A stretch of 64,000 bases of DNA from Nitrospirota bacterium (GTDB lineage: Bacteria > Nitrospirota > UBA9217). How positions within the stretch are numbered: position 1 is the stretch's first letter; every line of letters starts with the position of its first letter. The notes under the pieces were generated by a model. It was not told the origin of the DNA. It searched no databases and worked only from the letters and a program-made list of their open reading frames with translations. Shown in pieces: positions 1-64,000 of this stretch. Location: positions 1,728,001 to 1,792,000 of the forward strand of contig CAWCKW010000012.1 of assembly GCA_963796285.1 (NCBI GenBank), in the 5' to 3' direction. The position numbers and the translations under genes were made by a program.

Positions 1-24
1 TCAGCCTGATCACGGTCTTCCGGT

Positions 25-1399
25 CTAGAACAGCCTCTCCATCGCCTCGTCCACGGTCCGCACACCCATGAGCTCCATCTTTTTGATGGCCGGGGTCTTC
101 TCGAGCTTCTCGACGTTCAGCGCCGGAAGCACGCAGCGCGTGAAGCCGAGTTTCGCCGCGTCCTTGAGACGCGATTCGGCCTGGCTGATGGCGCGCACCT
201 CTCCGGCAAGGCCCACCTCGCCCATGACCACGGTCCGGGCGTTGATCGGCTTCTCGCGGAAGCTCGACGCCACGGCAGCGATCACGCCGAGGTCAATGGC
301 AGGCTCGTCGATCTTGAGCCCGCCCACGATGTTCACGAACACGTCCATGCCCATGAGGTGCATACCCACCCGCTTTTCAAGCACGGCGAGCAGCAGCGAC
401 ACGCGGTTAAAATCCACGCCGATGCAGGTCCTGCGGGGCATGGTGAGCTTTGACGGCGCGACCAGCGCCTGCAGTTCGGCCAGGATCGGCCGCGTGCCTT
501 CGAGCGACGAGACGACCACCGAGCCGGTCGCGTCGGCCGGCCGCTCGGCAAGGAATATCTCCGACGGATTGGACACCTCGGCCAGGCCGCTCTCCTTCAT
601 CTCGAACACGCCGATCTCGTTCGTGGAGCCGAAGCGGTTCTTGACCGCGCGCAGGATGCGGAAGGAGTGCCCTTTGTCGCCTTCGAAATACAGCACCGTG
701 TCGACGATATGCTCCAGCACGCGCGGCCCGGCGATGGCGCCGTCCTTGGTCACGTGGCCGATGAGGAACGTCGGCATGCCCGTGCGCTTGGCATGGATCA
801 TGAGCCTGCCCGAGACCTCGCGCACCTGGCCCACGCTGCCCGGCGCGGACGGCAGCTCCGAGGTGAACATGGTCTGGATGGAATCGATGACCAGGACCTG
901 GGGTTCGAGCCCGTCAGCCGCATGGATGATCTCCTCGAGCTGCGTCTCGGCCAGCACATAGAGGTTCTCGGTCTTGACGCCGAGCCGCTGGGCGCGCATC
1001 TTGATCTGCGACGGAGATTCCTCGCCCGAAACGTACAGCGCCTTGCCCCTGAGCTCCGACACCTGCCTCAGCATCTGGAGCACGAGCGTGGACTTGCCGA
1101 TGCCCGGGTCCCCGCCGATCAGCACCACGGAGCCGGATACGATCCCGCCGCCGAGCACCCGGTCGAGCTCGCCGATCTTCGTGACAAAACGGTCTTCGTC
1201 CCTGGCCTGGATCTCGCCCAGGAGGACCGGCTCCGATCCGCCGTGAGCGCTTCGCGCTCCCGATGTCCTTGGGCTTCTCCATCCGCTCCTCGACCATGGT
1301 GTTCCATGCGCCGCAGTCGGGGCACTTGCCCATCCACCGGGGAGACTGGGAGCCGCAGGACTGGCAAACATAGACGGTCTTGGTTTTTGCAGGCTTCAT
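25..1399 (-). CDS. radA: DNA repair protein RadA/Sms (one apparent frameshift near 1250)
   Basis: N-terminal C4 zinc finger ([16 protein letters not shown]) in the 914..1534 frame. Walker [15 protein letters not shown] motif and Lon-like C-terminus in the 25..1371 frame. Confidence 0.95.
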
Positions 1400-1620
1400 A
1401 ATAAATCCCTCGATATGCGTTACGACTTTTCCGCCGCTCCCAAACACAGGAGTGGGGGCTCCAGTGTGTTCCACGATCACAGTCTGATAACAAATAACAT
1501 CTGGACTTAGGCTGATAACACGCCGCACTGACAAGCTAAGGATATATTTTCACGATAGTATATTCCCCTTGAAAAGGCAAGTTGAAAAGGCTGTTCTGCG
1601 CGCCGGCTTTCAGCAAGCGC

Positions 1621-2097
1621 TCACCCGCGCTTGCGCTCGTACCGGACCACGGCATAGGGAAGGATGTCCTCGAATGTTTGCCGCTCTACTTCCACGAAAT
1701 CGTCGGGGATCTCGGGAAAGAAGGTATCGCCGTCAAATTCCTCGTCGATGATCGTAAGATAGATCCTGTCCGCAAGCGGTATGGCCTCGCGGAAGACCGA
1801 CTCTCCGCCGCAGATAAACACTTCGCTTGCGCCTTCACCGGCCGCGATCGCCGCCTGCAGATCACGAACGACGACGCATCCTTCAGGCGCAAATTCCTGC
1901 TGACACGAGATGATGATGTTCTGCCTTCCCGGAAGCGGATGCCCGATGCTCTCGAAGGTCTTCCGGCCCATGATGACGGGATGCCCCATCGTACGCTCTT
2001 TGAACTGCTGGAGTTCCGATGGAATGTCCCAGGGCATTTCATTCCCCCGGCCGATCACCCTGTTTTCCGCCATAGCTGCAATAATTGAAATAACCAT
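1621..2097 (-). CDS. folA: Dihydrofolate reductase
   Basis: IIAAMAENRVIG, MPW, VIMGRKTFESIG, LPGRQNII and GDTFFP motifs. Confidence 0.95.
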   Translation of the reverse strand: MVISIIAAMAENRVIGRGNEMPWDIPSELQQFKERTMGHPVIMGRKTFESIGHPLPGRQNIIISCQQEFAPEGCVVVRDLQAAIAAGEGASEVFICGGESVFREAIPLADRIYLTIIDEEFDGDTFFPEIPDDFVEVERQTFEDILPYAVVRYERKRG

Positions 2098-2761
2098 ATG
2101 AGTGCCGTTTCTGCATCCTCCTTAAAACTCTGTTGTCCTGGTCTCATTACACCATAGTTTGAGCGATTCTTCAACTCAATAATTACATTTATTCTTTTGT
2201 ATTTCGTCGACTCAAATCTTTTCAGCACAAGAATCGCGATGAATAAATCCTTTGACCCGGCGTTTCGCAGATCATTGAGATTTAAAGACGGTTAAGAAGC
2301 AAGCGATCGTGATATTGTTGGCACCAGAATTTTTTCGATTTCCTGACTGAATGTCCCGGGCAGCGTTAATAGAGGCCCCGGGTAAATGAGGAAAAACACC
2401 ATCAGCCCTTCGCTTCATTCATTTCCGGAAGATCGATCCTTCGCACCCGGTTATTTCAACAAAGATTGATGTCTTTCGGCTCGTGAATTCCACTGTATAT
2501 CCCTGGCAGATCATCATTGATCAGCTAAATATCTCAACACGTCATTCGCTCATGATGTCTTCAGGAAAATAAATACTCCATTTTACCCCAGATGGTGTAT
2601 CATGGTCCCCGGCGATCTCCGGCGGGATCTGACATCACATCCGCAAGCCTTATCAGACAAGGGCTGGTCCTTTGGTCGCAGATATCGAATTACAGATAAT
2701 TGACTCTCTCCTCAAATTATGGTATTAAGAACGGGATATTCACTTCCCGAGGTCAATTAAG

Positions 2762-4129
2762 GTGAAAATGAAAATTGCACTACTCATTACAACATTAAGA
2801 TTCAAAATTGCCCTCTTTATCGTTATTCTCCTTCTTATTACGGCCTCTCTTTTTTCTCTTATTACTGTCCAGACGATGAACAGGCACATTTTAGATGAAG
2901 TCATAAAAAGAGCGGAATCATTATGCAAAAGTACAGCCGCCCTGGCGCCATACAGCATTCTCTCCAGCGATCTCCTTGGGATAGACAACATCGTCTCTAA
3001 ACTTAAGGAAGCGAATACTGATGTGGAATATGTGGCGGTCACGAATGCCGAAATGAAGATACTGGCCCACACCGACATTGCCAGGCGGGGGGAACTATTC
3101 ATCCCCTCTCCCCGCAACACGTTCAAAGATTCCCAGGATGGCACTCGTGTTTATGAAGTTCAGCTCGCGACCGGAACGTTGCTGGAAATTGTTTCTCCGA
3201 TTCTTTTTGACGGCAAACAGATAGGCAACGTCATCATCGGGATCAATCAATCTGTTTTGCTCCACGCACGAGCCGAAACCCGGAGAAAGATCCTGGCCGG
3301 GTTCGGTATTACCATGCTCCTGGGCATCGGGTGCATCATCGTTTTGTCTTCTGTCATAACGCGGCCGATCAAGGAGCTTGCCAGGGGAGTCGAAGAACTC
3401 AAGCAGGGAAGACAAGCCGAGCTCAGGATTTATTCGCATGATGAACTGGGAAAACTGACCACAAGTTTCAACCAGATGACCGAACTGACCACGAAACAAC
3501 AGGCGAGGCTCGGCGCCTATGCAACCGAGCTGGAAGAGGCTTATGTCTCCACCGTCAAGGTGCTCTCCGCGGCGATCGATGCCCGCGATCCGTATACGCT
3601 CGGCCATTCCACGCGGGTGGCTGCATTAACGCGCAACATCGGAGCGGCTATAGGGCTCTCCCACCAGGAGCTTGAAGACCTGGAGATCGCCAGCCTGTTC
3701 CACGACGTCGGGAAATTGAAGACGCCCGACAGCGTTCTGCTCAAGGACGGTCCGCTGGACCCGCAGGAACACCGCGAGATCTCGAACCACAGCGAGAGCG
3801 GCGCCGCGATCCTGAGCAGGGCGCGGTCTCTTCAAAAATATATACCAGCGGTCAGACACCACCATGAATGGTTCAGCGGTGAAGGATACCCCGACGGACT
3901 GAGGGGAGACGACATACCCCTGCATGCGGCCATCATCTCCGTTGCCGACGCCTTCGATGCGATGACGTCCGCCCGGCCTTACAAAGACGCGCTTTCCCAT
4001 GAAGAAGCGCTTCAGGAGTTGGCCCTCTTTGCGGGGAGGCAGTTCAATCCCCGCCTAGTCGAGGTGCTTCACCAGGTCATCGGATCCCCTTCCTTGGCCG
4101 CGGAAAATATTCCGTTCCAAAAAGGATGA
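2762..4129 (+). CDS. Membrane sensor with HAMP and HD-GYP cyclic-dinucleotide phosphodiesterase domains
   Basis: Two TM segments flank a periplasmic domain. HAMP (ITRPIKEL..DELGKL), HDVGK and HHHEWFSGEGYPDGL motifs. Confidence 0.9.
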   Translation: MKMKIALLITTLRFKIALFIVILLLITASLFSLITVQTMNRHILDEVIKRAESLCKSTAALAPYSILSSDLLGIDNIVSKLKEANTDVEYVAVTNAEMKILAHTDIARRGELFIPSPRNTFKDSQDGTRVYEVQLATGTLLEIVSPILFDGKQIGNVIIGINQSVLLHARAETRRKILAGFGITMLLGIGCIIVLSSVITRPIKELARGVEELKQGRQAELRIYSHDELGKLTTSFNQMTELTTKQQARLGAYATELEEAYVSTVKVLSAAIDARDPYTLGHSTRVAALTRNIGAAIGLSHQELEDLEIASLFHDVGKLKTPDSVLLKDGPLDPQEHREISNHSESGAAILSRARSLQKYIPAVRHHHEWFSGEGYPDGLRGDDIPLHAAIISVADAFDAMTSARPYKDALSHEEALQELALFAGRQFNPRLVEVLHQVIGSPSLAAENIPFQKG

Positions 4130-4132
4130 TCC

Positions 4133-4822
4133 ATGCGAGCCTTTAGCCCATTGGCCTTGACGATATTCTGCGCCTGTCTGATCGCGTTTGCACCATCGTG
4201 CTCGTTTAACCGGGCGTTAACAGAACCCGCCGGAACCGAAAAAAAGGCGGTCCATGATACGGCCGGACCGGCCAAGAAGGCTATCGATGATACGGCCCGA
4301 CAGCCCCAGAAGGCGGTCGATGATACGGCCAGACAGGCCCAGAAGACGATCGAGGATACAGCCAGACAGGCCCAGGCGGAAATTGCCGGCGGCGATTACA
4401 AAAGGGCGTTCGAACTCTACTCCAGCGCCTATGAAATAAATCATACTCCGGAAATGCGCGATAAATATACCGCAACCGGTGAACAGATCAGGAAGACCGC
4501 GGACCTGGCGTATCAGAGAAGGGATTTCGCGGAAGCCGGTACCATTTACAGCACACTGATCGAAAGCGGCATTACCAAGCGGGATTTTGCCGGTTCTCTG
4601 TCGTTCGACCAGGAGTACCTGAACGGGCAGATGCATGCATGTTCCAAGACGCTTTTGGAGGCGGGCATGACGGCCTATCGCGACGGCAAACTCGAGGACG
4701 CTATTTCCATCTGGAAGAAAGCCCAGGCATTCGACCACGATAACAAAGAGATCAAGGGCGCGATCGAGACCGCCACAACCCAGCTCCAGAACTTGAAGAC
4801 TATAAAAAAACAAATTCCTTGA
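4133..4822 (+). CDS. Exported TPR-like (lipo)protein with 11-aa tandem repeats
   Basis: Signal peptide with Cys, TPR-like helices (AISIWKKAQAFD), starts 3 bp after the HD-GYP gene. Confidence 0.7.
   Translation: MRAFSPLALTIFCACLIAFAPSCSFNRALTEPAGTEKKAVHDTAGPAKKAIDDTARQPQKAVDDTARQAQKTIEDTARQAQAEIAGGDYKRAFELYSSAYEINHTPEMRDKYTATGEQIRKTADLAYQRRDFAEAGTIYSTLIESGITKRDFAGSLSFDQEYLNGQMHACSKTLLEAGMTAYRDGKLEDAISIWKKAQAFDHDNKEIKGAIETATTQLQNLKTIKKQIP
4241..4372 (+). repeat. Four imperfect 33-bp coding tandem repeats
   Basis: KKAVHDTAGPA / KKAIDDTARQP / QKAVDDTARQA / QKTIEDTARQA. Confidence 0.85.
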
Positions 4823-4831
4823 TCCCGTAAT

Positions 4832-5537
4832 TCACGCTTTTCCGTCAAGATAGTTCCTTCTTTTCCCTTCGGGGAACCTCTCAATGGCATAGCGCAGCAT
4901 GGTACGCGGCATCTTTTTGTAATGCTGCTTCAAAAACCGCTCTTCCGCCCGCAGGTCGCGTTTGCCGATCTCGCGCAGCATCCATCCAACTGCCTTGTGG
5001 AGGAGATCGTGATCGTCCTCCAGCAGGATTTTCGAAATCCTGAGCGTATCATCAAAATCATTCTGCCTGATAAACGCAAATGTCGACAAGATCGCGATCC
5101 GTCGTTTCCACAGATCATTTGATTTCGCGAACGCATAAAGCGGTTTCCTGCTCTTGTCCAGAAGATAGGTCCCGAAGATGTTCGGCGCGGAGAGATCGAC
5201 GAGGTCCCAGTTGTTGATATACTGCGTGCTCTTGAGGTAAAGGCCATATATCCTCTTTTTCAGCGCCTCGTCACCTTTCGCAAACCGATCGACGAGCATC
5301 AGAAGAGCGAGCAACCGTTCTTCATGGTGCTGTGACGCAAGAATTTTTTTTATCTCCTCCAGAGGCGTGTCCTGAAATTCCTTTGCCACCCTCCGGATGT
5401 CCGGAACCACGACCCCCAGAAAAAGGTCCCCTTCCCCGTACTCCCCGGGTCCGGTCTTGAAAAAGCCCTGGAGGACGCCTGGCCTTTTCCTTGGTCGCGA
5501 ATTGTCGCAATCGTTTCTGGATTTTTGGTGCGATCAT
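4832..5537 (-). CDS. DNA alkylation repair protein, AlkD-like (frameshift near the 5' end)
   Basis: INNWDLVD, LWKRRIAI, HKAVGWMLREIGK and MPRTMLRYAIE motifs. The N-terminus lies in the 5322..5537 frame. Confidence 0.85.
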
Positions 5538-5783
5538 GGCAGGCTCCGTGAAGAGGTCAAGTTCTGATAATAATATATCAGATGAAGTTTCTGGTCGATA
5601 ATGACGAATTAGTAAAAAGATAAAATATCACACGAAGGCACAAAGGGCACAAAGAAAAACTATTTATTATGAAAAGGTGTCCCCTCTCCGTGCTTCGCGG
5701 CTCAGTGTGGCCCTCTTTTTGGCCATTGCGTGAGTCAATACTTTTATGACTTTGCCAATAATGGGGCCGCTTTTTCAAAAAAA

Positions 5784-5810
5784 ATACCCCGCAGCAAGCT
5801 GACGGGGTAT
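5784..5810. terminator. Palindromic hairpin downstream of the Ig-domain gene
   Basis: ATACCCCG-cagcaagctga-CGGGGTAT, with an A-run on its left that reads as a U-tract on the minus strand. Confidence 0.55.
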
Positions 5811-5848
5811 CTGTTTATTAGCTTCTCCCCCATGCAGGGGAGAACACA

Positions 5849-6796
5849 CTAATTTACCGTGATATCAAGGGTTCCTGCTACTGCCGTAATGGGGTCTGTT
5901 GCCGTTATGGTGGCCGTACCGGGGCTGACCCCGGTGACAAGACCTGTTGTGTCTACCGTTGCAATCGTGGTATCTGAAGAGCTCCAGATCATGGATGAAG
6001 TTATGACCGCTGTTGTCGCATCTCCATAGGTTCCTGTCGCAGTCAACTGCGCCTGAGTTGACCCGGTCGTAATGCTGGTATTATCCGCAGTCACCGCAAT
6101 GGATGAGAGGGCGGTATCGGTCACGGTGAGCACAGTTTCGGCGACGAGTTGCGGATCGCTGGGGACCCTAATTGCATCACCCTCAATAGCGGTTATGGTG
6201 ACGGGTATCCCGGTGACGGACCCTGCCGTGACGATGCCTGTTGCATCTACCGTTGCGATCGCGTCGTTAGATGAAGTCCAGGTCATATATGACGTCACGA
6301 TCTGCGTAGGCGAAACCCCGCTTGACAGTTGAGACAACGTTGCAGTGGCCGTAAACTGAAACGTGGTATTAACTGCCATGCTGGGACTGACCGGCGTTAC
6401 GTCAATGGCGCTTACCGTGCAGTCGGTGACTGTGGTGGAACCGGATACATTCGTGTGTGAATCGGTCTCCGTAGCGGTAATTGTGATTGTTCCGGTTACG
6501 GCGCCTGCGGTGGCTGAGGGTGCAGTGACGAGCCCCGTTGAATCTACCGTTGCGATCGCGTCGTTCGATGAGGTCCAGGTCAGAAAAGACTCTAAAAACG
6601 TGACCCCGTCCGACAACATCCCTGTTCCCGTGAGCTGGAGCGTTGTGCCAATGGCCATGCCGGTGTCGGCAGGGGTTATCGTGATCTCGCTTAAATGACT
6701 TTTCGTTCCACAGCTCATGAAACCTATGGCGCTCATTGCAAGCACCGCGACAGTAACAATACAAACGTGAAGAATCTTCGTGAACCTTTTTTTCAT
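5849..6796 (-). CDS. Lipoprotein with three bacterial Ig-like (Big_2) domains
   Basis: MKKRF... signal peptide ending in GFMSC. Three repeats of W-[TS]-SS-[ND]-x2-IATVD-x-TG-[LI]-VT. Thr/Ser rich. Confidence 0.85.
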   Translation of the reverse strand: MKKRFTKILHVCIVTVAVLAMSAIGFMSCGTKSHLSEITITPADTGMAIGTTLQLTGTGMLSDGVTFLESFLTWTSSNDAIATVDSTGLVTAPSATAGAVTGTITITATETDSHTNVSGSTTVTDCTVSAIDVTPVSPSMAVNTTFQFTATATLSQLSSGVSPTQIVTSYMTWTSSNDAIATVDATGIVTAGSVTGIPVTITAIEGDAIRVPSDPQLVAETVLTVTDTALSSIAVTADNTSITTGSTQAQLTATGTYGDATTAVITSSMIWSSSDTTIATVDTTGLVTGVSPGTATITATDPITAVAGTLDITVN

Positions 6797-7096
6797 GTTT
6801 TCTCTCATCCTTGCAGGTGGGGTCGCGATTATTTCGGGTGCTGTTGACACGGCACAAAGGATTTGGTTACACAACAGAAGTAACTGTCCCCCCAAACTCC
6901 CCTTTCAGGCAACTACCCGACGGTCACCCGTTTCTCGCGGATCAATATACCATAAATTGGCCCCTATATCCAGTATTTATCACCTCTATGGGCCGCCTGT
7001 TCGGGACCTGCGTCCCGGCAATGGGATACTGCAGTTGCGGAAACAATCCGGGCGCAGAAGTATGTCAATATTCTGCGCCCGGGTTGTTTCGTTATA

Positions 7097-7900
7097 TTAT
7101 TTTTTTAAGACCTCGGCAAAGAAGTTGGTCATGTCCTCCCATGACCTCTTATCAGCCTCGGCATTGTAGGCCAAGGGCAGATTGAACTTTTTACCCAATT
7201 CATCCGCCTCGGGGTTCGTGAAGCTGTGGACGGCACCGGGATAGTTGATAAACTGAAAATCGACCTTCGCATCGCGCATTTCCTGCATGAACGCATCGAT
7301 CGTCTCCTGTGACGTGAATTTGTCGCCTCGCCGTTATACACGCGGATCTTTGCCTTAACCTTTCCCGCCTGAGCAGGTTTAACTGCGGCGAGACTGCCGT
7401 GGAAGCTTGCCACTGCCTTGAGGTCTTCGCCCTGCCGCGCCATGTTCAGCACCACTCCGCCTCCGAAACAATAGCCGATCGCCGCGATCTGTTCCGGGTC
7501 CACGGTCTGCTGCTTTTTAAGAAAATCCATGGCCGCCTCGAACCGTTCCTTTGCAACAGGGAAGTTCTTCATGGTCTCGGACGAGAACTTAATCGCGTCA
7601 TCGGGATGCGTTGCGGTCTTCCCTTCGCCGTACATGTCCACTGCCAGGGCCGTGTAGCCCAGCTCCGCAAGCATCCGTGCGCGTTTTCGGGCATACTCGT
7701 TCAGTCCCCACCATTCATGTACCACAAGCACGCCCGGCCGCTTGCCTTTGATGTTCTCGTCATAGGCAAGGTAACCTTTCATGGTCACCCCGCCCGCCTT
7801 GTAGTCAACTGTTTCACCCTTGATCTTGGGGGCAGCGAGACCACGGCGGCAAACAGCAATACCATTGTCAGGACCAGAATCCTGCAATAACCTTTTTCAT
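7097..7900 (-). CDS. Dienelactone hydrolase family protein (frameshifted)
   Basis: VHEWWGLN, GYCFGG nucleophile motif, YPGAVHSFTNP and ADKRSW. Split over the 7129..7887 and 7097..7288 frames. Confidence 0.9.
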
Positions 7901-8065
7901 AGCAACCTCCTTTAAAAAGAATGTCCATGCATTACGCTGTCAGACATCAGTGAATAGATCGAGCTGAAGAACCGGTGCACTAGCGGAAAAGCTATTAAAG
8001 TACTATATTCTTTCTCCTCAGAACTTGATATCGTCGCTCGAATGTTTGCACAATGCCTTGTGACC

Positions 8066-8142
8066 CATCCCCCTCTCAATTCACCCTTGAAGGGGGAGAA
8101 GATGAATAGTTCCTCCCCTTCAAGGGAGGTCAGGTGGGGATG
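8066..8142. repeat. Double-hairpin intergenic palindromic element
   Basis: ccc..cccttgaaggggga...tcccccttcaaggg..ggtgggg; a related half element lies at 23027-23064. Confidence 0.6.
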
Positions 8143-8210
8143 GGTTCATTGGTTCGGCAGGATTGATAGGATCATTGTAGCAGAAAAAAATGACGTGTTG
8201 GCAGGTGAAT

Positions 8211-8684
8211 TTACCGGTTCCGTTCCTTTACGACCCGGTCCATTTCGCGTTTAGCTTCATTTGCCTTTATCGTGTCCCGCTTGTCAAAGGACTTCTTGCC
8301 CTTGGCAAGCCCGATCAGCACCTTGGCCCTGCCGCGAATGAAATAGATCTTAAGCGGGATGAGCGTGAATCCCTTCTGGGTCATCTTCCAGGTCAGCTTG
8401 CGGATCTCCGCCTTATGCAGCAGGAGCTTGCGCGTCCGGAGAGGCTCGTGGTTCGCTAGATTGCCATGAGTATAGAGGCTGATGTTCGCGTTCAGGAGGT
8501 ACATCTCCTCGTTCTTCACGATGGCGTAGCTGTCCGTCAGGTTCGCCAACCCTAGGCGCAGGGACTTCACCTCCGTGCCCTGCAGCGCGATTCCGGCCTC
8601 GACGGTCTCCTCGATGAAGTAGTCGTGGTATGCCTTGCGGTTCGTCGCGACCGCGCCGGTATCTGTTGTTTTCTTTTCCGCCAT
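8211..8684 (-). CDS. smpB: SsrA-binding protein SmpB
   Basis: NRKAYHDY, EAGIALQGTEVKSLR, RKLLLHK and GKKSFDKR motifs. Confidence 0.97.
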   Translation of the reverse strand: MAEKKTTDTGAVATNRKAYHDYFIEETVEAGIALQGTEVKSLRLGLANLTDSYAIVKNEEMYLLNANISLYTHGNLANHEPLRTRKLLLHKAEIRKLTWKMTQKGFTLIPLKIYFIRGRAKVLIGLAKGKKSFDKRDTIKANEAKREMDRVVKERNR

Positions 8685-8762
8685 GGGGTTCGTTCGTTGT
8701 TTACTTGAAACGATCAAGGGATGATACACGATACAGGACGCGCACGCAAGATGATTCAATGT

Positions 8763-9033
8763 TTACGCGGGGAACCGCTTAGCAGCGCGCGCCCGCGCCT
8801 TGGCGGCCTCTTCAGCACGGTTCCTCGGCGGGGCGTTCGTTGCAAGCGAGGTCAGAAGGTTTCTGGACGCCGCCGCGACCTCGTCAACAGCCGCAAGGAA
8901 TGCGGGTTCGTTGATCTGTTGACGGCTTGTTGAAACCGCTCACCTTTCGCACGAATTGCAATGCGGCCGCGCGAATCTCTTCGTCGGTTACCGGCGGTTC
9001 GAAGTTGAACAGGGTCTTGATGTTTCTACACAT
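8763..9033 (-). CDS. DUF2277 family small protein (one frameshift; absent from the ORF track)
   Basis: Manual translation gives MCRNIKTLFNFEPPVTDEEIRAAALQFVRKVSGFNKPS, then after a 1-nt shift INEPAFLAAVDEVAAASRNLLTSLATNAPPRNRAEEAAKARARAAKRFPA*. Confidence 0.85.
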
Positions 9034-9121
9034 GAGCGTAACCTCGCTGTTTCAGAGCCAACGTGGAGATGAGATGCGCGCCTTTTGCGTGTCGCTGTGG
9101 ATGCAGTTCACCGGCACGGAC

Positions 9122-9241
9122 TCAATTTGTTCGATCCCATGCATTGGCATCTAATTTGGAAAACCAATCACGAAAAGTAGAAAGTTCATCTTGTGTAAGT
9201 CCCCGGATTTCATTCTCCAGTACTTTAACTCTGTTTCCCAT
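9122..9241 (-). pseudogene. Truncated small antitoxin-like protein
   Basis: GGAGG RBS followed by MGNRVKVLENEIRGLTQDELSTFRDWFSKLDANAWDR. Resembles the 'FREWF..FDA..WDRQIE' small proteins that precede RelE/ParE-like toxins. Confidence 0.55.
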
Positions 9242-9325
9242 TGATATGTCCTCCACTGGAAATATTTTATCTTTTTTCAGAAGAAGAGGTCTACTTGTTT
9301 TTTAGCCAGGATGAGCGCCCCTCAT

Positions 9326-11504
9326 CTACATCAAATTCACCGGGTCCACGTCCACGATCACCTTGCACTTCCTGCCGTACTTCTCCTCCACCGCGTTCCG
9401 TCCCTCGATCGCAAGCGACCGGATCTTGTCCCGTTGCTGCGACAGCAGGAGCAGATGGAACCGGTACTGACCGCGCACCCGGGAGATCGGCGCCGGGGCG
9501 GGGCCGAGGAGCACCGTGTCCTTGCCGCGCATGAGACTGCGGATGCGGTTCTGCGCCGTCTTGGCCGCTTCTTCGGCAAGCGGCTTCCTGCGAGCTCTTG
9601 ATCTCGATCTTGATGATGCGTCCGATGGGCGGATAGCCGAGCTGCGTGCGGTAGGCGATCTCCTCGTTGTAGAATCCATCGTAATCGTGCGTCCTGCTGT
9701 GCAGGACCGAGTAGTGGTTCGGGTTCATGGTCTGGATGATCACCTCGCCGCCGAGCTCGCCCCTTCCCGCCCTGCCCGCGGCCTGCGTGAGCAGCTGAAA
9801 GGTCTTCTCGGCGGCCCGGAAGTCAGGAAGGTTCAGCCCCACGTCGGCATCCACCACGCCCACGAGCGTTACGGCCGGGAAATCGTGCCCCTTGGCGATC
9901 ATCTGCGTGCCGAGCAGGATGTCCACCTCCCGGCGGTCCACCTTGCTGGAGCAACGTTTCATAGGCCTGCCTGCCCTTGACCGAGTCGCTGTCCATCCGC
10001 AGGATGCGCGCTGTTGGAAAAAGCGACTGCAGTTCCTCTTCGATCTTCTGAGTGCCTGAGCCGAGCAGCTTCATCGTAAGGCCGGAACAGGACGGGCACT
10101 TGTCAGGCGGCCGGGTGAGAAAGCCGCAGTAGTGGCATTTCAGCGTTTGTCTCCGATTTATGAAAGGTGAGAGAAACGCTGCAACTCGGGCATTTGATGG
10201 CGATGCCGCAGTCGCCGCAGATCAGGACCGAGGAAAAACCGCGGCGATTTAAAAGCAGGAGCGACTGTTCGTTCCGCGCGAGCCGCTGGGTGATGTGCTC
10301 GATAAGCAGAGGCGAATAGAGCGAGGTCTTCGGCAGCGCCTTTACATCGATGACGGCAACCTCGGGCATGGGGCGATGGTCCACGCGGTCTGCCAGACGG
10401 AGATACTGGTACTTTCCCGATCTGGGCGTTGTAATAGCTTTCGAGGGACGGCGTGGCGGAGCCGAGCACGGCAACGGCATTCTGGAACTTCGCGCGCATG
10501 ATCGCGACGTCCCGCGCGTTGTACCGGAGACCCTCGTCCTGCTTGTACGAGTTCTCGTGCTCTTCGTCCACGATGATGAGCCCGATGTTCTCAAACGGCG
10601 CGAACACCGCGGACCGCGCGCCGATGGCCACGTCCACCTGCCCCGCCTGGATGCGGCGGTATTCGTCGGCCCGTTCGCGGTCCGTCAGCCCGCTGTGCAG
10701 CACGGCCACGCGGTCGCCGAATCGTCTCTTGAACCTGCCCAGGAGCTGCGGCGTGAGCGCGATCTCCGGCACCAGCACGATGGCCCCTTTTCCCGTGTTC
10801 GCGAGCCCGCTGATGGCGTGGAGATAGACCTCGGTCTTGCCGCTCCCCGTCACGCCATGCAGGAGAAATACGCCGAACGCCTTGCCGGCAACCGCTTCGT
10901 TGATACGACGCACGGCCTCGGACTGCGCGGGCATGAGCTGGGGCGGCATGCTCGGACTGAACTCACCGGTGTCCGGTCGCCCCTCCCGTTCCTTCTCGAT
11001 GATCGTCGCTATCTTTGCGTCGCACAGGGCCCTGATGGTGGCCGGAGCATAAGCCTTCAACTCCTCCATGCCCATCACCTGGCGGTCGCACAGAAGCAGC
11101 AGAAGCTCTCTCTGCTTCGGCCCGCGTACAGACCCCATATCGTGGTCTCCGCCAACGATCTGCAGGTATCTTTTCTTTTTCGGTTTTGCGCGCGACAGGG
11201 CCTTCGGCACGAGCGCCTCGATGGTCTGGCCTATGGGGTGCAGGTAGTAATCGGACATCCAGCCGGCAAGTGCCAGAAGCTCGGGCGTGAGCGGGTTATC
11301 GAGGATCTCGATCACGGACTTGAGGCCCGCGACCTCGGCCTGAGCGGGGAAACCAATGACCGTCCCCTCGATGCGCCTGCTTCCGAACGGCACGAGCACG
11401 CGCGATCCCGGGACAAGACGGTCCCTCATCTCCTCCGGCATGCGGTAGTGGAATGTTTTGTGAACTGCGATATTGACAGCTATATCGACGACAAGATCGG
11501 GCAT
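9326..11504 (-). CDS. priA: Primosomal protein N' (PriA), split by about three frameshifts
   Basis: GVTGSGKTEVY, DEEH, GSATPSLES, NRRGF, zinc knuckles, GTQMIAKGHDFP, QAAGRAGR and DVDP motifs across consecutive frames. Confidence 0.95.
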
Positions 11505-11591
11505 GGGGATGTGAATAAGTTATGAGTTCGGAGTGTGGAGTTCGGAGATTCAAGTATTCAAAACTCAAATGCATTACGGACCGGGTGGCTT

Positions 11592-12077
11592 TCAAGACGC
11601 GCCGTCCTTCAGTGTCTTGATTTCCTTGGTGCTCAGGATGTCCTTGAGCTCGGTCATGAACTCGTTGATGTCCTTGAAGGACCGGTAGACCGAGGCGAAC
11701 CGTACATACGCCACCTCATCCAGACGATGGAGGTGGTCCATCACTTCTTCGCCGATGACGGTGCTCGGGATCTCCTTGAGTCCCTTGTCCTGGAGGGACT
11801 TCTCGATGTCCGATACCGTGGTCTCGATTGCCTCGACGCCGACGGGCCTTTTTTCGCAGGCCTTCTTGAGCCCGTTCAGGATCTTCAGGCGGTCGAACGG
11901 CTCGCGCCGTCCGTCCTTCTTGATGACCAGAGGCAGCACTTCCTCGACGCGCTCGTACGTGGTGAACCTGCCCTCGCACTTGAGACACTCGCGCCTCCTG
12001 CGGATGGATTCGCCTTCCTTCCCCATCCGGGAGTCAACGACTTTATTTTCAAGGCTGGAACAGTAAGGACAACGCAT
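11592..12077 (-). CDS. nrdR: Transcriptional repressor NrdR
   Basis: [21 protein letters not shown] zinc ribbon, ATP cone, [10 protein letters not shown]. Confidence 0.97.
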
Positions 12078-12189
12078 GGATTTAAATACCCATTGCAGAT
12101 GAGAAATTGGAAATTTTAAATATTAAATTGAAAGGCAACAGCCAGGCCCTTCATTTTCCAATTTTCAAATTCCAATCTCCAATTTTCAA

Positions 12190-12639
12190 TCAATTTTTCT
12201 TATACTGCGTTACCTTGAGGCCCGATTCGGCCAGCATCTCTTCTGCAAGTTTGTCCGGATACCCATCCCCGAAAATGATGTGCTTGACGCCGGCGTTGAT
12301 GATCATCTTGGCGCAGATGCCACAGGGCTGGTTCGTGCAGTAGAGCGTGGCTCCGTCGATGTTCGTCCCGTGCTTGGCAGCCTGGATGATCGCGTTCTGC
12401 TCTGCATGGAGGCCGCGGCAGATCTCGTGCCGCTCGCCCGAGGGGATGCCCATCTGCTCGCGCAGGCACCCGCGGTCCAGACAATGCTCGATGCCTGACG
12501 GTGTGCCGTTGTAGCCCGTGGCAAGGATGTTCTTATCCTTGACGAGCACGGCCCCGACCTGGCGGCGGAGGCAGGTCGCGCGCTTCTTCACCAGGTGCGC
12601 GATCTCCATAAAATATTCGTCCCACGAAGGACGGGTCAT
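12190..12639 (-). CDS. dCMP/cytidine deaminase family protein (ComEB-like)
   Basis: [20 protein letters not shown] and PCGIC motifs. Confidence 0.92.
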
Positions 12640-12750
12640 GGCAAGCTCCAAATCATGAGGATCAACTTACAACCAAGCTGCAAACGACGAATTCAAGATC
12701 ACCCACGGTCCGAAATTGAAGTTTTGAATTTCGATATCGCAGGAGACGGG

Positions 12751-14016
12751 TCATTTGTTTTTTGAAATTTCTTCCATCCCCCATGCGAACAGCGGGAACC
12801 GGGCGCAGAACGCCTTTGTCCGCTCCTTGATCGCGGCCAGCTTTTCCGGGGAATGGCCGTTGGCGAGCGTCTCGCAGATAAGGTCGCCGATGATCTTCAT
12901 CTCCGGTTCGCGCATGCCGCGCGTGGTCACGATCGGCGTGCCGAGGCGAATGCCGCTCGTGGTCACCGGCGGCTTCTGGTCATAGGGGATGCTGTTCTTG
13001 TTGCACGTGATGCCGGCGGCATCGAGCGCCGTCTCGGCGTCCCTGCCCGTGATGTTCTTGGGCGTCAGGTCCACGAGCATGAGATGATTTTCCGTGGTGC
13101 CGGAGACGATGCGCAGGCCGTCCTCGGTAAGCCGCTGGGCAAGCGCCTTCGCGTTCTTCACGACCTGGCGCTGGTAGTCCTTGAACTCGGGCATGAGCGC
13201 TTCCTTGAAGGAAACGGCCTTGGCCGCGATCACGTGCACGAGCGGTCCGCCCTGGATGCCGGGGAAGATGGTCTTGTCCACGGCCTTGCCGAACTTCTCT
13301 TTACACATGATCATGCCGCCGCGCGGGCCGCGCAGGGTCTTGTGCGTTGTCGTCGTGACAAAGTCAGCGTAAGGCACCGGGCTCGGGTGCACGCCGGCGG
13401 CAATGAGCCCGGCGATGTGCGCGACGTCAGCCATAAGGTACGCGCCAACCTTGTCCGCGATCTTCCGGAACCGCGCGAAGTCGAGGACCCTTGAATAGGC
13501 GCTGTAACCGCAAACGATCATCTTTGGTTTGTGCTCCAGTGCCAGCCGCTCCACTTCGTCGTAATCGAGCAGCTCCGTTTTCTTGTCCACGCCATAGGAG
13601 AAGGACTTGTAGAGCGTTCCCGAAAAGCTCACGCTCGCCCCGTGGGTCAGGTGGCCGCCGTGCGGAAGCGCCATGCCGAGGATCGTGTCTCCGGGCTGAA
13701 GCACGCTGAAGTAGACCGCCATGTTCGCCGAAGAGCCGGAATGGGGCTGGACGTTCACGTGCTCCGCGCCGAAGAGCTGCTTTGCCCGCTCGATGGCCAG
13801 GGTCTCCACGACATCGGCATACTCGCACCCGCCGTAATAGCGCCGGTTCGGATATCCCTCTGCGTACTTGTTCGTGAACACCGATCCCTGCGCTTCGAGC
13901 ACCGCCTGGCTCACATAGTTTTCCGATGCAATGAGGACGATCTTGGAGAGCTCGCGCTCCTCCTCGCCTTTGATCGCGTTGTAGACCTCAGGATCCTGCA
14001 GTTTCAGTTCTGACAT
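12751..14016 (-). CDS. glyA: Serine hydroxymethyltransferase
   Basis: [21 protein letters not shown] and [13 protein letters not shown] motifs. Confidence 0.98.
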
Positions 14017-14169
14017 GATGCTTTCCTTTATCTTTTTCTATGATGACGCAGCAATAACAATAAATCCACCGCTGAGACACTGAGACGCAGAGGAGAACGT
14101 CACCAACATAAATATTTTTCTCCGTACCTCTGCGTACTTCGCGGTAAAAATGACATATTGCCGTGATTT

Positions 14170-14595
14170 CTATATCTTATTCAGCCGCAGCTGGTGCCTG
14201 CCGCCGGCGAATTCCGTTTCGAGCCATGTCTTCACGATCTCGAGCGCAACGCCTTTGCCGATCACGCGCTCGCCCATGACGAGGACATTCGCATCGTTGT
14301 GCTCCCGGCTCATCTGGGCCGTGAAATGGTCATGGCAGAGAGCGGCGCGCACTTTCGGGTACCGGTTGGCCACGATCGACATCCCGATGCCGGTACCGCA
14401 GATCAGGATGCCGCGGTCCGCCGTGCCGTTCGTCACTGCCTCGGAGACCTTCTTCCCGTAGTCCGGGTAGTCCACGGAATCCTTCGTTGCCGTGCCGAAA
14501 TCAGAGACCTCGATGTTCTTGAGCGTCTGGAGGTATTGAACGACCTCCTGTTTCAACTCCAGTCCGCCATGGTCCGAACCTATCGCCAGTTTCAC
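14170..14595 (-). CDS. rpiB: Ribose-5-phosphate isomerase B
   Basis: GSDHGG, DYPD, CGTGIG, HNDAN and GGRH motifs; GTG start. Confidence 0.96.
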
Positions 14596-14749
14596 GTTAA
14601 AGCCCGCCCTTTCGTAGTCGCTGATATTAACATCCCGGCTGTTTTAGTGTCAAGGAAAATACCGGAACAAAAACGCATTGCGGTCTGTCGGCCGCAGAAT
14701 TTAATGACCATCAAGCACACCGAACGGTGCGGAGATCAGGGGCAAACCA

Positions 14750-15484
14750 TCATAGAAACTCATACCCAAGCATGCTCAGCACCGCCACAGCCGCGGTCTC
14801 GGTGCGTAGGATGTTGGGACCCAGGCTCACGAGATGGAAACCCCTTTCTTTTGCAGCCTCCGCTTCTTGCGCGGACAAGCCGCCTTCGGGTCCGATAAGA
14901 ACGATGATATTCTGTATCCCGTGCACCTGCCGGAGAACGTTCTTCATGGGCTCTGTCCCCTCTTCCCAGGGGAGAAGAAGCAGGGTTCGGGGTTCAGGTG
15001 ACAGTATCTGGAGATAATCAGAGAAAGATCGAATGTGACCGACCTGCGGGATATCCGGCCTGTTGCTCTGCATGGCGGCTTCCCGGGCGATTTTCTGCCA
15101 CCGCGAGACACGCTTTTCTTCATCCCTGATCTTCACGATGGTCCGTTCGGTCACGAGCGGGATTATTGCCGCAACGCCGAGTTCCGTGGATTTCTGCACG
15201 ATCCAGTCCATCTTGTCGGACTTGGGCAGTCCCTGGACGAGGCTGATGAGGGGATGGCGAATTTCCCGCTTTGATCTGCTCACGATCTCTGCCCTGATCT
15301 CAGCACGACCGACCTGCACGATCTTCGCCTGGTACTCGGTACCCGCGCCGTCGCACAGCAGCAACCCGTCACCCATCTTCATGCGAAGGACCGTCGCGAT
15401 ATGGCGCACGTCCTCGCCGGAGACGGTGATGAGCTGGTCAATGACCTGTTCGGGAGATATGAAAAATCGGGGGGGTCTGGGCAT
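14750..15484 (-). CDS. rsmE: 16S rRNA m3U1498 methyltransferase
   Basis: HIATVLR, QKSTELG, IGPEGG and LGPNILRTETA motifs. Confidence 0.95.
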   Translation of the reverse strand: MPRPPRFFISPEQVIDQLITVSGEDVRHIATVLRMKMGDGLLLCDGAGTEYQAKIVQVGRAEIRAEIVSRSKREIRHPLISLVQGLPKSDKMDWIVQKSTELGVAAIIPLVTERTIVKIRDEEKRVSRWQKIAREAAMQSNRPDIPQVGHIRSFSDYLQILSPEPRTLLLLPWEEGTEPMKNVLRQVHGIQNIIVLIGPEGGLSAQEAEAAKERGFHLVSLGPNILRTETAAVAVLSMLGYEFL

Positions 15485-15657
15485 TCTATCTTCCTCGCCA
15501 CGGATGGGCACGGATTAAGAGAGATAAGAGGGAACTTATATAATCAACTTCTTTCAGGAGAAATGGAGAAAGTGATGGGGAAATGGGGCTTAAGCCTCGG
15601 TTGTTTATTCTCACCCTTTCTCCACTTCCCCCTTTCACCTGAAGCCTTGCGCTGGTT

Positions 15658-17196
15658 TTAGGTTATCGGCTTAGGCGCCGCAGGCTTTCTCTCCCCGCCC
15701 CTTCTCCGCCTGCGCCGTTTTGGTCTCGCTTTTCGCTCCGCGCTTTTCTGTATTTGCTTTTCCTCGTCCGGCGCGAGCGGATAGGACTTGATGAATTCCT
15801 TCCACCAGGCGCGGATCTCTTTTTTCTCGCCCGTGGTCTCGCTCGTGAAACGAAAATACTCAAAGGCGTCGGCAAACCCGGGCCTCCGCAGGAAATAGCG
15901 GGGGTACTTCCCTTCGCGCTTCTCGAACCGCTGCTGGTTCCAGTATATATCGCGCATCGACAACCCGACCTTCTTGGGGATCTGCACCCGCTGCGCCTGT
16001 TCCTGCATGATCTCGGTCACTGCCCTCGTCATGGCATCGAGGGCAGGGACACCCTGTTTCATCAACGCAACGGCTGTTTCCTCGATATACTGTCCGGACA
16101 TCAGGCTGAACAGGATGTGCGGCGGCACCTTCCTGCCTGACTGCACGCAGGCGTCCACCCACTCGAGGGCCTTGCCGATCCAGATATGCGGAAAGCCCTC
16201 GGACTCCTTGTCCACCCAGGCGTTCAGACGCGGGAAGATCACACCGAAGAGCCCTGTCTTCCTGAGAAGCTGATAGGTCTTCTCGCCCTCGCCGAGCAAG
16301 AAGAGCTTGAGGACCTCTTCGTACATGCGGGACGGAGAGGCAAGCGCCACGTGGTCCTTCAGCTCCAGCATGGCACGGTAGGTTTTCTCTTCGATCTCGA
16401 ACCCGAGCAGGGCCGCGAACCGCACCGCCCGCACCATGCGCACCGGGTCCTCGGTGAACCGTACCTGGGGATCACCGATGATCCGGATAAGCCCGCGTTC
16501 GAGGTCCTGCATCCCTCCTACGTAGTCGATGACGGAGAAGTCCGCAATGTTGTAAAACAGCGCATTCACCGTGAAGTCGCGCCGGAGGGCGTCTTCCTCA
16601 GGGGTGCCGAAGACATTGTCCCTGAGGATCATGCCTCCCTCGGTCTTGAGCATGCGCGGCGGCTTGGGCCTGACAGGTGAGGGCGTCTGCGTCCCGGGAG
16701 TTGCAGACGCAGGATCTTCGACTCCAGGGGAAGGGGTGGTTTCCTGCACAGGCTGTTCCGTCGACACTGGCGATACTTGTTCGGCAACAGGGGCCGCTTC
16801 CCCTGCCTCCGGTTCATCGGACACCATGGACCGGAACGTCGCGACCTCGATGATCTCGTCATGAAAATGAATATGGGCGAGCCGGAACCTGCGACCGATG
16901 AGCCGGCAGTTGCGAAAGACCTTCTTGACCTCACCCGGCGTGGCGTCCGTGGCAATATCGAAGTCCTTGGGCTCGCGGCCGAGCAGCAGGTCGCGCACAC
17001 CGCCGCCTACAAGGTAGGAGAAGTACCCATGCTCTTTCAGCTTGTAGAGGACCCGCAGGGCGTTGTGGCTGATCCACTTGCGGGAGATGGCGTGCCTGGA
17101 GCGCGGAATGATCGTAGGTTTTATAGGGCTCACGGGGTTGTATAATAGCACACAGTGACCGGCAAGGTAAAGAGGGAATGCGAAAATTCGCTCCAT
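15658..17196 (-). CDS. pcnB: Poly(A) polymerase PcnB (start uncertain)
   Basis: LVGGGVRDLLLG..PKDFD, IGRRFRLAH signature, RRDFTVNAL, EDPVRM, Arg-rich C-terminal tail. Confidence 0.93.
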   Translation of the reverse strand: MERIFAFPLYLAGHCVLLYNPVSPIKPTIIPRSRHAISRKWISHNALRVLYKLKEHGYFSYLVGGGVRDLLLGREPKDFDIATDATPGEVKKVFRNCRLIGRRFRLAHIHFHDEIIEVATFRSMVSDEPEAGEAAPVAEQVSPVSTEQPVQETTPSPGVEDPASATPGTQTPSPVRPKPPRMLKTEGGMILRDNVFGTPEEDALRRDFTVNALFYNIADFSVIDYVGGMQDLERGLIRIIGDPQVRFTEDPVRMVRAVRFAALLGFEIEEKTYRAMLELKDHVALASPSRMYEEVLKLFLLGEGEKTYQLLRKTGLFGVIFPRLNAWVDKESEGFPHIWIGKALEWVDACVQSGRKVPPHILFSLMSGQYIEETAVALMKQGVPALDAMTRAVTEIMQEQAQRVQIPKKVGLSMRDIYWNQQRFEKREGKYPRYFLRRPGFADAFEYFRFTSETTGEKKEIRAWWKEFIKSYPLAPDEEKQIQKSAERKARPKRRRRRRGGERKPAAPKPIT

Positions 17197-17232
17197 TGTA
17201 ATGAACTTCCTCCTGTGCTATACTGTTCAACT

Positions 17233-17984
17233 ATGATGAATAATCTTAATGTTATGGGACTGCACTCCGCAGTCGCAGAAAAAATAACCCCGATGGTAGA
17301 AGAGATGATCAAGGAGCATGCATCTAACATCCATTCCTTCCACATCGTTGGCAGCGCAGTGATCCCGGATTATAACGAGAAACTTTCGAACATCAACTCC
17401 GTTGTCGTACTGCACGATATGGACTTGCAGTTCATCAGGTTCCTCGCGCCCCTTGGGAAAAAATACGGCAAAAAAAAGATCGCAGCGCCCCTGGTGATGA
17501 CCCCGGAGTACATCGACCGATCGCTGGACGCATTTCCCGATCGAGTTCCTCGACTTCAAGCGCCTCCATAAGACCGTATACGGGCAAGACCTCCTGAAGG
17601 ACCTGCAGATCACCACGCCAAACCTGCGGCTTCAGTGCGAGCGCGAGATCAAGACAAAACTCATCGGCCTTCGACAAGAATACCTCTCATCTCTCGGCAG
17701 GAAGAAACTCATTGCCGCTGTGCTGGTTCGGTCCTTCACCGGCTCCATGGCGCTCTTCCGGGCCATTATCACGCTCCTCGGCAAGGAACCGCCTGTCCCG
17801 CGCGCGGAGGTCATAACAATGCTGGGCTCCGCGACCGGGATCGATACCGAGATCTTCGAAAAACTGCTCATGCTCAAGGCGGAGCTGCTCAAGCCATCGG
17901 AGCAGGAACTTGCACTCCTTCTTCGAACGCTACTACAACGCGCTCGAGGCCACGGGAAAGATCATCGATGACCTCCATGTATAA
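17233..17984 (+). CDS. Nucleotidyltransferase-fold hypothetical protein of LemA/TPM loci (frameshifted)
   Basis: IVGSAV..DY...SNIN, then in shifted frames EFLDFK..HKTVYG.DLL and LRLQCEREIK. Its stop overlaps the TPM start. Confidence 0.65.
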
Positions 17985-18758
17985 AAGGCTCGTTATCGCT
18001 GTCGTTTTTCTTGCGATCGTCTGCGTTTCCGTTGCCAGTGCTTCTACGCCGCAGCCGCCCGATGTGCCCCGGGATTACGTGGTCGACCTGGCCGGCATCA
18101 TCCGGAGCGACTTGAAAGATGAACTCAACGCCTACTCTCCAGACACTTGAGCAGAAAACCACGGCCCAGGTGCTGGTGCTCACGGTCCAGACCCTCGACA
18201 ACCAGAGCATCGAGGAATTCGCCCTCAACACGAAGGAAAAATGGAAGCTCGGCCAGAAGGGCAAGGACAATGGGGTCCTGATCGTTGTCGCGCTGAAGGA
18301 CCGCAAGTACCGGATCGAGGTGGGCTACGGACTCGAAAGCGTATTGCCGGACAGCATGGTCGGTTCGATCGGTCGGGAATACTTCGTCCCCTATTTCAAA
18401 CAAGGCGATTACAGCACCGGGATCTATGCCGGCACGATCGCCGTGATCAGGGCGATCGCAACCCATGAAGGCGTAAGCATAACGAACGGGACCGGGGAGA
18501 CCCAGACCTCGGGGGGCATATCCTGGTAAACGCCTAAATACCTTCCAGATGATCGTGTTCGCTATATTTGGCATCATTGCTCTGGTCCTGTTCATCACCC
18601 ATCCAGGTCAATGCTTGCTCATCATTCTGGCCTCACAAATGGGAGGGGGCAGAGGCGGTTGGTCCGGAGGCGGGGGCGGTGGGTTTGGCGGAGGAGGAAG
18701 CTTCGGAGGCGGGGGCGGTGGCAGCGGAGGTGGAGGCGGCGCATCAGGAGGCTGGTAA
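17977..18758 (+). CDS. TPM domain (YgcG-like) protein with a Gly-rich tail (frameshifted)
   Basis: YVVDLAGII, WKLGQKGKDNGVLIVVA, RIEVGYGLE, C-terminal GGGGSGGGGASGGW. Confidence 0.9.
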
Positions 18759-18788
18759 ATTTCCACGCTAAAAAAGAGAATGAAAAAG

Positions 18789-18957
18789 AACCACAGAGGG
18801 CACCGAGGAATGAAAGAGAATAACAATCTCTGTGTTCTCTAGTTTTGGAATATCGCAAGACGGATACTAAGGAACCTGCAGAGGGCACAGAGAGGGAGAC
18901 CAGCAAAAAGTCTAAACCCATGGCGGATGCAAAGTTTTCTCTGCGTCCTCTGTGGTT
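18789..18957. repeat. 9-nt-period inverted-repeat element (CACAGAG.. / ..CTCTGTG)
   Basis: accacagagggcaccgag...ctctgtgttctct and gcagagggcacagag...ctctgcgtcctctgtggt. Confidence 0.7.
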
Positions 18958-18996
18958 AATTATTGACACTACGCTACATTATTACAGGAGGAAATC

Positions 18997-19584
18997 ATGA
19001 ACAGCGGATTAAAAACAGTACTGATCATTCTCGGAGTCATCGCGGTCTTTGCGATCGGGGCCGTCATGTACGGCGTCGGAGAATACAACAAGGTCGTGGC
19101 CATGGACGAGCAGGTCAAGTCACAGTGGGCGCAGGTTGACAATCAACTGAAGCGGCGCTACGACCTGATCCCGAACCTGGTCGAGACCGTCAAGGGTTAC
19201 GCAACGCATGAAAAAGAGCTGTTCGAGAACCTTGCCAATGCACGGACGAAATATTTCCAGTCAAACTCAGTGAAGGACAAGGTCCAGGCATCAAACCAGG
19301 TCGAAGGACTGCTCTCCCGACTGCTTGTTTTGCGCGAAACCTATCCGCAGCTCAAGGCGAATGAGAACTTCCTGAAACTGCAGGACAGTCTCGAGGGCAC
19401 GGAGAACCGCATCGCCGTTGAACGCATGCGGTACAATGACACGGTGAAGGTCCTCAATACGTACCGAAGAAGCGTGTTCGGAAAGTTCTTTGCTTCTCTG
19501 GCAGGCGTGAACGAGGCGCAGTATTACGAGACTCCCGCAGGCGGAGAAGGAAGCGCCGAAGGTAAAGTTTTAGTACGCAACTAA
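18997..19584 (+). CDS. lemA: LemA family protein
   Basis: N-terminal TM, RRYDLIPNLVETVKGYA, YPQLKA and ENRIAVER motifs. Confidence 0.95.
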   Translation: MNSGLKTVLIILGVIAVFAIGAVMYGVGEYNKVVAMDEQVKSQWAQVDNQLKRRYDLIPNLVETVKGYATHEKELFENLANARTKYFQSNSVKDKVQASNQVEGLLSRLLVLRETYPQLKANENFLKLQDSLEGTENRIAVERMRYNDTVKVLNTYRRSVFGKFFASLAGVNEAQYYETPAGGEGSAEGKVLVRN

Positions 19585-19644
19585 ATCACAGCACCAACAG
19601 ATAAAACCGGTCTCCCCCTGAGTCTGCTTCATGCAATCGACGAT

Positions 19645-21300
19645 TCAGGGGGATTTTTTTCCACCAACCGTATTCTCCGGTTCATACTTCACCCAGACAG
19701 AACCGGACACATCCTCGAACGCTGTCATGGCCGCGACGGAGCCGTGCGCGACCGCGACAACGATCTGCTTCGGCGCGCCGGTGATGTCGCCCGCGGCATA
19801 GACCAGGGGAATTGATGTGCGCATGGTCATCAGGTCGGTCTTGATGTATCCCTCATCGTCAAGCTCTAGTCCAAGCTGCTTTGCGATCTCGTTCTGCGGA
19901 ACATACCCGATGGCCACAAACACGCCGTCTGCGGGCATTTCCGTTATCTTGCCGGTCTTTTTGTCCTCGATCTTGATTGCTTTTACGATCTTATCACCGG
20001 AGATCTCCCTTACTTCACTCTCCCACAGAGCCGGGATGCCTGAACGCTTGAAACTCTCCTGCAGCTTTGCCTCGGCGCGCAGCGTATCTCTCCGGTGTAC
20101 CAGTATGACCTTTGCCCCCAGATTGTGAAGATACAGCGCGTCGGTAATGGCCGTATTGCCGCCTCCTACCACGATCACGTTTTTTCCGTCCTTGAAGAAA
20201 TACCCATCACACGTGGCGCAGTAGCTTACCCCCCTGCCGTAGAATTTCTGCGCTCCTGTTGCTCCGAGCGCCCGGTTGTCAACCCCGGTCGCGATCACCA
20301 GTCCTTTGGTGATATAGATGGCATGGTTCGTCTTGAGCTGGATCCTGCCGTCCTGCCGGTCCTTCGTGATCTCGGTTATATGTTCGCCGATGTGAAGCTC
20401 GCAATACTGGGCCGCCTGCTGCGCGATGAGATCAATGAGACTTCTCCCTCCGATGCGCATATAGCCGGGATAATTCTCCACCACCGGCGTGATCGTCACC
20501 TGTCCGCCGAGATTGTTTTTTTCGATCACCACGGAATTGAGCCCCGCCCGCACGGCGTATATCGCGGCCGTGAGCCCAGCGGGACCGCCGCCCACGATGA
20601 CAAGGTCCTTTTCCACCGGCTCCCCGGTGATCTGGGTGGATGCCACGAGCGGCTCTTTGAGGGTCAGAAGAGATTCCAGGAACAACGGCTCCGGCTGAAG
20701 TCCGGCGCCGGTGAAGGTAGTGTTCATGAATGTCTGCGGCACGGCAAGGGAGCCGAGGCTTTCCGCAAGGTCCTGGTTCTCGTAGATTTCGACGGCCTCT
20801 GCAGAGACAAGGTCGGGCCTGGCGATCGCTGCGGAGAATGCGGACAAGACCTGCTGCGGGCAATAAGGGCAGGTGGGGCTGACAAAAACCTGGATGTCCC
20901 GCTTTTCATGGAGCTGTTCAACGATCTTCTGGATCGACGGTCCGGACAGAAGCGGTTTGCCCGTGGAGGCCATCACAATGGCGGTGAGGAAAGAACGTCC
21001 CTCTTCCCCCAGGGGGGCGCCCGTATACCGAATGCGGTATGCATCCGGGGCGATGAGGACCGATGGTGAGCGAGTGACATTTCTCTTCACGGACTGCTCG
21101 TCGCCGATCGTATGAAATGACACCTTCAACTTCGCCGAGAGTTCGGCAAGCGTCTTGACCAGCGAGACCACGGCCTCGTTGTACTTGTCGTTTTTAGTAT
21201 CCTGGGTATAGACCTCGAGAACGACGTCTTCCTTGAGCGTCTCCAGAAACGTTTGCTTGATGGTCTGTTTGATATCTTCCGGGATTAGTTCCTGTGCCAT
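19645..21300 (-). CDS. trxB: Thioredoxin reductase with an N-terminal AhpF-like thioredoxin-fold domain
   Basis: N-terminal domain with CPYC, followed by GGGPAG, CATCD, GGGNTA and AAGD motifs. Confidence 0.9.
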   Translation of the reverse strand: MAQELIPEDIKQTIKQTFLETLKEDVVLEVYTQDTKNDKYNEAVVSLVKTLAELSAKLKVSFHTIGDEQSVKRNVTRSPSVLIAPDAYRIRYTGAPLGEEGRSFLTAIVMASTGKPLLSGPSIQKIVEQLHEKRDIQVFVSPTCPYCPQQVLSAFSAAIARPDLVSAEAVEIYENQDLAESLGSLAVPQTFMNTTFTGAGLQPEPLFLESLLTLKEPLVASTQITGEPVEKDLVIVGGGPAGLTAAIYAVRAGLNSVVIEKNNLGGQVTITPVVENYPGYMRIGGRSLIDLIAQQAAQYCELHIGEHITEITKDRQDGRIQLKTNHAIYITKGLVIATGVDNRALGATGAQKFYGRGVSYCATCDGYFFKDGKNVIVVGGGNTAITDALYLHNLGAKVILVHRRDTLRAEAKLQESFKRSGIPALWESEVREISGDKIVKAIKIEDKKTGKITEMPADGVFVAIGYVPQNEIAKQLGLELDDEGYIKTDLMTMRTSIPLVYAAGDITGAPKQIVVAVAHGSVAAMTAFEDVSGSVWVKYEPENTVGGKKSP

Positions 21301-21388
21301 AGCATCCTCGTGAAGCGTTGTCAGGAGTCAGTGCTCGGGAGCCGGAACATATCTTTCATATCCGACTCCCAGCTCACGGCTCCTCTGC

Positions 21389-21946
21389 TCATTTGATCCT
21401 CTGCGAGATCTTCTTGAACTCCGCCGTGCCGGCCACTTTTAAAAGCTGAAACAGCACCGTCTCGGTGCAGGTCACGACAGCGCCCGCCTCGCGCATGAAC
21501 TCGGTCCCGATCTTCCAGTTCTCCTTGACGCGGGAACAGACCGCGTCCTCTACGACGTGGACGTTGATCCCGCCCCTGAGCAGGCCGATGCAGGTCTGGA
21601 GCACGCAGATATGCGTCTCCATGCCCGTCAGGACAACGCTGCTTTTATTGTGCTCCTTGAGCTCCTCCAGGAACGCGGGCTGGCCGCAGCAATCGAAGGT
21701 CATCTTCTCGAAAGGGCGATAGAACGGCAAGGCCTCGCGTATCTCCGGTACGGTCGTGCCGAGACCCCTGGGATACTGCTCCGTCACCATGACCGGCATG
21801 CTGATCATCTTCGCGAGCTCGATCAGGTGCAGGTTGTTCTTGATGACCTTTTCCTTTTCCTTCATCACCGCCGCAAGCTTGTCCTGAATATCAACGATCA
21901 GAAGGACGGTGTCTTCCTTATCAATAATAAATTTATCCAATGTCAT
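21389..21946 (-). CDS. Isochorismatase-family hydrolase
   Basis: VDIQ, TEQYPRGLG and GMETHICVLQT motifs. Confidence 0.9.
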   Translation of the reverse strand: MTLDKFIIDKEDTVLLIVDIQDKLAAVMKEKEKVIKNNLHLIELAKMISMPVMVTEQYPRGLGTTVPEIREALPFYRPFEKMTFDCCGQPAFLEELKEHNKSSVVLTGMETHICVLQTCIGLLRGGINVHVVEDAVCSRVKENWKIGTEFMREAGAVVTCTETVLFQLLKVAGTAEFKKISQRIK

Positions 21947-22033
21947 GCCTTATCTTCTTCCTGAGAACGAATTATTGGTTGTCCTTTCTGCTTTTCATTC
22001 CGCATTCCGCACTCCACAATCCGCATTTCCGTT

Positions 22034-22053
22034 GACCCGGCAACCTGCCGGTC
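22034..22053 (-). promoter_or_regulatory. SECIS-like hairpin after the C-terminal UGA
   Basis: Minus strand GA-CCGGCA-GGT-TGCCGG-GTC begins about 11 nt downstream of the UGA and has a G-containing apical loop. Confidence 0.65.
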
Positions 22054-22054
22054 C

Positions 22055-22273
22055 TTATACGCCTCATGATCCGCCGGCATAACCGATGGACACGTTATCC
22101 TCCTCCACGATCACCGGCACTTTCCTCACACCCTTTGAATATCTCAGCATCTCATCCAGTTTCGCACGTTCAGCCCTCACATCGTAATATACGGCCTTGC
22201 TCCCGTAGACCGACCTGGCCTTATCAGTATGCGGTCAGCCTGCTTTCCCGAAGATCATCACCTTCTCTGCCAT
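22055..22273 (-). CDS. Glutaredoxin-like UXX-star selenoprotein, 72 aa, two Sec (UGA) codons; absent from the ORF track
   Basis: Manual translation: MAEKVMIFGKAG-U-PHTDKARSVYGSKAVYYDVRAERAKLDEMLRYSKGVRKVPVIVEEDNVSIGYAGGS-U-GV*. GAGGAGG RBS. TGA codons at 22235-22237 and 22064-22066. Confidence 0.88.
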
Positions 22274-22329
22274 AGGTACCCTCCTCTATGCAAATGGAAA
22301 TCATATAAATATATAATATCATTTTACGG

Positions 22330-23019
22330 GTGCAAAAGTACATATTTTACGATACAATCGAAAATGTGATGTCATTGGGAACAAATCCTTCGGCAGGTTT
22401 GTCATATACTAGAGGCCACAGCAGCGCTCTTGGATCGGATGACGATGCTGCGCTCGTATCGTCTGCCCAAAAAGGCGACCTGAATGCTTTTGAATTGCTT
22501 GTTGGGCGATACCAGAAGAAGATGCTCAACATCTCCTTCCGGCTGGTCGGGGATTACGATGATGCGTGCGAGGTCGTGCAGGACGCTTTTGTCTCTGCTT
22601 ACAGGAACATCAAAACATTCCGTGGGGACGCGAAGTTCACGACCTGGCTTACAACAATCACCCTGAACCTGTCGAAGAACCGATTGAAGCAGATGAGGTC
22701 CCGACAGGGCCATGAAGCCTTTTCCCTGAACGATCCGATCCAGACCGATGACGGCGAGATGACCATGGACCCGCCGTCAAACGAGCCTTCCGCACTCAAC
22801 CGCCTGGAAAAAAGGGACGTCCAAGCCAAAGTGCAGGACTGCATCAAGGCTCTTGACACGGATTTTCGGGAAGTCCTCATCCTTCGCGACATGCAGGAGT
22901 TTTCATATGAAGAGATCGGGAGCATGCTCAAGGTGCGCGAAGGCACGATCAAATCTCGGCTGTTCAGGGCCCGGGAAATGGTAAAGGATTGTTTGAAGAA
23001 GTTTATGGGAGAACTCTGA
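22330..23019 (+). CDS. ECF RNA polymerase sigma factor (true start probably further downstream)
   Basis: GDLNAFELLV.RYQ, DACEVVQDAF, FTTWL and SYEEI...GTIKSRLFRAR motifs. Confidence 0.93.
   Translation: MQKYIFYDTIENVMSLGTNPSAGLSYTRGHSSALGSDDDAALVSSAQKGDLNAFELLVGRYQKKMLNISFRLVGDYDDACEVVQDAFVSAYRNIKTFRGDAKFTTWLTTITLNLSKNRLKQMRSRQGHEAFSLNDPIQTDDGEMTMDPPSNEPSALNRLEKRDVQAKVQDCIKALDTDFREVLILRDMQEFSYEEIGSMLKVREGTIKSRLFRAREMVKDCLKKFMGEL
22378..22406 (+). promoter_or_regulatory. Putative ECF promoter (autoregulatory)
   Basis: GGAAC-N18-GTCATA. Confidence 0.5.
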
Positions 23020-23070
23020 CCTACAGTCTCCTCTCCTCTCTTGCGGGAGAGGATGGGTGAGGGGTATTCA

Positions 23071-24138
23071 ATGGAACATAACCACATACGTCATAAACTT
23101 TCCGAATATATCGATGGATCCGTCACGGGTGAAGAACAGGCGACGATCGAAGCTCACCTCAAGACCTGCCTGCAATGCAGCGGCGCGCTCGAAGAGCTTC
23201 GGAAGACCGTCGAGCACGTCAAGACTGTTGAAGAGATCGAACCGCCCGCCTGGATGACGCAGAAGATCATGGCTAAGGTGCGTGCTGAGGCGGAGGAGAA
23301 AAAGACCATCTTTAAGCGGCTATTCTTTCCGCTCGCGGTCAAGCTGCCCGTTCAGGCTGTGGCTGTCCTATTCCTTTCAATAACGGCCTATTACATCTAT
23401 CAGAATATAAATCCCGCGGACAGATATACCGGAACAACAAGAGTGGCTACGGCAAAGAAAGAAGTATCAACTTTCCCGGCCCCGGGAAAAGAAGAAGGCG
23501 CTTCTGTTATAAAGAAAGATGCGCTTGATAAAATGCAAAGCTCCACACAGCGTTCAAAACAGGCTCCGCAATCCCCGGAATATAAAGCTCTGGACATGAA
23601 ACAGGAATACGAAAAGCCCGCGCCCCCGGTTCCGGAAGGCAAAGCAACGGTGCCGGCCCCCGCTCCGGCAAAGCCTGCAGAGCAGCCTGTGCTTGCCACA
23701 CAGGAGGCAACCTCAGGGAAAATGGCTGCCGCGCCGCAGGCAGGCGCTCCGGCCATGATGAGGAAGCAGAATGACGTGGCGAACGAGAGCGGTGAGCGTG
23801 GGGTATCAAAGCGCAAATCGATGGCATCAGCAGAAGGAACCGCGACGAAACCCGCCAACAGATCTGAGCAAGTGGTCCAGGAGCGCTACCCGGACGACAA
23901 ACCGAAATTGGTCGTAACGTTCGATCTCGCTGGCTCTCACAGGGTCAAGCGTGCCGAGGAACGGTTCAACAGCAGTGGCGAGCGTGACGGACTGCAACGG
24001 GAATATTATGAGTCTGGTCGAGTTAAAACAGAAGCCCAGTATAGCTATGGAAAACTCGAATGGTACAGGGAATTCCAACCAGATGGTGTGAAAAAGATCG
24101 GCAAATCGGATTTTGACTGGTTTTGGCTAAAGAAATAG
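23071..24138 (+). CDS. Zinc-finger (HxxxCxxC) transmembrane anti-sigma factor, DUF2275-like
   Basis: HLKTCLQC motif, one TM, Pro/Ala linker, C-terminal MORN-variant-like repeats (YYESGRVK); follows the ECF sigma gene. Confidence 0.85.
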   Translation: MEHNHIRHKLSEYIDGSVTGEEQATIEAHLKTCLQCSGALEELRKTVEHVKTVEEIEPPAWMTQKIMAKVRAEAEEKKTIFKRLFFPLAVKLPVQAVAVLFLSITAYYIYQNINPADRYTGTTRVATAKKEVSTFPAPGKEEGASVIKKDALDKMQSSTQRSKQAPQSPEYKALDMKQEYEKPAPPVPEGKATVPAPAPAKPAEQPVLATQEATSGKMAAAPQAGAPAMMRKQNDVANESGERGVSKRKSMASAEGTATKPANRSEQVVQERYPDDKPKLVVTFDLAGSHRVKRAEERFNSSGERDGLQREYYESGRVKTEAQYSYGKLEWYREFQPDGVKKIGKSDFDWFWLKK

Positions 24139-24150
24139 CTTTCCTCATCA

Positions 24151-24179
24151 GGAACTTTTTCCAAACCTCCTTTGTCTAA
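24151..24179 (+). promoter_or_regulatory. Putative ECF (sigmaE-type) promoter
   Basis: GGAACTT-N16-GTCTAA upstream of the DUF4139 gene. Confidence 0.6.
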
Positions 24180-24221
24180 TGAACCAAGAGCGGTTCAATT
24201 CAATTTCAAAGGAGGTTCATC

Positions 24222-25680
24222 ATGAGAATCAATCATCTTGCGACGGTCCTGGCGGTTCTGTTTTTAGTAGGTATCGGTTATTGTCCGGTTTCATCGGCAG
24301 AAAAAAAAGAGGTAAAGCACGAAACAGCATCAAGTACGCTGGACGATCAGACGGGCGTTGCGCTCACCATCTACAACGTCAACCTGGGCCTGGTCAAGGA
24401 CCAGCGCGCCATCAAGCTGTTCAAAGGCATCGGCGATCTGCGGTTCATGGATGTGGCTTCGCAGATCATGCCCACCAGCGTCCACATCAAATCACTCGTC
24501 AATCCCGAAACCCTGCAGGTACTCGAGCAGAACTACGAATACGACCTGTTGAACCCCCAGAAGCTGCTCGATAAATACGTGGGCAAAGAAGTAAAGCTTT
24601 ACACGAAGAATCCCTACACTGAACGGGAGGAGGTCGTGATTGCCACGCTCCTGTCGAACAACGGCCAACCCATCTTCAAGATAGGCGATGAGATCACCTT
24701 CGGCCACCCCGGCAGGATCGTCTTCCCCGGAGTGCCGGAGAATCTCAACGCCAAGCCGACCCTTGTCTGGATGCTCGACAACGACCTGCCTTCAGCACAG
24801 AAGATCGAGGCCACGTACCTTACGAACGGCATCAACTGGCGGTCCGATTATGTCGTGACGCTGAATGACAAGGACGACAAGGCCGACCTCTCGGGCTGGG
24901 TGACCATCGACAACCACAGCGGCGCAACATATAAGAACGCAAAGCTCAAGCTCGTTGCCGGTGATGTGAACAGGGTAAAGAACGAATATGAATATAAGGA
25001 CAAGATGATGCGCGTGGCAGAAATGGCGGCGAAAGCGGCAGCACCGCAGTTCAAGGAGGATTCATTCTTCGAATACCATATTTATACCCTCGAACGGCCG
25101 GCCACGGTCAAGGACAACCAGACCAAGCAGATCAGCCTGGTCACTGCCGACGATATCCCGGTTAAAAAAGAGCTTCTCTATTACGGGGCGAACTATTATT
25201 ACTACCAGCCGCTATGGCGAGGCCATGTCGAACCAGAAGATCGGCGTATTCGTCGAGATCCAGAACAAGAAAGTGAACAACCTCGGCATCCCGCTGCCCA
25301 AAGGCACGGTGAGGGTCTACAAGGCTGACAAGGAAGGGAGCCTCCAGTTCGTGGGCGAGGATTCGATCGACCATACTCCCAAGGATGAGAAGGTCAGGAT
25401 CAAGCTCGGCGATGCCTTTGACGTGGTGGGAAGCAGAAAACAGACGGACTGGAAGAAGATCGCCTATGATACCTACGAAGCGGCATTCGAAATATCGCTC
25501 AGGAACCACAAGAAGGAAGACGTGGTCGTCAAGGTCGTGGAACCGATCCCCGGCGACTGGAAGATGCTCTCGTCATCACACGAATACACCAAAAGCGAGG
25601 CCTTCACCGCCGAGTTCAATATCCCGGTGCCGAAGGACCAGGAAGTGAAGCTTACCTACCGGGTGAGGATGAGGTATTAG
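24222..25680 (+). CDS. Exported DUF4139 domain protein (one frameshift near 25200)
   Basis: Signal peptide, [35 protein letters not shown] and [11 protein letters not shown] motifs. Confidence 0.85.
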
Positions 25681-25772
25681 ACCAGGGGGCACATACATCA
25701 CAGCCGCAGCAATGATAACCCGCTGCGGCTGATACACGTTCTCTGATATTCAGGGAAATGGCCCCGTCAGCA

Positions 25773-26072
25773 TTATTTCATTTTGGAAAGAAGATATATC
25801 GACATCTCATATTTCTTTCCTTCTTCTTTTTTCACGGCCTGATAGAAATCACACTTTTCACATTGTCCATACTTCGCGGCAAAAGTACCCTGCACCTTTC
25901 CACCGCACAACGAACCCGCTATTATCCAGCACGCTCTCCCGGCATTTTCGCCTCCATGAACGCCATCCAATCGTTGCTCCTTCGAAGCCGGGCAGACACC
26001 AAGATCCTTTTCGTGTTCTCCTCCCTTTGTCCGGCCGCATTTTTTAACTTCCCAGCAGTTTCGTTTCTTCAA
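25773..26072 (-). CDS. Two-CW domain small Cys-rich protein (start uncertain)
   Basis: NCWEVKKCGR...CPA...GRACWIIAGSLCGG...CEKCDFY. Confidence 0.8.
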   Translation of the reverse strand: MKKRNCWEVKKCGRTKGGEHEKDLGVCPASKEQRLDGVHGGENAGRACWIIAGSLCGGKVQGTFAAKYGQCEKCDFYQAVKKEEGKKYEMSIYLLSKMK

Positions 26073-26190
26073 TACTGAAATCCTCCTTTTATTACTACTC
26101 AATAGCTCATGAGATTATAAAAATCAAGTAAAAAAACAATCTTCTTTATACTATTTGCAATGTTTGAGAATCATGAGGGAATAGGTTTCC

Positions 26191-27264
26191 TTATAACCAC
26201 TTCTTCCGCTTGAAATAAAGGAACATGGAAGCGCCAATGCCGAACATCGCGAGGAGCGCGAAGAAATACCCGTAGTGCCACTCCAGCTCCGGCATGTACT
26301 TGAAATTCATCCCGTACACCCCAACGATGAAGGTGAGCGGCATGAAGATCAGGGAGATCGCTGTCAGGACCTTCATGACCTCATTCAACCGGTTGCTGAC
26401 GCTCGACAGGTACATGTCGAGCATGCTTGAAAGCATCTCACGGTAGATGTCCACACTGTCGATGATATGAATGACATGGTCGTAGACGTCCCGCAGGTAC
26501 GGCACCGTGGGTTGGCTGATCAGCGTTGACTCATGCTTGCCCAGGCCGTTCACGACCTCCCGGAGGGGCCATACCGCGTTGTGAAGGAATATCATTTCTC
26601 GCTTTAATTGATATATCTTCTGAACGGTAGTCTGTGTCGGCTGCTCGATCAATTCAGTTTCGAGCGTTTCGATCTTGTCGCCGAACTTTTCCAGGATCAC
26701 AAAGTAATTGTCCACCACCGCGTCGATGAGTGCATAGGCGAGGTAGTCGGCCTTCATTTTTCGGATGCGGCCCTTGCCGGTCCGGAGATGATCACGGATC
26801 AGGTTGAACACGTCGCCCTCTATCCCTTCCTGAAACGAAAGGACGAAGTTAGGGCCGAGGATGATGCTGATCTGTTCGGTGACGATATCGCCGTTCTTCC
26901 CGATCGTCAGCATTTTGAGCACGAGGTAGAGGTAGTCGCCGAAATCCTCCATCTTGGGACGCTGGTCCGTGTTCATGATGTCTTCCATAACGAGCCGGTG
27001 CAATCCGAAGCATGCTCCGAGCTTTTCGAGCATGGCAACGTTATGGACGCCGTCCACATTGATCCAGGTGACGGTGGGTTTGTTCCTGTAGGGGATGCAT
27101 GCTTCGACAGAGGTCAGTTCTGATTCAATTAAATTCGCCTCGTCATAATCGACCACGTGAATGCTGATCTTTTCATCCTTCTTCTCTCCGGTATACACCA
27201 GTGTCCCTGACGGAAGGCCCGCCTTTTGGGACCTTTTTTTCGAAAGTTTGCGCAGTGAGGGCAT
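26191..27264 (-). CDS. corA: Magnesium/cobalt transporter CorA
   Basis: QRPKME and YGMNF motifs, two C-terminal TMs, MPELEW. Confidence 0.97.
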   Translation of the reverse strand: MPSLRKLSKKRSQKAGLPSGTLVYTGEKKDEKISIHVVDYDEANLIESELTSVEACIPYRNKPTVTWINVDGVHNVAMLEKLGACFGLHRLVMEDIMNTDQRPKMEDFGDYLYLVLKMLTIGKNGDIVTEQISIILGPNFVLSFQEGIEGDVFNLIRDHLRTGKGRIRKMKADYLAYALIDAVVDNYFVILEKFGDKIETLETELIEQPTQTTVQKIYQLKREMIFLHNAVWPLREVVNGLGKHESTLISQPTVPYLRDVYDHVIHIIDSVDIYREMLSSMLDMYLSSVSNRLNEVMKVLTAISLIFMPLTFIVGVYGMNFKYMPELEWHYGYFFALLAMFGIGASMFLYFKRKKWL

Positions 27265-28115
27265 TAAGTGAACTCCTTGAGCGTTTCCTCGATCTTTTTC
27301 ACGTCAAAAGCCTGATGTACGAGCGGGTGATCCTTGATCATCGGCACACGCTCTTCGAACGTCTGCCGGTTATTGCGATAGATCACGCCGATGGGTATCC
27401 GATCGCCCCATTCGAGCGCCTTGACGAAGGCCGCCTTCCGGTCTTCGGGATTGTAGTCGGCTTCAATGTGATAGACCCGCTGCTTGAACCAGTCATAGGT
27501 GTTCACTTTGTTGAAGGTCACACAGGGCTGAAGGATGTCGAGCAGCGCAAACCCTTTGTGGTTGATCGCCTCTTTCATGAGGCCTTTGAGGTGCTCCATA
27601 TCGGCGGCATATCCCCGGGCTGCGAAACTGCAGTCTAGGGCAACAGCGAGCGCCATGGGGTTGAACTGTTCCGAGATCACGCCGAAAGGCATATTCTTGG
27701 TCACCACCCCTTCGCCCGTTGTAGGGGACGCCTGCCCCTTGGTGAGACCGTAGACCTGGTTGTCATGCACAAAGAGCTTCACACTGATGTTCCTGCGCAT
27801 GGCAGCCATAAGATGGTTGCCGCCCTCGCCGTAGCTGTCGCCGTCGCCGGTCGTGACGATGACCGGCATCTCGTGGTTCGCGAGCCTGATGCCCGTGGCA
27901 ACCGGAAGCGTTCTGCCGTGCAGTCCGTTAAAGGTGTTGCACTTTGTATAGTGTGGAAGTTTGGCGGCCTGACCGATGCCCGAGACGACGATAAACTGGT
28001 GCGGCTCCATGCCGAGCTCGACCATGGTGTCCTTGAAGGTATTCAGGATCGCGAAATTGCCGCACCCCATGCACCAGGCCGGGACCTGTCCTCTATATGT
28101 TTCCAAGGTAATCAT
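27264..28115 (-). CDS. korB: 2-oxoacid:ferredoxin oxidoreductase beta subunit
   Basis: WCMGCG, LHGR, GDGD TPP motif, YGLTKGQASPT and QPCVTFN. Confidence 0.93.
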   Translation of the reverse strand: MITLETYRGQVPAWCMGCGNFAILNTFKDTMVELGMEPHQFIVVSGIGQAAKLPHYTKCNTFNGLHGRTLPVATGIRLANHEMPVIVTTGDGDSYGEGGNHLMAAMRRNISVKLFVHDNQVYGLTKGQASPTTGEGVVTKNMPFGVISEQFNPMALAVALDCSFAARGYAADMEHLKGLMKEAINHKGFALLDILQPCVTFNKVNTYDWFKQRVYHIEADYNPEDRKAAFVKALEWGDRIPIGVIYRNNRQTFEERVPMIKDHPLVHQAFDVKKIEETLKEFT

Positions 28116-29824
28116 CGATCTCTCCTGTCAGGCCTTCAACCGTAAACGGCCTGCCGTCATATTTGTGAATGTGTCCTGAAAATTCAAATCCCGTCTCGCT
28201 TCGCATTAAACGGCTGAATTGTCCCGTTGCATTGTTCTCCACGCAAAGGGGAAGTTTTGCCCGTTCGAGGAACTTGACATAGTCGAAGCGCTCCCGGATG
28301 CGGAAGGGGGAAAACCTCACTGAAGTGAAGCATGGCGATGCTCGTTGTAGTTGCCAGGGCGTCGACCGCCTCTTTCATGACGCCGTACGTTGAACCCCAT
28401 CCCGTCAGGACAACGCGAGGGTCATGATCGCCATAGAGGAACGGCGGCGCGATCTCTTGTCTGATAAGCGGCAGCTTTTTGAACCACCGCTTCTCCACCA
28501 TGTTGACCCGCGTCAATGCGTCCTCGACAATATGACCTTCTTCGTCATGCTCGTCGCTGTCCGTGACCACGAGGTGCCTCGCGTCCCCGGGGACTCCGAG
28601 GGGGCTGATCCCGGTGTCGGTATAGGCGTGCCGCTTGTAGCTGGAAAGTTTTTTAAACGCATCTCCCCGCAGACGATGGTCCTGGTATCGTAGTTTACTC
28701 ACATCGAATCCTTCAAACGTCCACTGAGTGTCGGCAAGATACGTGTCGAAAAGAATAAAGACCGGTATCTGGTACTTTTCCGCAAGGTCGAAGGCCTTGT
28801 TCGTGAGAAAGAACGCCTCGCGAGGCGTACCCGGCGCGAATATCACGCGAGGAAACTCCCCGTGTCCTGCGGAAATGAGGAACTGGAGTTCGCCCTGCTC
28901 GGTTCGCGTCGGGAACCCCGTCGCCGGTCCCGGCCGTTGCCCCATGGCTATCACCACGGGCGTCTCGGTCATGCCCGAGAGTGAAAGTCCCTCGACCATG
29001 AGGGAGAAGCCGCCGCCCGATGTGCCGGTCATGGCGCGCACACCGGCAAAGGACGCGCCGAGAGCCATGTTGATGGCGGCGATCTCGTCCTCGGCCTGTT
29101 CCACGACAACACCGTATTCCTTTTCCTTGGTCGCGAGATAGTTCATGATGCCTGTCGAAGGCGTCATGGGGTAGGCGGAATAGAACTTACACCCCGACGC
29201 CAGTGCGCCGAGGGCGATGGACTCAACGCCTCCAACGAGCAGCAGGGCTTTTGCCGATCCCTCAGTACGGACGGAAAAGTTGCACGTGAGGCACCCCTTG
29301 ATTGCATGGTCATGGCCTGCCATGGCCGCGTTCTTGTTTGCGGCAACGACCTTATCGCCTTTTTTCACGAAGGTCTCGGCAATGAGGCCCATCAGGATAT
29401 CAAGGTCCATCCCCAGCATGCCAAGGACCGCTCCCGTTGCTACCGTGTTCGCCATGATCCTGTCGCCGCCATGCTCCATGGCAAGCTTCTCAAAAGGGAT
29501 GTCGAGAAATGCGGGTTTGTCGTGCTTTTCCTTGAGCGTCTCTGAATCGTAGATGATCCGGCCACCGGAGGTGAGCTCACGCTCGTGGAGCCGGAGACTC
29601 TCCTTGTCCAGGGCAACGATAATGTCGATTGCTTCCCGGGGCGCCGAAACCGGCCTGTCCGAAAACCGTATCTGGTAGAAATTGTGCCCGCCGCGGATGC
29701 GCGATTCATAATCCTGGTTCGTGAAGACATGGTGTCCCGAGCGGGCAAAAACATGTCCCAGCGTGTCACCGATCGTCTGGATTCCCTGTCCTGCTTCTCC
29801 GCCGATCTTGATGGAATAATCCAT
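28093..29824 (-). CDS. korA: 2-oxoacid:ferredoxin oxidoreductase alpha subunit, gamma-alpha fusion (frameshift near 28306)
   Basis: GGEAGQGI, SRIRGG, YPMTPS, QAEDEIAA and QRPGPATG motifs. C-terminus ENNATGQ...YDGRPF lies in the 28093..28320 frame. Confidence 0.93.
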
Positions 29825-30028
29825 AATTTCCTCTTTCCGAGACGGTATTGATGGGTGGTTACTAAAGATTCAGGTTCACCTCATAGTGAGAAGAAGAATT
29901 GCAATCATTTTGACTGGATAACAATAGCAACAGGATTCCGGAATGTAGCGAAGAAAGAACCCCGATCTTATCCTACTAGTCACGTTAAAGACTTGTCAGC
30001 TCTGGCTTGAGCAGGTAAGGATACGACC

Positions 30029-30358
30029 TTACCCGATATCTTCTATCGTGATCCCGCCGGATTCGAGGAGTTGCGAAAGAAGAACAAACCCTCCGCAGGG
30101 CAGTGCTGCCCGGTTCTGCATAAAGTCGCAGTCATGTTCATAAAAATCACAGGCAGTGCACATTTTATTAACAATCAACTCTGCGGTAGCGGGTGCAAAC
30201 TCACATCGATGGCCATCGAGAACCAGGCTTTTCCCTTCACGCAGGCACCTTTCCACAACAGTATAACCCCTGCAAGCCAGCGCTTCGTTCTTGTCAGGCT
30301 TATAATAGGTGCAGTATTGTGAACAGAGCGTTCGTTCCAACGGCTTTTTTATTCTCAT
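30029..30358 (-). CDS. Cys-rich hypothetical protein divergent from the radical SAM gene
   Basis: 109-aa ORF with CSQYC, ACRG, CTACDFYEHDCDF and PCGG motifs; TATAAT just upstream. Confidence 0.7.
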   Translation of the reverse strand: MRIKKPLERTLCSQYCTYYKPDKNEALACRGYTVVERCLREGKSLVLDGHRCEFAPATAELIVNKMCTACDFYEHDCDFMQNRAALPCGGFVLLSQLLESGGITIEDIG

Positions 30359-30390
30359 TGTTTCGTATTATAACAAAATACAGGGTACAG

Positions 30391-30399
30391 TGCTATAAT
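30391..30399 (+). promoter_or_regulatory. Extended -10 promoter, implying a leaderless radical SAM mRNA
   Basis: TGCTATAAT ends 7 nt before the ATG at 30406 and no SD sequence is present. Confidence 0.6.
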
Positions 30400-30405
30400 A
30401 ACACC

Positions 30406-31536
30406 ATGAATTACTATTTTACACGACGGGCTGTCCTGAAATGGCTCGAGACCCCGTCTGTTTATCAGATCGCAAAAGACGAATTATACGAACTTGACAG
30501 CGCATCATTCGACTTTTTTAAGAACTGCGCTTCAGAGGACGGGTGCGCCTCAAAGGACAGCGCGTTCATAGACTACTGTCTGGAGGAGGGGCTGCTGACG
30601 ACAACGCCGGGTGCGGTCAAACGGCCCGCTCTCAAACAAGCCCCTGAACCGTCACTTCGCTACCTTGAACTCCAGATCACCGACGCCTGCAACCTCAGAT
30701 GCAAACACTGCTATATCGGTGATGCCGGCCGGAATGAATTGACGCCGGAACAGGTGGAAAAGGTTTTGCGCGAATTCGAGAGGATGCAGGGTCTGCGCGT
30801 ACTGATAACCGGAGGCGAACCGCTGGTTCACAAAAATTTCCACGAGATCAATGAGATGCTCCCTGATTTTTTCATCAGAAAGGTCCTCTTCACGAACGGG
30901 GTGCTTCTCAATAGAGAAAAGCTGAAAGTCCTCAAGGTCGACGAGATCCAGGTGAGCGTGGATGGACTTGAACCTGCCCATGACAAGCTCCGCGGAAACG
31001 GGACATTCAAGCACTCCCTGGATGCAATGAAACACGCGCTTGACGCAGGCTTCGATGTATCAGTGTCTACCATGGTCCATCAGTACAATCGAGCGGACTT
31101 CGACAGCATGGAACAACTTTTCAAGGGAATGGGTATCAAGGATTGGACCGTGGATATTCCCTGTGCGACCGGCAGACTGAAAAATAACGCGGAGCTGTAT
31201 GTCAGCCCCGAGGAAGGCGGGAGGTATCTCGGCTACGGTTATGGGAACGGACTCCATTCTTCCACGCAGGGGTATGGCTGCGGCCTCCATCTCATGGCGG
31301 TGATGGCTGATGGGGGCATCGCTAAATGCACATTTTACGGGGCCCAACCCGTGGGCACCGTGGAGCATGGCCTTCAAACAGCCTGGAGTAAAATCCATCC
31401 GGTCATGCTGAAGGACCTGGAGTGCGACTGCGAGTACCTTGAAGTATGCCGGGGAGGGTGCCGGTACCGGGCGGAGCTTATCGACGGAAAAGGTGGAAAA
31501 GACCTTTACCGGTGCATGCTGTATGGTATAATATAA
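30406..31536 (+). CDS. Radical SAM/SPASM-domain protein with an N-terminal RRE/PqqD-like extension (putative peptide maturase)
   Basis: CNLRCKHC, TGGEP, VSVDG and C-terminal C..(GGIAK)C...CDC...CRGGC...C. About 80-aa N-terminal extension. Confidence 0.9.
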   Translation: MNYYFTRRAVLKWLETPSVYQIAKDELYELDSASFDFFKNCASEDGCASKDSAFIDYCLEEGLLTTTPGAVKRPALKQAPEPSLRYLELQITDACNLRCKHCYIGDAGRNELTPEQVEKVLREFERMQGLRVLITGGEPLVHKNFHEINEMLPDFFIRKVLFTNGVLLNREKLKVLKVDEIQVSVDGLEPAHDKLRGNGTFKHSLDAMKHALDAGFDVSVSTMVHQYNRADFDSMEQLFKGMGIKDWTVDIPCATGRLKNNAELYVSPEEGGRYLGYGYGNGLHSSTQGYGCGLHLMAVMADGGIAKCTFYGAQPVGTVEHGLQTAWSKIHPVMLKDLECDCEYLEVCRGGCRYRAELIDGKGGKDLYRCMLYGII

Positions 31537-31628
31537 GCTAAGTCAGGTACCTGTTTAGATTGATGCTCTCCGATTAAAACGATATGTTTTAACAATCAGA
31601 TCATGTATGCAAGAAAGGAGGTCTTCCG

Positions 31629-31691
31629 ATGACTATTAAAAAGGTAACGAAAAAAATGGCAGTCACGTGCAAGTGTAAAAGTTCCTGCTAA
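31629..31691 (+). CDS. 20-aa Cys-tipped peptide, putative RiPP precursor (MTIKKVTKKMAVTCKCKSSC)
   Basis: Strong SD AAGGAGGT 6 nt before the ATG; lies between the rSAM stop and a terminator. Confidence 0.75.
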   Translation: MTIKKVTKKMAVTCKCKSSC

Positions 31692-31717
31692 GAGTGATAA
31701 ACGATCTAGGTAATACG

Positions 31718-31745
31718 AGCCCGGCATGGAATGTCGGGCTTTTTT
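31718..31745 (+). terminator. Rho-independent terminator after the peptide gene
   Basis: AGCCCGGCA-tggaa-TGTCGGGCT followed by TTTTT. Confidence 0.85.
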
Positions 31746-31815
31746 ATTCCACTTCGAATGACAGATGCACTGTTTACCTGTTTCTATCAGCTGTCAGGTA
31801 TGCTCGTAGAGGATT

Positions 31816-32772
31816 ATGACGCCTATTGAGATGCGGAGATCGGACGAAACGAGACGCAGGCCTGTGCTCCTCATCGGCGGCAAGGGCGGAGTGGGCAAAA
31901 CGACCTGTTCTGCTGCGATCGCCGTGCAGCTCGCGTCCCGAGGTCTTAGAACGCTGATCATCACCTCCGACCTGACCCCCTCGCTGTCCGATGTCTTTGA
32001 AAAAAAGATCGGCGACACCATCACCACGATAGACGAAAATCTTCATGCCTATGAGATCAGCCAGGACGCCATCGCAAGCCGGTGGAAGAGCAAATTCGGA
32101 CCCGACTTCTATGATATCCTCGCCCACCTCATCGAGGTGGACGCGCTCGACGCTGAATCGCGCCATCAGCTTCTTGACTACATCGGGTCCGCTCCATCCC
32201 TGCGGGAAGAGACCATGCTCGACATCATCATGGAGATGGCGGGGAGCAGGGGGTATGACCGGGTCGTCTGGGACACCGCGCCTGCGGGTGAAACGCTCAA
32301 CCTCCTCGGCATGCCGAAGAACATCAGGAAGCATCTCCGGGCCGGCGCAAAGGTCTACGAGGGACTGGACAGGATCGGGAAACAGCTCAGCGGAAAACGC
32401 TCTATTGCGGGCATCATGGACGAGTGGACAGCATTGTCAGAAAAAATCAGTCGATTCATTCACGAGAAGTCAATGTTCGTTATCGTGGCAAATCCCGAGG
32501 CCCTGGTGGTGAACCAGGCCCGCAGGCTCATGACGACCCTCCTGGAATACAATCTCACGGTCCACGGCATGATCATCAACCGTGTGATCGAACATCCTGA
32601 TTCGGCATCACTTGCAGCGATCCGGGAAACTCAGAAAGGGCATATCGAGGAGCTGAGAAGGATGGCGGGAGAACGTACCGTTGTCACCCTCCCCTTTTCG
32701 TTCAGCGAGATCACGGGAGTGAGACAGCTTCAGGATATCGGGAAAAGGCTCGCAGCCGGGCTCTCGCTGTAA
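31816..32772 (+). CDS. ArsA/GET3-family ATPase (single domain)
   Basis: GGKGGVGKTT deviant Walker A, SLSD, DTAPAG switch II and IINRV motifs. Confidence 0.9.
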   Translation: MTPIEMRRSDETRRRPVLLIGGKGGVGKTTCSAAIAVQLASRGLRTLIITSDLTPSLSDVFEKKIGDTITTIDENLHAYEISQDAIASRWKSKFGPDFYDILAHLIEVDALDAESRHQLLDYIGSAPSLREETMLDIIMEMAGSRGYDRVVWDTAPAGETLNLLGMPKNIRKHLRAGAKVYEGLDRIGKQLSGKRSIAGIMDEWTALSEKISRFIHEKSMFVIVANPEALVVNQARRLMTTLLEYNLTVHGMIINRVIEHPDSASLAAIRETQKGHIEELRRMAGERTVVTLPFSFSEITGVRQLQDIGKRLAAGLSL

Positions 32773-32787
32773 ACTGTTATCACGATG

Positions 32788-33882
32788 TTAGACGTTGAAC
32801 CGGAACAGCATGATATCACCGTCCTTCACTACGTAGTCCTTGCCTTCGGAACGGAGCAGGCCCGCTGCCTTGATTGCCTGTTCGGTCTTCAGCCTCATCA
32901 GGTCGTCAAAGTGGAAGACCTCCGCCCGAATGAACCCCTTTTCAAAATCCGAGTGTATCTTGCCCGCGGCCTGCGGCGCCTTGGTGCCTTTCGTAATGGT
33001 CCAGGCCCGCACTTCGTCCTTGCCTGCCGTGAAGTATGTCTGAAGTCCAAGAAGATCGTAGCCCGCACGAATCATCCGGTCAAGGCCCGATTCCTTGAGC
33101 CCCATGCCCGCGAGATACTCCTTGCGCTCCTCCAAAGGGAGTTGGGCAATCTCGCCCTCCACCTGACCCGAGATGACCACGATTTTGGCGCCCTCGATAT
33201 CCGCGATTGCCCGAACCGCGTCCACGAACGGGTTCGGCTTGTCCACCATGCCTTCGGCCACGTTCGCCACATAGAGCACCGGCTTGGCGGACAACAAAGA
33301 ATAGTTTTTAAGCCATACGGTCTCTTCTTCCGAATGGCTTGCGCGGCGGATGGGCTGGCCCTTCGCGAGCATATCCTTGATCCGGCGCATGAACTCCACT
33401 TCATCAACGGTCTTCTTGTCCGCTGTCTTGACCAGCTTCTCGGCCTTGTACAGCCGCTTCTCGATCGCGTCGAGGTCCGCGAGCATTAGTTCCGCCTCTA
33501 TCACTTCGATGTCCGCTTTCGGATCGACCTTGTTCGCAACGTGAATAACGTTCGGGTCTTCGAAACAGCGGACCACGTGCGCGATGGCGTCCACTTCGCG
33601 GATATTGGCGAGGAATTTGTTCCCGAGCCCCTCACCCTGGGAAGCGCCTTTGACGAGCCCGGCGATGTCCACGAACTCCATGTTCGTTGGCGTCACTTTT
33701 TTAGGTACATAGATCTCGGCCAGGCGGTCGAGCCGCTCGTCAGGCATGTCCACCACCCCAACGTTCGGATCAATGGTGGTGAAGGGATAGTTCGATGCCT
33801 GCGCGCCCGCGGAGGTGAGCGCGTTGAAGATGGTGGACTTGCCTACGTTCGGCAGTCCGACGATGCCGCAGTTGAAACCCAT
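32788..33882 (-). CDS. ychF: Redox-regulated ATPase YchF
   Basis: [28 protein letters not shown] and TGS domain. Confidence 0.97.
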
Positions 33883-33943
33883 ACAGACTCCTTTTCGTGA
33901 ATCTGTATCGTAAATCAAAACGTTAATGCTCAGGTCAAAATAT

Positions 33944-34029
33944 CATCCACAGATTACGCTGATTTCACAGATTACATGCGAACCTGAATTGTACTTTAAA
34001 ATCTGCGTTCATCTGCGCAATCTGCGGAT
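33944..34029. repeat. 9-nt-period inverted-repeat element (CAGAT / ATCTG)
   Basis: atccacagattacgctgatttcacagatt...aatctgcgttcatctgcgcaatctgcggat. Confidence 0.75.
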
Positions 34030-34093
34030 AGAACGTTTTTGCGTGTAACATACTTCAGGTTCCCGATATGCCGAATAGTTACTTCAAGACAAT

Positions 34094-34137
34094 AAAAAAC
34101 CCGGAGCTGTCGGAATGGTCCTTCAGGTCCGGGTTTC
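34094..34137 (-). terminator. Possible terminator after pth
   Basis: AAACCCGGA...TCCGGGTTT inverted repeat with a U-tract on the minus strand; the loop is unusually long. Confidence 0.4.
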
Positions 34138-34144
34138 TGAATAC

Positions 34145-34708
34145 TTACTTCTGATTAACGATATTCATTGCCCGTGTGAAGCCTTCCGCGACAATGAGCC
34201 TGACAGCTTCCGCGGCCTTAGCAACGGCCTCTGAAGCGGCCGGGCGTTCTTCGGCAAGGAACGGGCTGAGCACATAATCCGCTGGGTCCATATTCAGAGC
34301 AGGCCTGCCGATCCCGATGCGGACCCGGATGAAGTCCGGCGATCCAAGATACTCGATGAGGGAACGGAGCCCGTTGTGGCCTCCGTGGCCGCCGCCGATC
34401 TTCACGCGCACGGTCCCGAGCGGAAGATCCAGTTCATCATGGATCACCATGAGATCGGGCACCGTCGCGTAAGTCCCTCTGAGAATCGCCGCCACAGCCC
34501 TGCCGCTTTCATTCATAAATGTCTGCGGCTTGGCAAGAACCGCGGACTCGGAATCGATCCGGGTTTTCCCGATCAGAGCGTGGTATTTATCCTGCGCAAC
34601 ATCAACATGCAGGTTGTTAGCAAGCTCGTCGAGAGCCATAAAGCCTGCGTTGTGGCGCGTACGTTCGTACTTTTTGCCCGGGTTGCCGAGCCCGACGATG
34701 ATCTTCAT
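34145..34708 (-). CDS. pth: Peptidyl-tRNA hydrolase
   Basis: GLGNPG, TRHNAG, KPQTFMN, HDELD and GGHNG motifs. Confidence 0.97.
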   Translation of the reverse strand: MKIIVGLGNPGKKYERTRHNAGFMALDELANNLHVDVAQDKYHALIGKTRIDSESAVLAKPQTFMNESGRAVAAILRGTYATVPDLMVIHDELDLPLGTVRVKIGGGHGGHNGLRSLIEYLGSPDFIRVRIGIGRPALNMDPADYVLSPFLAEERPAASEAVAKAAEAVRLIVAEGFTRAMNIVNQK

Positions 34709-34737
34709 GCAATCCCCGGAGAACTACGCCCGATCCG

Positions 34738-35499
34738 TTACTTCTTCGGAGCAGCCTTGGGAGCGGCCGCAGCAGCCTTCGGAGCACCGGCCTTGGGAGC
34801 AGCTTCCTTGGCTCCTTCTTTGCCCTTCGCCTCGGTAGCTTCGCCCTCGGTCTTCGGCTTCTTAACGAGTTCGGGCTCTGCGCCCTCGGTCACCTCAGCT
34901 GGAGTCGTTGTCAACATGGCCTCGAGCTTGGCTTCCGATATCGGCGGCTGGATCGTCGCAACCGTGTTGTCGCCCTCGGTCAGGATCTTGACCCCTTCAG
35001 GCGCCGTGATGTCCCGCACATGGAGGGACTCGTTCACCTTGAGGTGCTCGATATTGACATCGATGAAATCGGGGATATGGGTCGGGAGACACTCGATCTC
35101 GAGATTACGCTGCCCATACTGGAAAATACCGCCCTCCTTCACACCGGCGGCCGTGCCACTGATATGGACCGCCACCTGGAGCTTAACCTTCTCGTTCATG
35201 GCGACTTCCATGAGATCAAGATGGATCAGTTTTCCGCTGATGGGGTCCACCTGGTAGTCCTTGATCAGTGCCAGCTTATCACCCGCGCTTTTTCCGCCCT
35301 CGAGCTTGAGGTTGATGAGTGCATGCTCTCCGCCTTCGGAGTTAAGGACCTTCGAGATGTCCTTATTGATCATCACGATGGGTGTGGACTTGCCGTGACT
35401 GTAGAGGACCGCCGGGACCTGTGCGTCCCTCCGCAATCCCCGGGCAACTCCCTTGCCCACCTTTTGTCTGACTTGAGCTGTTAATGCTATCCTTTTCAT
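34738..35499 (-). CDS. rplY: 50S ribosomal protein L25/Ctc
   Basis: GKGVARGLR..VPAVLY, HLDL and GVKEGG motifs; between prs and pth. Confidence 0.95.
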   Translation of the reverse strand: MKRIALTAQVRQKVGKGVARGLRRDAQVPAVLYSHGKSTPIVMINKDISKVLNSEGGEHALINLKLEGGKSAGDKLALIKDYQVDPISGKLIHLDLMEVAMNEKVKLQVAVHISGTAAGVKEGGIFQYGQRNLEIECLPTHIPDFIDVNIEHLKVNESLHVRDITAPEGVKILTEGDNTVATIQPPISEAKLEAMLTTTPAEVTEGAEPELVKKPKTEGEATEAKGKEGAKEAAPKAGAPKAAAAAPKAAPKK

Positions 35500-35673
35500 G
35501 TTTCCTCCGATACAAGTAATGAAACGTTATACATAACCCGGACAAACCGGAACCAACTTTTCCCTAAACTGCGCAACGACATAAAAACTTAAACCGCGTA
35601 CATGAGACTGCACACGCTGCATGAATTATTTCATGTTGTTGTTTCTTTGCGGCTGCTTTACGCTTGTATCCTC

Positions 35674-36625
35674 TTACACGAACAATGAGCTGAGCGATGT
35701 TTCCTCGTGGATCCTCTGTGATCGCGTCGGCAAGGAGCTGTGCCACGGAAAGCACCGTCAGCTTCTTGCATTCCTGCTGTTTACTGTCAAGCGCGATAGT
35801 GTTCGTCGTGATCAGCTCTTCGAGCGTCGATTCATTAACGCGCTTGATCGCCGGGCCCGAGAGCACCGCGTGCGAACAGGCCGCGCTGATCGTACCCGCC
35901 CCGTTGGCCTTGAGCGCGGCAGCGCCTTCGGTCAGCGTTCCGGCGGTGTCCACCATGTCGTCCAGCAGCAGGCAGTCATGCCCTTTAACATCGCCGATAA
36001 TGTGCATGACCTGCGCCTCGTTCGGTTTGTCCCGCCGCTTGTCAATGATCGCAAGCGCCGCATTGAGCCGCTTGGCGAATGCACGCGCCCGCTCCACGCC
36101 GCCGGCGTCGGGCGAAACGACGGTCAGATTGTTGAACTTCTTCGACCGAAGATACTCGAGGAGCACCGGTGCGGCAAACAGGTTGTCCACCGGGATATTG
36201 AAGAAGCCCTGTATCTGGCCCGCATGCAGGTCCACGGTAAGGACCCGGTTTGCGCCCGCGGTCGTGATCAGATCGGCCACGAGCTTGGATGTGATCGGGA
36301 CACGCGGCTGCACCTTCCGGTCCTGCCGGCTGTATCCGTAATAGGGGAGCACCGCTGTGATGCGGGTCGCCGACGCCCTCTTGAGCGCATCTATCATGAT
36401 CAGCAATTCCATGAGGTTCCGGTTCACCGGGCTCGCCGTGGGCTGTACGACGAAGACGTCCATGCCGCGCACGTTGTCCACGATCTGGACATTGATCTCG
36501 CCGTCGCTGAACCGGCCTACCAGCGCGTTCCCAAGCGGGATGCCCATCTTCTGGCAGATTTCCTTTGCCAGTGCCTGGTTTGCGTTACCCGAAAAAATCT
36601 TTATTTCCCGTGATCTCACCATCAT
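35674..36625 (-). CDS. prs: Ribose-phosphate pyrophosphokinase (frameshift about 12 codons from the end)
   Basis: FSDGE, YSRQDRK, DLHAGQ, SPDAGG and DDMVDTAGT motifs. The canonical ending [13 protein letters not shown] is in a shifted frame. Confidence 0.96.
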
Positions 36626-36650
36626 CTCATTCTTCCTCTTTTCCGAATAC

Positions 36651-36724
36651 TGGTTCGGGGACAGGGATTCGAACCCCGATAAAAGGCTTCAAAGGCCTCT
36701 GTCCTACCATTAGACGATCCCCGA
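36651..36724 (-). tRNA. tRNA-Gln(UUG)
   Basis: TCGGGGATCGTCTAATGGTAGGACAGAGGCC-T-TTG-AAGCCTTTTATCGGGGTTCGAATCCCTGTCCCCGAACCA: D-loop TGGTA, TTCGAATCC, encoded CCA; usual position upstream of prs. Confidence 0.96.
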
Positions 36725-36948
36725 TCAAAGGCCGACTCCGGGCCTGGCCACGGGCAGGATAAGCCCCGTTAGAGAACAACGGCGAAATGAAACAAGTCCT
36801 TTTGCCGACGAGAACTATCCAATCAAAGAGACGTTCAACCTGGACGAAAGCGGGCTGCATGCTCGAACGCGGTAAACATCAAAGGATAGGCAGGCGCCTA
36901 TCCTCTCGTATCAGATGCAGAATCGGCAATACGTATATCAATAGGTTC

Positions 36949-37251
36949 TTATCGCTCTTCGGAAACTTTCGGCGCTTGTTCCCGCTGTGTGGGATTGGCC
37001 AGCTCACTTTCGTATTCAGCAAGGACCTTCTTTTCTATCATCTGCCTCGTCTCGCTGTTCAGCGGATGGGCGATGTCCTTGAATGTCCCGTCCTTCATCT
37101 TGCGGCTCGGCATGGCCACAAACAATCCAGCGTTGCCGTTTATAACGCGCAGATCCCTGATCAGGAACACGTTGTCGATTGTTATGGTTGCATAGGCCTT
37201 GAGTCGCTCTTCATTATTGACCGGGAAAACCCTCACTTCCGTGATGTCCAT
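36949..37251 (-). CDS. spoVG: SpoVG
   Basis: MDITEVRV, LKAYA, GLFVAMPSRK and DIAHP motifs. Confidence 0.96.
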   Translation of the reverse strand: MDITEVRVFPVNNEERLKAYATITIDNVFLIRDLRVINGNAGLFVAMPSRKMKDGTFKDIAHPLNSETRQMIEKKVLAEYESELANPTQREQAPKVSEER

Positions 37252-37326
37252 AGACTCCCCTTCATACAGAAGACAGAAGAAGCGTGGTTATATGGTAGAT
37301 CCTGAATATCCCGGAACGACGTACAG

Positions 37327-38196
37327 CTATCCCGCATGAAACTCCGCGAGCGGTGATTCGGTCAATGTTTTCACAGGATAAAGCCTCCATCCCTCAGGGG
37401 AAAGGCCATCCGCGGCGGCCCGGCATGCGGTCTCGGTCTCAAATATGCCGAAGACCGTCGGTCCGCTTCCGCTCATGAGAGCGCCCACGGCCCCCCGGTC
37501 CAAAAGTGCGGCTTTGATCCTGTTGATCACCGGGTGAGCGGCCGCGGTAACGGACTCAAGATCGTTATGGAGCCCTAGGGCGATATTGCGGAGATTAAGC
37601 CTTGAGATTTTATTACAGCCAGCTTTTTTTGTCAACCTCAAATTTACATTATTGTAGACCCAGGCCGTGGAGGTCTCAAACCCCGGATTGACGAGTAAAA
37701 CCCGGAATTGCGTCAACGGGGGCAGTTCCGTGAGGATTTCTCCCCTCCCGCGGGCAATGGCCGTCGGCCCATAAAAGAAAAAAGGCACATCCATGCCGAT
37801 GCGGGCGCCGATCTCAGCCAGCCGGTCACGGTCAAGGTCCATGCCCAGCAGCCTGTTTGTTGCCGCGAGCACGGCCGCGGCATTGCCGCTCCCTCCACCG
37901 AGCCCCGCTGCGACCGGAATATTTTTTTTGATCTCGATAGCCAGGCCGGCCTTCTTACCGGAGATCCTGAGCATTTCCGCTGCCGCCTTCCATGCAATGT
38001 TCCCCTCCCCGGAGGGTACGGCACGGCTGTCACATCGCACGCTGATGCCCGTTCCGCCGATCGACACGGTCACCTCATCGAAGAGCCCCACCATCTGCAT
38101 CAGCATTTCCACGTCGTGGTATCCGTCCGGTCTCCTGCCGAGCACGGACAAACAGAGATTGATCTTCGCCGGAGACTGAAGCGTGATCGTGTTCAT
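37327..38196 (-). CDS. ispE: 4-(cytidine 5'-diphospho)-2-C-methyl-D-erythritol kinase
   Basis: PAKINL, DGYH, IPVAAGLGGGS and MSGSG motifs. Confidence 0.96.
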   Translation of the reverse strand: MNTITLQSPAKINLCLSVLGRRPDGYHDVEMLMQMVGLFDEVTVSIGGTGISVRCDSRAVPSGEGNIAWKAAAEMLRISGKKAGLAIEIKKNIPVAAGLGGGSGNAAAVLAATNRLLGMDLDRDRLAEIGARIGMDVPFFFYGPTAIARGRGEILTELPPLTQFRVLLVNPGFETSTAWVYNNVNLRLTKKAGCNKISRLNLRNIALGLHNDLESVTAAAHPVINRIKAALLDRGAVGALMSGSGPTVFGIFETETACRAAADGLSPEGWRLYPVKTLTESPLAEFHAG

Positions 38197-38966
38197 GGTA
38201 CGTCTGCCCCCTGATCCGAAAGCGTAAACGCATCGTCAGTAATGGGCATATTCACATCCACTTCGGCGTACTCGATCGTGATCGTCACGCCCTTCGCGGG
38301 ATTCTCTATAATGATGGTCCTGGGCAAAAGAACATGCGATACTTCCTGCATGCGTTCATACCGTATCCGGTACACAAGTGTGTTCGACCGGTAAAGCTCT
38401 TCAACAGCGATCCTGACCGCCGCCGGCGTTGATGAAGGAGGCAGCACATGGATGCGCCGCACCGTGTCCGCCTCAGGCAGTTCGATCACGCAGGAGCTGT
38501 TCTGCGTGCAGAACACCCGTGCGTCCAAGGGCCGGGAGATCTCCGTGATCGTGCCGGAGAAGATGGCACAGAGGTCCTTAGCCTCCACGCTCATACCGAG
38601 AAGTTTCTCGATCCCGGCCTGTCCAGGTTTCATGATCCTGTCGTCGTCCTGCATGCGCAGCAACACGTCGTTGCCGTCCCATACAAGCGCGATGAGGGAC
38701 TGACCCAGGGGCCCGACGGCTTCCACCCGGAGCCTGCGCTGGGCGTCGAGCACGATACCCACTGTATCGAAAAAGCGTTTTTTCCCCCGCCTGACCACCT
38801 CAACGCTCGCGATCGCCCTAAGTCCGGTGAAGGACTGACGCTGCGCCTCCAACGCCCTGACGAGCGGACCGGCAGGGACCTCGGTCCCGGGAATCTCGGT
38901 TTTTTTAGGGAGACACGAGAACAGAAACAGCACAGCAATGAGGGCGATGAGTCGGCGGGACTTCAC
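38193..38966 (-). CDS. Lipoprotein of LolB/LolA-like fold (DUF4292-like)
   Basis: Lipobox LFSC; occupies the lolB position between the TPR gene and ispE. Confidence 0.65.
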   Translation of the reverse strand: MKSRRLIALIAVLFLFSCLPKKTEIPGTEVPAGPLVRALEAQRQSFTGLRAIASVEVVRRGKKRFFDTVGIVLDAQRRLRVEAVGPLGQSLIALVWDGNDVLLRMQDDDRIMKPGQAGIEKLLGMSVEAKDLCAIFSGTITEISRPLDARVFCTQNSSCVIELPEADTVRRIHVLPPSSTPAAVRIAVEELYRSNTLVYRIRYERMQEVSHVLLPRTIIIENPAKGVTITIEYAEVDVNMPITDDAFTLSDQGADVP

Positions 38967-40711
38967 TTCTTTCCTTTTTTCCTCGGTTTCACGTCCTTGA
39001 GCAGGTCATCGGGATTCCCGAACCGTGCCTCCTTGAACTTCTTGCGGAGCTTTTGGTTCGTGGGATCGATCTCCAGGGCCTTGAGCCACTGAGTTCTGGC
39101 ATTGTCCTTTTGGGAAAGCTTCAGGTAAATGTCTCCGAGGTGCTCGCGCATCACGGGGTCCTCATCAATCTTCGCGACCGCCTTTTTCATGACATCCAGC
39201 GCCTCGTTCAGCATTCCCTTCTGATAATAGGCCCAGGCAAGGCTGTCGAGGATGTAGCCGTTATCGGGCTTGACCAGGAGCGCACGCTTGATGAGCTGTA
39301 TCGACTCGTCGAGGTTCTCTCCCTTTTCGGCATAGGAATAACCCAGGTAGTTCAAGGCGTCCGCGTCGTCCGGCTTGAGTTCGATCGTCTTTTTGAGCGT
39401 AGCAAGCATCTCGTCGCGCTTGCCCTGCTTTTCATATGCGATGGCCAGACTGAACAGCAGGTCGTCCCGGTCGGGCGCCATCTGAAATCCTCTGATCAAG
39501 GTATCAACGGCCTGCTGGTATTTTTCAACGTCCATATACGCATTGGCAAGATACAGGTACAGCTCCGGTTTCCCGGGCTGTTCGGCGAGGGCTTTCTCCA
39601 GAAGCGGTACGGCTTCCGCGGTCCTGCCCATCTGCGCATAAAGGTATGCGATCTGCAGGACCAGGTCAGTGTCCTCGGGCGCGGCTGACAGGAGGGCCTG
39701 ATATTCCGCGAGCGCCTCCTCATACCGTTCCACGGCCACCAGAGTTGAGGCAAGGTAACGCTTGACCCTCAGGTCCTTTGGCAAGGCGCGCGAAACGGTC
39801 TCGAATGCCTCCACGGCCTCTCCATACTTCTTCTGCTCGGCATAGATGAGGCCCATCTTGACAACAGCGTCATAGTTATTAGGATCCATGGCAATCACCC
39901 GTTTCAGCTGTTCCAGTGCTTCTGGAAGCGCGTTCTGCTGAATATAGAGCTGGGCGAGGTGCTGCTGGATTTCGGAGTTGTGGGGATTGAGCTCGATGGC
40001 TTTTTTATATGCCACGATGGCGTCCCCCACGTTGTCCATCAGCTCATAGACGAACGCCATGCCGATGTATGCCGGCTCGAAATCGTCCCGGATGGAGATC
40101 GAGCGTTTATATTCAGCCAGCGCTTCCTTATACATCTGCCGCTCTGTGTAGATCCGGCCGAGATAATAGGGTGACATGAGCAAGGCGGGATTGATTTTAT
40201 CGAGGGCATGGAATGTCTCTACCGCTTCATCGTAGCGCTTCATAGATGCGTACAGTGAACCAAGATAGAGGTAGGCGTCCTCCTGCTTCGGATTGGCCGC
40301 GATGACCTTGCGGTAGGTATTCACTGCATCGTCAAATTTCTTTTTGCCCGTATAGATGGTGGCAAGGATCATGAGCGGCTGCGGGTTGTCCGGCTGGAGC
40401 TCCGCCGCCTGCTGCGCAAAACGGGTTGCCTGGTCGAGTTCCCCCTTGCGGAGATAAAGGGACGCGAGAGAGATCGCGACTTCAGCCGCGATCGGATCCA
40501 GCCGGAACGCTTCTTCATATTCCTCTATGGCAGCATCGAACGCTCCACCCTCTTCGGCGATACTGCCGCGCATAAAATGGTAATAGGCATCGGCCTGGGT
40601 ACGTTCTTCGGAGCTCATCCTGGCGGATGCGGTTTCAGGCATCCTGACGGAAAACCCGGCGCAGGAAGAAACAAAAAGGGACAAGGAAAGAATCAATAAG
40701 ATCTTTTTCAT
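38963..40711 (-). CDS. Multi-TPR lipoprotein
   Basis: Lipobox VSSC, many TPRs, ALNYLGYS, ILDSLAWAYY and EHLGDIY motifs. Confidence 0.9.
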   Translation of the reverse strand: MKKILLILSLSLFVSSCAGFSVRMPETASARMSSEERTQADAYYHFMRGSIAEEGGAFDAAIEEYEEAFRLDPIAAEVAISLASLYLRKGELDQATRFAQQAAELQPDNPQPLMILATIYTGKKKFDDAVNTYRKVIAANPKQEDAYLYLGSLYASMKRYDEAVETFHALDKINPALLMSPYYLGRIYTERQMYKEALAEYKRSISIRDDFEPAYIGMAFVYELMDNVGDAIVAYKKAIELNPHNSEIQQHLAQLYIQQNALPEALEQLKRVIAMDPNNYDAVVKMGLIYAEQKKYGEAVEAFETVSRALPKDLRVKRYLASTLVAVERYEEALAEYQALLSAAPEDTDLVLQIAYLYAQMGRTAEAVPLLEKALAEQPGKPELYLYLANAYMDVEKYQQAVDTLIRGFQMAPDRDDLLFSLAIAYEKQGKRDEMLATLKKTIELKPDDADALNYLGYSYAEKGENLDESIQLIKRALLVKPDNGYILDSLAWAYYQKGMLNEALDVMKKAVAKIDEDPVMREHLGDIYLKLSQKDNARTQWLKALEIDPTNQKLRKKFKEARFGNPDDLLKDVKPRKKGKK

Positions 40712-40874
40712 GATTGTAAGTCTAATCGAACGAATAGTGTGTGTCAAGGAGACCGTCCTCTGATTGATGTGTCATTATTTTTTTAAAGCTGTTCAGTTCT
40801 GTATGAGACAAGGCAGTACGTTGAGAGCAAAAAGAGACAAGCTGCGGATACTGTTTTGGCCTGAGCAGATATAA

Positions 40875-41663
40875 TTATCGTTTAGTCCACTCTTTGTTAT
40901 TCGACATGAGCTGCTTCACGCGCGCCAGGCTTGTCTCAATATCCTCTTTATCGTGTGCTTCAATAGTAAAAACCGGCATCGGGGCATGAGCGTTCATCAG
41001 GCTGAAAAATTTTTCAAAATTAATGGTGCCCCGCCCCAGGGCCCAATGCGAGTCTGCCTTCCCATCGTTATCATGCAAATGGACCTCCACCAGATGGCGT
41101 CCTAAAGACTCAAACCATTGCTCCATCGTGACCTTGGAAAATAGATTGAAATGGCCTGTATCGAAACAGAACCCGAATTCCGTGCTGTCGATCTTCTCGA
41201 TGAGCATCTGAAGCGCCTCCGGATCTTCATCGAACACATTCTCGACAGCGACGCGCAGTCCGACTTTGGAGGCCGTGTCCATGACCTTCTGCCAGGTATC
41301 AATGCTGTTTTCGAGCCAGATGTCCTTCCTTCCGCTGTAACGCCACCGGTCGTAGGCAGCATGGAACACGGCAACGCGCGGTTTGAGAATGGCCGCGACG
41401 TTCAGGAGCTGTCGGAAACGCACCTGCGTCACCGACCGCACCATGGGATCCATGGCGCCGGGGTTCATGTCCATGAACGGCGCGTGGAGCGTCAATTTTG
41501 GACCCCAGTCAAGGCGCTCGATCAGCTTCTCGAGGTCCTGCCTCTCGATCTGGTCGAGGACTGCGGCGGAAAGATAGATCTCGAGGTCGTAGCGGCGCTT
41601 GCGCAACATCTCGAGATAGTCCTTCAGCTTTGGATAAGGAATGTGGATGTGTATGGGTTCCAT
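40875..41663 (-). CDS. Sugar phosphate isomerase/epimerase (AP endonuclease 2 TIM barrel)
   Basis: HAPF, VENV, DTGH and HLHDNDG..DSH motifs. Confidence 0.88.
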   Translation of the reverse strand: MEPIHIHIPYPKLKDYLEMLRKRRYDLEIYLSAAVLDQIERQDLEKLIERLDWGPKLTLHAPFMDMNPGAMDPMVRSVTQVRFRQLLNVAAILKPRVAVFHAAYDRWRYSGRKDIWLENSIDTWQKVMDTASKVGLRVAVENVFDEDPEALQMLIEKIDSTEFGFCFDTGHFNLFSKVTMEQWFESLGRHLVEVHLHDNDGKADSHWALGRGTINFEKFFSLMNAHAPMPVFTIEAHDKEDIETSLARVKQLMSNNKEWTKR

Positions 41664-41669
41664 CAGGGC

Positions 41670-41957
41670 TCAGCCTTTGGACGGACACGTACCCGCGCAG
41701 GTACCCGCAGCACAGCCGGTTGCAGGCTTTGGCTCCTCTTTGGGTTTCTCCGAAGCATTTCCCGCCTTTCGGTCGTCCGACGGGTAATCCGACGCATACC
41801 AGCCACTCCCCTTAAGCACGAACGCCGGCGTGGAAAGTACCTTGTGGATATTCGGGGCATTGCACAACGCACATATGGTGAGATCTGGATCGCTGAATTT
41901 CCGGACAGCCTCAAAACGACCCCCACAGCTTCCGCATTTGTATTCATAAACCGGCAT
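41670..41957 (-). CDS. FmdB-family zinc ribbon protein
   Basis: MPVYEYKCGSCG..FE, CALC and LKGSGWYASDY motifs. Confidence 0.9.
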   Translation of the reverse strand: MPVYEYKCGSCGGRFEAVRKFSDPDLTICALCNAPNIHKVLSTPAFVLKGSGWYASDYPSDDRKAGNASEKPKEEPKPATGCAAGTCAGTCPSKG

Positions 41958-42230
41958 ATTACACCTCCACACAATGGAAAGAATTAGAACATGTATTATA
42001 AACAATGGGGCCAATAAAAACAAGCGTTTTCGAGGGATATAGCCTTTGCAGTGTTTTCAATGTGCCTTCCTTCGTGCCTTTGCGCCGTCGTGAGAACAGT
42101 TGACTTCATACGAGATCATTAACTATTTGACATCCTTGAAGGTTTAATCAGGAATCTGCTTTTCAGCCTTGGCGCAAACAGCGGTAGGAACTTGAGTCAA
42201 AAGGATACCCCATTTCTGCCTTTCCGCAAT

Positions 42231-43865
42231 TCAAAAAATTCTCACCCTATCCCCCACTCTTATCCCCGAGCCTGCCGCGGTCTCGATCACCCAGGCAGCA
42301 CGCTCAAAAGTAAAATAAAGATCCAGACTCCCCGGCTTGCAATTCGGATAAATCCGGACGACCTTGTTATCGGAATTGATAAATACAATATCGATCGGGT
42401 ATGCAACGCTTCCCATCCAGAACGTGGCGGCCTCGGGCGTCTCGAACTGAAAAAGTGCGGCCTCGTTGGCCCGCAACTGACGAAAACCCTGCAACCCTTT
42501 GGACCTGGTCTCCTCAGTATCGCAGGTCAGCACGATGTCGAACGCGCGTGAAGCAGCATGGGTATCTAGCGGCAAAACAATCGCCGTTAACTCTTTTCCC
42601 GACCTCTCCGTTGCAACGGCTTCAGCGCCGTTTGCCAGTTTGACTTCAAGTGCGAGCACGAGGATGCCGATCCCTATCGTCATGGCCGTGATCAGCGCTC
42701 CGACGCGGAGATACTCCATAAACCCGATCTCCACCCGTTTTCTGGCCTGCTGCACCACGATCAGGTTGGCAACGGAGCCGATGAGCGTCAGGTTCCCTGC
42801 CAGGGTACTGCTCATGGCGAGTGTAAGCCATACGGCCTGTCCGCTGCCGAGCGTTTGGACAAGGGGTTTAAGCAGCATCACGGCGGGCACGTTGCTCACG
42901 AGATTCGAGAGCATGATGGACACCGCGGACAACCCCGCGATCCTGCCCAGAGGCGAGAGCGCCGTCAGATCGCCTGCCTGTTCGATCATTGCCGCGGCCA
43001 GACCCGAGACCTCCACCCCGTGCATCACGACGAACAATCCGGAAAAGAACAGAAGAAGCGTCCAGTCCACGCCTTCGAGGACCCGCTCCGTGCTCACTTC
43101 TCCGATCAGCAGGAGCGCTACTGCGCCGGCTGCTGCAACGAGCGAATAGGGATATCCCAGCGAGAAGGAAACGAGGACCGCGCCACAGACCAGGAGCGCC
43201 TTCACGAGCAGCGGCTTGTTCACGCGATACTCCGGCATCCGGGGCCGGGATGGAAATGCGCCGGCCTTCATTTCTTTCCTGTACACAAGCCAGATGACCG
43301 CGACGCTCACCGCCAGTCCTGCTATGGCGATCGGGAAGAGCGCCCCCAGGAAAGACAGGTAAGGTATTTTCGAAGATATTCCGATGAGCATATTCTGCGG
43401 ATTGCCGGTCACGGTCATGACACTGCCAATGTTCGACGATGTGGCGAGCGCGAGGAGATAGGGCAGGGGATTCACTCCCAGCTGGATGGTCACCTCCAGG
43501 ATGATCGGCGTGTACAGCAGGCAGATCGTATCGTTCACAAACAGGGCGGACAGCAGGCCTGACGATATCACCACCAGGATGAGGAGCTGGAGCGGTGTTT
43601 TCGAAAACGAGAGCATCTTGTCCGCCATAAGTTCGAAGAACCCCGCAGTCCGGAGATAGACCGTGATGATCATCATCCCGAGGAGCAGCAGGAGGGTATG
43701 CATGTCGATGGCGCTAAAGGCCTGGTCCAGGGTGAGCACGCCGAGGACGACCATCAGCACCGCGCCCACGAGCGCGCCCGCGGGCCGGTCGATCTGCAGG
43801 CGAGGGATCTGGCGCAGGCCGATGAACAGGTAGGTGATTAAGAAAATGATGAGTGCCGTGACCAT
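42231..43865 (-). CDS. ArsB/NhaD/CitMHS-type anion transporter fused to a C-terminal DUF192 domain
   Basis: SALFVND, SNIGS..T.TGNPQN, SNLVSNVPA and GNLTLIGSVAN motifs, then RSKGLQ..LF.F...FWMGSVAYPIDIVF. Confidence 0.85.
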   Translation of the reverse strand: MVTALIIFLITYLFIGLRQIPRLQIDRPAGALVGAVLMVVLGVLTLDQAFSAIDMHTLLLLLGMMIITVYLRTAGFFELMADKMLSFSKTPLQLLILVVISSGLLSALFVNDTICLLYTPIILEVTIQLGVNPLPYLLALATSSNIGSVMTVTGNPQNMLIGISSKIPYLSFLGALFPIAIAGLAVSVAVIWLVYRKEMKAGAFPSRPRMPEYRVNKPLLVKALLVCGAVLVSFSLGYPYSLVAAAGAVALLLIGEVSTERVLEGVDWTLLLFFSGLFVVMHGVEVSGLAAAMIEQAGDLTALSPLGRIAGLSAVSIMLSNLVSNVPAVMLLKPLVQTLGSGQAVWLTLAMSSTLAGNLTLIGSVANLIVVQQARKRVEIGFMEYLRVGALITAMTIGIGILVLALEVKLANGAEAVATERSGKELTAIVLPLDTHAASRAFDIVLTCDTEETRSKGLQGFRQLRANEAALFQFETPEAATFWMGSVAYPIDIVFINSDNKVVRIYPNCKPGSLDLYFTFERAAWVIETAAGSGIRVGDRVRIF

Positions 43866-43948
43866 GGATCGCAGCTTACCTTTGATATGGTGTTGTTCGT
43901 TGAGAAGCTTTAGTGGGCACTGGATTCACTCTACCGGCGGCGTTCCGT

Positions 43949-45319
43949 TTATCCCACGACATCAAGCTCGCGAACGCGGAACCGGGCGCCAAGTTCATCA
44001 ACGATCTTTCGGCAGGCCTCGACATCCACACCCGGCGCCGATACGATGGTAGCGGTTACCTCAGGGATATACTTCGTGGCCTCGCGGATAAACTCCTTGA
44101 CCGCCTCATACGCGGGGGCGCCGAACTGCGGCTGGGAAAGCTTCTCATAGACCTCGGCGTTCTGGGCATTCAGGCTCACGCTCACGGCGTCCACAAGCCC
44201 GGCCAATTCCGGCAGCACGTTCCGCTTATGGATCAGGTTCGCATGGCCATTCGTGTCGACGCGCACCTTGCCTCCCCGTCGTTTCACCTCGGCAGCCACC
44301 GCCTTGATCACATCCAGCCGGAGCAGCGGCTCACCGTATCCGCAGAACACGATCTCGTCATATCGCTTCGGGTCCCCGATTTCCTTGATGAGCTCCGCAG
44401 CTGTCGGCTCTTCTCGCAGACGAAGGTTGTGCCCCTTCACAAAATCGGTGTGATAGCGGACGCAAAACGTGCAGGCAGAGGTGCACCGGTTCGTGATGTT
44501 CAGGTAGAGCGAGTTCCGTATGGGATAGGTGATCTGGCCGCGTTCGGGTATCGTACCCATGCCGAAGAGCTGCATGGCGTTAAAGCTCGTGATCCTGCCA
44601 ACATCGTCCAGCGTCAGTCCCTTGATCTTTGCAATGGCCTCGGCCGTATGGCGCACGAAGGCGGGCTCGTTCCTTTTGCCGCGCATCGGGACGGGTGAAA
44701 GATACGGGGCGTCCGTTTCGACCAGCAGGTGCTCGATCGGGACCTGGCGCACGACCTCTCGCAGGGCTTCTGCCTTGGGGAACGTGACCGGCCCCGCAAT
44801 GGAGATGAGGAACCCCTTCTCGATCAACGTTCTCGCCATCTCCATGTCGCCGGAGAAGCAGTGCATGACGCCGCCGAGTCCGGGCGACCACTCTTCAGAC
44901 AGGATCTGGAGCATGTCCTCATGAGCGTCGCGGTCATGAACGATGATCGGGAGCTTGAGCTCGCGCGCCTCGTGCAGCATGTCTCGGAATTTTCTTTTCT
45001 GGTCCGTGCGGGGTGAATGCTCGTAGTGATAATCGAGCCCGATCTCGCCGTAGGCCACGACCTTCTTGTGCTGCGCGAAGTGCCTGAGGATGTCGTAGGC
45101 GGGATGAAGGATGTCCTTCACTTCGTGGGGGTGGATGCCGATGGCGGCATAGATGAAATCATGCTTATCCGCGAGCATCACCGCGTCGCGGCATGACTCG
45201 ATGGTCGTGCCGATGGTGATGATATGTTCAACGCCCGCTTCGCGCGCGCGTTTGATCACGTCTTCGCGGTCGTCATTGAACTCGCGCATCTCTAAGTGCG
45301 CGTGGGTGTCGATCAACAT
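43949..45319 (-). CDS. tatD: TatD DNase fused to a TatD-associated radical SAM domain
   Basis: DTHAH, GIHPH, GEIGLD, HCFSG and ETDAPY motifs, then YLNITNRCTSACTFC and FCGYGEP. Confidence 0.93.
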   Translation of the reverse strand: MLIDTHAHLEMREFNDDREDVIKRAREAGVEHIITIGTTIESCRDAVMLADKHDFIYAAIGIHPHEVKDILHPAYDILRHFAQHKKVVAYGEIGLDYHYEHSPRTDQKRKFRDMLHEARELKLPIIVHDRDAHEDMLQILSEEWSPGLGGVMHCFSGDMEMARTLIEKGFLISIAGPVTFPKAEALREVVRQVPIEHLLVETDAPYLSPVPMRGKRNEPAFVRHTAEAIAKIKGLTLDDVGRITSFNAMQLFGMGTIPERGQITYPIRNSLYLNITNRCTSACTFCVRYHTDFVKGHNLRLREEPTAAELIKEIGDPKRYDEIVFCGYGEPLLRLDVIKAVAAEVKRRGGKVRVDTNGHANLIHKRNVLPELAGLVDAVSVSLNAQNAEVYEKLSQPQFGAPAYEAVKEFIREATKYIPEVTATIVSAPGVDVEACRKIVDELGARFRVRELDVVG

Positions 45320-45423
45320 GTCTGCAACTCACAACACGGTAAGGGCGGGTTTAAAATCCGTTCCTACACACTTTCTTTCTTGATTTTCATTCCGTATTCC
45401 GCACTCCGAAATCCGCAATCGGT

Positions 45424-47398
<1,975 letters not shown>

Positions 47399-47633
47399 GG
47401 TCTCGCTGTGCTCTTATTTTTCTTCCTACTCCCTGCTTCTAACTTCATAATCCGGACAAGCCGGAACCGGACAAATCATTTTCACGCATGACCGCAACTG
47501 GCCCAAAGGAAAGACTGTAAGTCTTGAATTAAAAGATTATCCTTTGTTTTTACCGATCTTTGCGGTCTTTGTTAATGGCCGCGCTTTCGCAGAGCAGGCT
47601 ACGGCTTTGCCGATATAAAGTTTTTCTCCCGCC

Positions 47634-48875
47634 TCAAGCGCTCCCCGGACCCTGTGGTTTGTTCTCGCCCTGCGACGGTCCCTTCTTTTTTCTGCGCCAG
47701 AACTTACGTTTTTTCTTCCTTGCGGACACTTCCCCATCCTGCTGCTCCGCTTTCTTTTCCTGTTCCGTGGGCTGCTGCTTTTCGGACTTCGGTTGCTGAG
47801 GCTCTCTGGGCTGCTCCGGCCTTGGCTGTTGTTTTTCGGATTTAGGCTGCTGACGTTCTCTTGGCTGCTCCGGCCTTGGCTGCTGCGCTTTCTTCTCCTG
47901 CTGCTGGTCTTTCTTCTTCTCGGGTCTGCCACCGCCCTTCTGGCCGCCTGCGCTCTGCTTGTCGCGCCGCTGGTCCTGCTGCTTGCGGTCCTCCTGGCGT
48001 CTTTTGTCCTCGGCAGCCCGGCTTTCGTCCGCCGCTTTCCGTTCCTCGGTGATCCGCAGCTCCTCTTCGGCCTTCTTGTCTTTCAACACGACCTCGCGCA
48101 TGGCCGCGAGGTCCTTCTTGTTCTCATCGTACATCTCGAACTCATAGGAAAGACAGCAGAGCAGCCTGCCGCACACCCCGGAGATCTTGGACGGATTCAA
48201 TACCATTTCCTGTTTTTTGGCCATCCTGATCGAGACCGGCTCGAAGTTCTTCAGAAACGACGAACAACAGAGCTCCCGGCCGCAGGGGCCGAACCCGCCG
48301 ATCATGCGCGCAACGTCCCGGACGCCCACCTGGCGCATCTCGATCCTGCTCTTGAGTTTGTGCGCCAGGTCCTTGACCAACTCCCGGAAGTCCACCCTGG
48401 TCTCGGAGAAAAAGAAAAAGGTGACGCGCGACGCATCGAAGGAATATTCCGCGCGGATCAGTCTCATCGGCAGTTCACGCTCGGCGATCATGGCCTGGGC
48501 AACGCTGAACGCCTCAGCCTCGCGCGCACGGTTTTTTTCATCTCGAGAAAGGTCATCTTCCGTGGCCTTGCGAAAGATCTTTCGAAGCCCTCGAGACGGC
48601 CTGGATGCCACAGGAGAAGAGGTTTCAGGCGGCGCAGTTTTTTCCTCGCCATCCATTGACATTTCTCCTTCCAACCCTGCCCGCGACGATGGGTCCACCG
48701 TGGGCGGCTCCTGCGACCTTCGCACGCGTACCACCTGAGCAACATCCAGGCCACGTTCGGAGTCGATGATCACCTTGTCACCCACGGCAACATCAATGTC
48801 CGTTGCATCGAAGTCGTACACCTTCCAATTAGCATGAAAACGTACACCGGCTATTTTTATCATAGTATCTGTCAT
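47634..48875 (-). CDS. ricT: RicT/YaaT (PSP1 domain) protein with a low-complexity tail
   Basis: RVDFRELVKDL, RIEMRQVGVRD, GPCGRELCC and SGVCGRLLCCL motifs. Confidence 0.93.
   Translation of the reverse strand: MTDTMIKIAGVRFHANWKVYDFDATDIDVAVGDKVIIDSERGLDVAQVVRVRRSQEPPTVDPSSRAGLEGEMSMDGEEKTAPPETSSPVASRPSRGLRKIFRKATEDDLSRDEKNRAREAEAFSVAQAMIAERELPMRLIRAEYSFDASRVTFFFFSETRVDFRELVKDLAHKLKSRIEMRQVGVRDVARMIGGFGPCGRELCCSSFLKNFEPVSIRMAKKQEMVLNPSKISGVCGRLLCCLSYEFEMYDENKKDLAAMREVVLKDKKAEEELRITEERKAADESRAAEDKRRQEDRKQQDQRRDKQSAGGQKGGGRPEKKKDQQQEKKAQQPRPEQPRERQQPKSEKQQPRPEQPREPQQPKSEKQQPTEQEKKAEQQDGEVSARKKKRKFWRRKKKGPSQGENKPQGPGSA
47770..47885 (-). repeat. 54-bp coding tandem repeat (two and a bit copies)
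   Basis: QQPRPEQPRERQQPKSEK / QQPRPEQPREPQQPKSEK / QQP. Confidence 0.8.
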
Positions 48876-48926
48876 CTGTTTTCTCTGTCCTGCCTTCTGT
48901 CTTCTGGCTTCTGACTTCTTATGTTC

Positions 48927-49908
48927 TCATCCTCTCCCGCACTTCAGAAGCAGGTTCTCCGCCACGAGCTGGGTGCTCACCCTCCGGTCCAGCAGGTTCC
49001 GGCTCATTAGGAAAAGGTCCATGTCCGCGAGAAGCCGTGGGAAGCGAATACCCGTCGGCCAACTCACGGTAGTGCTGCCGAGCGCGTGCATGAACGAGCA
49101 GGCGCTCTTCCCCGGTCTCACGATATACCAGCGCGTCACGGAGCCATTCGACGCCGATCTCGATCAGGCGTTCTAGCCGCTCGCGGTCCTTAGCAAGCGT
49201 ATCCGCAAGCGCAAGCGCCGCGCCGGGACCCATATGTGCCAGCCCGGACCAGAGCGTCGCAACCTCCTCCCGGGCAGCCTTTTCCTGTTCAAGGTCCATC
49301 TCAAGACCGCGGCCCATGCTTCCCTGCGCAAGCGCCGCGATAAACCATGCGTCTTCCTCCGGCAGTCCACGCTGGTGCATGAGTGCCCGGGCAAGCACGT
49401 TGCGAGGAAGCGGATGGAACATGATCTCCTGGCACCGCGAGCGGATGGTAGCAAGAAGGCTCTGCGGCATCGCGGTTATCAGAATGATCAGAGCATCGCC
49501 GGGCGGTTCCTCCAGTGTTTTCAGGAACGCGTTCGACGAAGCAGCGTTCATGCTCTCTGCATTGTCGACGATCAGGACCTTTTTCGTTCCCTCGAACGGC
49601 TTGAGCGCGAGATCAGACTGCACCTGCCTGATCTGGTCGATCTTTATCTCATCGCCGTCCGGGACCAGGACACGAACATCCGGATGGCCGAGCGTGTCAA
49701 CCTTGCGGCACGATGGGCACTCGCCGCACCCGCCCTCCGGTCGCGCATCCAGGCAGTTCACCGCGGCGGCAAGGGCAAAGGCTGTCTTCTTTTTGCCGAT
49801 CCCTGCCTGGCCCGAGAACAGGTAGGCATGGGCAAGGGTATTGTTCGCTATCGCCCTTTGCAATATTCGAATGGACTTTTCGTGGCCTTCTATCGTCGAA
49901 AACTTCAT
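48927..49908 (-). CDS. holB: DNA polymerase III delta' subunit (frameshift near the C-terminus)
   Basis: HAYLF, CGECPSC, HPD, NAFLKTLEEP and TIRSRC motifs. Confidence 0.95.
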
Positions 49909-50147
49909 AATTGATAAACTCAAGAGCGGTTACTATCATCCCTGGAACCACAAGGCAAGAATATTTCTGCAACAAAGACACCAAAACCCAGGAAAAGCAA
50001 AATACAGATGGCCCTACTTTTCGAGCAAGCGATACTGCTTCCCGCATGGATCTTAGCGCTTAAGTTCTAAGTGTGCCCCTCTTCTTGGCTATCGTGGCAA
50101 AGTTGGTTCCGGCTTGCCCGGACCGGCATTCCATCCATGCAACGTTC

Positions 50148-50795
50148 TTATTTTCCGCTTCGCAGCCTCTCGTCAACGATCTTCCTGACCTGTTCCTGAA
50201 CCGCCTCGGAGATCCCCGACGCGTCCACAATCCTGATGCGGTCCGGTTCCCGCGCGACCAGCTTCAAATATCCCTGCCTTACCCGATCGTGAAATACAAG
50301 CTCCTCGTTCTCGAACCGTGCCTCTGCTTCTAGTCCGAGGCTGTTATTCCTCCCTCGCGCGCGCGCAATCCCCATGCCGGCTTCGATATCAAACAGAATG
50401 GTCAGGTCGGGGCGCATCCCCGTGGTGACGATCCGGTCGAGGGAGCGTATCATCTCAATATCCAACCCCCTCCCGTACCCCTGGTAGGCGAGCGTGGCGT
50501 CCGAGAACCGGTCGCACAGGACTATCATGCCGTTTGCAAGCGCAGGCAGGATGATCTCACGCAGGTGCTGGGCCCTGCTCGCGGCGTACAGGAGGAGTTC
50601 CGCTGTGGGATCAAGCGACCGGTTCGCCGGGTCCAGCAGGATCTTCCTTACCTGGTCGCCGATCAACGTCCCTCCCGGCTCCCGGGTAAGCACGTTTCGT
50701 ATTCCTCTGGCAGAAAGATAGTTTGCGAGCAGCGCTATCTGGGTGGACTTGCCGGAACCTTCGATGCCCTCGAAGGTAATGAACGTTCCCGTCAT
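50148..50795 (-). CDS. tmk: Thymidylate kinase
   Basis: FEGIEGSGKST, TREPGG and CDRF..ATLAYQG motifs. Confidence 0.97.
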   Translation of the reverse strand: MTGTFITFEGIEGSGKSTQIALLANYLSARGIRNVLTREPGGTLIGDQVRKILLDPANRSLDPTAELLLYAASRAQHLREIILPALANGMIVLCDRFSDATLAYQGYGRGLDIEMIRSLDRIVTTGMRPDLTILFDIEAGMGIARARGRNNSLGLEAEARFENEELVFHDRVRQGYLKLVAREPDRIRIVDASGISEAVQEQVRKIVDERLRSGK

Positions 50796-52695
50796 CTATT
50801 TAAGCTCCATGACGGTATCACCCTCTGCGCTGAGCGAAGGGTTGGAGGTGAACAGGATGACCTGGGTCTTCGCACCAAGACCACGAAGGACCTGGCATGC
50901 GGCCTTCTGCCTCGCCGGATCCAAGTCCGCGAGGGGGTCGTCCAATATGAACGGAAGACGTCGTTTTCCGGCAAGCGCCTCGACAAGACCGGTCCTGAGA
51001 CAAAAGTATATCAAGCTTTTGGTACCGTGGCTCAGTCCCGAATAGTCCATTGCCGAGTCGTCTTTGGCATGCACGACGGGCCCGCCTTCATGGCCGGCCT
51101 CGATCCTAATATACTTGCCCGCGGTAATTGCAGCAAGGTTCCTCTGGGCCGCCGCCTCAACCGCCGGGATCAGCGTCTCCATCTCGATCCCTCCGATCCT
51201 GCTCGCGATGCCGATCTCTTCGAGAAACCCACCCCTGCCGCCCGCAATTGAGTCCGGGGAAAAAGCCGGCAGTTCTTGCGGCTCGGCGCCAAAATCCCAC
51301 GACACCCCGGCTGACGCAGCGGATGCCTCGGAGTCCAGCCGTTCGATATCCTGCCGGATACTGTACGTATCTATGTTATTCTGGGCGACCGCCAGCGCGG
51401 CTTTTTCCAGTTCCGCTGCCTCCAGCTGGCGTTGCTCATGCTGCTGCTGCAGATTTTCCAGGGTCAGATCTCCAAGGCTCCGCTGTCGTTGCTCTCCAAG
51501 ATCAGCCCCAAGGGAGAAAAAATAGCGGTAATTCTCGGCCTTTTCTTTGAGCTCGGCCGGTGACGAGGCGCGTGTCGAGCGAAGTGCGGCCGTTATGGTC
51601 GCCCCTTCCTGCTGAAAACGTTTTTCAAGTTCAGCAAGCGCTTTCTTCAGGTCTTCCTCTTCCCGTAACAAGTTTTTGCGCCGCACGTTCTTCCGGGAAT
51701 CGTTGTACCACGCTACGGCCATCAGTATAAGTGAAAGGAGGACGCCGAGGGGAAAGAGGAGTTTCAGGTCCTCCGTGAGCACGAACACACCGGCCAGGAT
51801 CGAGATGACTCCCACCGCCACTCCGGCGATGAACAACTTTTCGGCAAAAAATTCCCGGGTCGGTATCGCCGCACGCTGACTCTTGACCCCTTCAATCTGC
51901 TTGTTGAGTTCTTCGGCATCGACCAGCTTCTGGCCCTGACGCCGCTCATAGTCGTCAATAAGCCCCGCAAGGTCCTCGGGCAGTCCCTCGTATCCCTTGA
52001 GCGACGGCAAGCGTTGACCCTATCTCGGCCTTCTTCCTCTCGATCTCTTCAAGGGAGCCAATTTTTTTCTCGATCTCTTCCAGCGCGAGTTTGGCTGACT
52101 GGTACTTGTAATCGGCATCCGCGGCCTCTTCCGCTTTGCGAAGGGTCTCATGGAGTTCGGCAAGGCGCTCCCTGTCTGCGGAGGACTTCACCCCCGCAGG
52201 CGGACCAAGCAAACTCGGCGCCGGCTGCGGCGCTGCGGCCGAAGCGAGTGATCCCGTTCGGGCCGCATGATGCTCCCGCTGGAATATAAAAATTCTGGCA
52301 AAATCGTCCTCGGACATACCGGCGGTCATTCCGGCCATAAACTGCGCCGCGCTGTCCCAGTCCTTGTGAAGAAGGTCGAAGTCCCTGCTCGTCGCGTTGT
52401 ATTTGGAAAGGTTCACAGCGCGTTTTGAGAAATCCTGGATAATGCGGTAGTAGGTCCCTTCATCGGAACTTATCACAAGTGCCGCACGCGAGGCATCGGG
52501 CGCCTGTTTTGATATCAGCGTTGCGAGAAGTACTGTCTGGTTGCTTGGAAAAAGCAGACGCTGCAGGGAGTCTGCCGCCGTGGTCTTGCCCGCTTCATTG
52601 CCCGCAACGACGAAATTCAACCCGCCCTTGAATCGCAGGCGGGCAAGTTCCCGAATCCCACGTACACCCTGAAGAACAAGCTCCACCAGGAACAT
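50796..52695 (-). CDS. SMC/Rad50-like (YhaN-like) coiled-coil ATPase with TM segments (one frameshift near 52010)
   Basis: Walker A GNEAGKTT, coiled coils, central hydrophobic hairpin, signature LSHGT, Walker B ILDDP. Confidence 0.8.
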
Positions 52696-52771
52696 AAATA
52701 AGGCCCCTTTCCTCAATTAATTTGGTACTATAACGCAAGTGGCTAAAGTTGCAACAGGGAAAACTTCTCCG

Positions 52772-54298
52772 TCACAGCATCTCCAGCGCCTTCTTGAGCG
52801 CTTCGGCCTTCTGGAGGGTCTCGAAATATTCCTGCTCGGGAACGGAATCCGCAACGATCCCGGCCCCGACCTGAATGTGTGCCATACCGTCCTTTACCAC
52901 GAACGTCCTGATGATGATGTTCAGGTCCATGTCGCCGGCGTTCGACAGGTATCCGATGGAACCGGTATAAGGTCCGCGCGCCACGGGTTCAAGTTCATCG
53001 ATGATCTCCATGCACCGAACCTTGGGCACGCCGGTGATCGTCCCTCCCGGGAAAACGGCACGCACCAGGTCGAAGGCGTCCCGCCCCGGCGCCAGCACCC
53101 CCCTGACATTCGAGACGATATGAATAACATGGGAGTAATCCTCCACCACCATCATTTCATCGACCTGGACCGTACCGTACTCGCACACCCTGCCGAGGTC
53201 GTTCCGCTCGAGATCGAGCAGCATGATGTGTTCCGCCCGCTCCTTTTCGTTCATCAGGAGCTCCGCGGAAAGCGCGCTCGTTTCCGCGCCATTCCTTCCC
53301 CTTCTGCGAGTACCCGCTATCGGCCTCGTATCGGCGATATTTCTGTGGAGGCGAACCAGACGCTCGGGGGAAGAACTCACGAGCTGCAGGTCGCCGAAAT
53401 CGAGGTACGCTGCAAAGGGCGACGGATTGATGGTCCGCAGGATCTTATATAAACGAAGCGGGTCCGCATTGTTCATCGATGTCGAGAGCCGCTGGGACAG
53501 GTTCGCCTGATAGATGTCCCCTGCCGCGATATATTCCTTGCATTTCACGACCATTGACTCGAACTCGTCTTTCGTCATATTCGGTGTGAGGCTGAAACGC
53601 TGTTGAGCGTTTTTTTCAGGGAACAGTACGTCGCTCGTGTTGTCCTTTGCCGCGAACTTCGAACCCAGGGCCAAAAGCCTTGCCGCGGCCTCATCATAGA
53701 GCCTGCCCCACTGGTCCGGTTCCGGTTTCCGGAAGCCCATCTCCTGCTCCCGGGCGCCCGGATTGACGATCACCCACGCCTTGTCCAGGATATGATCAAA
53801 GGCAATTACCATATCCACAAACACGAAATACGCCTCGGGAATGTCGATATCGACCGGCGCCCGGCGCGGTAGTTTCTCGATCTGGTGCGCAAAATCGTAG
53901 GAAAAGAACCCCACAGCCCCTCCGGTGAAAGGCGGCAGACCGTCGGTCCGCGTTGTCCGGTAATTGGCAAGAAGCTCACGCAGTTTCACAAGCGGCTTCC
54001 GGTTCATGGACGCGCGCCTGCCGTATTTGCCCAAAGGCGTAGACGGCAGGCTGAGTTCCACGACATCCCCGCGGGACTTGAAAATAAGGTAGGGGTCCGC
54101 CGTAACAAACGAATACCGCCCGATCCTGTCGTTCATCCGTGCGCTTTCGAGAAGCACAGGATAGCCTTCCCCTCTGAGCGCCTCAAGCGCCGCAAGCGGT
54201 GTGAGCCCCGGCAGGTCGAGCTCGGCGGAAAGAGGTAGTATCTTCCCGGATTGAAGGGCTTCGAGGAATTCGTTTTTTGAGGGCTTGATCGTATCCAT
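52772..54298 (-). CDS. Chorismate-binding enzyme (anthranilate synthase component I / PabB family)
   Basis: LLESA, GDIYQANLS, NPSPF, SSSPE, PIAGT, AEHIMLLDLERND and FPGGTITGVPK motifs. Confidence 0.93.
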   Translation of the reverse strand: MDTIKPSKNEFLEALQSGKILPLSAELDLPGLTPLAALEALRGEGYPVLLESARMNDRIGRYSFVTADPYLIFKSRGDVVELSLPSTPLGKYGRRASMNRKPLVKLRELLANYRTTRTDGLPPFTGGAVGFFSYDFAHQIEKLPRRAPVDIDIPEAYFVFVDMVIAFDHILDKAWVIVNPGAREQEMGFRKPEPDQWGRLYDEAAARLLALGSKFAAKDNTSDVLFPEKNAQQRFSLTPNMTKDEFESMVVKCKEYIAAGDIYQANLSQRLSTSMNNADPLRLYKILRTINPSPFAAYLDFGDLQLVSSSPERLVRLHRNIADTRPIAGTRRRGRNGAETSALSAELLMNEKERAEHIMLLDLERNDLGRVCEYGTVQVDEMMVVEDYSHVIHIVSNVRGVLAPGRDAFDLVRAVFPGGTITGVPKVRCMEIIDELEPVARGPYTGSIGYLSNAGDMDLNIIIRTFVVKDGMAHIQVGAGIVADSVPEQEYFETLQKAEALKKALEML

Positions 54299-54382
54299 GG
54301 AAAGGTGGGGAAATTCTAAAGGCAATTCAGACGCGGGTCAAGATAATTCTCGAAAAAAAATTCCGCACAGTGGCGCAGAAAG

Positions 54383-54424
54383 TGGTATATTATAAATGAA
54401 TAAAGAATCATTGGTCTTTCTAAA
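54383..54424 (+). promoter_or_regulatory. Putative extended -10 promoter and boxA-like sequence upstream of the ncRNA
   Basis: TG-G-TATATT at 54383-54391; TGGTCTTTCTAAA at 54412-54424. Confidence 0.45.
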
Positions 54425-54435
54425 AAAGGTACATT

Positions 54436-54746
54436 GGGCGTTGCCGGACCATCACCGACTAGGTGTAGAGATGATAACCCGTTTTGAGGGGAATCAAGCA
54501 CCGTGCTGGATGGAGAGCCGAGACCAGAAAGAAGGCTGCAAGTTGAGCTGTCGTTCACTGGTTGTTTCATAGGCTGCTGTAAAGCACGGAAGAGCCGAAA
54601 GCCCCGAAGCCGAAGGAGATGGCGGGAAGAAAGGTACAATGAGCTTCACAGGGTCTGCTGAGCAGAGCCATAGAAGCACCCATTGGAATCCCCGCAGAGG
54701 CTCCCCGGCTCAACGGAATATCAGTAACGGTCCGCAGGCAACGCCT
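54436..54746 (+). ncRNA. Unclassified ~310-nt structured non-coding RNA
   Basis: The 5' and 3' ends pair (GGCGTTGCC/GGCAACGCC, GGACC/GGTCC) and about ten further nested helices are visible. A U-tract follows. No credible ORF overlaps it. Confidence 0.7.
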
Positions 54747-54876
54747 TTTTTATTTCTCAAAGTATCCACTGCAGTAACCTCGCCCCCTATACGGAAATCG
54801 TCTCTATCGCACACTATCTTCCTCTCGACAAAATAGAAAAAATAATTTAAACTGCTTCTTCATAAGGAGACCAGGT

Positions 54877-55269
54877 ATGAACCATGCCATGGACGTTAAG
54901 ATCTATTACGAGGACACGGATTGCGGCGGAGTTGTGTACTACGCCAACTATCTTCGCTATATGGAACGGGCGCGGACCGAGTACCTGGCATCCAGGGGCT
55001 ACGAGGTCAAAAAACTGATGGACGAGGGCACGATCTTCATGGTGCTCCGCGTCGAGATCGACTACAGATCTCCGGCACGGTACGGCGATACGATCGAGAT
55101 CGAGACCAGGGTGTCGGAGGTCTCGCGCGTCACCATGATCTTTCATCACACCATGAAGGAAAAAACATCGGGCAGGGTGTTCGTTGAGTGCATGGCCAAG
55201 CTTGTCTACGTAGACCCCACTGGCAGACCCAAGCGCCTGCCTGACGAGTATGTGGAAAAAGTGAAGTGA
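54877..55269 (+). CDS. YbgC/FadM-family acyl-CoA thioesterase
   Basis: YYEDTDCGGVVYYANYLRYMERAR hot-dog fold motif. Confidence 0.92.
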   Translation: MNHAMDVKIYYEDTDCGGVVYYANYLRYMERARTEYLASRGYEVKKLMDEGTIFMVLRVEIDYRSPARYGDTIEIETRVSEVSRVTMIFHHTMKEKTSGRVFVECMAKLVYVDPTGRPKRLPDEYVEKVK

Positions 55270-55384
55270 CGTTGTCTCTCGCAATGGCCAAGAAGAGGGC
55301 CACATTGTGACGCAAGGGACGAGAAGTTGTTAAACCAAAGCCTCATCCTCTTCTGTTCGGGCATTGCGAATAAAAATACTTGTC

Positions 55385-56116
55385 ATGACTTCCATAACCC
55401 TTGACAGCATCTCGCTCCGCAAAACCGGCATCGTGAGCATCGTCCAGCCAAAAAAAGGCTTCCGCTTTACGCTGGACAGCCTCCTCCTCGCGGATTTTTG
55501 CCGCATTAAACCTCGCGACCGTATACTTGAACCGGGCGCGGGAACCGGGATAATCTCGCTTTTGCTTGCACGAAAATTCCCCGGGGCACGGTTCGTTGCC
55601 GATGAGGTCGAATCACGGACATTCACGCTCCTCTGCCAAAATATCGAAGACAATCGGCTTGTCGAAGCTATCACACCCCTTGACCGGGACATACGATCTC
55701 TGGGCCGATCGATCGCGCCGGACTCCTTCGATGTCCTCATTGCCAACCCGCCCTATACCAAAGGAGGTACCGGCAGAAAAAGCCCCTTCCTTGAACGACA
55801 AACCGCGCGGCAGGACCAGACCGCATCTCTTCCTTGCTGGCTCGACCTCCAAACCTTATTAAAGAACAAGGGCAGGTACTTCCTCGTCTTTCCCGCAAGC
55901 CGCTCAGCGGAATTGATGTCTTTATTGCGGGAAAGAGGACTAGAACCAAAACGCCTTCGGTCTGTGCATCCCTTTCAGACCAAACCTGCCTCACTCGTTT
56001 TGATCGAAGCGATAAAGACCAAAGGGGTTGGTCTTGATATTCTGCCACCATTGATCATTCATGAAAAGGGTGGCGGTTATACGGAAGAGATGCAGGACAT
56101 TTATGGATTGGGATGA
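55385..56116 (+). CDS. tRNA1(Val) A37 N6-methyltransferase family (YfiC-like)
   Basis: QPKKGFRFTLDSLLL, EPGAGTG and NPPY motifs. Confidence 0.88.
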   Translation: MTSITLDSISLRKTGIVSIVQPKKGFRFTLDSLLLADFCRIKPRDRILEPGAGTGIISLLLARKFPGARFVADEVESRTFTLLCQNIEDNRLVEAITPLDRDIRSLGRSIAPDSFDVLIANPPYTKGGTGRKSPFLERQTARQDQTASLPCWLDLQTLLKNKGRYFLVFPASRSAELMSLLRERGLEPKRLRSVHPFQTKPASLVLIEAIKTKGVGLDILPPLIIHEKGGGYTEEMQDIYGLG

Positions 56117-56448
56117 TGACGCTCATCTGGAGCGCGGCAAGAGCATGGGCGGAACAGGTCAAAAACGCAGACAAAGAAGGCCCTTGTAAAAGTACTTATT
56201 TCCCCAGGTAATCGCAAATATCAATCATTTTATGCCTTTGTTTTCAATGCGTTACTAAATCAGGGTAACATTTTCGGCTATTAATGTATGTTAGCATTGG
56301 GCTCAAAGACCCAAACAAAGGTTGCTTTTGTTAAAAAAAAATGCAATAATATAACTAATAATTCTTTAGATTAACGAGAATGGCCGCAAAGACAGGCGTC
56401 TTAGCGGCTTTTCCATTAGGTGAAATTCGGCTTCCGGAAAGGGACATC

Positions 56449-56835
56449 ATGTCGCTCAAGCAAAATTACAAGGAAAAATTGGAACTGAAAAAAAACGCCA
56501 TGATCGCTGCCGGTCTGATTTCCGAACGCTTTCCCGCGGTTTCAAATATCATGTTTCGCATGACCTATTATCAGAAAACAGCAGACCCGATCCTGATGAC
56601 TCGCACCATAAGCTTCAATCCCGGTAATTACGCCTGTTTTCACCTGGAATGCATGCGGGAAGAATGCACTGACGGCGGTTTTGACCTGGCGCCGGTGGTT
56701 GCAGGGCTGGTTAAACACAACAAGAAATCCGTATCAGGAAAGATCGTTTGCAGCGGGAAAAATGAGGACGTCCGACACGGCCATGCGAGCATCGCCTATG
56801 AGGTCAGTGTTCAGTACAACAAGCATACCAAATAG
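56449..56835 (+). CDS. Hypothetical protein with possible metal-binding Cys/His residues
   Basis: 128-aa ORF with an SD-like GAAAGGGA and an upstream AT-rich promoter region; C-x4-C-x2-GGFDL...C...H pattern. Confidence 0.7.
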   Translation: MSLKQNYKEKLELKKNAMIAAGLISERFPAVSNIMFRMTYYQKTADPILMTRTISFNPGNYACFHLECMREECTDGGFDLAPVVAGLVKHNKKSVSGKIVCSGKNEDVRHGHASIAYEVSVQYNKHTK

Positions 56836-56983
56836 GGAGCCTCCCCTCCCGCAACATACCCAATAATCGAATCTCCTCCTTCCCGCGCTCAAAATCCCTG
56901 AACGTTGGACCGCGTACTTTTCCCCGTTCTCTCTTGACATTCAGCTTTTCTTTGCCTATTCTCTGTGAAGCAATCCGATAACG

Positions 56984-58099
56984 ATGCCGATCATTAAACA
57001 CATACCCACGATTGTCATATTGATCGCCCTCCACCAGTCCCCGTTCGCCTGGGCGGAAGGTGAAGATACGTCCCCTCCGACGTCGCCCCCTCAGCAAAAT
57101 GGAGTGCAGCTTTTGCGGGAACAGCCTTCGGAAGAAGCGACACCGTATTCGTCGGCGCCGCTTTTCGAAAAAATACTATCATCGCCAACGGATACATTGT
57201 CGATCCCGCAAGAAGACGGCAAGGAATTGGGTTTGGTGGATATGCTTCACCACGAAATTTCCCAGAGACTTCTAACGACCGCAGTCTGGCTCGATTCGTT
57301 TTTCGAAGACGAACGGGTGGTGAAAGAGGAAAACCATTCGTACATACGGGCCCGCTATGATGTCTTTCAGGAAGAGAGGGCCAGGGCGACGTACAGAGGA
57401 CCAACCTTCAATGTACGTCTGGCGCTCCCCCAATTAGAGCATAAAGCGCACCTCGTCGTCTCGGCCGAGTCGCCCGAACCTGCCACAACCACCCCTGCTC
57501 CGGCGGGTACCAGCAGCAGCAACCGGATCTCGCCCACCGATGAGCGGAATGTTACCACGGCGCTCAATTACATTCTCCGGGCCACCGAGGAGCAGAGTTC
57601 CATTGTGAGGACCGGCGCGCAGTTCAGTCATGGGTCGCCCGTACTGTTCATCGCGCCGCGGTACCGGCATTTTATCCCGCTTACCACGTGGGATTTCCGG
57701 TTCACCCAGGAGGCTGTTTGGAAGACAGACACCAAGTGGCAGATGGACACACTCTTCGATCTCGAGCGGCAGCTCCCGCACGGGTTTTTTTTTCGGACGA
57801 GCGCCGGCGGGACTTGGATAGATGGCACCAATGGTTATTTCTACAGCCTCAATTTCTCGCTGCGCCAGATGATCGATCCAAAGCACGCTCTGGACTACGC
57901 GTGGATCAACAGCTACCAAACAAGACCGGTCTACGAACTGGTGGAAATCCTCGTCAGTATCCGGTACCGCCAGAACCTCTGGAGGGATTGGTTCTTCTTC
58001 GAGGTGGCCCCCCAGTTACGGTTCCCCCGGTCCGGAAACTTCGACGGCATTCCCGGGATCCTGTTCAGATTTGAAATGTATTTCGGGCAAAAGGCATAG
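56984..58099 (+). CDS. Exported protein, probable outer-membrane beta-barrel
   Basis: Signal peptide (AWA), WLDSFF, alternating aromatic beta strands, C-terminal FRFEMYFG. Confidence 0.7.
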   Translation: MPIIKHIPTIVILIALHQSPFAWAEGEDTSPPTSPPQQNGVQLLREQPSEEATPYSSAPLFEKILSSPTDTLSIPQEDGKELGLVDMLHHEISQRLLTTAVWLDSFFEDERVVKEENHSYIRARYDVFQEERARATYRGPTFNVRLALPQLEHKAHLVVSAESPEPATTTPAPAGTSSSNRISPTDERNVTTALNYILRATEEQSSIVRTGAQFSHGSPVLFIAPRYRHFIPLTTWDFRFTQEAVWKTDTKWQMDTLFDLERQLPHGFFFRTSAGGTWIDGTNGYFYSLNFSLRQMIDPKHALDYAWINSYQTRPVYELVEILVSIRYRQNLWRDWFFFEVAPQLRFPRSGNFDGIPGILFRFEMYFGQKA

Positions 58100-58250
58100 A
58101 AGAGATCGGGGAGATGAAAATAATTGCGATTTGGAATCCGGAACACGTATTAGAGGATAGATCGAAAAGCGGATGAAGATGCAACAGTGCTTGTTACCAT
58201 CAGAACCCTCGCTGCCAACCAGACAAAGAAGCACTGCCCGATCGGCTCCA

Positions 58251-59048
58251 TTACCCTATCTGAAAGCACCTCATAGAGATCGAGCCGTATTGAAACCCTT
58301 CGTAGATGAATGTAAGAGGTTCATTCTTTTCCCGCAGGGCAATGGCATAGATCATGGGGAGATAATGGTCCAGGGTCGGTACGGCAAGGGCCGCTGCCTT
58401 TCCCAGGGTCGGATAGTTGATCAATCTATGGTGGTCTTCACGGATCAAGTTCTCTTTCACTCGTTCATCGAACTCAACGGCCCAGTCAAACGGATTCGCA
58501 TCGATGTTCGTGAAATCGAACATGCTGAGATTATGCACGATGTTTCCGCTCCCGATGATCAGTACACCCCGGTTTCGCAATTCAGAAAGCTCGGCCGCAA
58601 GATCATAGTGATACTGGAGCGGTTTCGGGTCCCATTCATTAAAGGTATAATCAAGGCTCAGTTGGAACACCGGGATATCGGCACGAGGATACAGGTGTTT
58701 CAGAATTGCCCAGGCCCCGTGGTCCAGCCCCCGGCTAGTATCGCACGTTACCGCTGCTTGCTTTAGCGTTTCTGTTACAAACGCCGCTTCTCCAGAAGCA
58801 CCACGGCAGGGGTAAACCACGTCATACAGCTCTTCGGCAAATCCATAAAAATCGTAAATGGTCTCCGGTTTCTCCATGCACCCCACAAACGTGCCCTTCG
58901 TGAGCCAGTGCGCGGAGATGACCATGATTGCTTTTGGCTGCGGCAGACGTCTCCCCACAGCAGCCAAGCTTCGCGTAAAGCTGTTGTCCAGAATGATGTT
59001 CAGCGGCGATCCATGCCCGATAAAGAGCACCGGCATTTTATTCTTCAT
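58251..59048 (-). CDS. ygiD: 4,5-DOPA extradiol dioxygenase family (YgiD/LigB)
   Basis: FIGHGSP, ISAHW, GLDHGAW, GSGNIVHNL and PTLDHYLP motifs. Confidence 0.92.
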   Translation of the reverse strand: MKNKMPVLFIGHGSPLNIILDNSFTRSLAAVGRRLPQPKAIMVISAHWLTKGTFVGCMEKPETIYDFYGFAEELYDVVYPCRGASGEAAFVTETLKQAAVTCDTSRGLDHGAWAILKHLYPRADIPVFQLSLDYTFNEWDPKPLQYHYDLAAELSELRNRGVLIIGSGNIVHNLSMFDFTNIDANPFDWAVEFDERVKENLIREDHHRLINYPTLGKAAALAVPTLDHYLPMIYAIALREKNEPLTFIYEGFQYGSISMRCFQIG

Positions 59049-59415
59049 AGTTCCTTTACCTCTAACTAGCAGCTGAAATTGTTCTCACACAAGTTCAAAG
59101 CACGCAACGATAATGCGGATGTCGTCATTGTGGAAGATCTCCGCACCGGAGCAGCCGCACACCGTTGCTGCCGAGGCTCTAAGAGGCCCTGTCTGTATAG
59201 GTTAAGATGATGAGGGGAAGCGGTACCGTCGTATAGTCGCTGTCTCCGACCGATTTCTTGAAATTAAATGACCCGGTGCCGATGATCCTGTGGAGATCGA
59301 AAAGCGCAATGCGCTCCGGGAACGGCACGTCTGCGGCCATGTAGTCGTCGATCAGATCACCTGCACTATCCACGAAGGCCTTTCTGCAGGCCGGTTCAGG
59401 AGTGGTCTCTCGGGA

Positions 59416-59880
59416 TCAGTGGCTTTTAAAGTCGATGATGTTATGGACCCACTTCACGAGGTCGGTTTTATCCTTCGGTGAGCCATCGACCCGATAGAGC
59501 TCCACGCCATTTTTGTACAGGATAAAAGTCGGCGTTTTCTCGACCTTAAAGCGCTGCGTAAGATATTCATCCGTATCAGTATCGATCTTCAGGACCTTGA
59601 GCTTTCCCGCTTTTTCACGGGCAAGCCCGGTCACTACGGGATCGATTATCTTGCTATGGACGCACATCGATGCGGTAAATTCGATAAGGAGCGTTTCCGG
59701 CCAGGTTGCAACCACGCGGTCGAAGGTTCCCCGTTTTGCCCATACGGGTTCCTGCGGGATATCGAGAACCGACTTGCACGTTCCGCAAAGTGGCTTGTTT
59801 TCGAGTTTCCGCTTTTCCAACGGGACCCGGTTCAGTTGACGGCAGGTATCGCACCGGATAATGGCTGAATCATCTGACAT
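59416..59880 (-). CDS. TrxC-like zinc-finger thioredoxin with a degenerate CxxS active site
   Basis: CDTC..LNRVP...CGTC N-terminus, thioredoxin fold with MCVHS in place of WCGPC, cis-Pro motif TPT. Confidence 0.85.
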   Translation of the reverse strand: MSDDSAIIRCDTCRQLNRVPLEKRKLENKPLCGTCKSVLDIPQEPVWAKRGTFDRVVATWPETLLIEFTASMCVHSKIIDPVVTGLAREKAGKLKVLKIDTDTDEYLTQRFKVEKTPTFILYKNGVELYRVDGSPKDKTDLVKWVHNIIDFKSH

Positions 59881-59931
59881 CGTTGCACTCCAGAGACCTC
59901 ACCGGTCCGCATTCAAGACACCCGTCCGTCA

Positions 59932-60454
59932 TCAAGCCTCGCCCTTTTGCCCGATGAAGTGATCGCTTTTTTCCTGAAAGAGAATGTTGAACGTCGTGAG
60001 CGAGCCGTATATGCGGGTGATGTACTGCTGCAGTTCCACCTTTTCATTGTCCGTGAGGACCTTGTGACCGTTGATCTGAGCTTCCATGACCCGCAGCCGG
60101 TCGCGCACCATCACGATCTTGTGAAAGAACACCTCGATGGGCATGCTCTTTGACGCAAGTTTCGGATCTCCGGGCTTGAGGAGCATCTCTCCTCCCTTCC
60201 AGCGGGCGCCCAATTCAATCTGCGGCAGATCTTCCCGGCTGACCTCGAACACCGCAAGCTTCACCATATCGTAGGCAGCCATCTCGGCGTCGGTCAGCAC
60301 CAGAAGTTCCTCCGCCGCCACCACGGTCCTCTTGTCAGTACGGGAAAAATGGACGGTGCACTGCTGATCGTCCCCCACTCCCAACGTCTCCTTGACGCGA
60401 CCGATGCCAAATTCGCTCATGATGCACCAGATCGCCCTGTATCATCGTACCCAT
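59932..60454 (-). CDS. Hypothetical protein (probable frameshift at the 5' end)
   Basis: SH3/Tudor-like FGIG N-terminus and FFHKIVMVRDRLRVME...QQYITRIYGSLTTFN; GGAGG RBS before the ATG at 60454. Confidence 0.7.
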
Positions 60455-60470
60455 AACAAGCCTCCCAAAC

Positions 60471-60628
60471 CCGGACAAGCCCCATTAGAGGCGAATGACT
60501 CTAAAGCGGGGCAAGCCGGAACCAAAACCTTTTTTGCCACAGAGTACATCGAGGTCACAGACGGAAAATGAACGGCAAATCTTTTAGCTATAAAATTACT
60601 TTTATCCTTTCTCTGTGTGCTCTGTGGC
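60471..60628. repeat. Composite element: CCGGACAAGCCGGAACCAA motif (interrupted) plus a 9-nt-period hairpin
   Basis: Motif copies also at 35538, 47452 and 50103 (reverse); gccacagag...ctctgtgtgctctgtggc. Confidence 0.7.
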
Positions 60629-60673
60629 AGATTTATTCCGTCCCGGTTTGGAAAAATTTTATTTCATAACTTT

Positions 60674-61321
60674 CTAAAAAGCGTACTTCTGAAGTTTCTC
60701 CAGAACCTTGATATGGAGAAGTTCCGAAGGAATGATGCGGAGCTCAAGCAGTTCCCGGTTTACATCATTCAAGCTGGTCGGTTGGGCAGCGGCCACAAAA
60801 TAGGTCCCATATCTTATTGCAAGCTGGGGCTCTGCAATAAACAGCGCGTCCTGAAGAAACCCGACCATGCGCTGCACTTTCATCCGCTCCGCGGCATAGG
60901 CTATCCAGGTACCGCTTGAAGGGAACCGTCCGATGATCAGGACAAGGCTGATATCAGACCTTGTCTGGTCATCCTCCATGAGCAATAAAAAAATACGGGC
61001 AAGCTTCTTTAAATCGGCCTGTGCCGAGGCCTTCAGGGCGCCGTCCTCCGCGAACAGGAACGACCTCTCGATGAGAACGGAACTCCCTTTTACCCTGAAG
61101 CCCTTGAGCGATTCCGCACCGAATTCTTGCTGAAAGATCTGTTTGATGTTCTTGGAGAACTCGTTACGGGGCTGGGAAATGGCGAGGGCCGGCTCCAGAA
61201 ACCGCTGGATCTTGACTGCCCGATAGTAGAGCAGTGCGCTCAGAAGAACCAGGCCGATCAGCAAGAGGCTGAAAACCGGTCCGACCGACGGCACGTATTT
61301 CCAGAAGGACTTGGTCTTCAT
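60674..61321 (-). CDS. Single-TM protein with a degenerate OmpA/MotB-like periplasmic domain
   Basis: One N-terminal TM, then LFAEDGALKASAQADLKKLA...VLIIG...NRELLELRI; its start overlaps the response regulator stop (ATGA). Confidence 0.55.
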   Translation of the reverse strand: MKTKSFWKYVPSVGPVFSLLLIGLVLLSALLYYRAVKIQRFLEPALAISQPRNEFSKNIKQIFQQEFGAESLKGFRVKGSSVLIERSFLFAEDGALKASAQADLKKLARIFLLLMEDDQTRSDISLVLIIGRFPSSGTWIAYAAERMKVQRMVGFLQDALFIAEPQLAIRYGTYFVAAAQPTSLNDVNRELLELRIIPSELLHIKVLEKLQKYAF

Positions 61322-62208
61322 GGCACCGTTTCCTCAAGTCGGTCCAGCTTTTTTATCGCGGTCTTGAAATCCGCTTCAGAGATATTTGCCGGATTGTGAA
61401 TGGCCTTGTTCCGCAATCCCAGAAGGTCGCTGAACAGTTCTTTCTTCAGGTGGCTGATGCGGCGGCTCTGGTCCATCTCTTTCAGGCAGTCGGAAAGGAT
61501 CGGGAAGGTCCGCCCGATCACAGCGGACGTGTAGGACATCAGACGCTTCTCCAGATGATATCCCAGCAGGAGGGCGGCAACGACCTGCTCGCCGGTCCGG
61601 TAATGCTCCAATGCCTGGTCGACCGACATGCCTCCTTTGACGATACGGATGTTTTCCTTTGACTCGATCTCGCCGGGCGCCAGGAGCTGTATCTTCTGGT
61701 AGACCTCCAGGCACTTATCGAGCATGTTCTTTTCGAGATACGATTCAGCAAGGAGAAAGAGCTCCCGGATGCCGTCAACACCCTCCCGCTGCTTGACCGC
61801 AAATTCATAGGCGCGGCGGATGGCTTCGGCCTTGTCGTCCTTCTTGTCAAGCACATCGAAATGCCTGGCCCACCGCTTGCCTTTCAGCACATTGTCCTTT
61901 GTAAAGCGGAAGAGGCGCTCTGAAACCTCTCGTTTGTCGAGCTTGCCGCTGATGATGATAATGTTCAGCGTCGGATGGGTCTCGAAGAGCTCCGGCAGGA
62001 TATCGATGCCCTCGTCCATCCGGTCGAACTCGATATCGAGCGTCATGAGGTCGATGATCTGCGACGTCAGGATCCGGAGGGCCTCCCGTATGCTGACAGC
62101 CTCGTAAAACCGGAGGTCGGGCGACTCATCCTTGAGTGCACGTTGAATTTCGAGTTTCAGAAGTTCCCGGTCCTCGAAGTCGTCGTCGGCGATAAGCACT
62201 TTAAACAT
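61318..62208 (-). CDS. Response regulator: REC + TPR + HEPN-like C-terminal domain
   Basis: ADDD, DLMTLD, IISG and DK receiver residues; TPR-like LAESYLEK..KCLEVYQKI; C-terminal LGYHLEKRL...RNKAIH. Confidence 0.8.
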   Translation of the reverse strand: MFKVLIADDDFEDRELLKLEIQRALKDESPDLRFYEAVSIREALRILTSQIIDLMTLDIEFDRMDEGIDILPELFETHPTLNIIIISGKLDKREVSERLFRFTKDNVLKGKRWARHFDVLDKKDDKAEAIRRAYEFAVKQREGVDGIRELFLLAESYLEKNMLDKCLEVYQKIQLLAPGEIESKENIRIVKGGMSVDQALEHYRTGEQVVAALLLGYHLEKRLMSYTSAVIGRTFPILSDCLKEMDQSRRISHLKKELFSDLLGLRNKAIHNPANISEADFKTAIKKLDRLEETVP

Positions 62209-63235
62209 CGGAAGCCTCCTCGACAAAGGGGAAATTAATGATCACTTCCGTGCCGACCCCCGGAGCAGTATATCCCTTGCCGATCTTGATCTTCCCGGCA
62301 TGGAGGCCGATGACGTACTTGGCATAATAAAGCCCCTGTCCCCATCCCTCTCCGGTTGTCCTGCCCTTATAAAAACACTGGTCAGCCTGCTGCTCATCCA
62401 TACCGAGCCCCTCGTCCCGGAACGAGATCGTCACGTAGCGCCTGGTGCCGTCCTTGTCCGTTGAGCAGGAGAGCTCGATCCGTGCCCGGGGCTGCTCCGG
62501 TTTCTTATACTTGATGGAGTTGTCGATCAAATTCTCGAACACCGTCTTGAGCAGCGGCGGGGCCGCATAGATCATAGGTATGATTGCGTGTTCGTGAACT
62601 GTGATATCAACGAGGTCGCTGTAATGCGTCGTGAGATCCCCGAGCATTGCCTTGATGTTGATATTTTTGAAATCGACCAAACCCGCTTCGCGCTTATCGG
62701 AGATCTTTTTAAAGATATCGATATCGGCAAACAGCTTGTCCAGGTTATCATCGATGCGTTCTTGAGCATCCAGCGGCAGACCGGGAAGCAGGTCGATCCT
62801 TCGTTTTATTCGTCCGAGGTTATTTTTGAATTCATGCCCGATCGTCGCCGAGATATAGCGGATAAATTCGTTCCGCCGCGCGATCTCCTGATTTTTTAGA
62901 ACAAGCAGCATGTTTTCACGGGCCCTCCGTTGTTTTTGCTGGTAAACGACGGACAGGTACATGCTGAGAATGGCAAAAGAAATGATCGTAACTACAAAAG
63001 CGTAACGAGAGACCCTGTTGGAATCGTTGAGCTGCCCCTGCATGATTGAAAGACGCTGATCGATGCCGGCATCGGGAGGGACCGGTCCCTTCCACGGCAT
63101 CAGGCGCAGTTCAAGCCGGTTAAGGGGAGGGAGGAACCGTTCTGTATACACCATACCCAGAAGAAGCCAGACCACGACCAGAAGGACCATCAGCGTCAGG
63201 GCCTTTATTTTGTGAGGAATATCGGAATCGATCAT
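62201..63235 (-). CDS. Membrane histidine kinase
   Basis: Two TMs, H-box IGHEFKNNL, N-box ENLIDNSIKY, DEGLGM and GWGQGL motifs. Confidence 0.92.
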   Translation of the reverse strand: MIDSDIPHKIKALTLMVLLVVVWLLLGMVYTERFLPPLNRLELRLMPWKGPVPPDAGIDQRLSIMQGQLNDSNRVSRYAFVVTIISFAILSMYLSVVYQQKQRRARENMLLVLKNQEIARRNEFIRYISATIGHEFKNNLGRIKRRIDLLPGLPLDAQERIDDNLDKLFADIDIFKKISDKREAGLVDFKNINIKAMLGDLTTHYSDLVDITVHEHAIIPMIYAAPPLLKTVFENLIDNSIKYKKPEQPRARIELSCSTDKDGTRRYVTISFRDEGLGMDEQQADQCFYKGRTTGEGWGQGLYYAKYVIGLHAGKIKIGKGYTAPGVGTEVIINFPFVEEASDV

Positions 63236-63452
63236 ACTGGATAATTTATTACAAAATGCCGGATATTACAACAAGAAAAGCCCAGTCAAAGTCTTTCACA
63301 TGGATAACAGCGGCTGATACCTATGAAAAAATATGATTCTTCATAATCAAAGCAGTGTCAACGATGTTGACATTTTTTCCCCCCAATGTGGGTAGCATGT
63401 GACTCAAACGAATGTCTGTGCTGCTTCTTTTTACAAAGGAATGCGGAAGTTG

Positions 63453-64000
63453 TCATGGTCTTGTAAAAAACGCGGCATGGTTGGAAGTAAATATCGGGGG
63501 GTCCTTTTTCAGGATCGCCGAGACAGCCGGGTGTTTTTTAAATTCAGCATCCAGGAACCGACGCACGGCTTTCCGGTCCCATCCCCGGGGATGCCTAAAT
63601 GCCGTATAGAGTGAAAGGTCTCCCTCATAGAACTTTCCGTCCTCATACGCCCCTGCCTCCTGTCCGCACACCGGCATGTTGAACACCGCAAGGTTCAGGA
63701 ACGTGATCGCATCGCTATGGGCGGCAACGAACGCAAGCGTCTTTCGCGCCTCCCTGATCGTCTCGGCCGGGGTGCCGAAGAGGAGATACACATAGACGGC
63801 GATCCCGGCCGCATGAAGATTTTTCAAGACCAGCGACGCTGTCGCGAGATCGATCCCCTTCCGCAACCTGTCGAGCACTCCCTGATCGCCTGATTCAAGG
63901 CCGAGTTTGAGCATCCTGCACCCTGACCGTTTGAGCGCGCGACAGTAATCAAGGTCCATGAGTTCCTTGCTGATCCTGGCAAAACCATACCACGGGACAC
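63453..64000 (-). CDS. C-terminal part of a (probably B12-binding) radical SAM protein, cut by the window edge
   Basis: WYGFAR, GCRMLKLGLESGDQ..L..LRKG and YLLFGTPAET motifs. Confidence 0.8.
   Translation of the reverse strand, partial: VPWYGFARISKELMDLDYCRALKRSGCRMLKLGLESGDQGVLDRLRKGIDLATASLVLKNLHAAGIAVYVYLLFGTPAETIREARKTLAFVAAHSDAITFLNLAVFNMPVCGQEAGAYEDGKFYEGDLSLYTAFRHPRGWDRKAVRRFLDAEFKKHPAVSAILKKDPPIFTSNHAAFFTRP

Follow-up and report, generated by a model that had tools for sequence, protein, structure and literature searches.

The described systems closest to the one reported here are those of the radical SAM enzymes SkfB (sactipeptide), CteB/Tte1186 (SCIFF ranthipeptides) and SuiB (streptide). 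The enzyme at our locus appears to have their three-domain layout, SuiB and SkfB aligning with its structure model over the full length, and in these systems, too, a short cysteine-bearing peptide gene adjoins the enzyme gene. SuiB and SkfB carry an N-terminal RRE, and a SCIFF peptide has about 45 amino acids with six cysteines. A further point of comparison is provided by PQQ (PqqA/PqqE/PqqD) and mycofactocin (MftA/MftC/MftB), which like the present system combine a very short precursor that has an invariant C-terminal core with a radical SAM enzyme of SPASM type (predicted at our locus) and a small accessory protein that is sometimes fused. The likeness extends to a housekeeping-like retention, the lack of export genes and precursor genes that are overlooked by gene callers. 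The core residues are Glu/Tyr in PQQ and Val-Tyr in mycofactocin.

Another related case is CrpC of Methanococcus voltae, a member of TIGR04463 which is reported to install ranthionine links on the Cys-rich protein CrpA, with a suggested cellular role in iron/sulfur supply (PMC13692751). CrpC is a SPASM radical SAM enzyme of a strict anaerobe, has an RRE and takes a substrate rich in cysteines (PMC13692751); our locus, with its predicted RRE-like and SPASM-type regions and its candidate Cys-bearing substrate, would correspond to this. However, TIGR04463 is not among the best 25 matches of the present enzyme, and CrpA is a large repeat protein, whereas at our locus the candidate substrate has 20 residues and it is the putative subunit that is rich in cysteines.

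The locus described here lies in a 64-kb window (the whole stretch of DNA that was analysed) and comprises a radical SAM/SPASM-type enzyme gene, a 20-codon peptide gene and a divergent gene for a Cys-rich partner protein. Unlike the SkfB-, CteB- and SuiB-type systems, it has a 20-aa peptide that is near-invariant across phyla, no exporter or protease, and a dedicated Cys-rich partner that is sometimes fused to the enzyme. It falls outside the curated SCIFF peptide and maturase families, as the peptide has no NCBIfam match and no SCIFF maturase is found among the enzyme's best 25 families, and outside mycofactocin, the MftC family TIGR03962 scoring 83 bits where 265 are required. In the PDB, PqqE resembles the enzyme only distantly (1.2e-13), the partner does not have a PqqD-type fold by Pfam, NCBIfam or VIA, and unlike in PQQ and mycofactocin, no further tailoring enzymes are conserved here and the core is Cys-based. 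A literature search (with subscription journals and supplements outside its scope) gave no paper on the trio, and no curated family matched. We consider it likely that the locus represents an undescribed radical SAM peptide-modification system that makes an intracellular product.

A 20-codon gene next to the enzyme gene

The locus has the following features (coordinates in the window, strand, description):

30029..30358, minus strand: partner gene, 109 aa, divergent from the enzyme gene (ORF, translation)
30359..30405, no strand: divergent 47-bp spacer between partner and enzyme genes, with two outward-facing extended -10 boxes
complement of 30367..30375, minus strand: partner-side extended -10 box TGTTATAAT, 8 nt before the partner ATG
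30391..30399, plus strand: enzyme-side extended -10 box TGCTATAAT, 6 nt before the enzyme ATG
30406..31536, plus strand: radical SAM/SPASM-type enzyme, 376 aa, ATG at 30406, stop at 31534..31536 (translation)
30406..30660, plus strand: predicted RRE-like N-terminal domain of the enzyme, residues 1-85
residues 90-235 of the enzyme, plus strand: radical SAM core (Pfam Radical_SAM match from residue 90)
31279..31515, plus strand: seven-Cys array of the enzyme, putatively for auxiliary clusters, C292..C370 (sequence, alignment)
31505..31532, plus strand: promoter-like site for the peptide gene, TTTACC, 16 nt, TG-n-TATAAT (consensus match only)
31615..31622, plus strand: Shine-Dalgarno sequence AAGGAGGT of the peptide gene, GGAGG end 7 nt before the ATG at 31629
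31629..31691, plus strand: peptide gene, 20 codons, MTIKKVTKKMAVTCKCKSSC followed by a stop codon (translation, conservation, coding signature, chance control)
31717..31747, plus strand: intrinsic terminator-like hairpin with T run, hairpin at 31717..31741 with 11 pairs, 6 of them G-C

The enzyme gene, the 92-nt spacer between its stop codon and the AAGGAGGT-preceded ORF at 31629-31691, the Shine-Dalgarno sequence and the terminator all lie where the original prediction had placed them. The peptide also reads as it had described, with a Lys-rich, leader-like half and the three cysteines within the last seven residues; its tail is C-K-C-x-x-S-C.

This 20-codon ORF is a real, never-annotated gene, because it is found at 53 of 66 enzyme loci and at none of 51 paralog loci, and because its third codon positions vary most. 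The counts were obtained with a loose ORF definition (18-23 codons, a start codon, an SD-like purine run, I, V or L at position 3, K or R at position 5 and C-x-C near the end), which yields exactly one ORF, the peptide gene, in the window, one in each of the 53 enzyme-anchored loci (431,099 nt for all 66, which include two duplicate contigs, the distinct count being 52/64) and none in the paralog loci (531,916 nt). With a motif filter that disregarded leader and SD, 4 of the 51 paralog loci had given five Cys-rich tails unrelated to the peptide. Entropy amounts to 0.59, 0.56 and 1.25 at the first, second and third codon positions, pairwise differences in the last eight codons are 2034 synonymous versus 577 non-synonymous, and across the family all three stop codons are used. 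Of 53 peptides, 52 have the C-K-C-x-x-S-C core and one has C-E-C instead, and the leader half is conserved as M-x-I-K/R-K-V-x-K/R; since the search regular expressions demanded parts of the motif, the constancy of C14, of C16 and of the leader positions is partly built in.

GGAGG-type sites precede nearly all the peptide genes listed across the family loci. The peptide has no match in NCBIfam (E up to 0.01) or Pfam, in agreement with the earlier view that it fits no recognised precursor family, and the four peptide sequences that were tried are all absent from a collection of 15 billion proteins. A contig from an RNA library, representing a relative about 92% alike, spans 30931..31691 and thereby the 3' part of the enzyme gene, the spacer and the whole peptide ORF; it provides a weak hint of peptide-gene expression, DNA carry-over being possible. 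The RNA runs X21 and X22 gave nothing for the locus. The length of 20 residues leaves only about 12 for a leader.

The promoter-like site of the peptide gene has 10 of 12 consensus matches, with the TG, and lies within the final codons of the enzyme gene; a TGGTATAAT/TGGTATACT box within the Y-G-I-I codons recurs in family loci. For the terminator-like hairpin we obtained -20.1 kcal/mol (z -3.15; equalled by 3 of 200 shuffles), and G+C-rich hairpins are visible after many peptide genes, also where the partner and enzyme genes come next (e.g., L052, L056). An Rfam search of 29800..32000 returned nothing besides a sub-threshold match of NsiR1 over the terminator (19.6 bits versus 39, E 0.84), which we take as chance. 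At the other end of the enzyme gene, a promoter consensus scan flagged 30370..30399 in the divergent spacer. Of 27 loci (the count after removal of one false row), 16 retain the enzyme-side box, 18 the partner-side box and 14 both. Since neither the enzyme gene nor the partner gene has an SD ahead of it, both would appear, from their sequence, to be leaderless.

The radical SAM enzyme and its Cys-rich partner

The enzyme belongs to the radical SAM superfamily. It has the CxxxCxxC cluster motif in the form C95-x3-C99-x2-C102, with all three cysteines invariant among 19 aligned orthologs, and a core that aligns with many solved radical SAM enzymes, and it is matched by Radical_SAM PF04055 with 93.8 bits against a cut-off of 29.5 (Pfam, E 1.7e-26). 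About 85 residues lie ahead of this core. The C-terminal array reads C292-x10-G-x4-C308 ... C340-x-C342-x5-C348-x3-C352 ... C370, six of its cysteines being invariant in the 19 orthologs and C340 conserved in at least 90%. The SPASM motif for two auxiliary [4Fe-4S] clusters is CX9-15GX4C, CX2CX5CX3C, C, from which the array departs in one spacing, C340-x-C342, where relatives have C-x2-C or C-x4-C. The cluster motif, the SPASM-like array and an N-terminal extension, then put at ~80 residues, had all been recognised in the original prediction. One source gives members of the enzyme's cluster the name "radical SAM protein with 4Fe4S-binding SPASM domain". For residues 1-85 and 289-376, Pfam returned no family, including PqqD/RRE and SPASM, at E up to 10, and none of the best 25 NCBIfam families reached its cut-off with the enzyme, the top score being 98 bits versus 525.

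In the structure model (pLDDT 82.8, with low confidence at residues 343-354), residues 3-60 form four strands followed by two helices, with a pLDDT of about 90. SkfB is both the top Foldseek match of the model (2.8e-15) and the best PDB sequence match of the enzyme (4.6e-24). VIA alignment of the model gave a Z of 25.2 for SuiB (337 residues, model 3..376) and of 24.0 for SkfB, both alignments beginning at model residues 2-7, and viperin-type structures match only over residues 81-351. The model thus suggests an RRE-like domain at the N-terminus. The PqqD/winged-helix fold that had been anticipated there would fit the alignment of SuiB and SkfB from residue 2-3; in Pfam, PqqD gives no match.

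The partner has seven invariant cysteines in an alignment of its homologues (C12, C16, C29, C67, C70, C77 and C88). Such cysteines would suit a substrate, too. It has no Pfam or NCBIfam match, its Atlas entries are "hypothetical protein" clusters only, and its model is all helical (pLDDT 82.9), with a best Z of 3.9 and no known fold in a VIA search of 48,161 chains. The partner gene is adjacent to and divergent from the enzyme gene in 21 of 28 family loci (tblastn), and the partner profile has a match at 39 of the 56 ortholog loci. Versions of about half the size, which have no more than 3-4 cysteines, are found in Actinomycetota, Dehalococcoidia and an archaeon. In seven loci (L051, L055, L165-L169), the partner is fused to the enzyme N-terminus in a single ORF of 502-536 aa, and this arrangement is also seen in three representative proteins from independent gene calls. 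A two-CW-domain protein (25773..26102) was considered as a partner relative and rejected, as only a 10-residue C-x2-C-D-F-Y stretch is common to the two (hhalign probability 5.8%). The system had originally been conceived as enzyme and peptide; their linkage was borne out, but this third conserved component at 30029..30358 had been missed.

Distribution and genomic neighbourhood

The three genes co-occur, are linked and are sometimes fused, and the trio recurs in oxygen-avoiding bacteria and archaea. The conserved M-x-I-K-K...C-x-C-x3-C ORF that had been expected next to homologous radical SAM genes is found beside them across several phyla. A candidate precursor peptide gene travels with the enzyme, as is the mark of a RiPP system.

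Of 401 sampled genomes of the window's phylum, 162 have the enzyme, 160 the peptide pattern and 156 the partner, and a reversed-pattern control gave four matches versus the 160 genomes with the pattern. By reading of the tables, which overstate the support because related genomes are not independent, enzyme and pattern are jointly present in 154 genomes and enzyme and partner in 150, with 8 enzyme-positive genomes lacking the pattern and 12 lacking the partner. The trio is absent from the three largest families of this sample, f9 (0/76), f10 (0/28) and f17 (0/40 for the enzyme). In family f16, whose enzymes are named Thermodesulfovibrio, all three genes are present in 14 of 14 sampled genomes, scattered; the complete genome G080 has them at 855 kb, 1,000 kb and 1,056 kb. 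Two genomes, G009 and G013 (98% and 100% complete), carry the enzyme with neither peptide pattern nor partner, and since it persists there, it may have another substrate in them. Some extra pattern matches were discarded, either as chance matches inside longer ORFs (G139, G325, G277:C67, G221:C41) or because they end in TGG and have no stop codon (G170, G226, G481). In the second phylum sampled (301 genomes), the enzyme is found in 35 genomes, the pattern in 25 and both in 21; six of the 14 "enzyme only" genomes were inspected, and all six hold variant peptides.

A survey of 75 flanking proteins from 16 loci found no flanking family that is conserved across phyla. The earlier statement that no protease or exporter is adjacent holds in the family loci, where no protease, exporter or immunity gene is conserved near the enzyme and peptide genes. 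Rubrerythrin and 2-oxoacid:ferredoxin oxidoreductase recur near the system only in Nitrospirota-type loci, and a flavin amine-oxidase-type gene is nearby in three loci of three phyla (L047, L050, L055). The genes downstream of the peptide gene differ by lineage and are often on the opposite strand; in several lineages it lies upstream of genes read as TPR-ispE-prs, a housekeeping synteny. The downstream ArsA/GET3-type ATPase (31816..32772) was rejected as a part of the system, being conserved in only 2 of 28 family loci, and so was a copper link via a CopA-like neighbour, which is found at only one of nine unlinked peptide loci (L149).

Proposed function and its alternatives

In the mechanism that we propose, the 20-residue peptide would be made at high level from its own short transcript, for which the promoter-like site, the strong SD and the terminator would provide. 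Its Lys-rich N-terminal half would dock on the RRE-like domain of the enzyme, and the radical SAM core, aided by two auxiliary Fe-S clusters for which the seven-Cys array provides the ligands, would modify the C-K-C-x-x-S-C tail. That the peptide is the substrate we infer from co-occurrence and architecture. As to the chemistry, our guess from the enzyme class is that at least one intramolecular thioether is formed between a Cys sulfur and a carbon of a neighbouring residue, of the ranthipeptide or sactipeptide type. The 109-aa partner would be an accessory subunit that binds a metal or an Fe-S cluster and works in physical contact with the enzyme. The product would remain in the cell and have a housekeeping role in strict anaerobes, in metal binding, in a redox function or as a cofactor, and would not be an antibiotic. 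The nearly invariant core, the lack of export genes and the retention of the genes even when scattered argue for such a cellular function rather than chemical warfare. A bolder version, which we put forward tentatively, is that the trio provides strict anaerobes, bacteria and archaea alike, with a cofactor or metal-binding prosthetic molecule that derives from a peptide and has a cross-linked C-K-C-x-x-S-C core; PQQ and mycofactocin would thereby be joined by a third kind, and the partner would be a new Fe-S or metal subunit type of radical SAM maturase.

Three cysteines within seven tail residues would also befit a mini carrier or scaffold that binds a metal, sulfur or an Fe-S cluster without any covalent change, the enzyme and partner then acting on another substrate. 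The occurrence of the enzyme alone in G009 and G013 is in keeping with this, as are occasional metal-related neighbours (the ArsA/GET3-type ATPase here, an ArsP-type permease in L052 and, divergent from the unlinked peptide gene in L149, a CopA-like P-type ATPase named from its N-terminal motif only). Yet such neighbours are not conserved (ArsA-type in 2/28 loci, CopA-like in 1/9 unlinked loci) and the closest full-length structures of the enzyme are peptide maturases, so that we regard an unmodified binding peptide as unlikely. Improbable, too, is that the partner rather than the 20-mer is the substrate and the peptide an accessory factor, even though CrpC and CrpA set a precedent for a SPASM enzyme that modifies a Cys-rich protein (PMC13692751), and even though the partner has seven invariant cysteines and is present in 150 of the 162 enzyme-positive genomes. 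Its N-terminal fusion to the enzyme in seven loci suits a subunit better, there are the half-size partners with 3-4 cysteines in Actinomycetota, Dehalococcoidia and an archaeon, and its model shows a folded, helical protein that has neither repeats nor a division into leader and core. Moreover, the leader-like half of the peptide and the RRE-like domain of the enzyme would be left unexplained.

Enzymes of this class are familiar above all from RiPPs of the bacteriocin type (matches to SkfB, CteB and SuiB), which raises the question whether the locus encodes an ordinary secreted antimicrobial or signal with exporter and protease encoded elsewhere. We think this very improbable: the core is near-invariant across phyla and domains, unlike in antibiotics, which evolve fast, each of the genes is present once per genome and in nearly all members of whole families, the surroundings hold no conserved gene for a transporter, a protease or immunity, and the peptide gene has a housekeeping synteny in several lineages (TPR-ispE-prs as read). 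Finally, a short ORF with a terminator directly after it might have arisen by chance or encode a leader peptide that regulates transcription by attenuation, but either is most improbable, given that its amino-acid sequence is kept through synonymous change, that the 531,916 nt of control loci hold no match, that it co-occurs with the enzyme even when unlinked, and that the genes downstream vary by lineage and are often on the other strand.

We favour a modified peptide with a function inside the cell. Harmless hosts are in culture (named Thermodesulfovibrio species), such that the question is directly testable. The lack of any known fold in the partner and its occasional fusion to the enzyme suggest that it may represent a novel type of accessory subunit among radical SAM enzymes. 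A peptide with a cellular function would be ground that is rarely reached by genomic cofactor discovery. If our reading is true, whole oxygen-avoiding lineages, namely Thermodesulfovibrionia-type Nitrospirota, part of a Desulfobacterota-type phylum, some Actinomycetota, Dehalococcoidia and archaea, would make a modified mini-peptide that is absent from all annotation.

The peptide gene and its conservation

The original prediction placed a radical SAM gene, a Shine-Dalgarno (SD) sequence, a 20-codon ORF and a terminator-like hairpin in this region of the window, and we recovered all four at the same coordinates.

Features of the enzyme and peptide genes in the window
ATG at 30406, stop at 31536, + strand: radical SAM gene, 376 aa (the enzyme)
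31505..31532, + strand: promoter-like site from a consensus scan (TTTACC, 16 nt, TG-n-TATAAT), within the enzyme gene's last codons
92 nt: spacer from the enzyme gene to the peptide gene
31615..31622, + strand: SD sequence of the peptide gene, AAGGAGGT, read from the sequence
31629..31691, + strand: 20-codon peptide ORF, translating to MTIKKVTKKMAVTCKCKSSC
31717..31747, + strand: hairpin and T run, 3' of the peptide ORF

Folding gives the hairpin -20.1 kcal/mol (z -3.15), and the TGGTATAAT/TGGTATACT box, which lies in the Y-G-I-I codons of the enzyme gene, recurs among relatives. Given the promoter-like site, the SD sequence and the hairpin with its T run, the peptide gene looks like a short, strongly translated transcript of its own. 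Rfam returned nothing credible in the region of the enzyme and peptide genes.

Of 28 loci from related genomes, 25 extend 100 nt or more downstream of the enzyme homolog, and 22 of these 25 have the ORF there, even where enzyme identity drops to 45%. Scanning 185,579 species genomes gave 588 confirmed enzyme relatives; among the best 80 of these 588, which were examined, 29 are orthologs (38-68% identity) and the other 51 paralogs (24-36%). The orthologs are labeled Nitrospirota, Dehalococcoidia, Methanobacteriota, Syntrophaceae, Desulfobacterales, Desulfarculaceae, Geobacteraceae, Nannocystaceae and Actinomycetota. A loose definition of the ORF (a start codon and an SD-like run, a length of 18-23 codons, I, V or L as the third residue, K or R as the fifth, and C-x-C near the end) is matched by exactly one ORF in each of 53 of the 66 enzyme-anchored loci and by none across the 51 paralog loci, so that the conserved short ORF anticipated beside homologous radical SAM genes is indeed there. 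Because two contigs were fetched twice (loci L024=L035 and L031=L049), the distinct count is 52 of 64. A contig end lies near the gene in five of the 13 loci without the ORF (L029, L031, L049, L057, L062), and genome G027, ORF-less at its enzyme locus, carries the peptide gene elsewhere. Across the whole 64-kb window, the definition is matched solely by the reported ORF.

The gene also bears a coding signature. In 40 genes of twenty codons, which represent 38 different DNA sequences, entropy is 0.59 at the first codon position, 0.56 at the second and 1.25 at the third, and pairwise codon differences in the last eight codons are 2034 synonymous versus 577 non-synonymous. TAA, TGA and TAG are all used as stop codons of peptide genes. 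Since parts of the motif were already fixed by the regular expressions, the peptide conservation counts as observed only for the features that they left free. Peptide genes have 20 codons, or 21 in the case of Actinomycetota and a single archaeon. Of 53 peptides, 52 have K at position 15 and one has E; position 19 is S, with a single T, and position 17 is variable, with K, R, A, G, N and H all occurring. The pattern at these positions yields the core C-K-C-x-x-S-C. All four peptide sequences tried were absent from a collection of 15 billion proteins. We conclude that the peptide gene is real. The archaeal genome of locus L050 (G404) has two C-K-C-H-S-S-C sites, on contigs C21 and C27, and may therefore hold two copies of it.

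A third gene and the co-occurrence of the three

Whereas the enzyme and the peptide of the original two-part prediction both stand, that reading overlooked a third component, a Cys-rich protein encoded on the other side of the enzyme gene (the partner).

Features upstream of the enzyme gene
30029..30358, - strand: partner gene, 109 aa by ORF translation, divergent from the enzyme gene
30359..30405: divergent spacer, 47 bp, with two outward-facing extended -10 boxes

One box, TGCTATAAT, lies 6 nt upstream of the enzyme ATG and the other, TGTTATAAT on the opposite strand, 8 nt upstream of the partner ATG; neither gene is preceded by an SD sequence. Among 27 loci, 16 retain the enzyme-side box, 18 the partner-side box and 14 both. 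From these consensus matches we read enzyme and partner as two putative leaderless transcripts, back to back.

By tblastn, the partner adjoins the enzyme gene in 21 of the 28 family loci. A profile built from those 21 matches 39 of 56 ortholog loci (38 of 54 with each contig counted once), a count that includes its own source matches and six weak half-size forms. Loci of the Desulfobacterota type have the order peptide, partner, enzyme, all on one strand. Seven Cys are invariant across 20 partner sequences. The window's 109-aa protein matches nothing in Pfam or NCBIfam. The model is all-helical (pLDDT 82.9) and found no structural match among 48,161 chains (best Z 3.9), and matches in the ESM Atlas are exclusively 'hypothetical protein' clusters. 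Among 1.84 billion representatives, the profile retrieved only 259 clusters, nearly all of them stand-alone proteins of 100-140 aa.

The main rival explanation takes the Cys-rich partner, rather than the 20-mer, as the substrate of the enzyme. Its basis is the recently described CrpC/CrpA pair of Methanococcus voltae, a useful analogue; CrpC is assigned to a different enzyme family in the paper on the pair (PMC13692751). However, partner domain and enzyme form a single ORF of 502-536 aa in loci L051, L055 and L165-L169, and in three representative proteins of 416-506 aa the partner domain precedes the Radical_SAM domain. Because it is fused to the enzyme, we argue that the partner would be an enzyme subunit rather than a substrate.

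A further representative, P0043 (474 aa), has the partner domain C-terminally (residues 368-471), after response-regulator, PAS and HisKA_3 domains, and represents a genuine fusion or, alternatively, an error in ORF calling.

Among 401 genomes of the window's phylum, the enzyme (E<=1e-60) was found in 162, the peptide pattern C-K-C-K-x-x-C-stop in 160 (a reversed-pattern control gave 4 matches) and the partner profile (E<=1e-8) in 156. By our own reading of the tables, enzyme and peptide pattern occur together in 154 genomes. Of the eight with enzyme and no pattern, two are 63-65% complete, one has the gene at a contig end, and G009 and G013 are among the rest; of the six with the pattern and no enzyme, two matches end in TGG, two are chance matches inside long ORFs and two are true peptide genes. 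Enzyme and partner co-occur in 150 genomes; 12 others have the enzyme but no partner, and 6 the reverse. Both are absent from the three largest families (f9, 0/76; f10, 0/28; f17, 0/40). As related genomes do not count as independent samples, the tables describe a pattern and not a probability.

G009 (locus L023) and G013 (locus L025) belong to the window's family, are 98-100% complete and keep the enzyme at 61-62% identity, with a rubrerythrin-like gene downstream; neither peptide pattern nor partner was found in them.

In 301 genomes of a second phylum, that of the genome with the fusion locus L051, the enzyme was found in 35, the pattern in 25 and both in 21. The peptide lies upstream in all ten enzyme loci fetched there, including those of six genomes first scored 'enzyme only', where the peptides end in C-K-C-A-K-S-C, C-K-C-R-S-S-C or C-K-C-G-G-S-C. 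In family f16 of the first phylum, with enzymes that the sources assign to Thermodesulfovibrio autotrophicus, T. obliviosus and T. aggregans, all 14 sampled genomes retain enzyme, peptide and partner. The three genes lie far apart in the complete genome G080, at 855 kb, 1,000 kb and 1,056 kb, and the profile search found the partner in five of five genomes with scattered genes. This retention without linkage is the strongest point for the trio. The three genes thus co-occur, are linked and are sometimes fused.

Genomic surroundings and expression

Beyond the trio, no neighbor is conserved across phyla, and no protease, exporter or immunity gene recurs around the system.

Other features, in the window and at locus L149 (G184:C1)
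25773..26102, - strand, window: two-CW domain protein, 109 aa (NF045718, 110 bits; cut-off 35)
31816..32772, + strand, window: ArsA/GET3/TRC40-family ATPase (TIGR00345, 183 bits; cut-off 135), directly 3' of the peptide terminator
4020..4082, - strand, L149: unlinked peptide gene
4476..6878, + strand, L149: CopA-like P-type ATPase, by its N-terminal metal-binding motif only

We rejected the ATPase as a member of the system, as it occurs in 2 of 28 loci, the window and one close relative, and the two-CW protein as a relative of the partner, the two having only a C-x2-C-D-F-Y stretch in common (hhalign probability 5.8%). Genes for a 2-oxoacid:ferredoxin oxidoreductase and rubrerythrin recur in Nitrospirota-type loci, which may be plain synteny. 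Unlinked peptide genes often lie immediately upstream of putative TPR lipoprotein, ispE and prs genes (named from N-termini and Pfam matches on relatives), a cluster also present at 35564..40747 of the window; a CopA-like ATPase is divergent from one of nine unlinked peptide genes, that of L149.

Three loci, labeled Dehalococcoidia (L047, 3921..5450), Methanobacteriota (L050, 627..2078) and Nannocystaceae (L055, 8848..10380), have a flavin amine-oxidase-type gene (PF01593) at most 2 kb away from the system; it may encode a tailoring enzyme or be there by coincidence. At 19645..21300 (- strand), the window encodes a 551-aa protein in which a protein-disulfide-oxidoreductase-like N-terminal half is fused to a thioredoxin-reductase-like half; this protein is AhpF-like, yet under the AhpF cut-offs.

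A freshwater-sediment metatranscriptome (X20) yielded a 762-nt contig of a relative with about 92% similarity, covering 30931..31691, i.e., the 3' part of the enzyme gene, the spacer and the whole peptide ORF; transcript end and level are not readable from such a contig, and DNA carry-over is possible. Two other RNA-labeled runs matched nothing.

Enzyme architecture and a proposed mechanism

As modeled, the enzyme is laid out like a peptide maturase. Pfam matches the radical SAM core alone (residues 90-235), and the best 25 of 79 matching NCBIfam families all score below their curated cut-offs (top score 98 bits against 525), which places the enzyme in no named family among those 25; databases call it no more than 'radical SAM protein', some sources adding 'with 4Fe4S-binding SPASM domain'. 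Invariant in 19 orthologs are C95/C99/C102, six Cys of the C-terminal array (C292, C308, C342, C348, C352, C370) and C41 in the N-terminal domain. Peptide maturases are the best Foldseek matches of the AlphaFold2 model (pLDDT 82.8), namely SkfB (2.8e-15), CteB and SuiB. With VIA-align, SuiB (Z 25.2, 337 residues) aligns over model residues 3..376 and SkfB (Z 24.0) over 7..336, whereas viperin-type enzymes cover residues 81-351 only. SuiB and SkfB carry an N-terminal RRE. From these full-length as opposed to partial alignments, the modeled N-terminal 80 residues and C-terminal array appear to follow the three-domain maturase layout. The Pfam PqqD and SPASM models do not match the enzyme, and the support we assign to the RRE-like and SPASM-like domains is therefore that of fold and motif only.

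The original observation is confirmed, and its reading gains support: we consider it probable that the trio is a system for radical SAM modification of a peptide. The peptide would dock on the RRE-like domain by its Lys-rich half, and the radical SAM core would modify the C-K-C-x-x-S-C tail. The partner might provide a metal or Fe-S site or help to hold the peptide. The product would remain inside the cell. As to the chemistry, our tentative guess is a thioether cross-link from at least one Cys to a neighboring residue, since peptides are modified in this way by the nearest enzymes. Candidate acceptors are the near-invariant K15 and S19, and a leftover free thiol could bind metal.

In architecture, the enzyme resembles the SkfB/CteB/SuiB class. 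In logic, the likeness is to PQQ and mycofactocin, with a tiny invariant precursor, a SPASM-like enzyme, no export genes and a small accessory protein that is sometimes fused. The enzyme falls in none of the curated NCBIfam families of these systems among the best 25 of 79. In the freely accessible literature, we found no description of the peptide or the trio. The system would be of a known kind, radical SAM peptide modification, and new in it would be the precursor family and the accessory protein.

Follow-up and report, generated by a model that had tools for sequence, protein, structure and literature searches.

We found that positions 54436-54746 on the plus strand of the window, i.e., the whole 64,000-nt stretch of DNA that was analysed, probably constitute the gene for an uncatalogued, trans-acting, stable and structured RNA of ~310 nt that is specific to the Nitrospiraceae, a reading to which we assign a probability of about 0.6. 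Judged by its sequence and structure, this RNA is a new RNA class, and among bacterial RNAs the element makes a good candidate for a class not described before; no published description was found in a literature search that covered few subscription journals. The first-pass annotation of this DNA had proposed a standalone stable non-coding RNA, and this proposal agrees with the absence of an Rfam match, the strong covariation and the RNA-library contigs over the element that are described below. In soils, waters and wastewater plants, the Nitrospiraceae oxidise nitrite and perform complete ammonia oxidation. The family comprises the globally dominant nitrite oxidisers and the comammox bacteria; its members grow slowly and are hard to manipulate genetically.

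Overall structure of the RNA

The plus strand of the element was found to fold into a Y, in which a long trunk with an invariant closing stem leads into a three-way junction that carries two arms of ~120 and ~100 nt (Table 1). The trunk is composed of P1, P1', P3 and P4 together with the side hairpin P2, and the most conserved parts of the RNA are the internal loops, the junction strands and two apical modules. The minimum free energy (MFE) of the element was -125 kcal/mol (z = -4.21), and none of 100 shuffled sequences folded equally well. Since the minus strand is nearly as well folded (z = -4.25), the energy alone carries no strand information.

Table 1. Features of the element and of its upstream neighbourhood in the window.
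Feature	Position	Strand	Basis or remark
A8 tract, ~25 nt upstream of the -10 element	54353..54360	+	A-rich run kept in 8/8 genus members
Extended -10 element TGGTATATT	54383..54391	+	T, G, TATA and T invariant in 8 genus members
5' leader, ~38 nt of transcript from the inferred start to P1	54392..54435	+	Length inferred from the position of the -10 element
boxA-like leader motif GGTCTTTCTAAAA, genus variant of the family consensus YGNTCTTTGAAA	54413..54425	+	Comparison of copies and of rRNA leaders
Mature RNA body, ~311 nt, both strands of P1 included	54436..54746	+	Full-length homologues, consensus structure, RNA-run contigs within 54436-54742
5' strands of P1 (54436-45) and P1' (54446-50)	54436..54450	+	Partners 54737-46 and 54729-33
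P2 side hairpin, UCACC / GGUGU	54452..54466	+	Alignment A1: 3/5 pairs changed on both sides, 87.9% of cells paired
5' strands of P3 (TGATA) and P4 (CCGTT), entering the three-way junction	54472..54483	+	Partners 54719-23 and 54712-16
Arm A: P5 GGGG/CCCC, conserved internal loops, P6-P9, apical loop AAGUUGA (7 nt, 54540-46)	54488..54605	+	Alignment A1, helices 5-9
Arm B: P10 AGCCG/CGGCU and P11-P15	54608..54710	+	Alignment A1, helices 10-18
3' strands of P4, P3, P1' and P1	54712..54746	+	Structure mapped on the window
U-run TTTTTTATTT directly after P1	54746..54755	+	At least 5 T right after P1 in 47/49 copies
TrpE-type gene (anthranilate synthase component I family), divergent neighbour	52772..54325	-	Pfam Chorismate_bind 2.9e-91, Anth_synt_I_N 6.1e-33
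Divergent trpE promoter TTGACC, 17 nt, TAGAAT, back to back with the RNA promoter	54313..54341	-	Scan, 10/12 matches

Covariation was evaluated on an alignment of 28 homologues (A1), and a slid control was obtained by moving the pairing partners by 1-3 columns. Over the 99 consensus pairs, 86.5% of the cells were paired, compared with 33-43% in the slid control; changes on both sides were present in 58 pairs, compared with 27-37, and the covariation score was 0.249, compared with a slid maximum of 0.090. No observed measure was reached by any of 500 shuffles (0/500). Covariation and folding energy relative to shuffled sequence had both been suggested as checks in the earlier annotation, and both speak for the fold.

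The individual parts of the structure were supported to different extents. In the closing stem, GGCGUUGCC/GGCAACGCC of P1/P1' were (nearly) invariant across the 28 and across 49 sequences, and column pair 12/367 covaried (AU 16, GC 11 in A1). The invariance of the P1 sequence could also reflect some cause outside the readings considered here. P4 was directly supported by the covariation in A1, and inspection of the same alignment by eye revealed that UGAUA/UAUCA of P3 is swapped for a U/A-rich helix in other genera, which the MAFFT columns capture partly. In arm A, 34 of the 39 pairs in helices 5-9 were changed on both sides, and the letters of the AAGUUGA apical loop were nearly invariant. 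In arm B, P10 was rich in covariation, again as seen by eye on A1, and the apical module, GCUUC-ACA-GGgUCUG...CAGAgCC-RCA-GAAGC (54643-54677), was highly conserved.

Most of the pairings listed in the first-pass annotation were recovered, and the helices that it named recur in the individual folds of the 28 homologues. These are the trunk helices 54437-45/54737-45, 54446-50/54729-33, TGATA 54472-76/TATCA 54719-23 and CCGTT 54479-83/AACGG 54712-16, and the arm helices CCGTGCT 54501-07/AGCACGG 54583-89, AGCC/GGCT, ACCAG/CTGGT, CAATG 54637-41/CATTG 54681-85, GCTTC/GAAGC and TCTGC/GCAGA; its threefold AGAGCC can likewise be read from the sequence of the element. Two of its pairings had to be given up. 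GGGGA 54488-92 had been paired with TCCCC 54702-06, but the partner of GGGG 54488-91 is CCCC 54602-05, in a helix that closes arm A, and TCCCC 54702-06 lies in arm B, where AGCCG 54608-12 pairs with CGGCT 54706-10 and GGA 54615-17 with TCC 54702-04. A small GAG/CTC pairing is absent from the consensus structure.

Promoter, leader and probable terminator

Transcription would start ~38 nt upstream of P1 at the extended -10 promoter, and the leader would be cut off at the foot of P1 and hence be absent from the mature RNA. Of 49 non-redundant copies, 47 had a TGNTAYANT match no more than 130 nt before P1; the distance was 45-72 nt in 45 copies, 22 nt in the second copy of a tandem and 94 nt in copy L039. 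The same -10 motif was present 6-8 nt before GGCG in four of five dispersed paralogues. The A8 tract may be an UP-like element of the RNA promoter.

In 47 of the 49 copies, TCTTT occurred in the 60 nt before P1; it lay 17-28 nt before P1 in 44 of these 47, and a G was present at -2 in 46. The longer form ..G.TCTTT[G]AAA was also found in 47 of the 49 copies, the window copy being a one-step variant. An extended -10 element and a boxA-like motif had been noticed upstream in the earlier annotation, and both were present and conserved. In the same genome, the boxA of the 16S leader is GGTCTTTGAAAAC and that of the 16S-23S spacer is GTTCTTTGACAAC. The motif of the element is near the gamma-proteobacterial boxA consensus GYTCTTTAANA given in a Nus-target survey, a survey in which, according to its authors, non-coding RNAs lay outside the search (PMC5725501).

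A boxA-type leader element would recruit NusB/NusE and would protect and chaperone the untranslated transcript. Three observations stand against the boxA reading, however. The genus motif deviates from the rRNA boxA (TCTTTCTAAA versus TCTTTGAAA), and the dispersed paralogues are wholly without the leader, so that the RNA itself must be able to do without boxA. In addition, matches to a loose boxA pattern, KNTCTTTGAMAA, are common, with 16-72 per genome in five genomes, compared with 3-23 for the reversed control; the pattern is too degenerate for a claim that boxA is confined to stable-RNA genes.

At the 3' end, P1 and the U-run probably form an intrinsic terminator, to which a simple terminator scan is blind, since the "loop" is the entire RNA. 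P1 and the U-run would end transcription and seal both ends of the RNA, giving stability. The sequence that the earlier annotation had placed 3' of the closing stem was present and is this same run, TTTTTTATTT. As for the strand, 92 consistent pairs were counted on the plus strand versus 67 on the minus strand, the ratio of G-U to A-C was 325:186 on the plus strand and 177:167 on the minus strand, and the MFE was lower on the plus strand in 38 of 49 sequences. These pair statistics, together with the T-run after P1, the invariant TG of the -10 element and a boxA orientation as in the rRNA leader, favour the plus strand.

Expression in environmental RNA

The contigs of metatranscriptome runs X5, X6 and X7, which come from three studies, all lay within 54436-54742, and one started exactly at 54436. 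The summed contig depth inside the element was very high in these runs, where the samples had been picked by their match to this stretch and RNA contigs give no strand, true ends or level. In run X1, one contig of 2277 nt at a depth of 11 extended across the whole region. The flanks and the 5' leader were without cover by RNA contigs, which is a hint only, as absence of cover is not evidence. Expression had been another of the checks suggested earlier, and RNA-library contigs do cover the element. The letters that abut the fragment ends at 54446, 54723 and 54728 are what we take to be Illumina adapters; their orientation would put the first mate on the minus strand in all three informative cases, which would fit a plus-strand RNA only if the libraries were dUTP-stranded.

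Distribution, copy number and genomic neighbourhood

A core covariance model (R1), built on window positions 54477-54719 with P1-P3 outside the model, matched all 27 other Nitrospiraceae genomes and none of 123 genomes from 21 other Nitrospirota families. By BLAST, matches were found in 29 of 36 other family genomes and in none of 24 genomes from other families. Upon searching 185,579 species genomes with a P1 pattern, we obtained 80 loci, 43 of which were confirmed by an nhmmer profile, all in Nitrospirota records. The remaining 37 loci were dismissed as chance matches in GC-rich coding genes, an open frame spanning at least 99% of the matched stretch in 34 of them; an Rfam scan of 16 of these loci revealed only two unrelated tRNAs. 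When the 185,579 species genomes were searched with a pattern for the apical module of arm B, 24 matches were obtained, each in a Nitrospirota record, and viral contigs contained no match to the element.

The RNA gene is single-copy in this genome. Some genomes of the family have tandem arrays of two or three copies, plus dispersed paralogues beside unrelated genes. The neighbours of five dispersed paralogues include genes for adenine deaminase, DUF899, peptidase S9, DsrC-like and LpxD-like proteins and an IS605 OrfB HTH fragment, and no partner gene common to the five was found among these neighbours.

On one side of the RNA gene, a TrpE match adjoins it in 29 of 30 family-sample loci and in 71 of 73 loci, two sets that overlap. 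The TrpE-type ORF is listed from TTG 54325, although ATG 54298 is the likelier start, and block GGTCAAGAYAATTCT of its promoter was conserved in the genus. On the other side lies a 4HBT thioesterase gene followed by a methyltransferase gene. The first-pass annotation had assumed a ybgC context, which did not hold, as no Tol-Pal gene follows the thioesterase; the neighbours are the TrpE-type gene and the thioesterase/methyltransferase pair. The gene downstream of the RNA varies, being a thioesterase gene in 11 of 30 family loci. The variable downstream gene, the tandem arrays and the paralogues with unrelated neighbours indicate a standalone RNA.

Proposed mode of action and alternative explanations

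As a mode of action, we slightly favour the view that the conserved loops and the junction are surfaces that bind one or more proteins. The size of the RNA, the pairing of ~65% of its bases and a conservation that centres on loops and junctions, not on a single open seed, would fit a protein-binding stable RNA. Such an RNA would not work through a single-stranded seed that pairs to mRNAs, and the protein could be a regulatory target, sequestered as by 6S or CsrB, or the partner in a stable RNP. However, the only consistently adjacent gene, trpE, codes for an enzyme. With regard to a CsrB-like sponge, GGA occurs ~9 times in the window copy by our own count, and none of these occurrences is in a hairpin loop.

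A base-pairing regulatory sRNA is an unlikely alternative, in which mRNAs, possibly those of amino-acid/tryptophan metabolism, would be bound by conserved unpaired stretches such as the AAGUUGA loop or the purine-rich strands of the junction, and the U-tail would bind an Hfq-like chaperone. The RNA does end in a terminator hairpin and a U-run, and it has tandem and dispersed paralogues in some genomes, as in many sRNA families. The divergent trpE, kept in 29 of 30 family loci, would also suit this explanation, and sRNA genes are often kept beside a co-regulated gene. In size and structure, however, ~310 nt and ~99 conserved pairs are far beyond typical seed-type sRNAs, and the conservation extends over many loops and junctions instead of one accessible seed.

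It is also rather improbable that the RNA acts alone, be it as a ribozyme or as a large RNA that assembles with itself, like ROOL, GOLLD, OLE or raiA, with the junction and the loops making tertiary or intermolecular contacts. The complexity of a fold with many helices, the high conservation of unpaired nucleotides, restriction to one lineage and high summed depth in RNA libraries are consistent with such an RNA. Self-cleavage could also explain a 5' end at the first base of P1 versus an apparent start ~38 nt upstream, but the paralogues begin at P1 without a leader, which makes cleavage unnecessary. The AAGUUGA loop was complementary to CUCAAC in 87.6% of the cells, but this complementarity was without covariation: 441 of 500 shuffles reached the observed value and only one pair was changed on both sides, and a pseudoknot of loop AAGUUGAG with CUCAAC was not supported. 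No ribozyme or large-RNA model in Rfam matched, and the covariance models of raiA, OLE, ROOL, GOLLD, HEARO and manA were not matched by the element.

The element is nevertheless similar to raiA, OLE, ROOL and GOLLD in being large, intricate, lineage-restricted, standalone, backed by covariation and abundant in RNA samples, and these RNAs also had an unknown function at discovery. It differs from them in its range, which is another and much narrower one (one Nitrospirota family), and in having a boxA-type leader like that of the organism's rRNA operon. We know of no boxA-type leader described for raiA, OLE, ROOL or GOLLD.

Comparison with known RNA families

The Rfam 15 models were searched on both strands with all 4227 families. 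At gathering thresholds, the sole match in the whole window was a tRNA at 36654-36724, with none at the element, and at E values up to 10 the region 54250-54900 gave six matches, all with E values of at least 0.9 and far below the gathering scores. The both-strand Rfam comparison that the first-pass annotation had recommended thus yielded no significant match to the element.

A highly divergent housekeeping RNA (6S, large SRP, RNase P, tmRNA or Y RNA) that the Rfam models missed is very unlikely. The element does resemble these classes in size, abundance, closing stem and a gene layout like that of stable RNAs, but the four canonical genes were found elsewhere in the genome (G000), well above the cut-offs: RNase P RNA at G000:C6:158852-159228 (270.4 bits), 6S at G000:C12:1524125-1524304 (103.5 bits), small SRP RNA at G000:C6:125956-126054 (77.6 bits) and tmRNA at G000:C3:54722-55075 (191.8 bits). 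Even below threshold, RF00013 (6S) had no match on 54250-54900 at E values up to 10, and RF00010/RF00011 (RNase P), RF00169/RF01854 (SRP) and RF00023 (tmRNA) left the element unmatched both in the window scan and in the E value scan up to 10. The Y RNA models did not match, and no Ro60/TROVE protein (PF05731) turned up in G000, whose completeness is 96.2%. The Y shape with its three-way junction, moreover, does not resemble 6S, a rod that has a central bubble. These results bear out the earlier distinction of the element from RNase P RNA, tmRNA, SRP RNA and 6S RNA and the earlier suggestion to look for the canonical genes elsewhere. The earlier annotation had left a choice between a new class and a 6S or large-SRP-like RNA that had diverged strongly; the former is supported, and the latter is not, given the canonical 6S and SRP genes elsewhere and the lack of an Rfam match.

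In general terms, the element and 6S RNA (RF00013) are both abundant, stable, trans-acting structured RNAs with paired 5' and 3' ends and their own promoter. If the leader reading is right, the element would likewise come from a longer precursor, and a protein-sequestering mode is plausible for it. The main differences are the length (~310 nt versus ~185 nt) and the architecture, as the element has a three-way junction with two arms, whereas 6S is a rod with a central bubble. Ms1 RNA of mycobacteria is 6S-like. A group I intron was also considered, as some conserved strands of the element presumably resemble group I intron core elements; it was rejected, with no RF00028 match at E values up to 10 and an intergenic location.

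The least credible explanation is a cis-regulatory leader, either a giant 5' leader of trpE on the minus strand (T-box-like or Trp-sensing) or a plus-strand riboswitch for the thioesterase operon: read on the minus strand, the element is followed directly by trpE in nearly all genomes, folding is equally good on the two strands and a terminator-like hairpin with T8 lies between the element and trpE (minus strand, 54380-54353), but this hairpin was not conserved even within the genus (8 members), a good trpE promoter lies downstream of it and after the element, the strand indicators favour the plus strand, no T-box or other leader matched, the contigs of the RNA runs end at P1 and do not reach trpE (a hint only), the gene downstream on the plus strand varies (thioesterase in 11/30), paralogues lie beside unrelated genes, and the stem that closes the whole fold is the terminator stem, without an alternative antiterminator.

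Significance and relation to rRNA and RNase P genes

As the RNA was found in every family genome searched with R1 and had a high depth in environmental RNA, it likely belongs to core physiology that annotation has overlooked. More tentatively, and with less confidence than in the readings we favour above, the element might be the founding member of a new large structured RNA class that is core and highly expressed in all Nitrospiraceae, is made via the rRNA-type boxA/Nus pathway and has a role unlike those of 6S, SRP, RNase P and tmRNA. For example, it could then support slow, starvation-prone growth in association with the ribosome or the polymerase, or work as an RNA-only machine. For studies of the Nitrospiraceae, the RNA offers a marker specific to this lineage and readable in metatranscriptomes; for RNA biology, it is a new large structured class with covariation and expression evidence behind it, and a non-ribosomal RNA gene that appears to use an rRNA-type boxA leader.

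Upon comparison with the leader of the rRNA operon (rrnTAC), we found that the family consensus YGNTCTTTGAAA of the leader motif, 17-28 nt before the mature RNA, matches the boxA of the 16S leader and of the spacer in the same genome. The 5' and 3' flanks of the mature RNA also come together in a stem that delimits it, as in the processing stems of rRNAs. In contrast to the rRNA operon, the product is a 310-nt non-ribosomal RNA that no rRNA model matches, and the window motif is the deviant TCTTTCTAAA. RNase P RNA type A (RF00010) is similar to the element in being a multi-helix stable RNA of 300-400 nt, and in the same genome a boxA-like motif, GATCTTTGAA, is located 12 nt before the 5' end of the RNase P RNA.

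Secondary structure of the element

The plus strand of positions 54430-54760 was predicted to fold with an energy of -125 kcal/mol (z = -4.21), and none of 100 dinucleotide shuffles was as good. The minus strand of the same region was nearly equal (-121.1 kcal/mol, z = -4.25); therefore, the folding energy indicated structure and not strand. In an alignment of 28 homologues with a mean column identity of 63%, the RNAalifold consensus contained 59 pairs, 31 of which showed compensatory changes, and projection of the per-sequence minimum free energy (MFE) folds onto this alignment revealed 99 nested pairs, each present in 10 or more of the 28. The 99-pair structure, which is favoured in these comparisons because it was derived from the same, mutually related sequences, had 86.5% of 2721 cells paired, compared with 33-43% when the 3' partners were slid by 1-3 columns. 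Both-side changes were found in 58 pairs (27-37 after sliding), the covariation score was 0.249 (at most 0.090 after sliding), and none of 500 column shuffles attained any observed measure. The structured RNA proposed by the first-pass annotation was thus borne out by both folding energy and covariation.

Helices of the final fold are listed in the table below. Those described in the first-pass annotation were present on the plus strand where it had placed them, with two exceptions. Its trunk helix GGGGA/TCCCC was replaced, as the GGGG strand pairs with 54602-05 and closes arm A. Its small GAG/CTC helix was missing from the consensus. The closing stem P1 (GGCGUUGCC/GGCAACGCC) varied little or not at all among 49 non-redundant copies, a set with a mean column identity of 62%, and its sequence constancy exceeds the demands of pairing alone.

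Predicted helices and arms of the element and the promoter of the neighbouring trpE gene (window positions)
Feature	Position	Strand	Description
P1	54436-45/54737-46	+	Trunk, closing stem
P1'	54446-50/54729-33	+	Trunk
P2	54452-66	+	Trunk side hairpin
P3	54472-76/54719-23	+	Trunk
P4	54479-83/54712-16	+	Trunk; three-way junction beyond
Arm A	54488-54605	+	P5 GGGG/CCCC through P9 to conserved loop AAGUUGA (54540-46)
Arm B	54608-54710	+	P10 AGCCG/CGGCU to near-invariant apical module (54643-77)
trpE promoter	54341-54313	-	TTGACC, 17 nt, TAGAAT; back to back with RNA promoter

Relation to known RNA families and phylogenetic range

A cmscan search of the whole window against the 4227 Rfam 15 families at gathering thresholds gave a tRNA at 36654-36724 as the sole match. 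At a permissive cut-off (E up to 10), six Rfam matches were obtained in 54250-54900, all with E of at least 0.9 and far under the gathering scores; the families concerned, eukaryotic lncRNA and snoRNA models among them, were unrelated. The element, left unclassified at first reading, is therefore without a significant match to any Rfam family. No description of it was found in the literature on Nitrospira non-coding, small and 6S RNAs, in a coverage lying outside most subscription journals. We regard the element as a new RNA class.

G000, the genome holding the window, has one copy of the element. BLAST searches of 60 relatives revealed matches in 29 of 36 further genomes from the family, at full length down to 66% identity, and in none of the 24 genomes from 11 other families of the phylum. 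The P1 pattern (the two strands of the closing stem, separated by 275-305 nt, and four T) was found at 80 loci among 185,579 species, each represented by one genome. Of these, 43 were confirmed with an nhmmer profile built on the first alignment, and every one had Nitrospirota, Nitrospirae, Nitrospiria or Nitrospiraceae in its title. The remaining 37 were chance matches, 34 of them inside open reading frames of GC-rich genes, and an Rfam scan of 16 of the 37 showed no RNA family at the match. The P1 pattern had no match in 2.9 million viral contigs, and all 24 stretches matching a pattern of the arm-B apical module were in Nitrospirota records. A covariance model of the core only (P4 to P4, 243 positions, 66 pairs) recovered the RNA from all 27 further genomes of the family (E 1.7e-24 to 1.7e-62). 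Among 123 genomes representing 21 other Nitrospirota families, none matched in this search, whose stricter Infernal filters could lose weak matches.

Strand, putative promoter and boxA-like leader

At least five T directly followed P1 in 47 of the 49 copies. The upstream TG-TATA-T block matches an extended -10 on the plus strand, its TG being invariant in the genus, and the leader motif is oriented like boxA of the rRNA leader. When the 49 sequences were folded both ways, 92 pairs were shared on the plus strand versus 67 on the minus strand; the G-U:A-C counts were 325:186 and 177:167, respectively, and MFE was lower on the plus strand in 38 sequences. The T-run, -10, boxA orientation and folding counts, each moderate alone, jointly favour the plus strand.

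TGNTAYANT was present upstream of P1 in 47 of the 49 copies. The distance was 45-72 nt in 45 copies; a tandem second copy had the match at 22 nt, and one locus (L039) at 94 nt. Between this block and P1 sits the motif YGNTCTTTGAAA. Its TCTTT occurred in 47 of the 49 copies; G stood at -2 in 46 of the 47, and 44 had the TCTTT 17-28 nt before P1. The motif is imperfect in the genus of the window, reading GRTCTTTCTAAA in 7 of 8 members. In G000, GGTCTTTGAAAAC precedes the single 16S gene downstream of two promoter-like sites, and GTTCTTTGACAAC lies in the 16S-23S spacer after tRNA-Ile and tRNA-Ala; these positions are where rRNA boxA is expected. The boxA consensus GYTCTTTAANA, as presented by Baniulyte et al. 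(PMC5725501), is gamma-proteobacterial, and the target search in that paper disregarded non-coding RNAs by its own statement. The main copy would be transcribed with a leader that is later removed, about 38 nt long in G000, the distance from the -10 being 45-72 nt across the family.

A boxA-like GATCTTTGAA / GTTCTTTGAT was also found just upstream of the RNase P RNA gene, at L001 (G000, contig C6, about 12 nt before the 5' end at 158852), L176, L179, L183, L185 and L167. The strict form K-N-TCTTT-R-A preceded RNase P RNA at 6 of 24 full-length family loci, and GTTCTTTCACA or similar was seen by eye at several further ones. The 150 nt preceding the G000 6S, SRP and tmRNA genes contained no boxA-like motif. 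Given the motif upstream of RNase P RNA, several stable-RNA genes of Nitrospiraceae may have boxA-type leaders. The loose pattern KNTCTTTGAMAA was 2-5 times commoner than its reversed control in four of five Nitrospiraceae genomes (G008, G018, G034, G120 and G097; 72 versus 20 in G034), which may reflect many boxA-like sites or an effect of composition or codons.

Presence in RNA libraries

Of the words sampled from an 801-nt stretch spanning the element, 14-21% were present in ten libraries recorded as RNA. Logan contigs of four RNA runs, picked using this stretch, were placed on 54000-55200; such contigs reveal neither strand, ends nor level, and missing cover is no evidence. In runs X5, X6 and X7, from three studies, every listed piece on the element lay within 54436-54742, with maximum summed word depths of 381, 212,923 and 174, respectively, and one X5 contig started exactly at 54436. 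X6 additionally had one contig on the thioesterase gene, at a low depth of about 3. A single 2277-nt contig of X1 (depth 11) spanned everything with 70 other letters; it is therefore from a relative and may be of DNA origin. These data are good evidence that the element occurs in RNA preparations as short, deep contigs, and they hint at a discrete RNA species.

Genomic context

A TrpE-type gene (Chorismate_bind, 2.9e-91; Anth_synt_I_N, 6.1e-33) lies upstream on the minus strand, and a 4HBT thioesterase and a methyltransferase follow downstream on the plus strand. By tblastn, TrpE was divergent from the RNA in 29 of 30 family-sample loci, and in 71 of 73 when the overlapping genome-contigs set was added, both misses being in one genome; the thioesterase was next downstream in only 11 of the 30. 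The ORFs after trpE included no trp genes, the next ones having AAA_23 / SMC_N-like domains.

The predicted trpE -10 (TAGAAT, 54319-54314) lies about 8-10 nt from the likely ATG at 54298, and no Shine-Dalgarno sequence is present; therefore, trpE mRNA may be nearly leaderless when translated. At 54353-54380 on the minus strand, a terminator-like hairpin (TTCTGCGCCACTGTGCGGAA, with T8 after it) separates the RNA gene from the trpE promoter. Its stem was not conserved in the genus alignment, which kept the A/T run alone; the hairpin is probably a chance feature, or else may shield trpE from antisense transcription.

Possible function

The element is a standalone gene for a structured RNA that is conserved with covariation, is specific to the family and belongs to none of the catalogued families. 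Its biogenesis would be rRNA-like, with a promoter, boxA, leader removal and a closing-stem terminator. A trans-acting, protein-binding role is probable (about 0.55-0.6), judging from the size, the approximately 65% paired bases, the invariant sequence of P1 and a conservation that is concentrated in two apical modules, the internal loops and the strands of the junction. A TROVE/Ro protein was sought in G000 (3.58 Mb, 96% complete) and not found.

A base-pairing sRNA tied to trpE or amino-acid metabolism seems unlikely, and an RNA-only ribozyme or assembly slightly more so. A loop and a junction strand were complementary in 87.6% of cells, but this complementarity shows no covariation. The divergent 6S or SRP-like RNA considered in the first-pass annotation, or a divergent member of another known class, is very improbable, since G000 has canonical genes elsewhere for RNase P RNA (270.4 bits), 6S RNA (103.5 bits), small SRP RNA (77.6 bits) and tmRNA (191.8 bits). 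A cis leader is the least credible reading.

Tandem copies and paralogues

Tandem arrays were found beside trpE, with three copies in one species (L037/L066) and two in others (L020/L081, G010), each copy having its own T-run. The distal copies were strongly diverged (57-58 bits versus 189-289 for the others with the nhmmer profile) and without the TCTTT leader motif. Dispersed weak paralogues (35-60 bits) were present in two genera, beside neighbours unrelated to one another. Four of the five examined had the same -10 at 6-8 nt before GGCG; these paralogues lacked the leader, their T-run was poorer, and a second hairpin lay downstream. In one genome (G034), a 201-aa ORF with an IS605 OrfB-type HTH domain (3.3e-14; L161, 3652-4257, plus strand) lay about 400 nt downstream of a paralogue, a proximity that is probably incidental.
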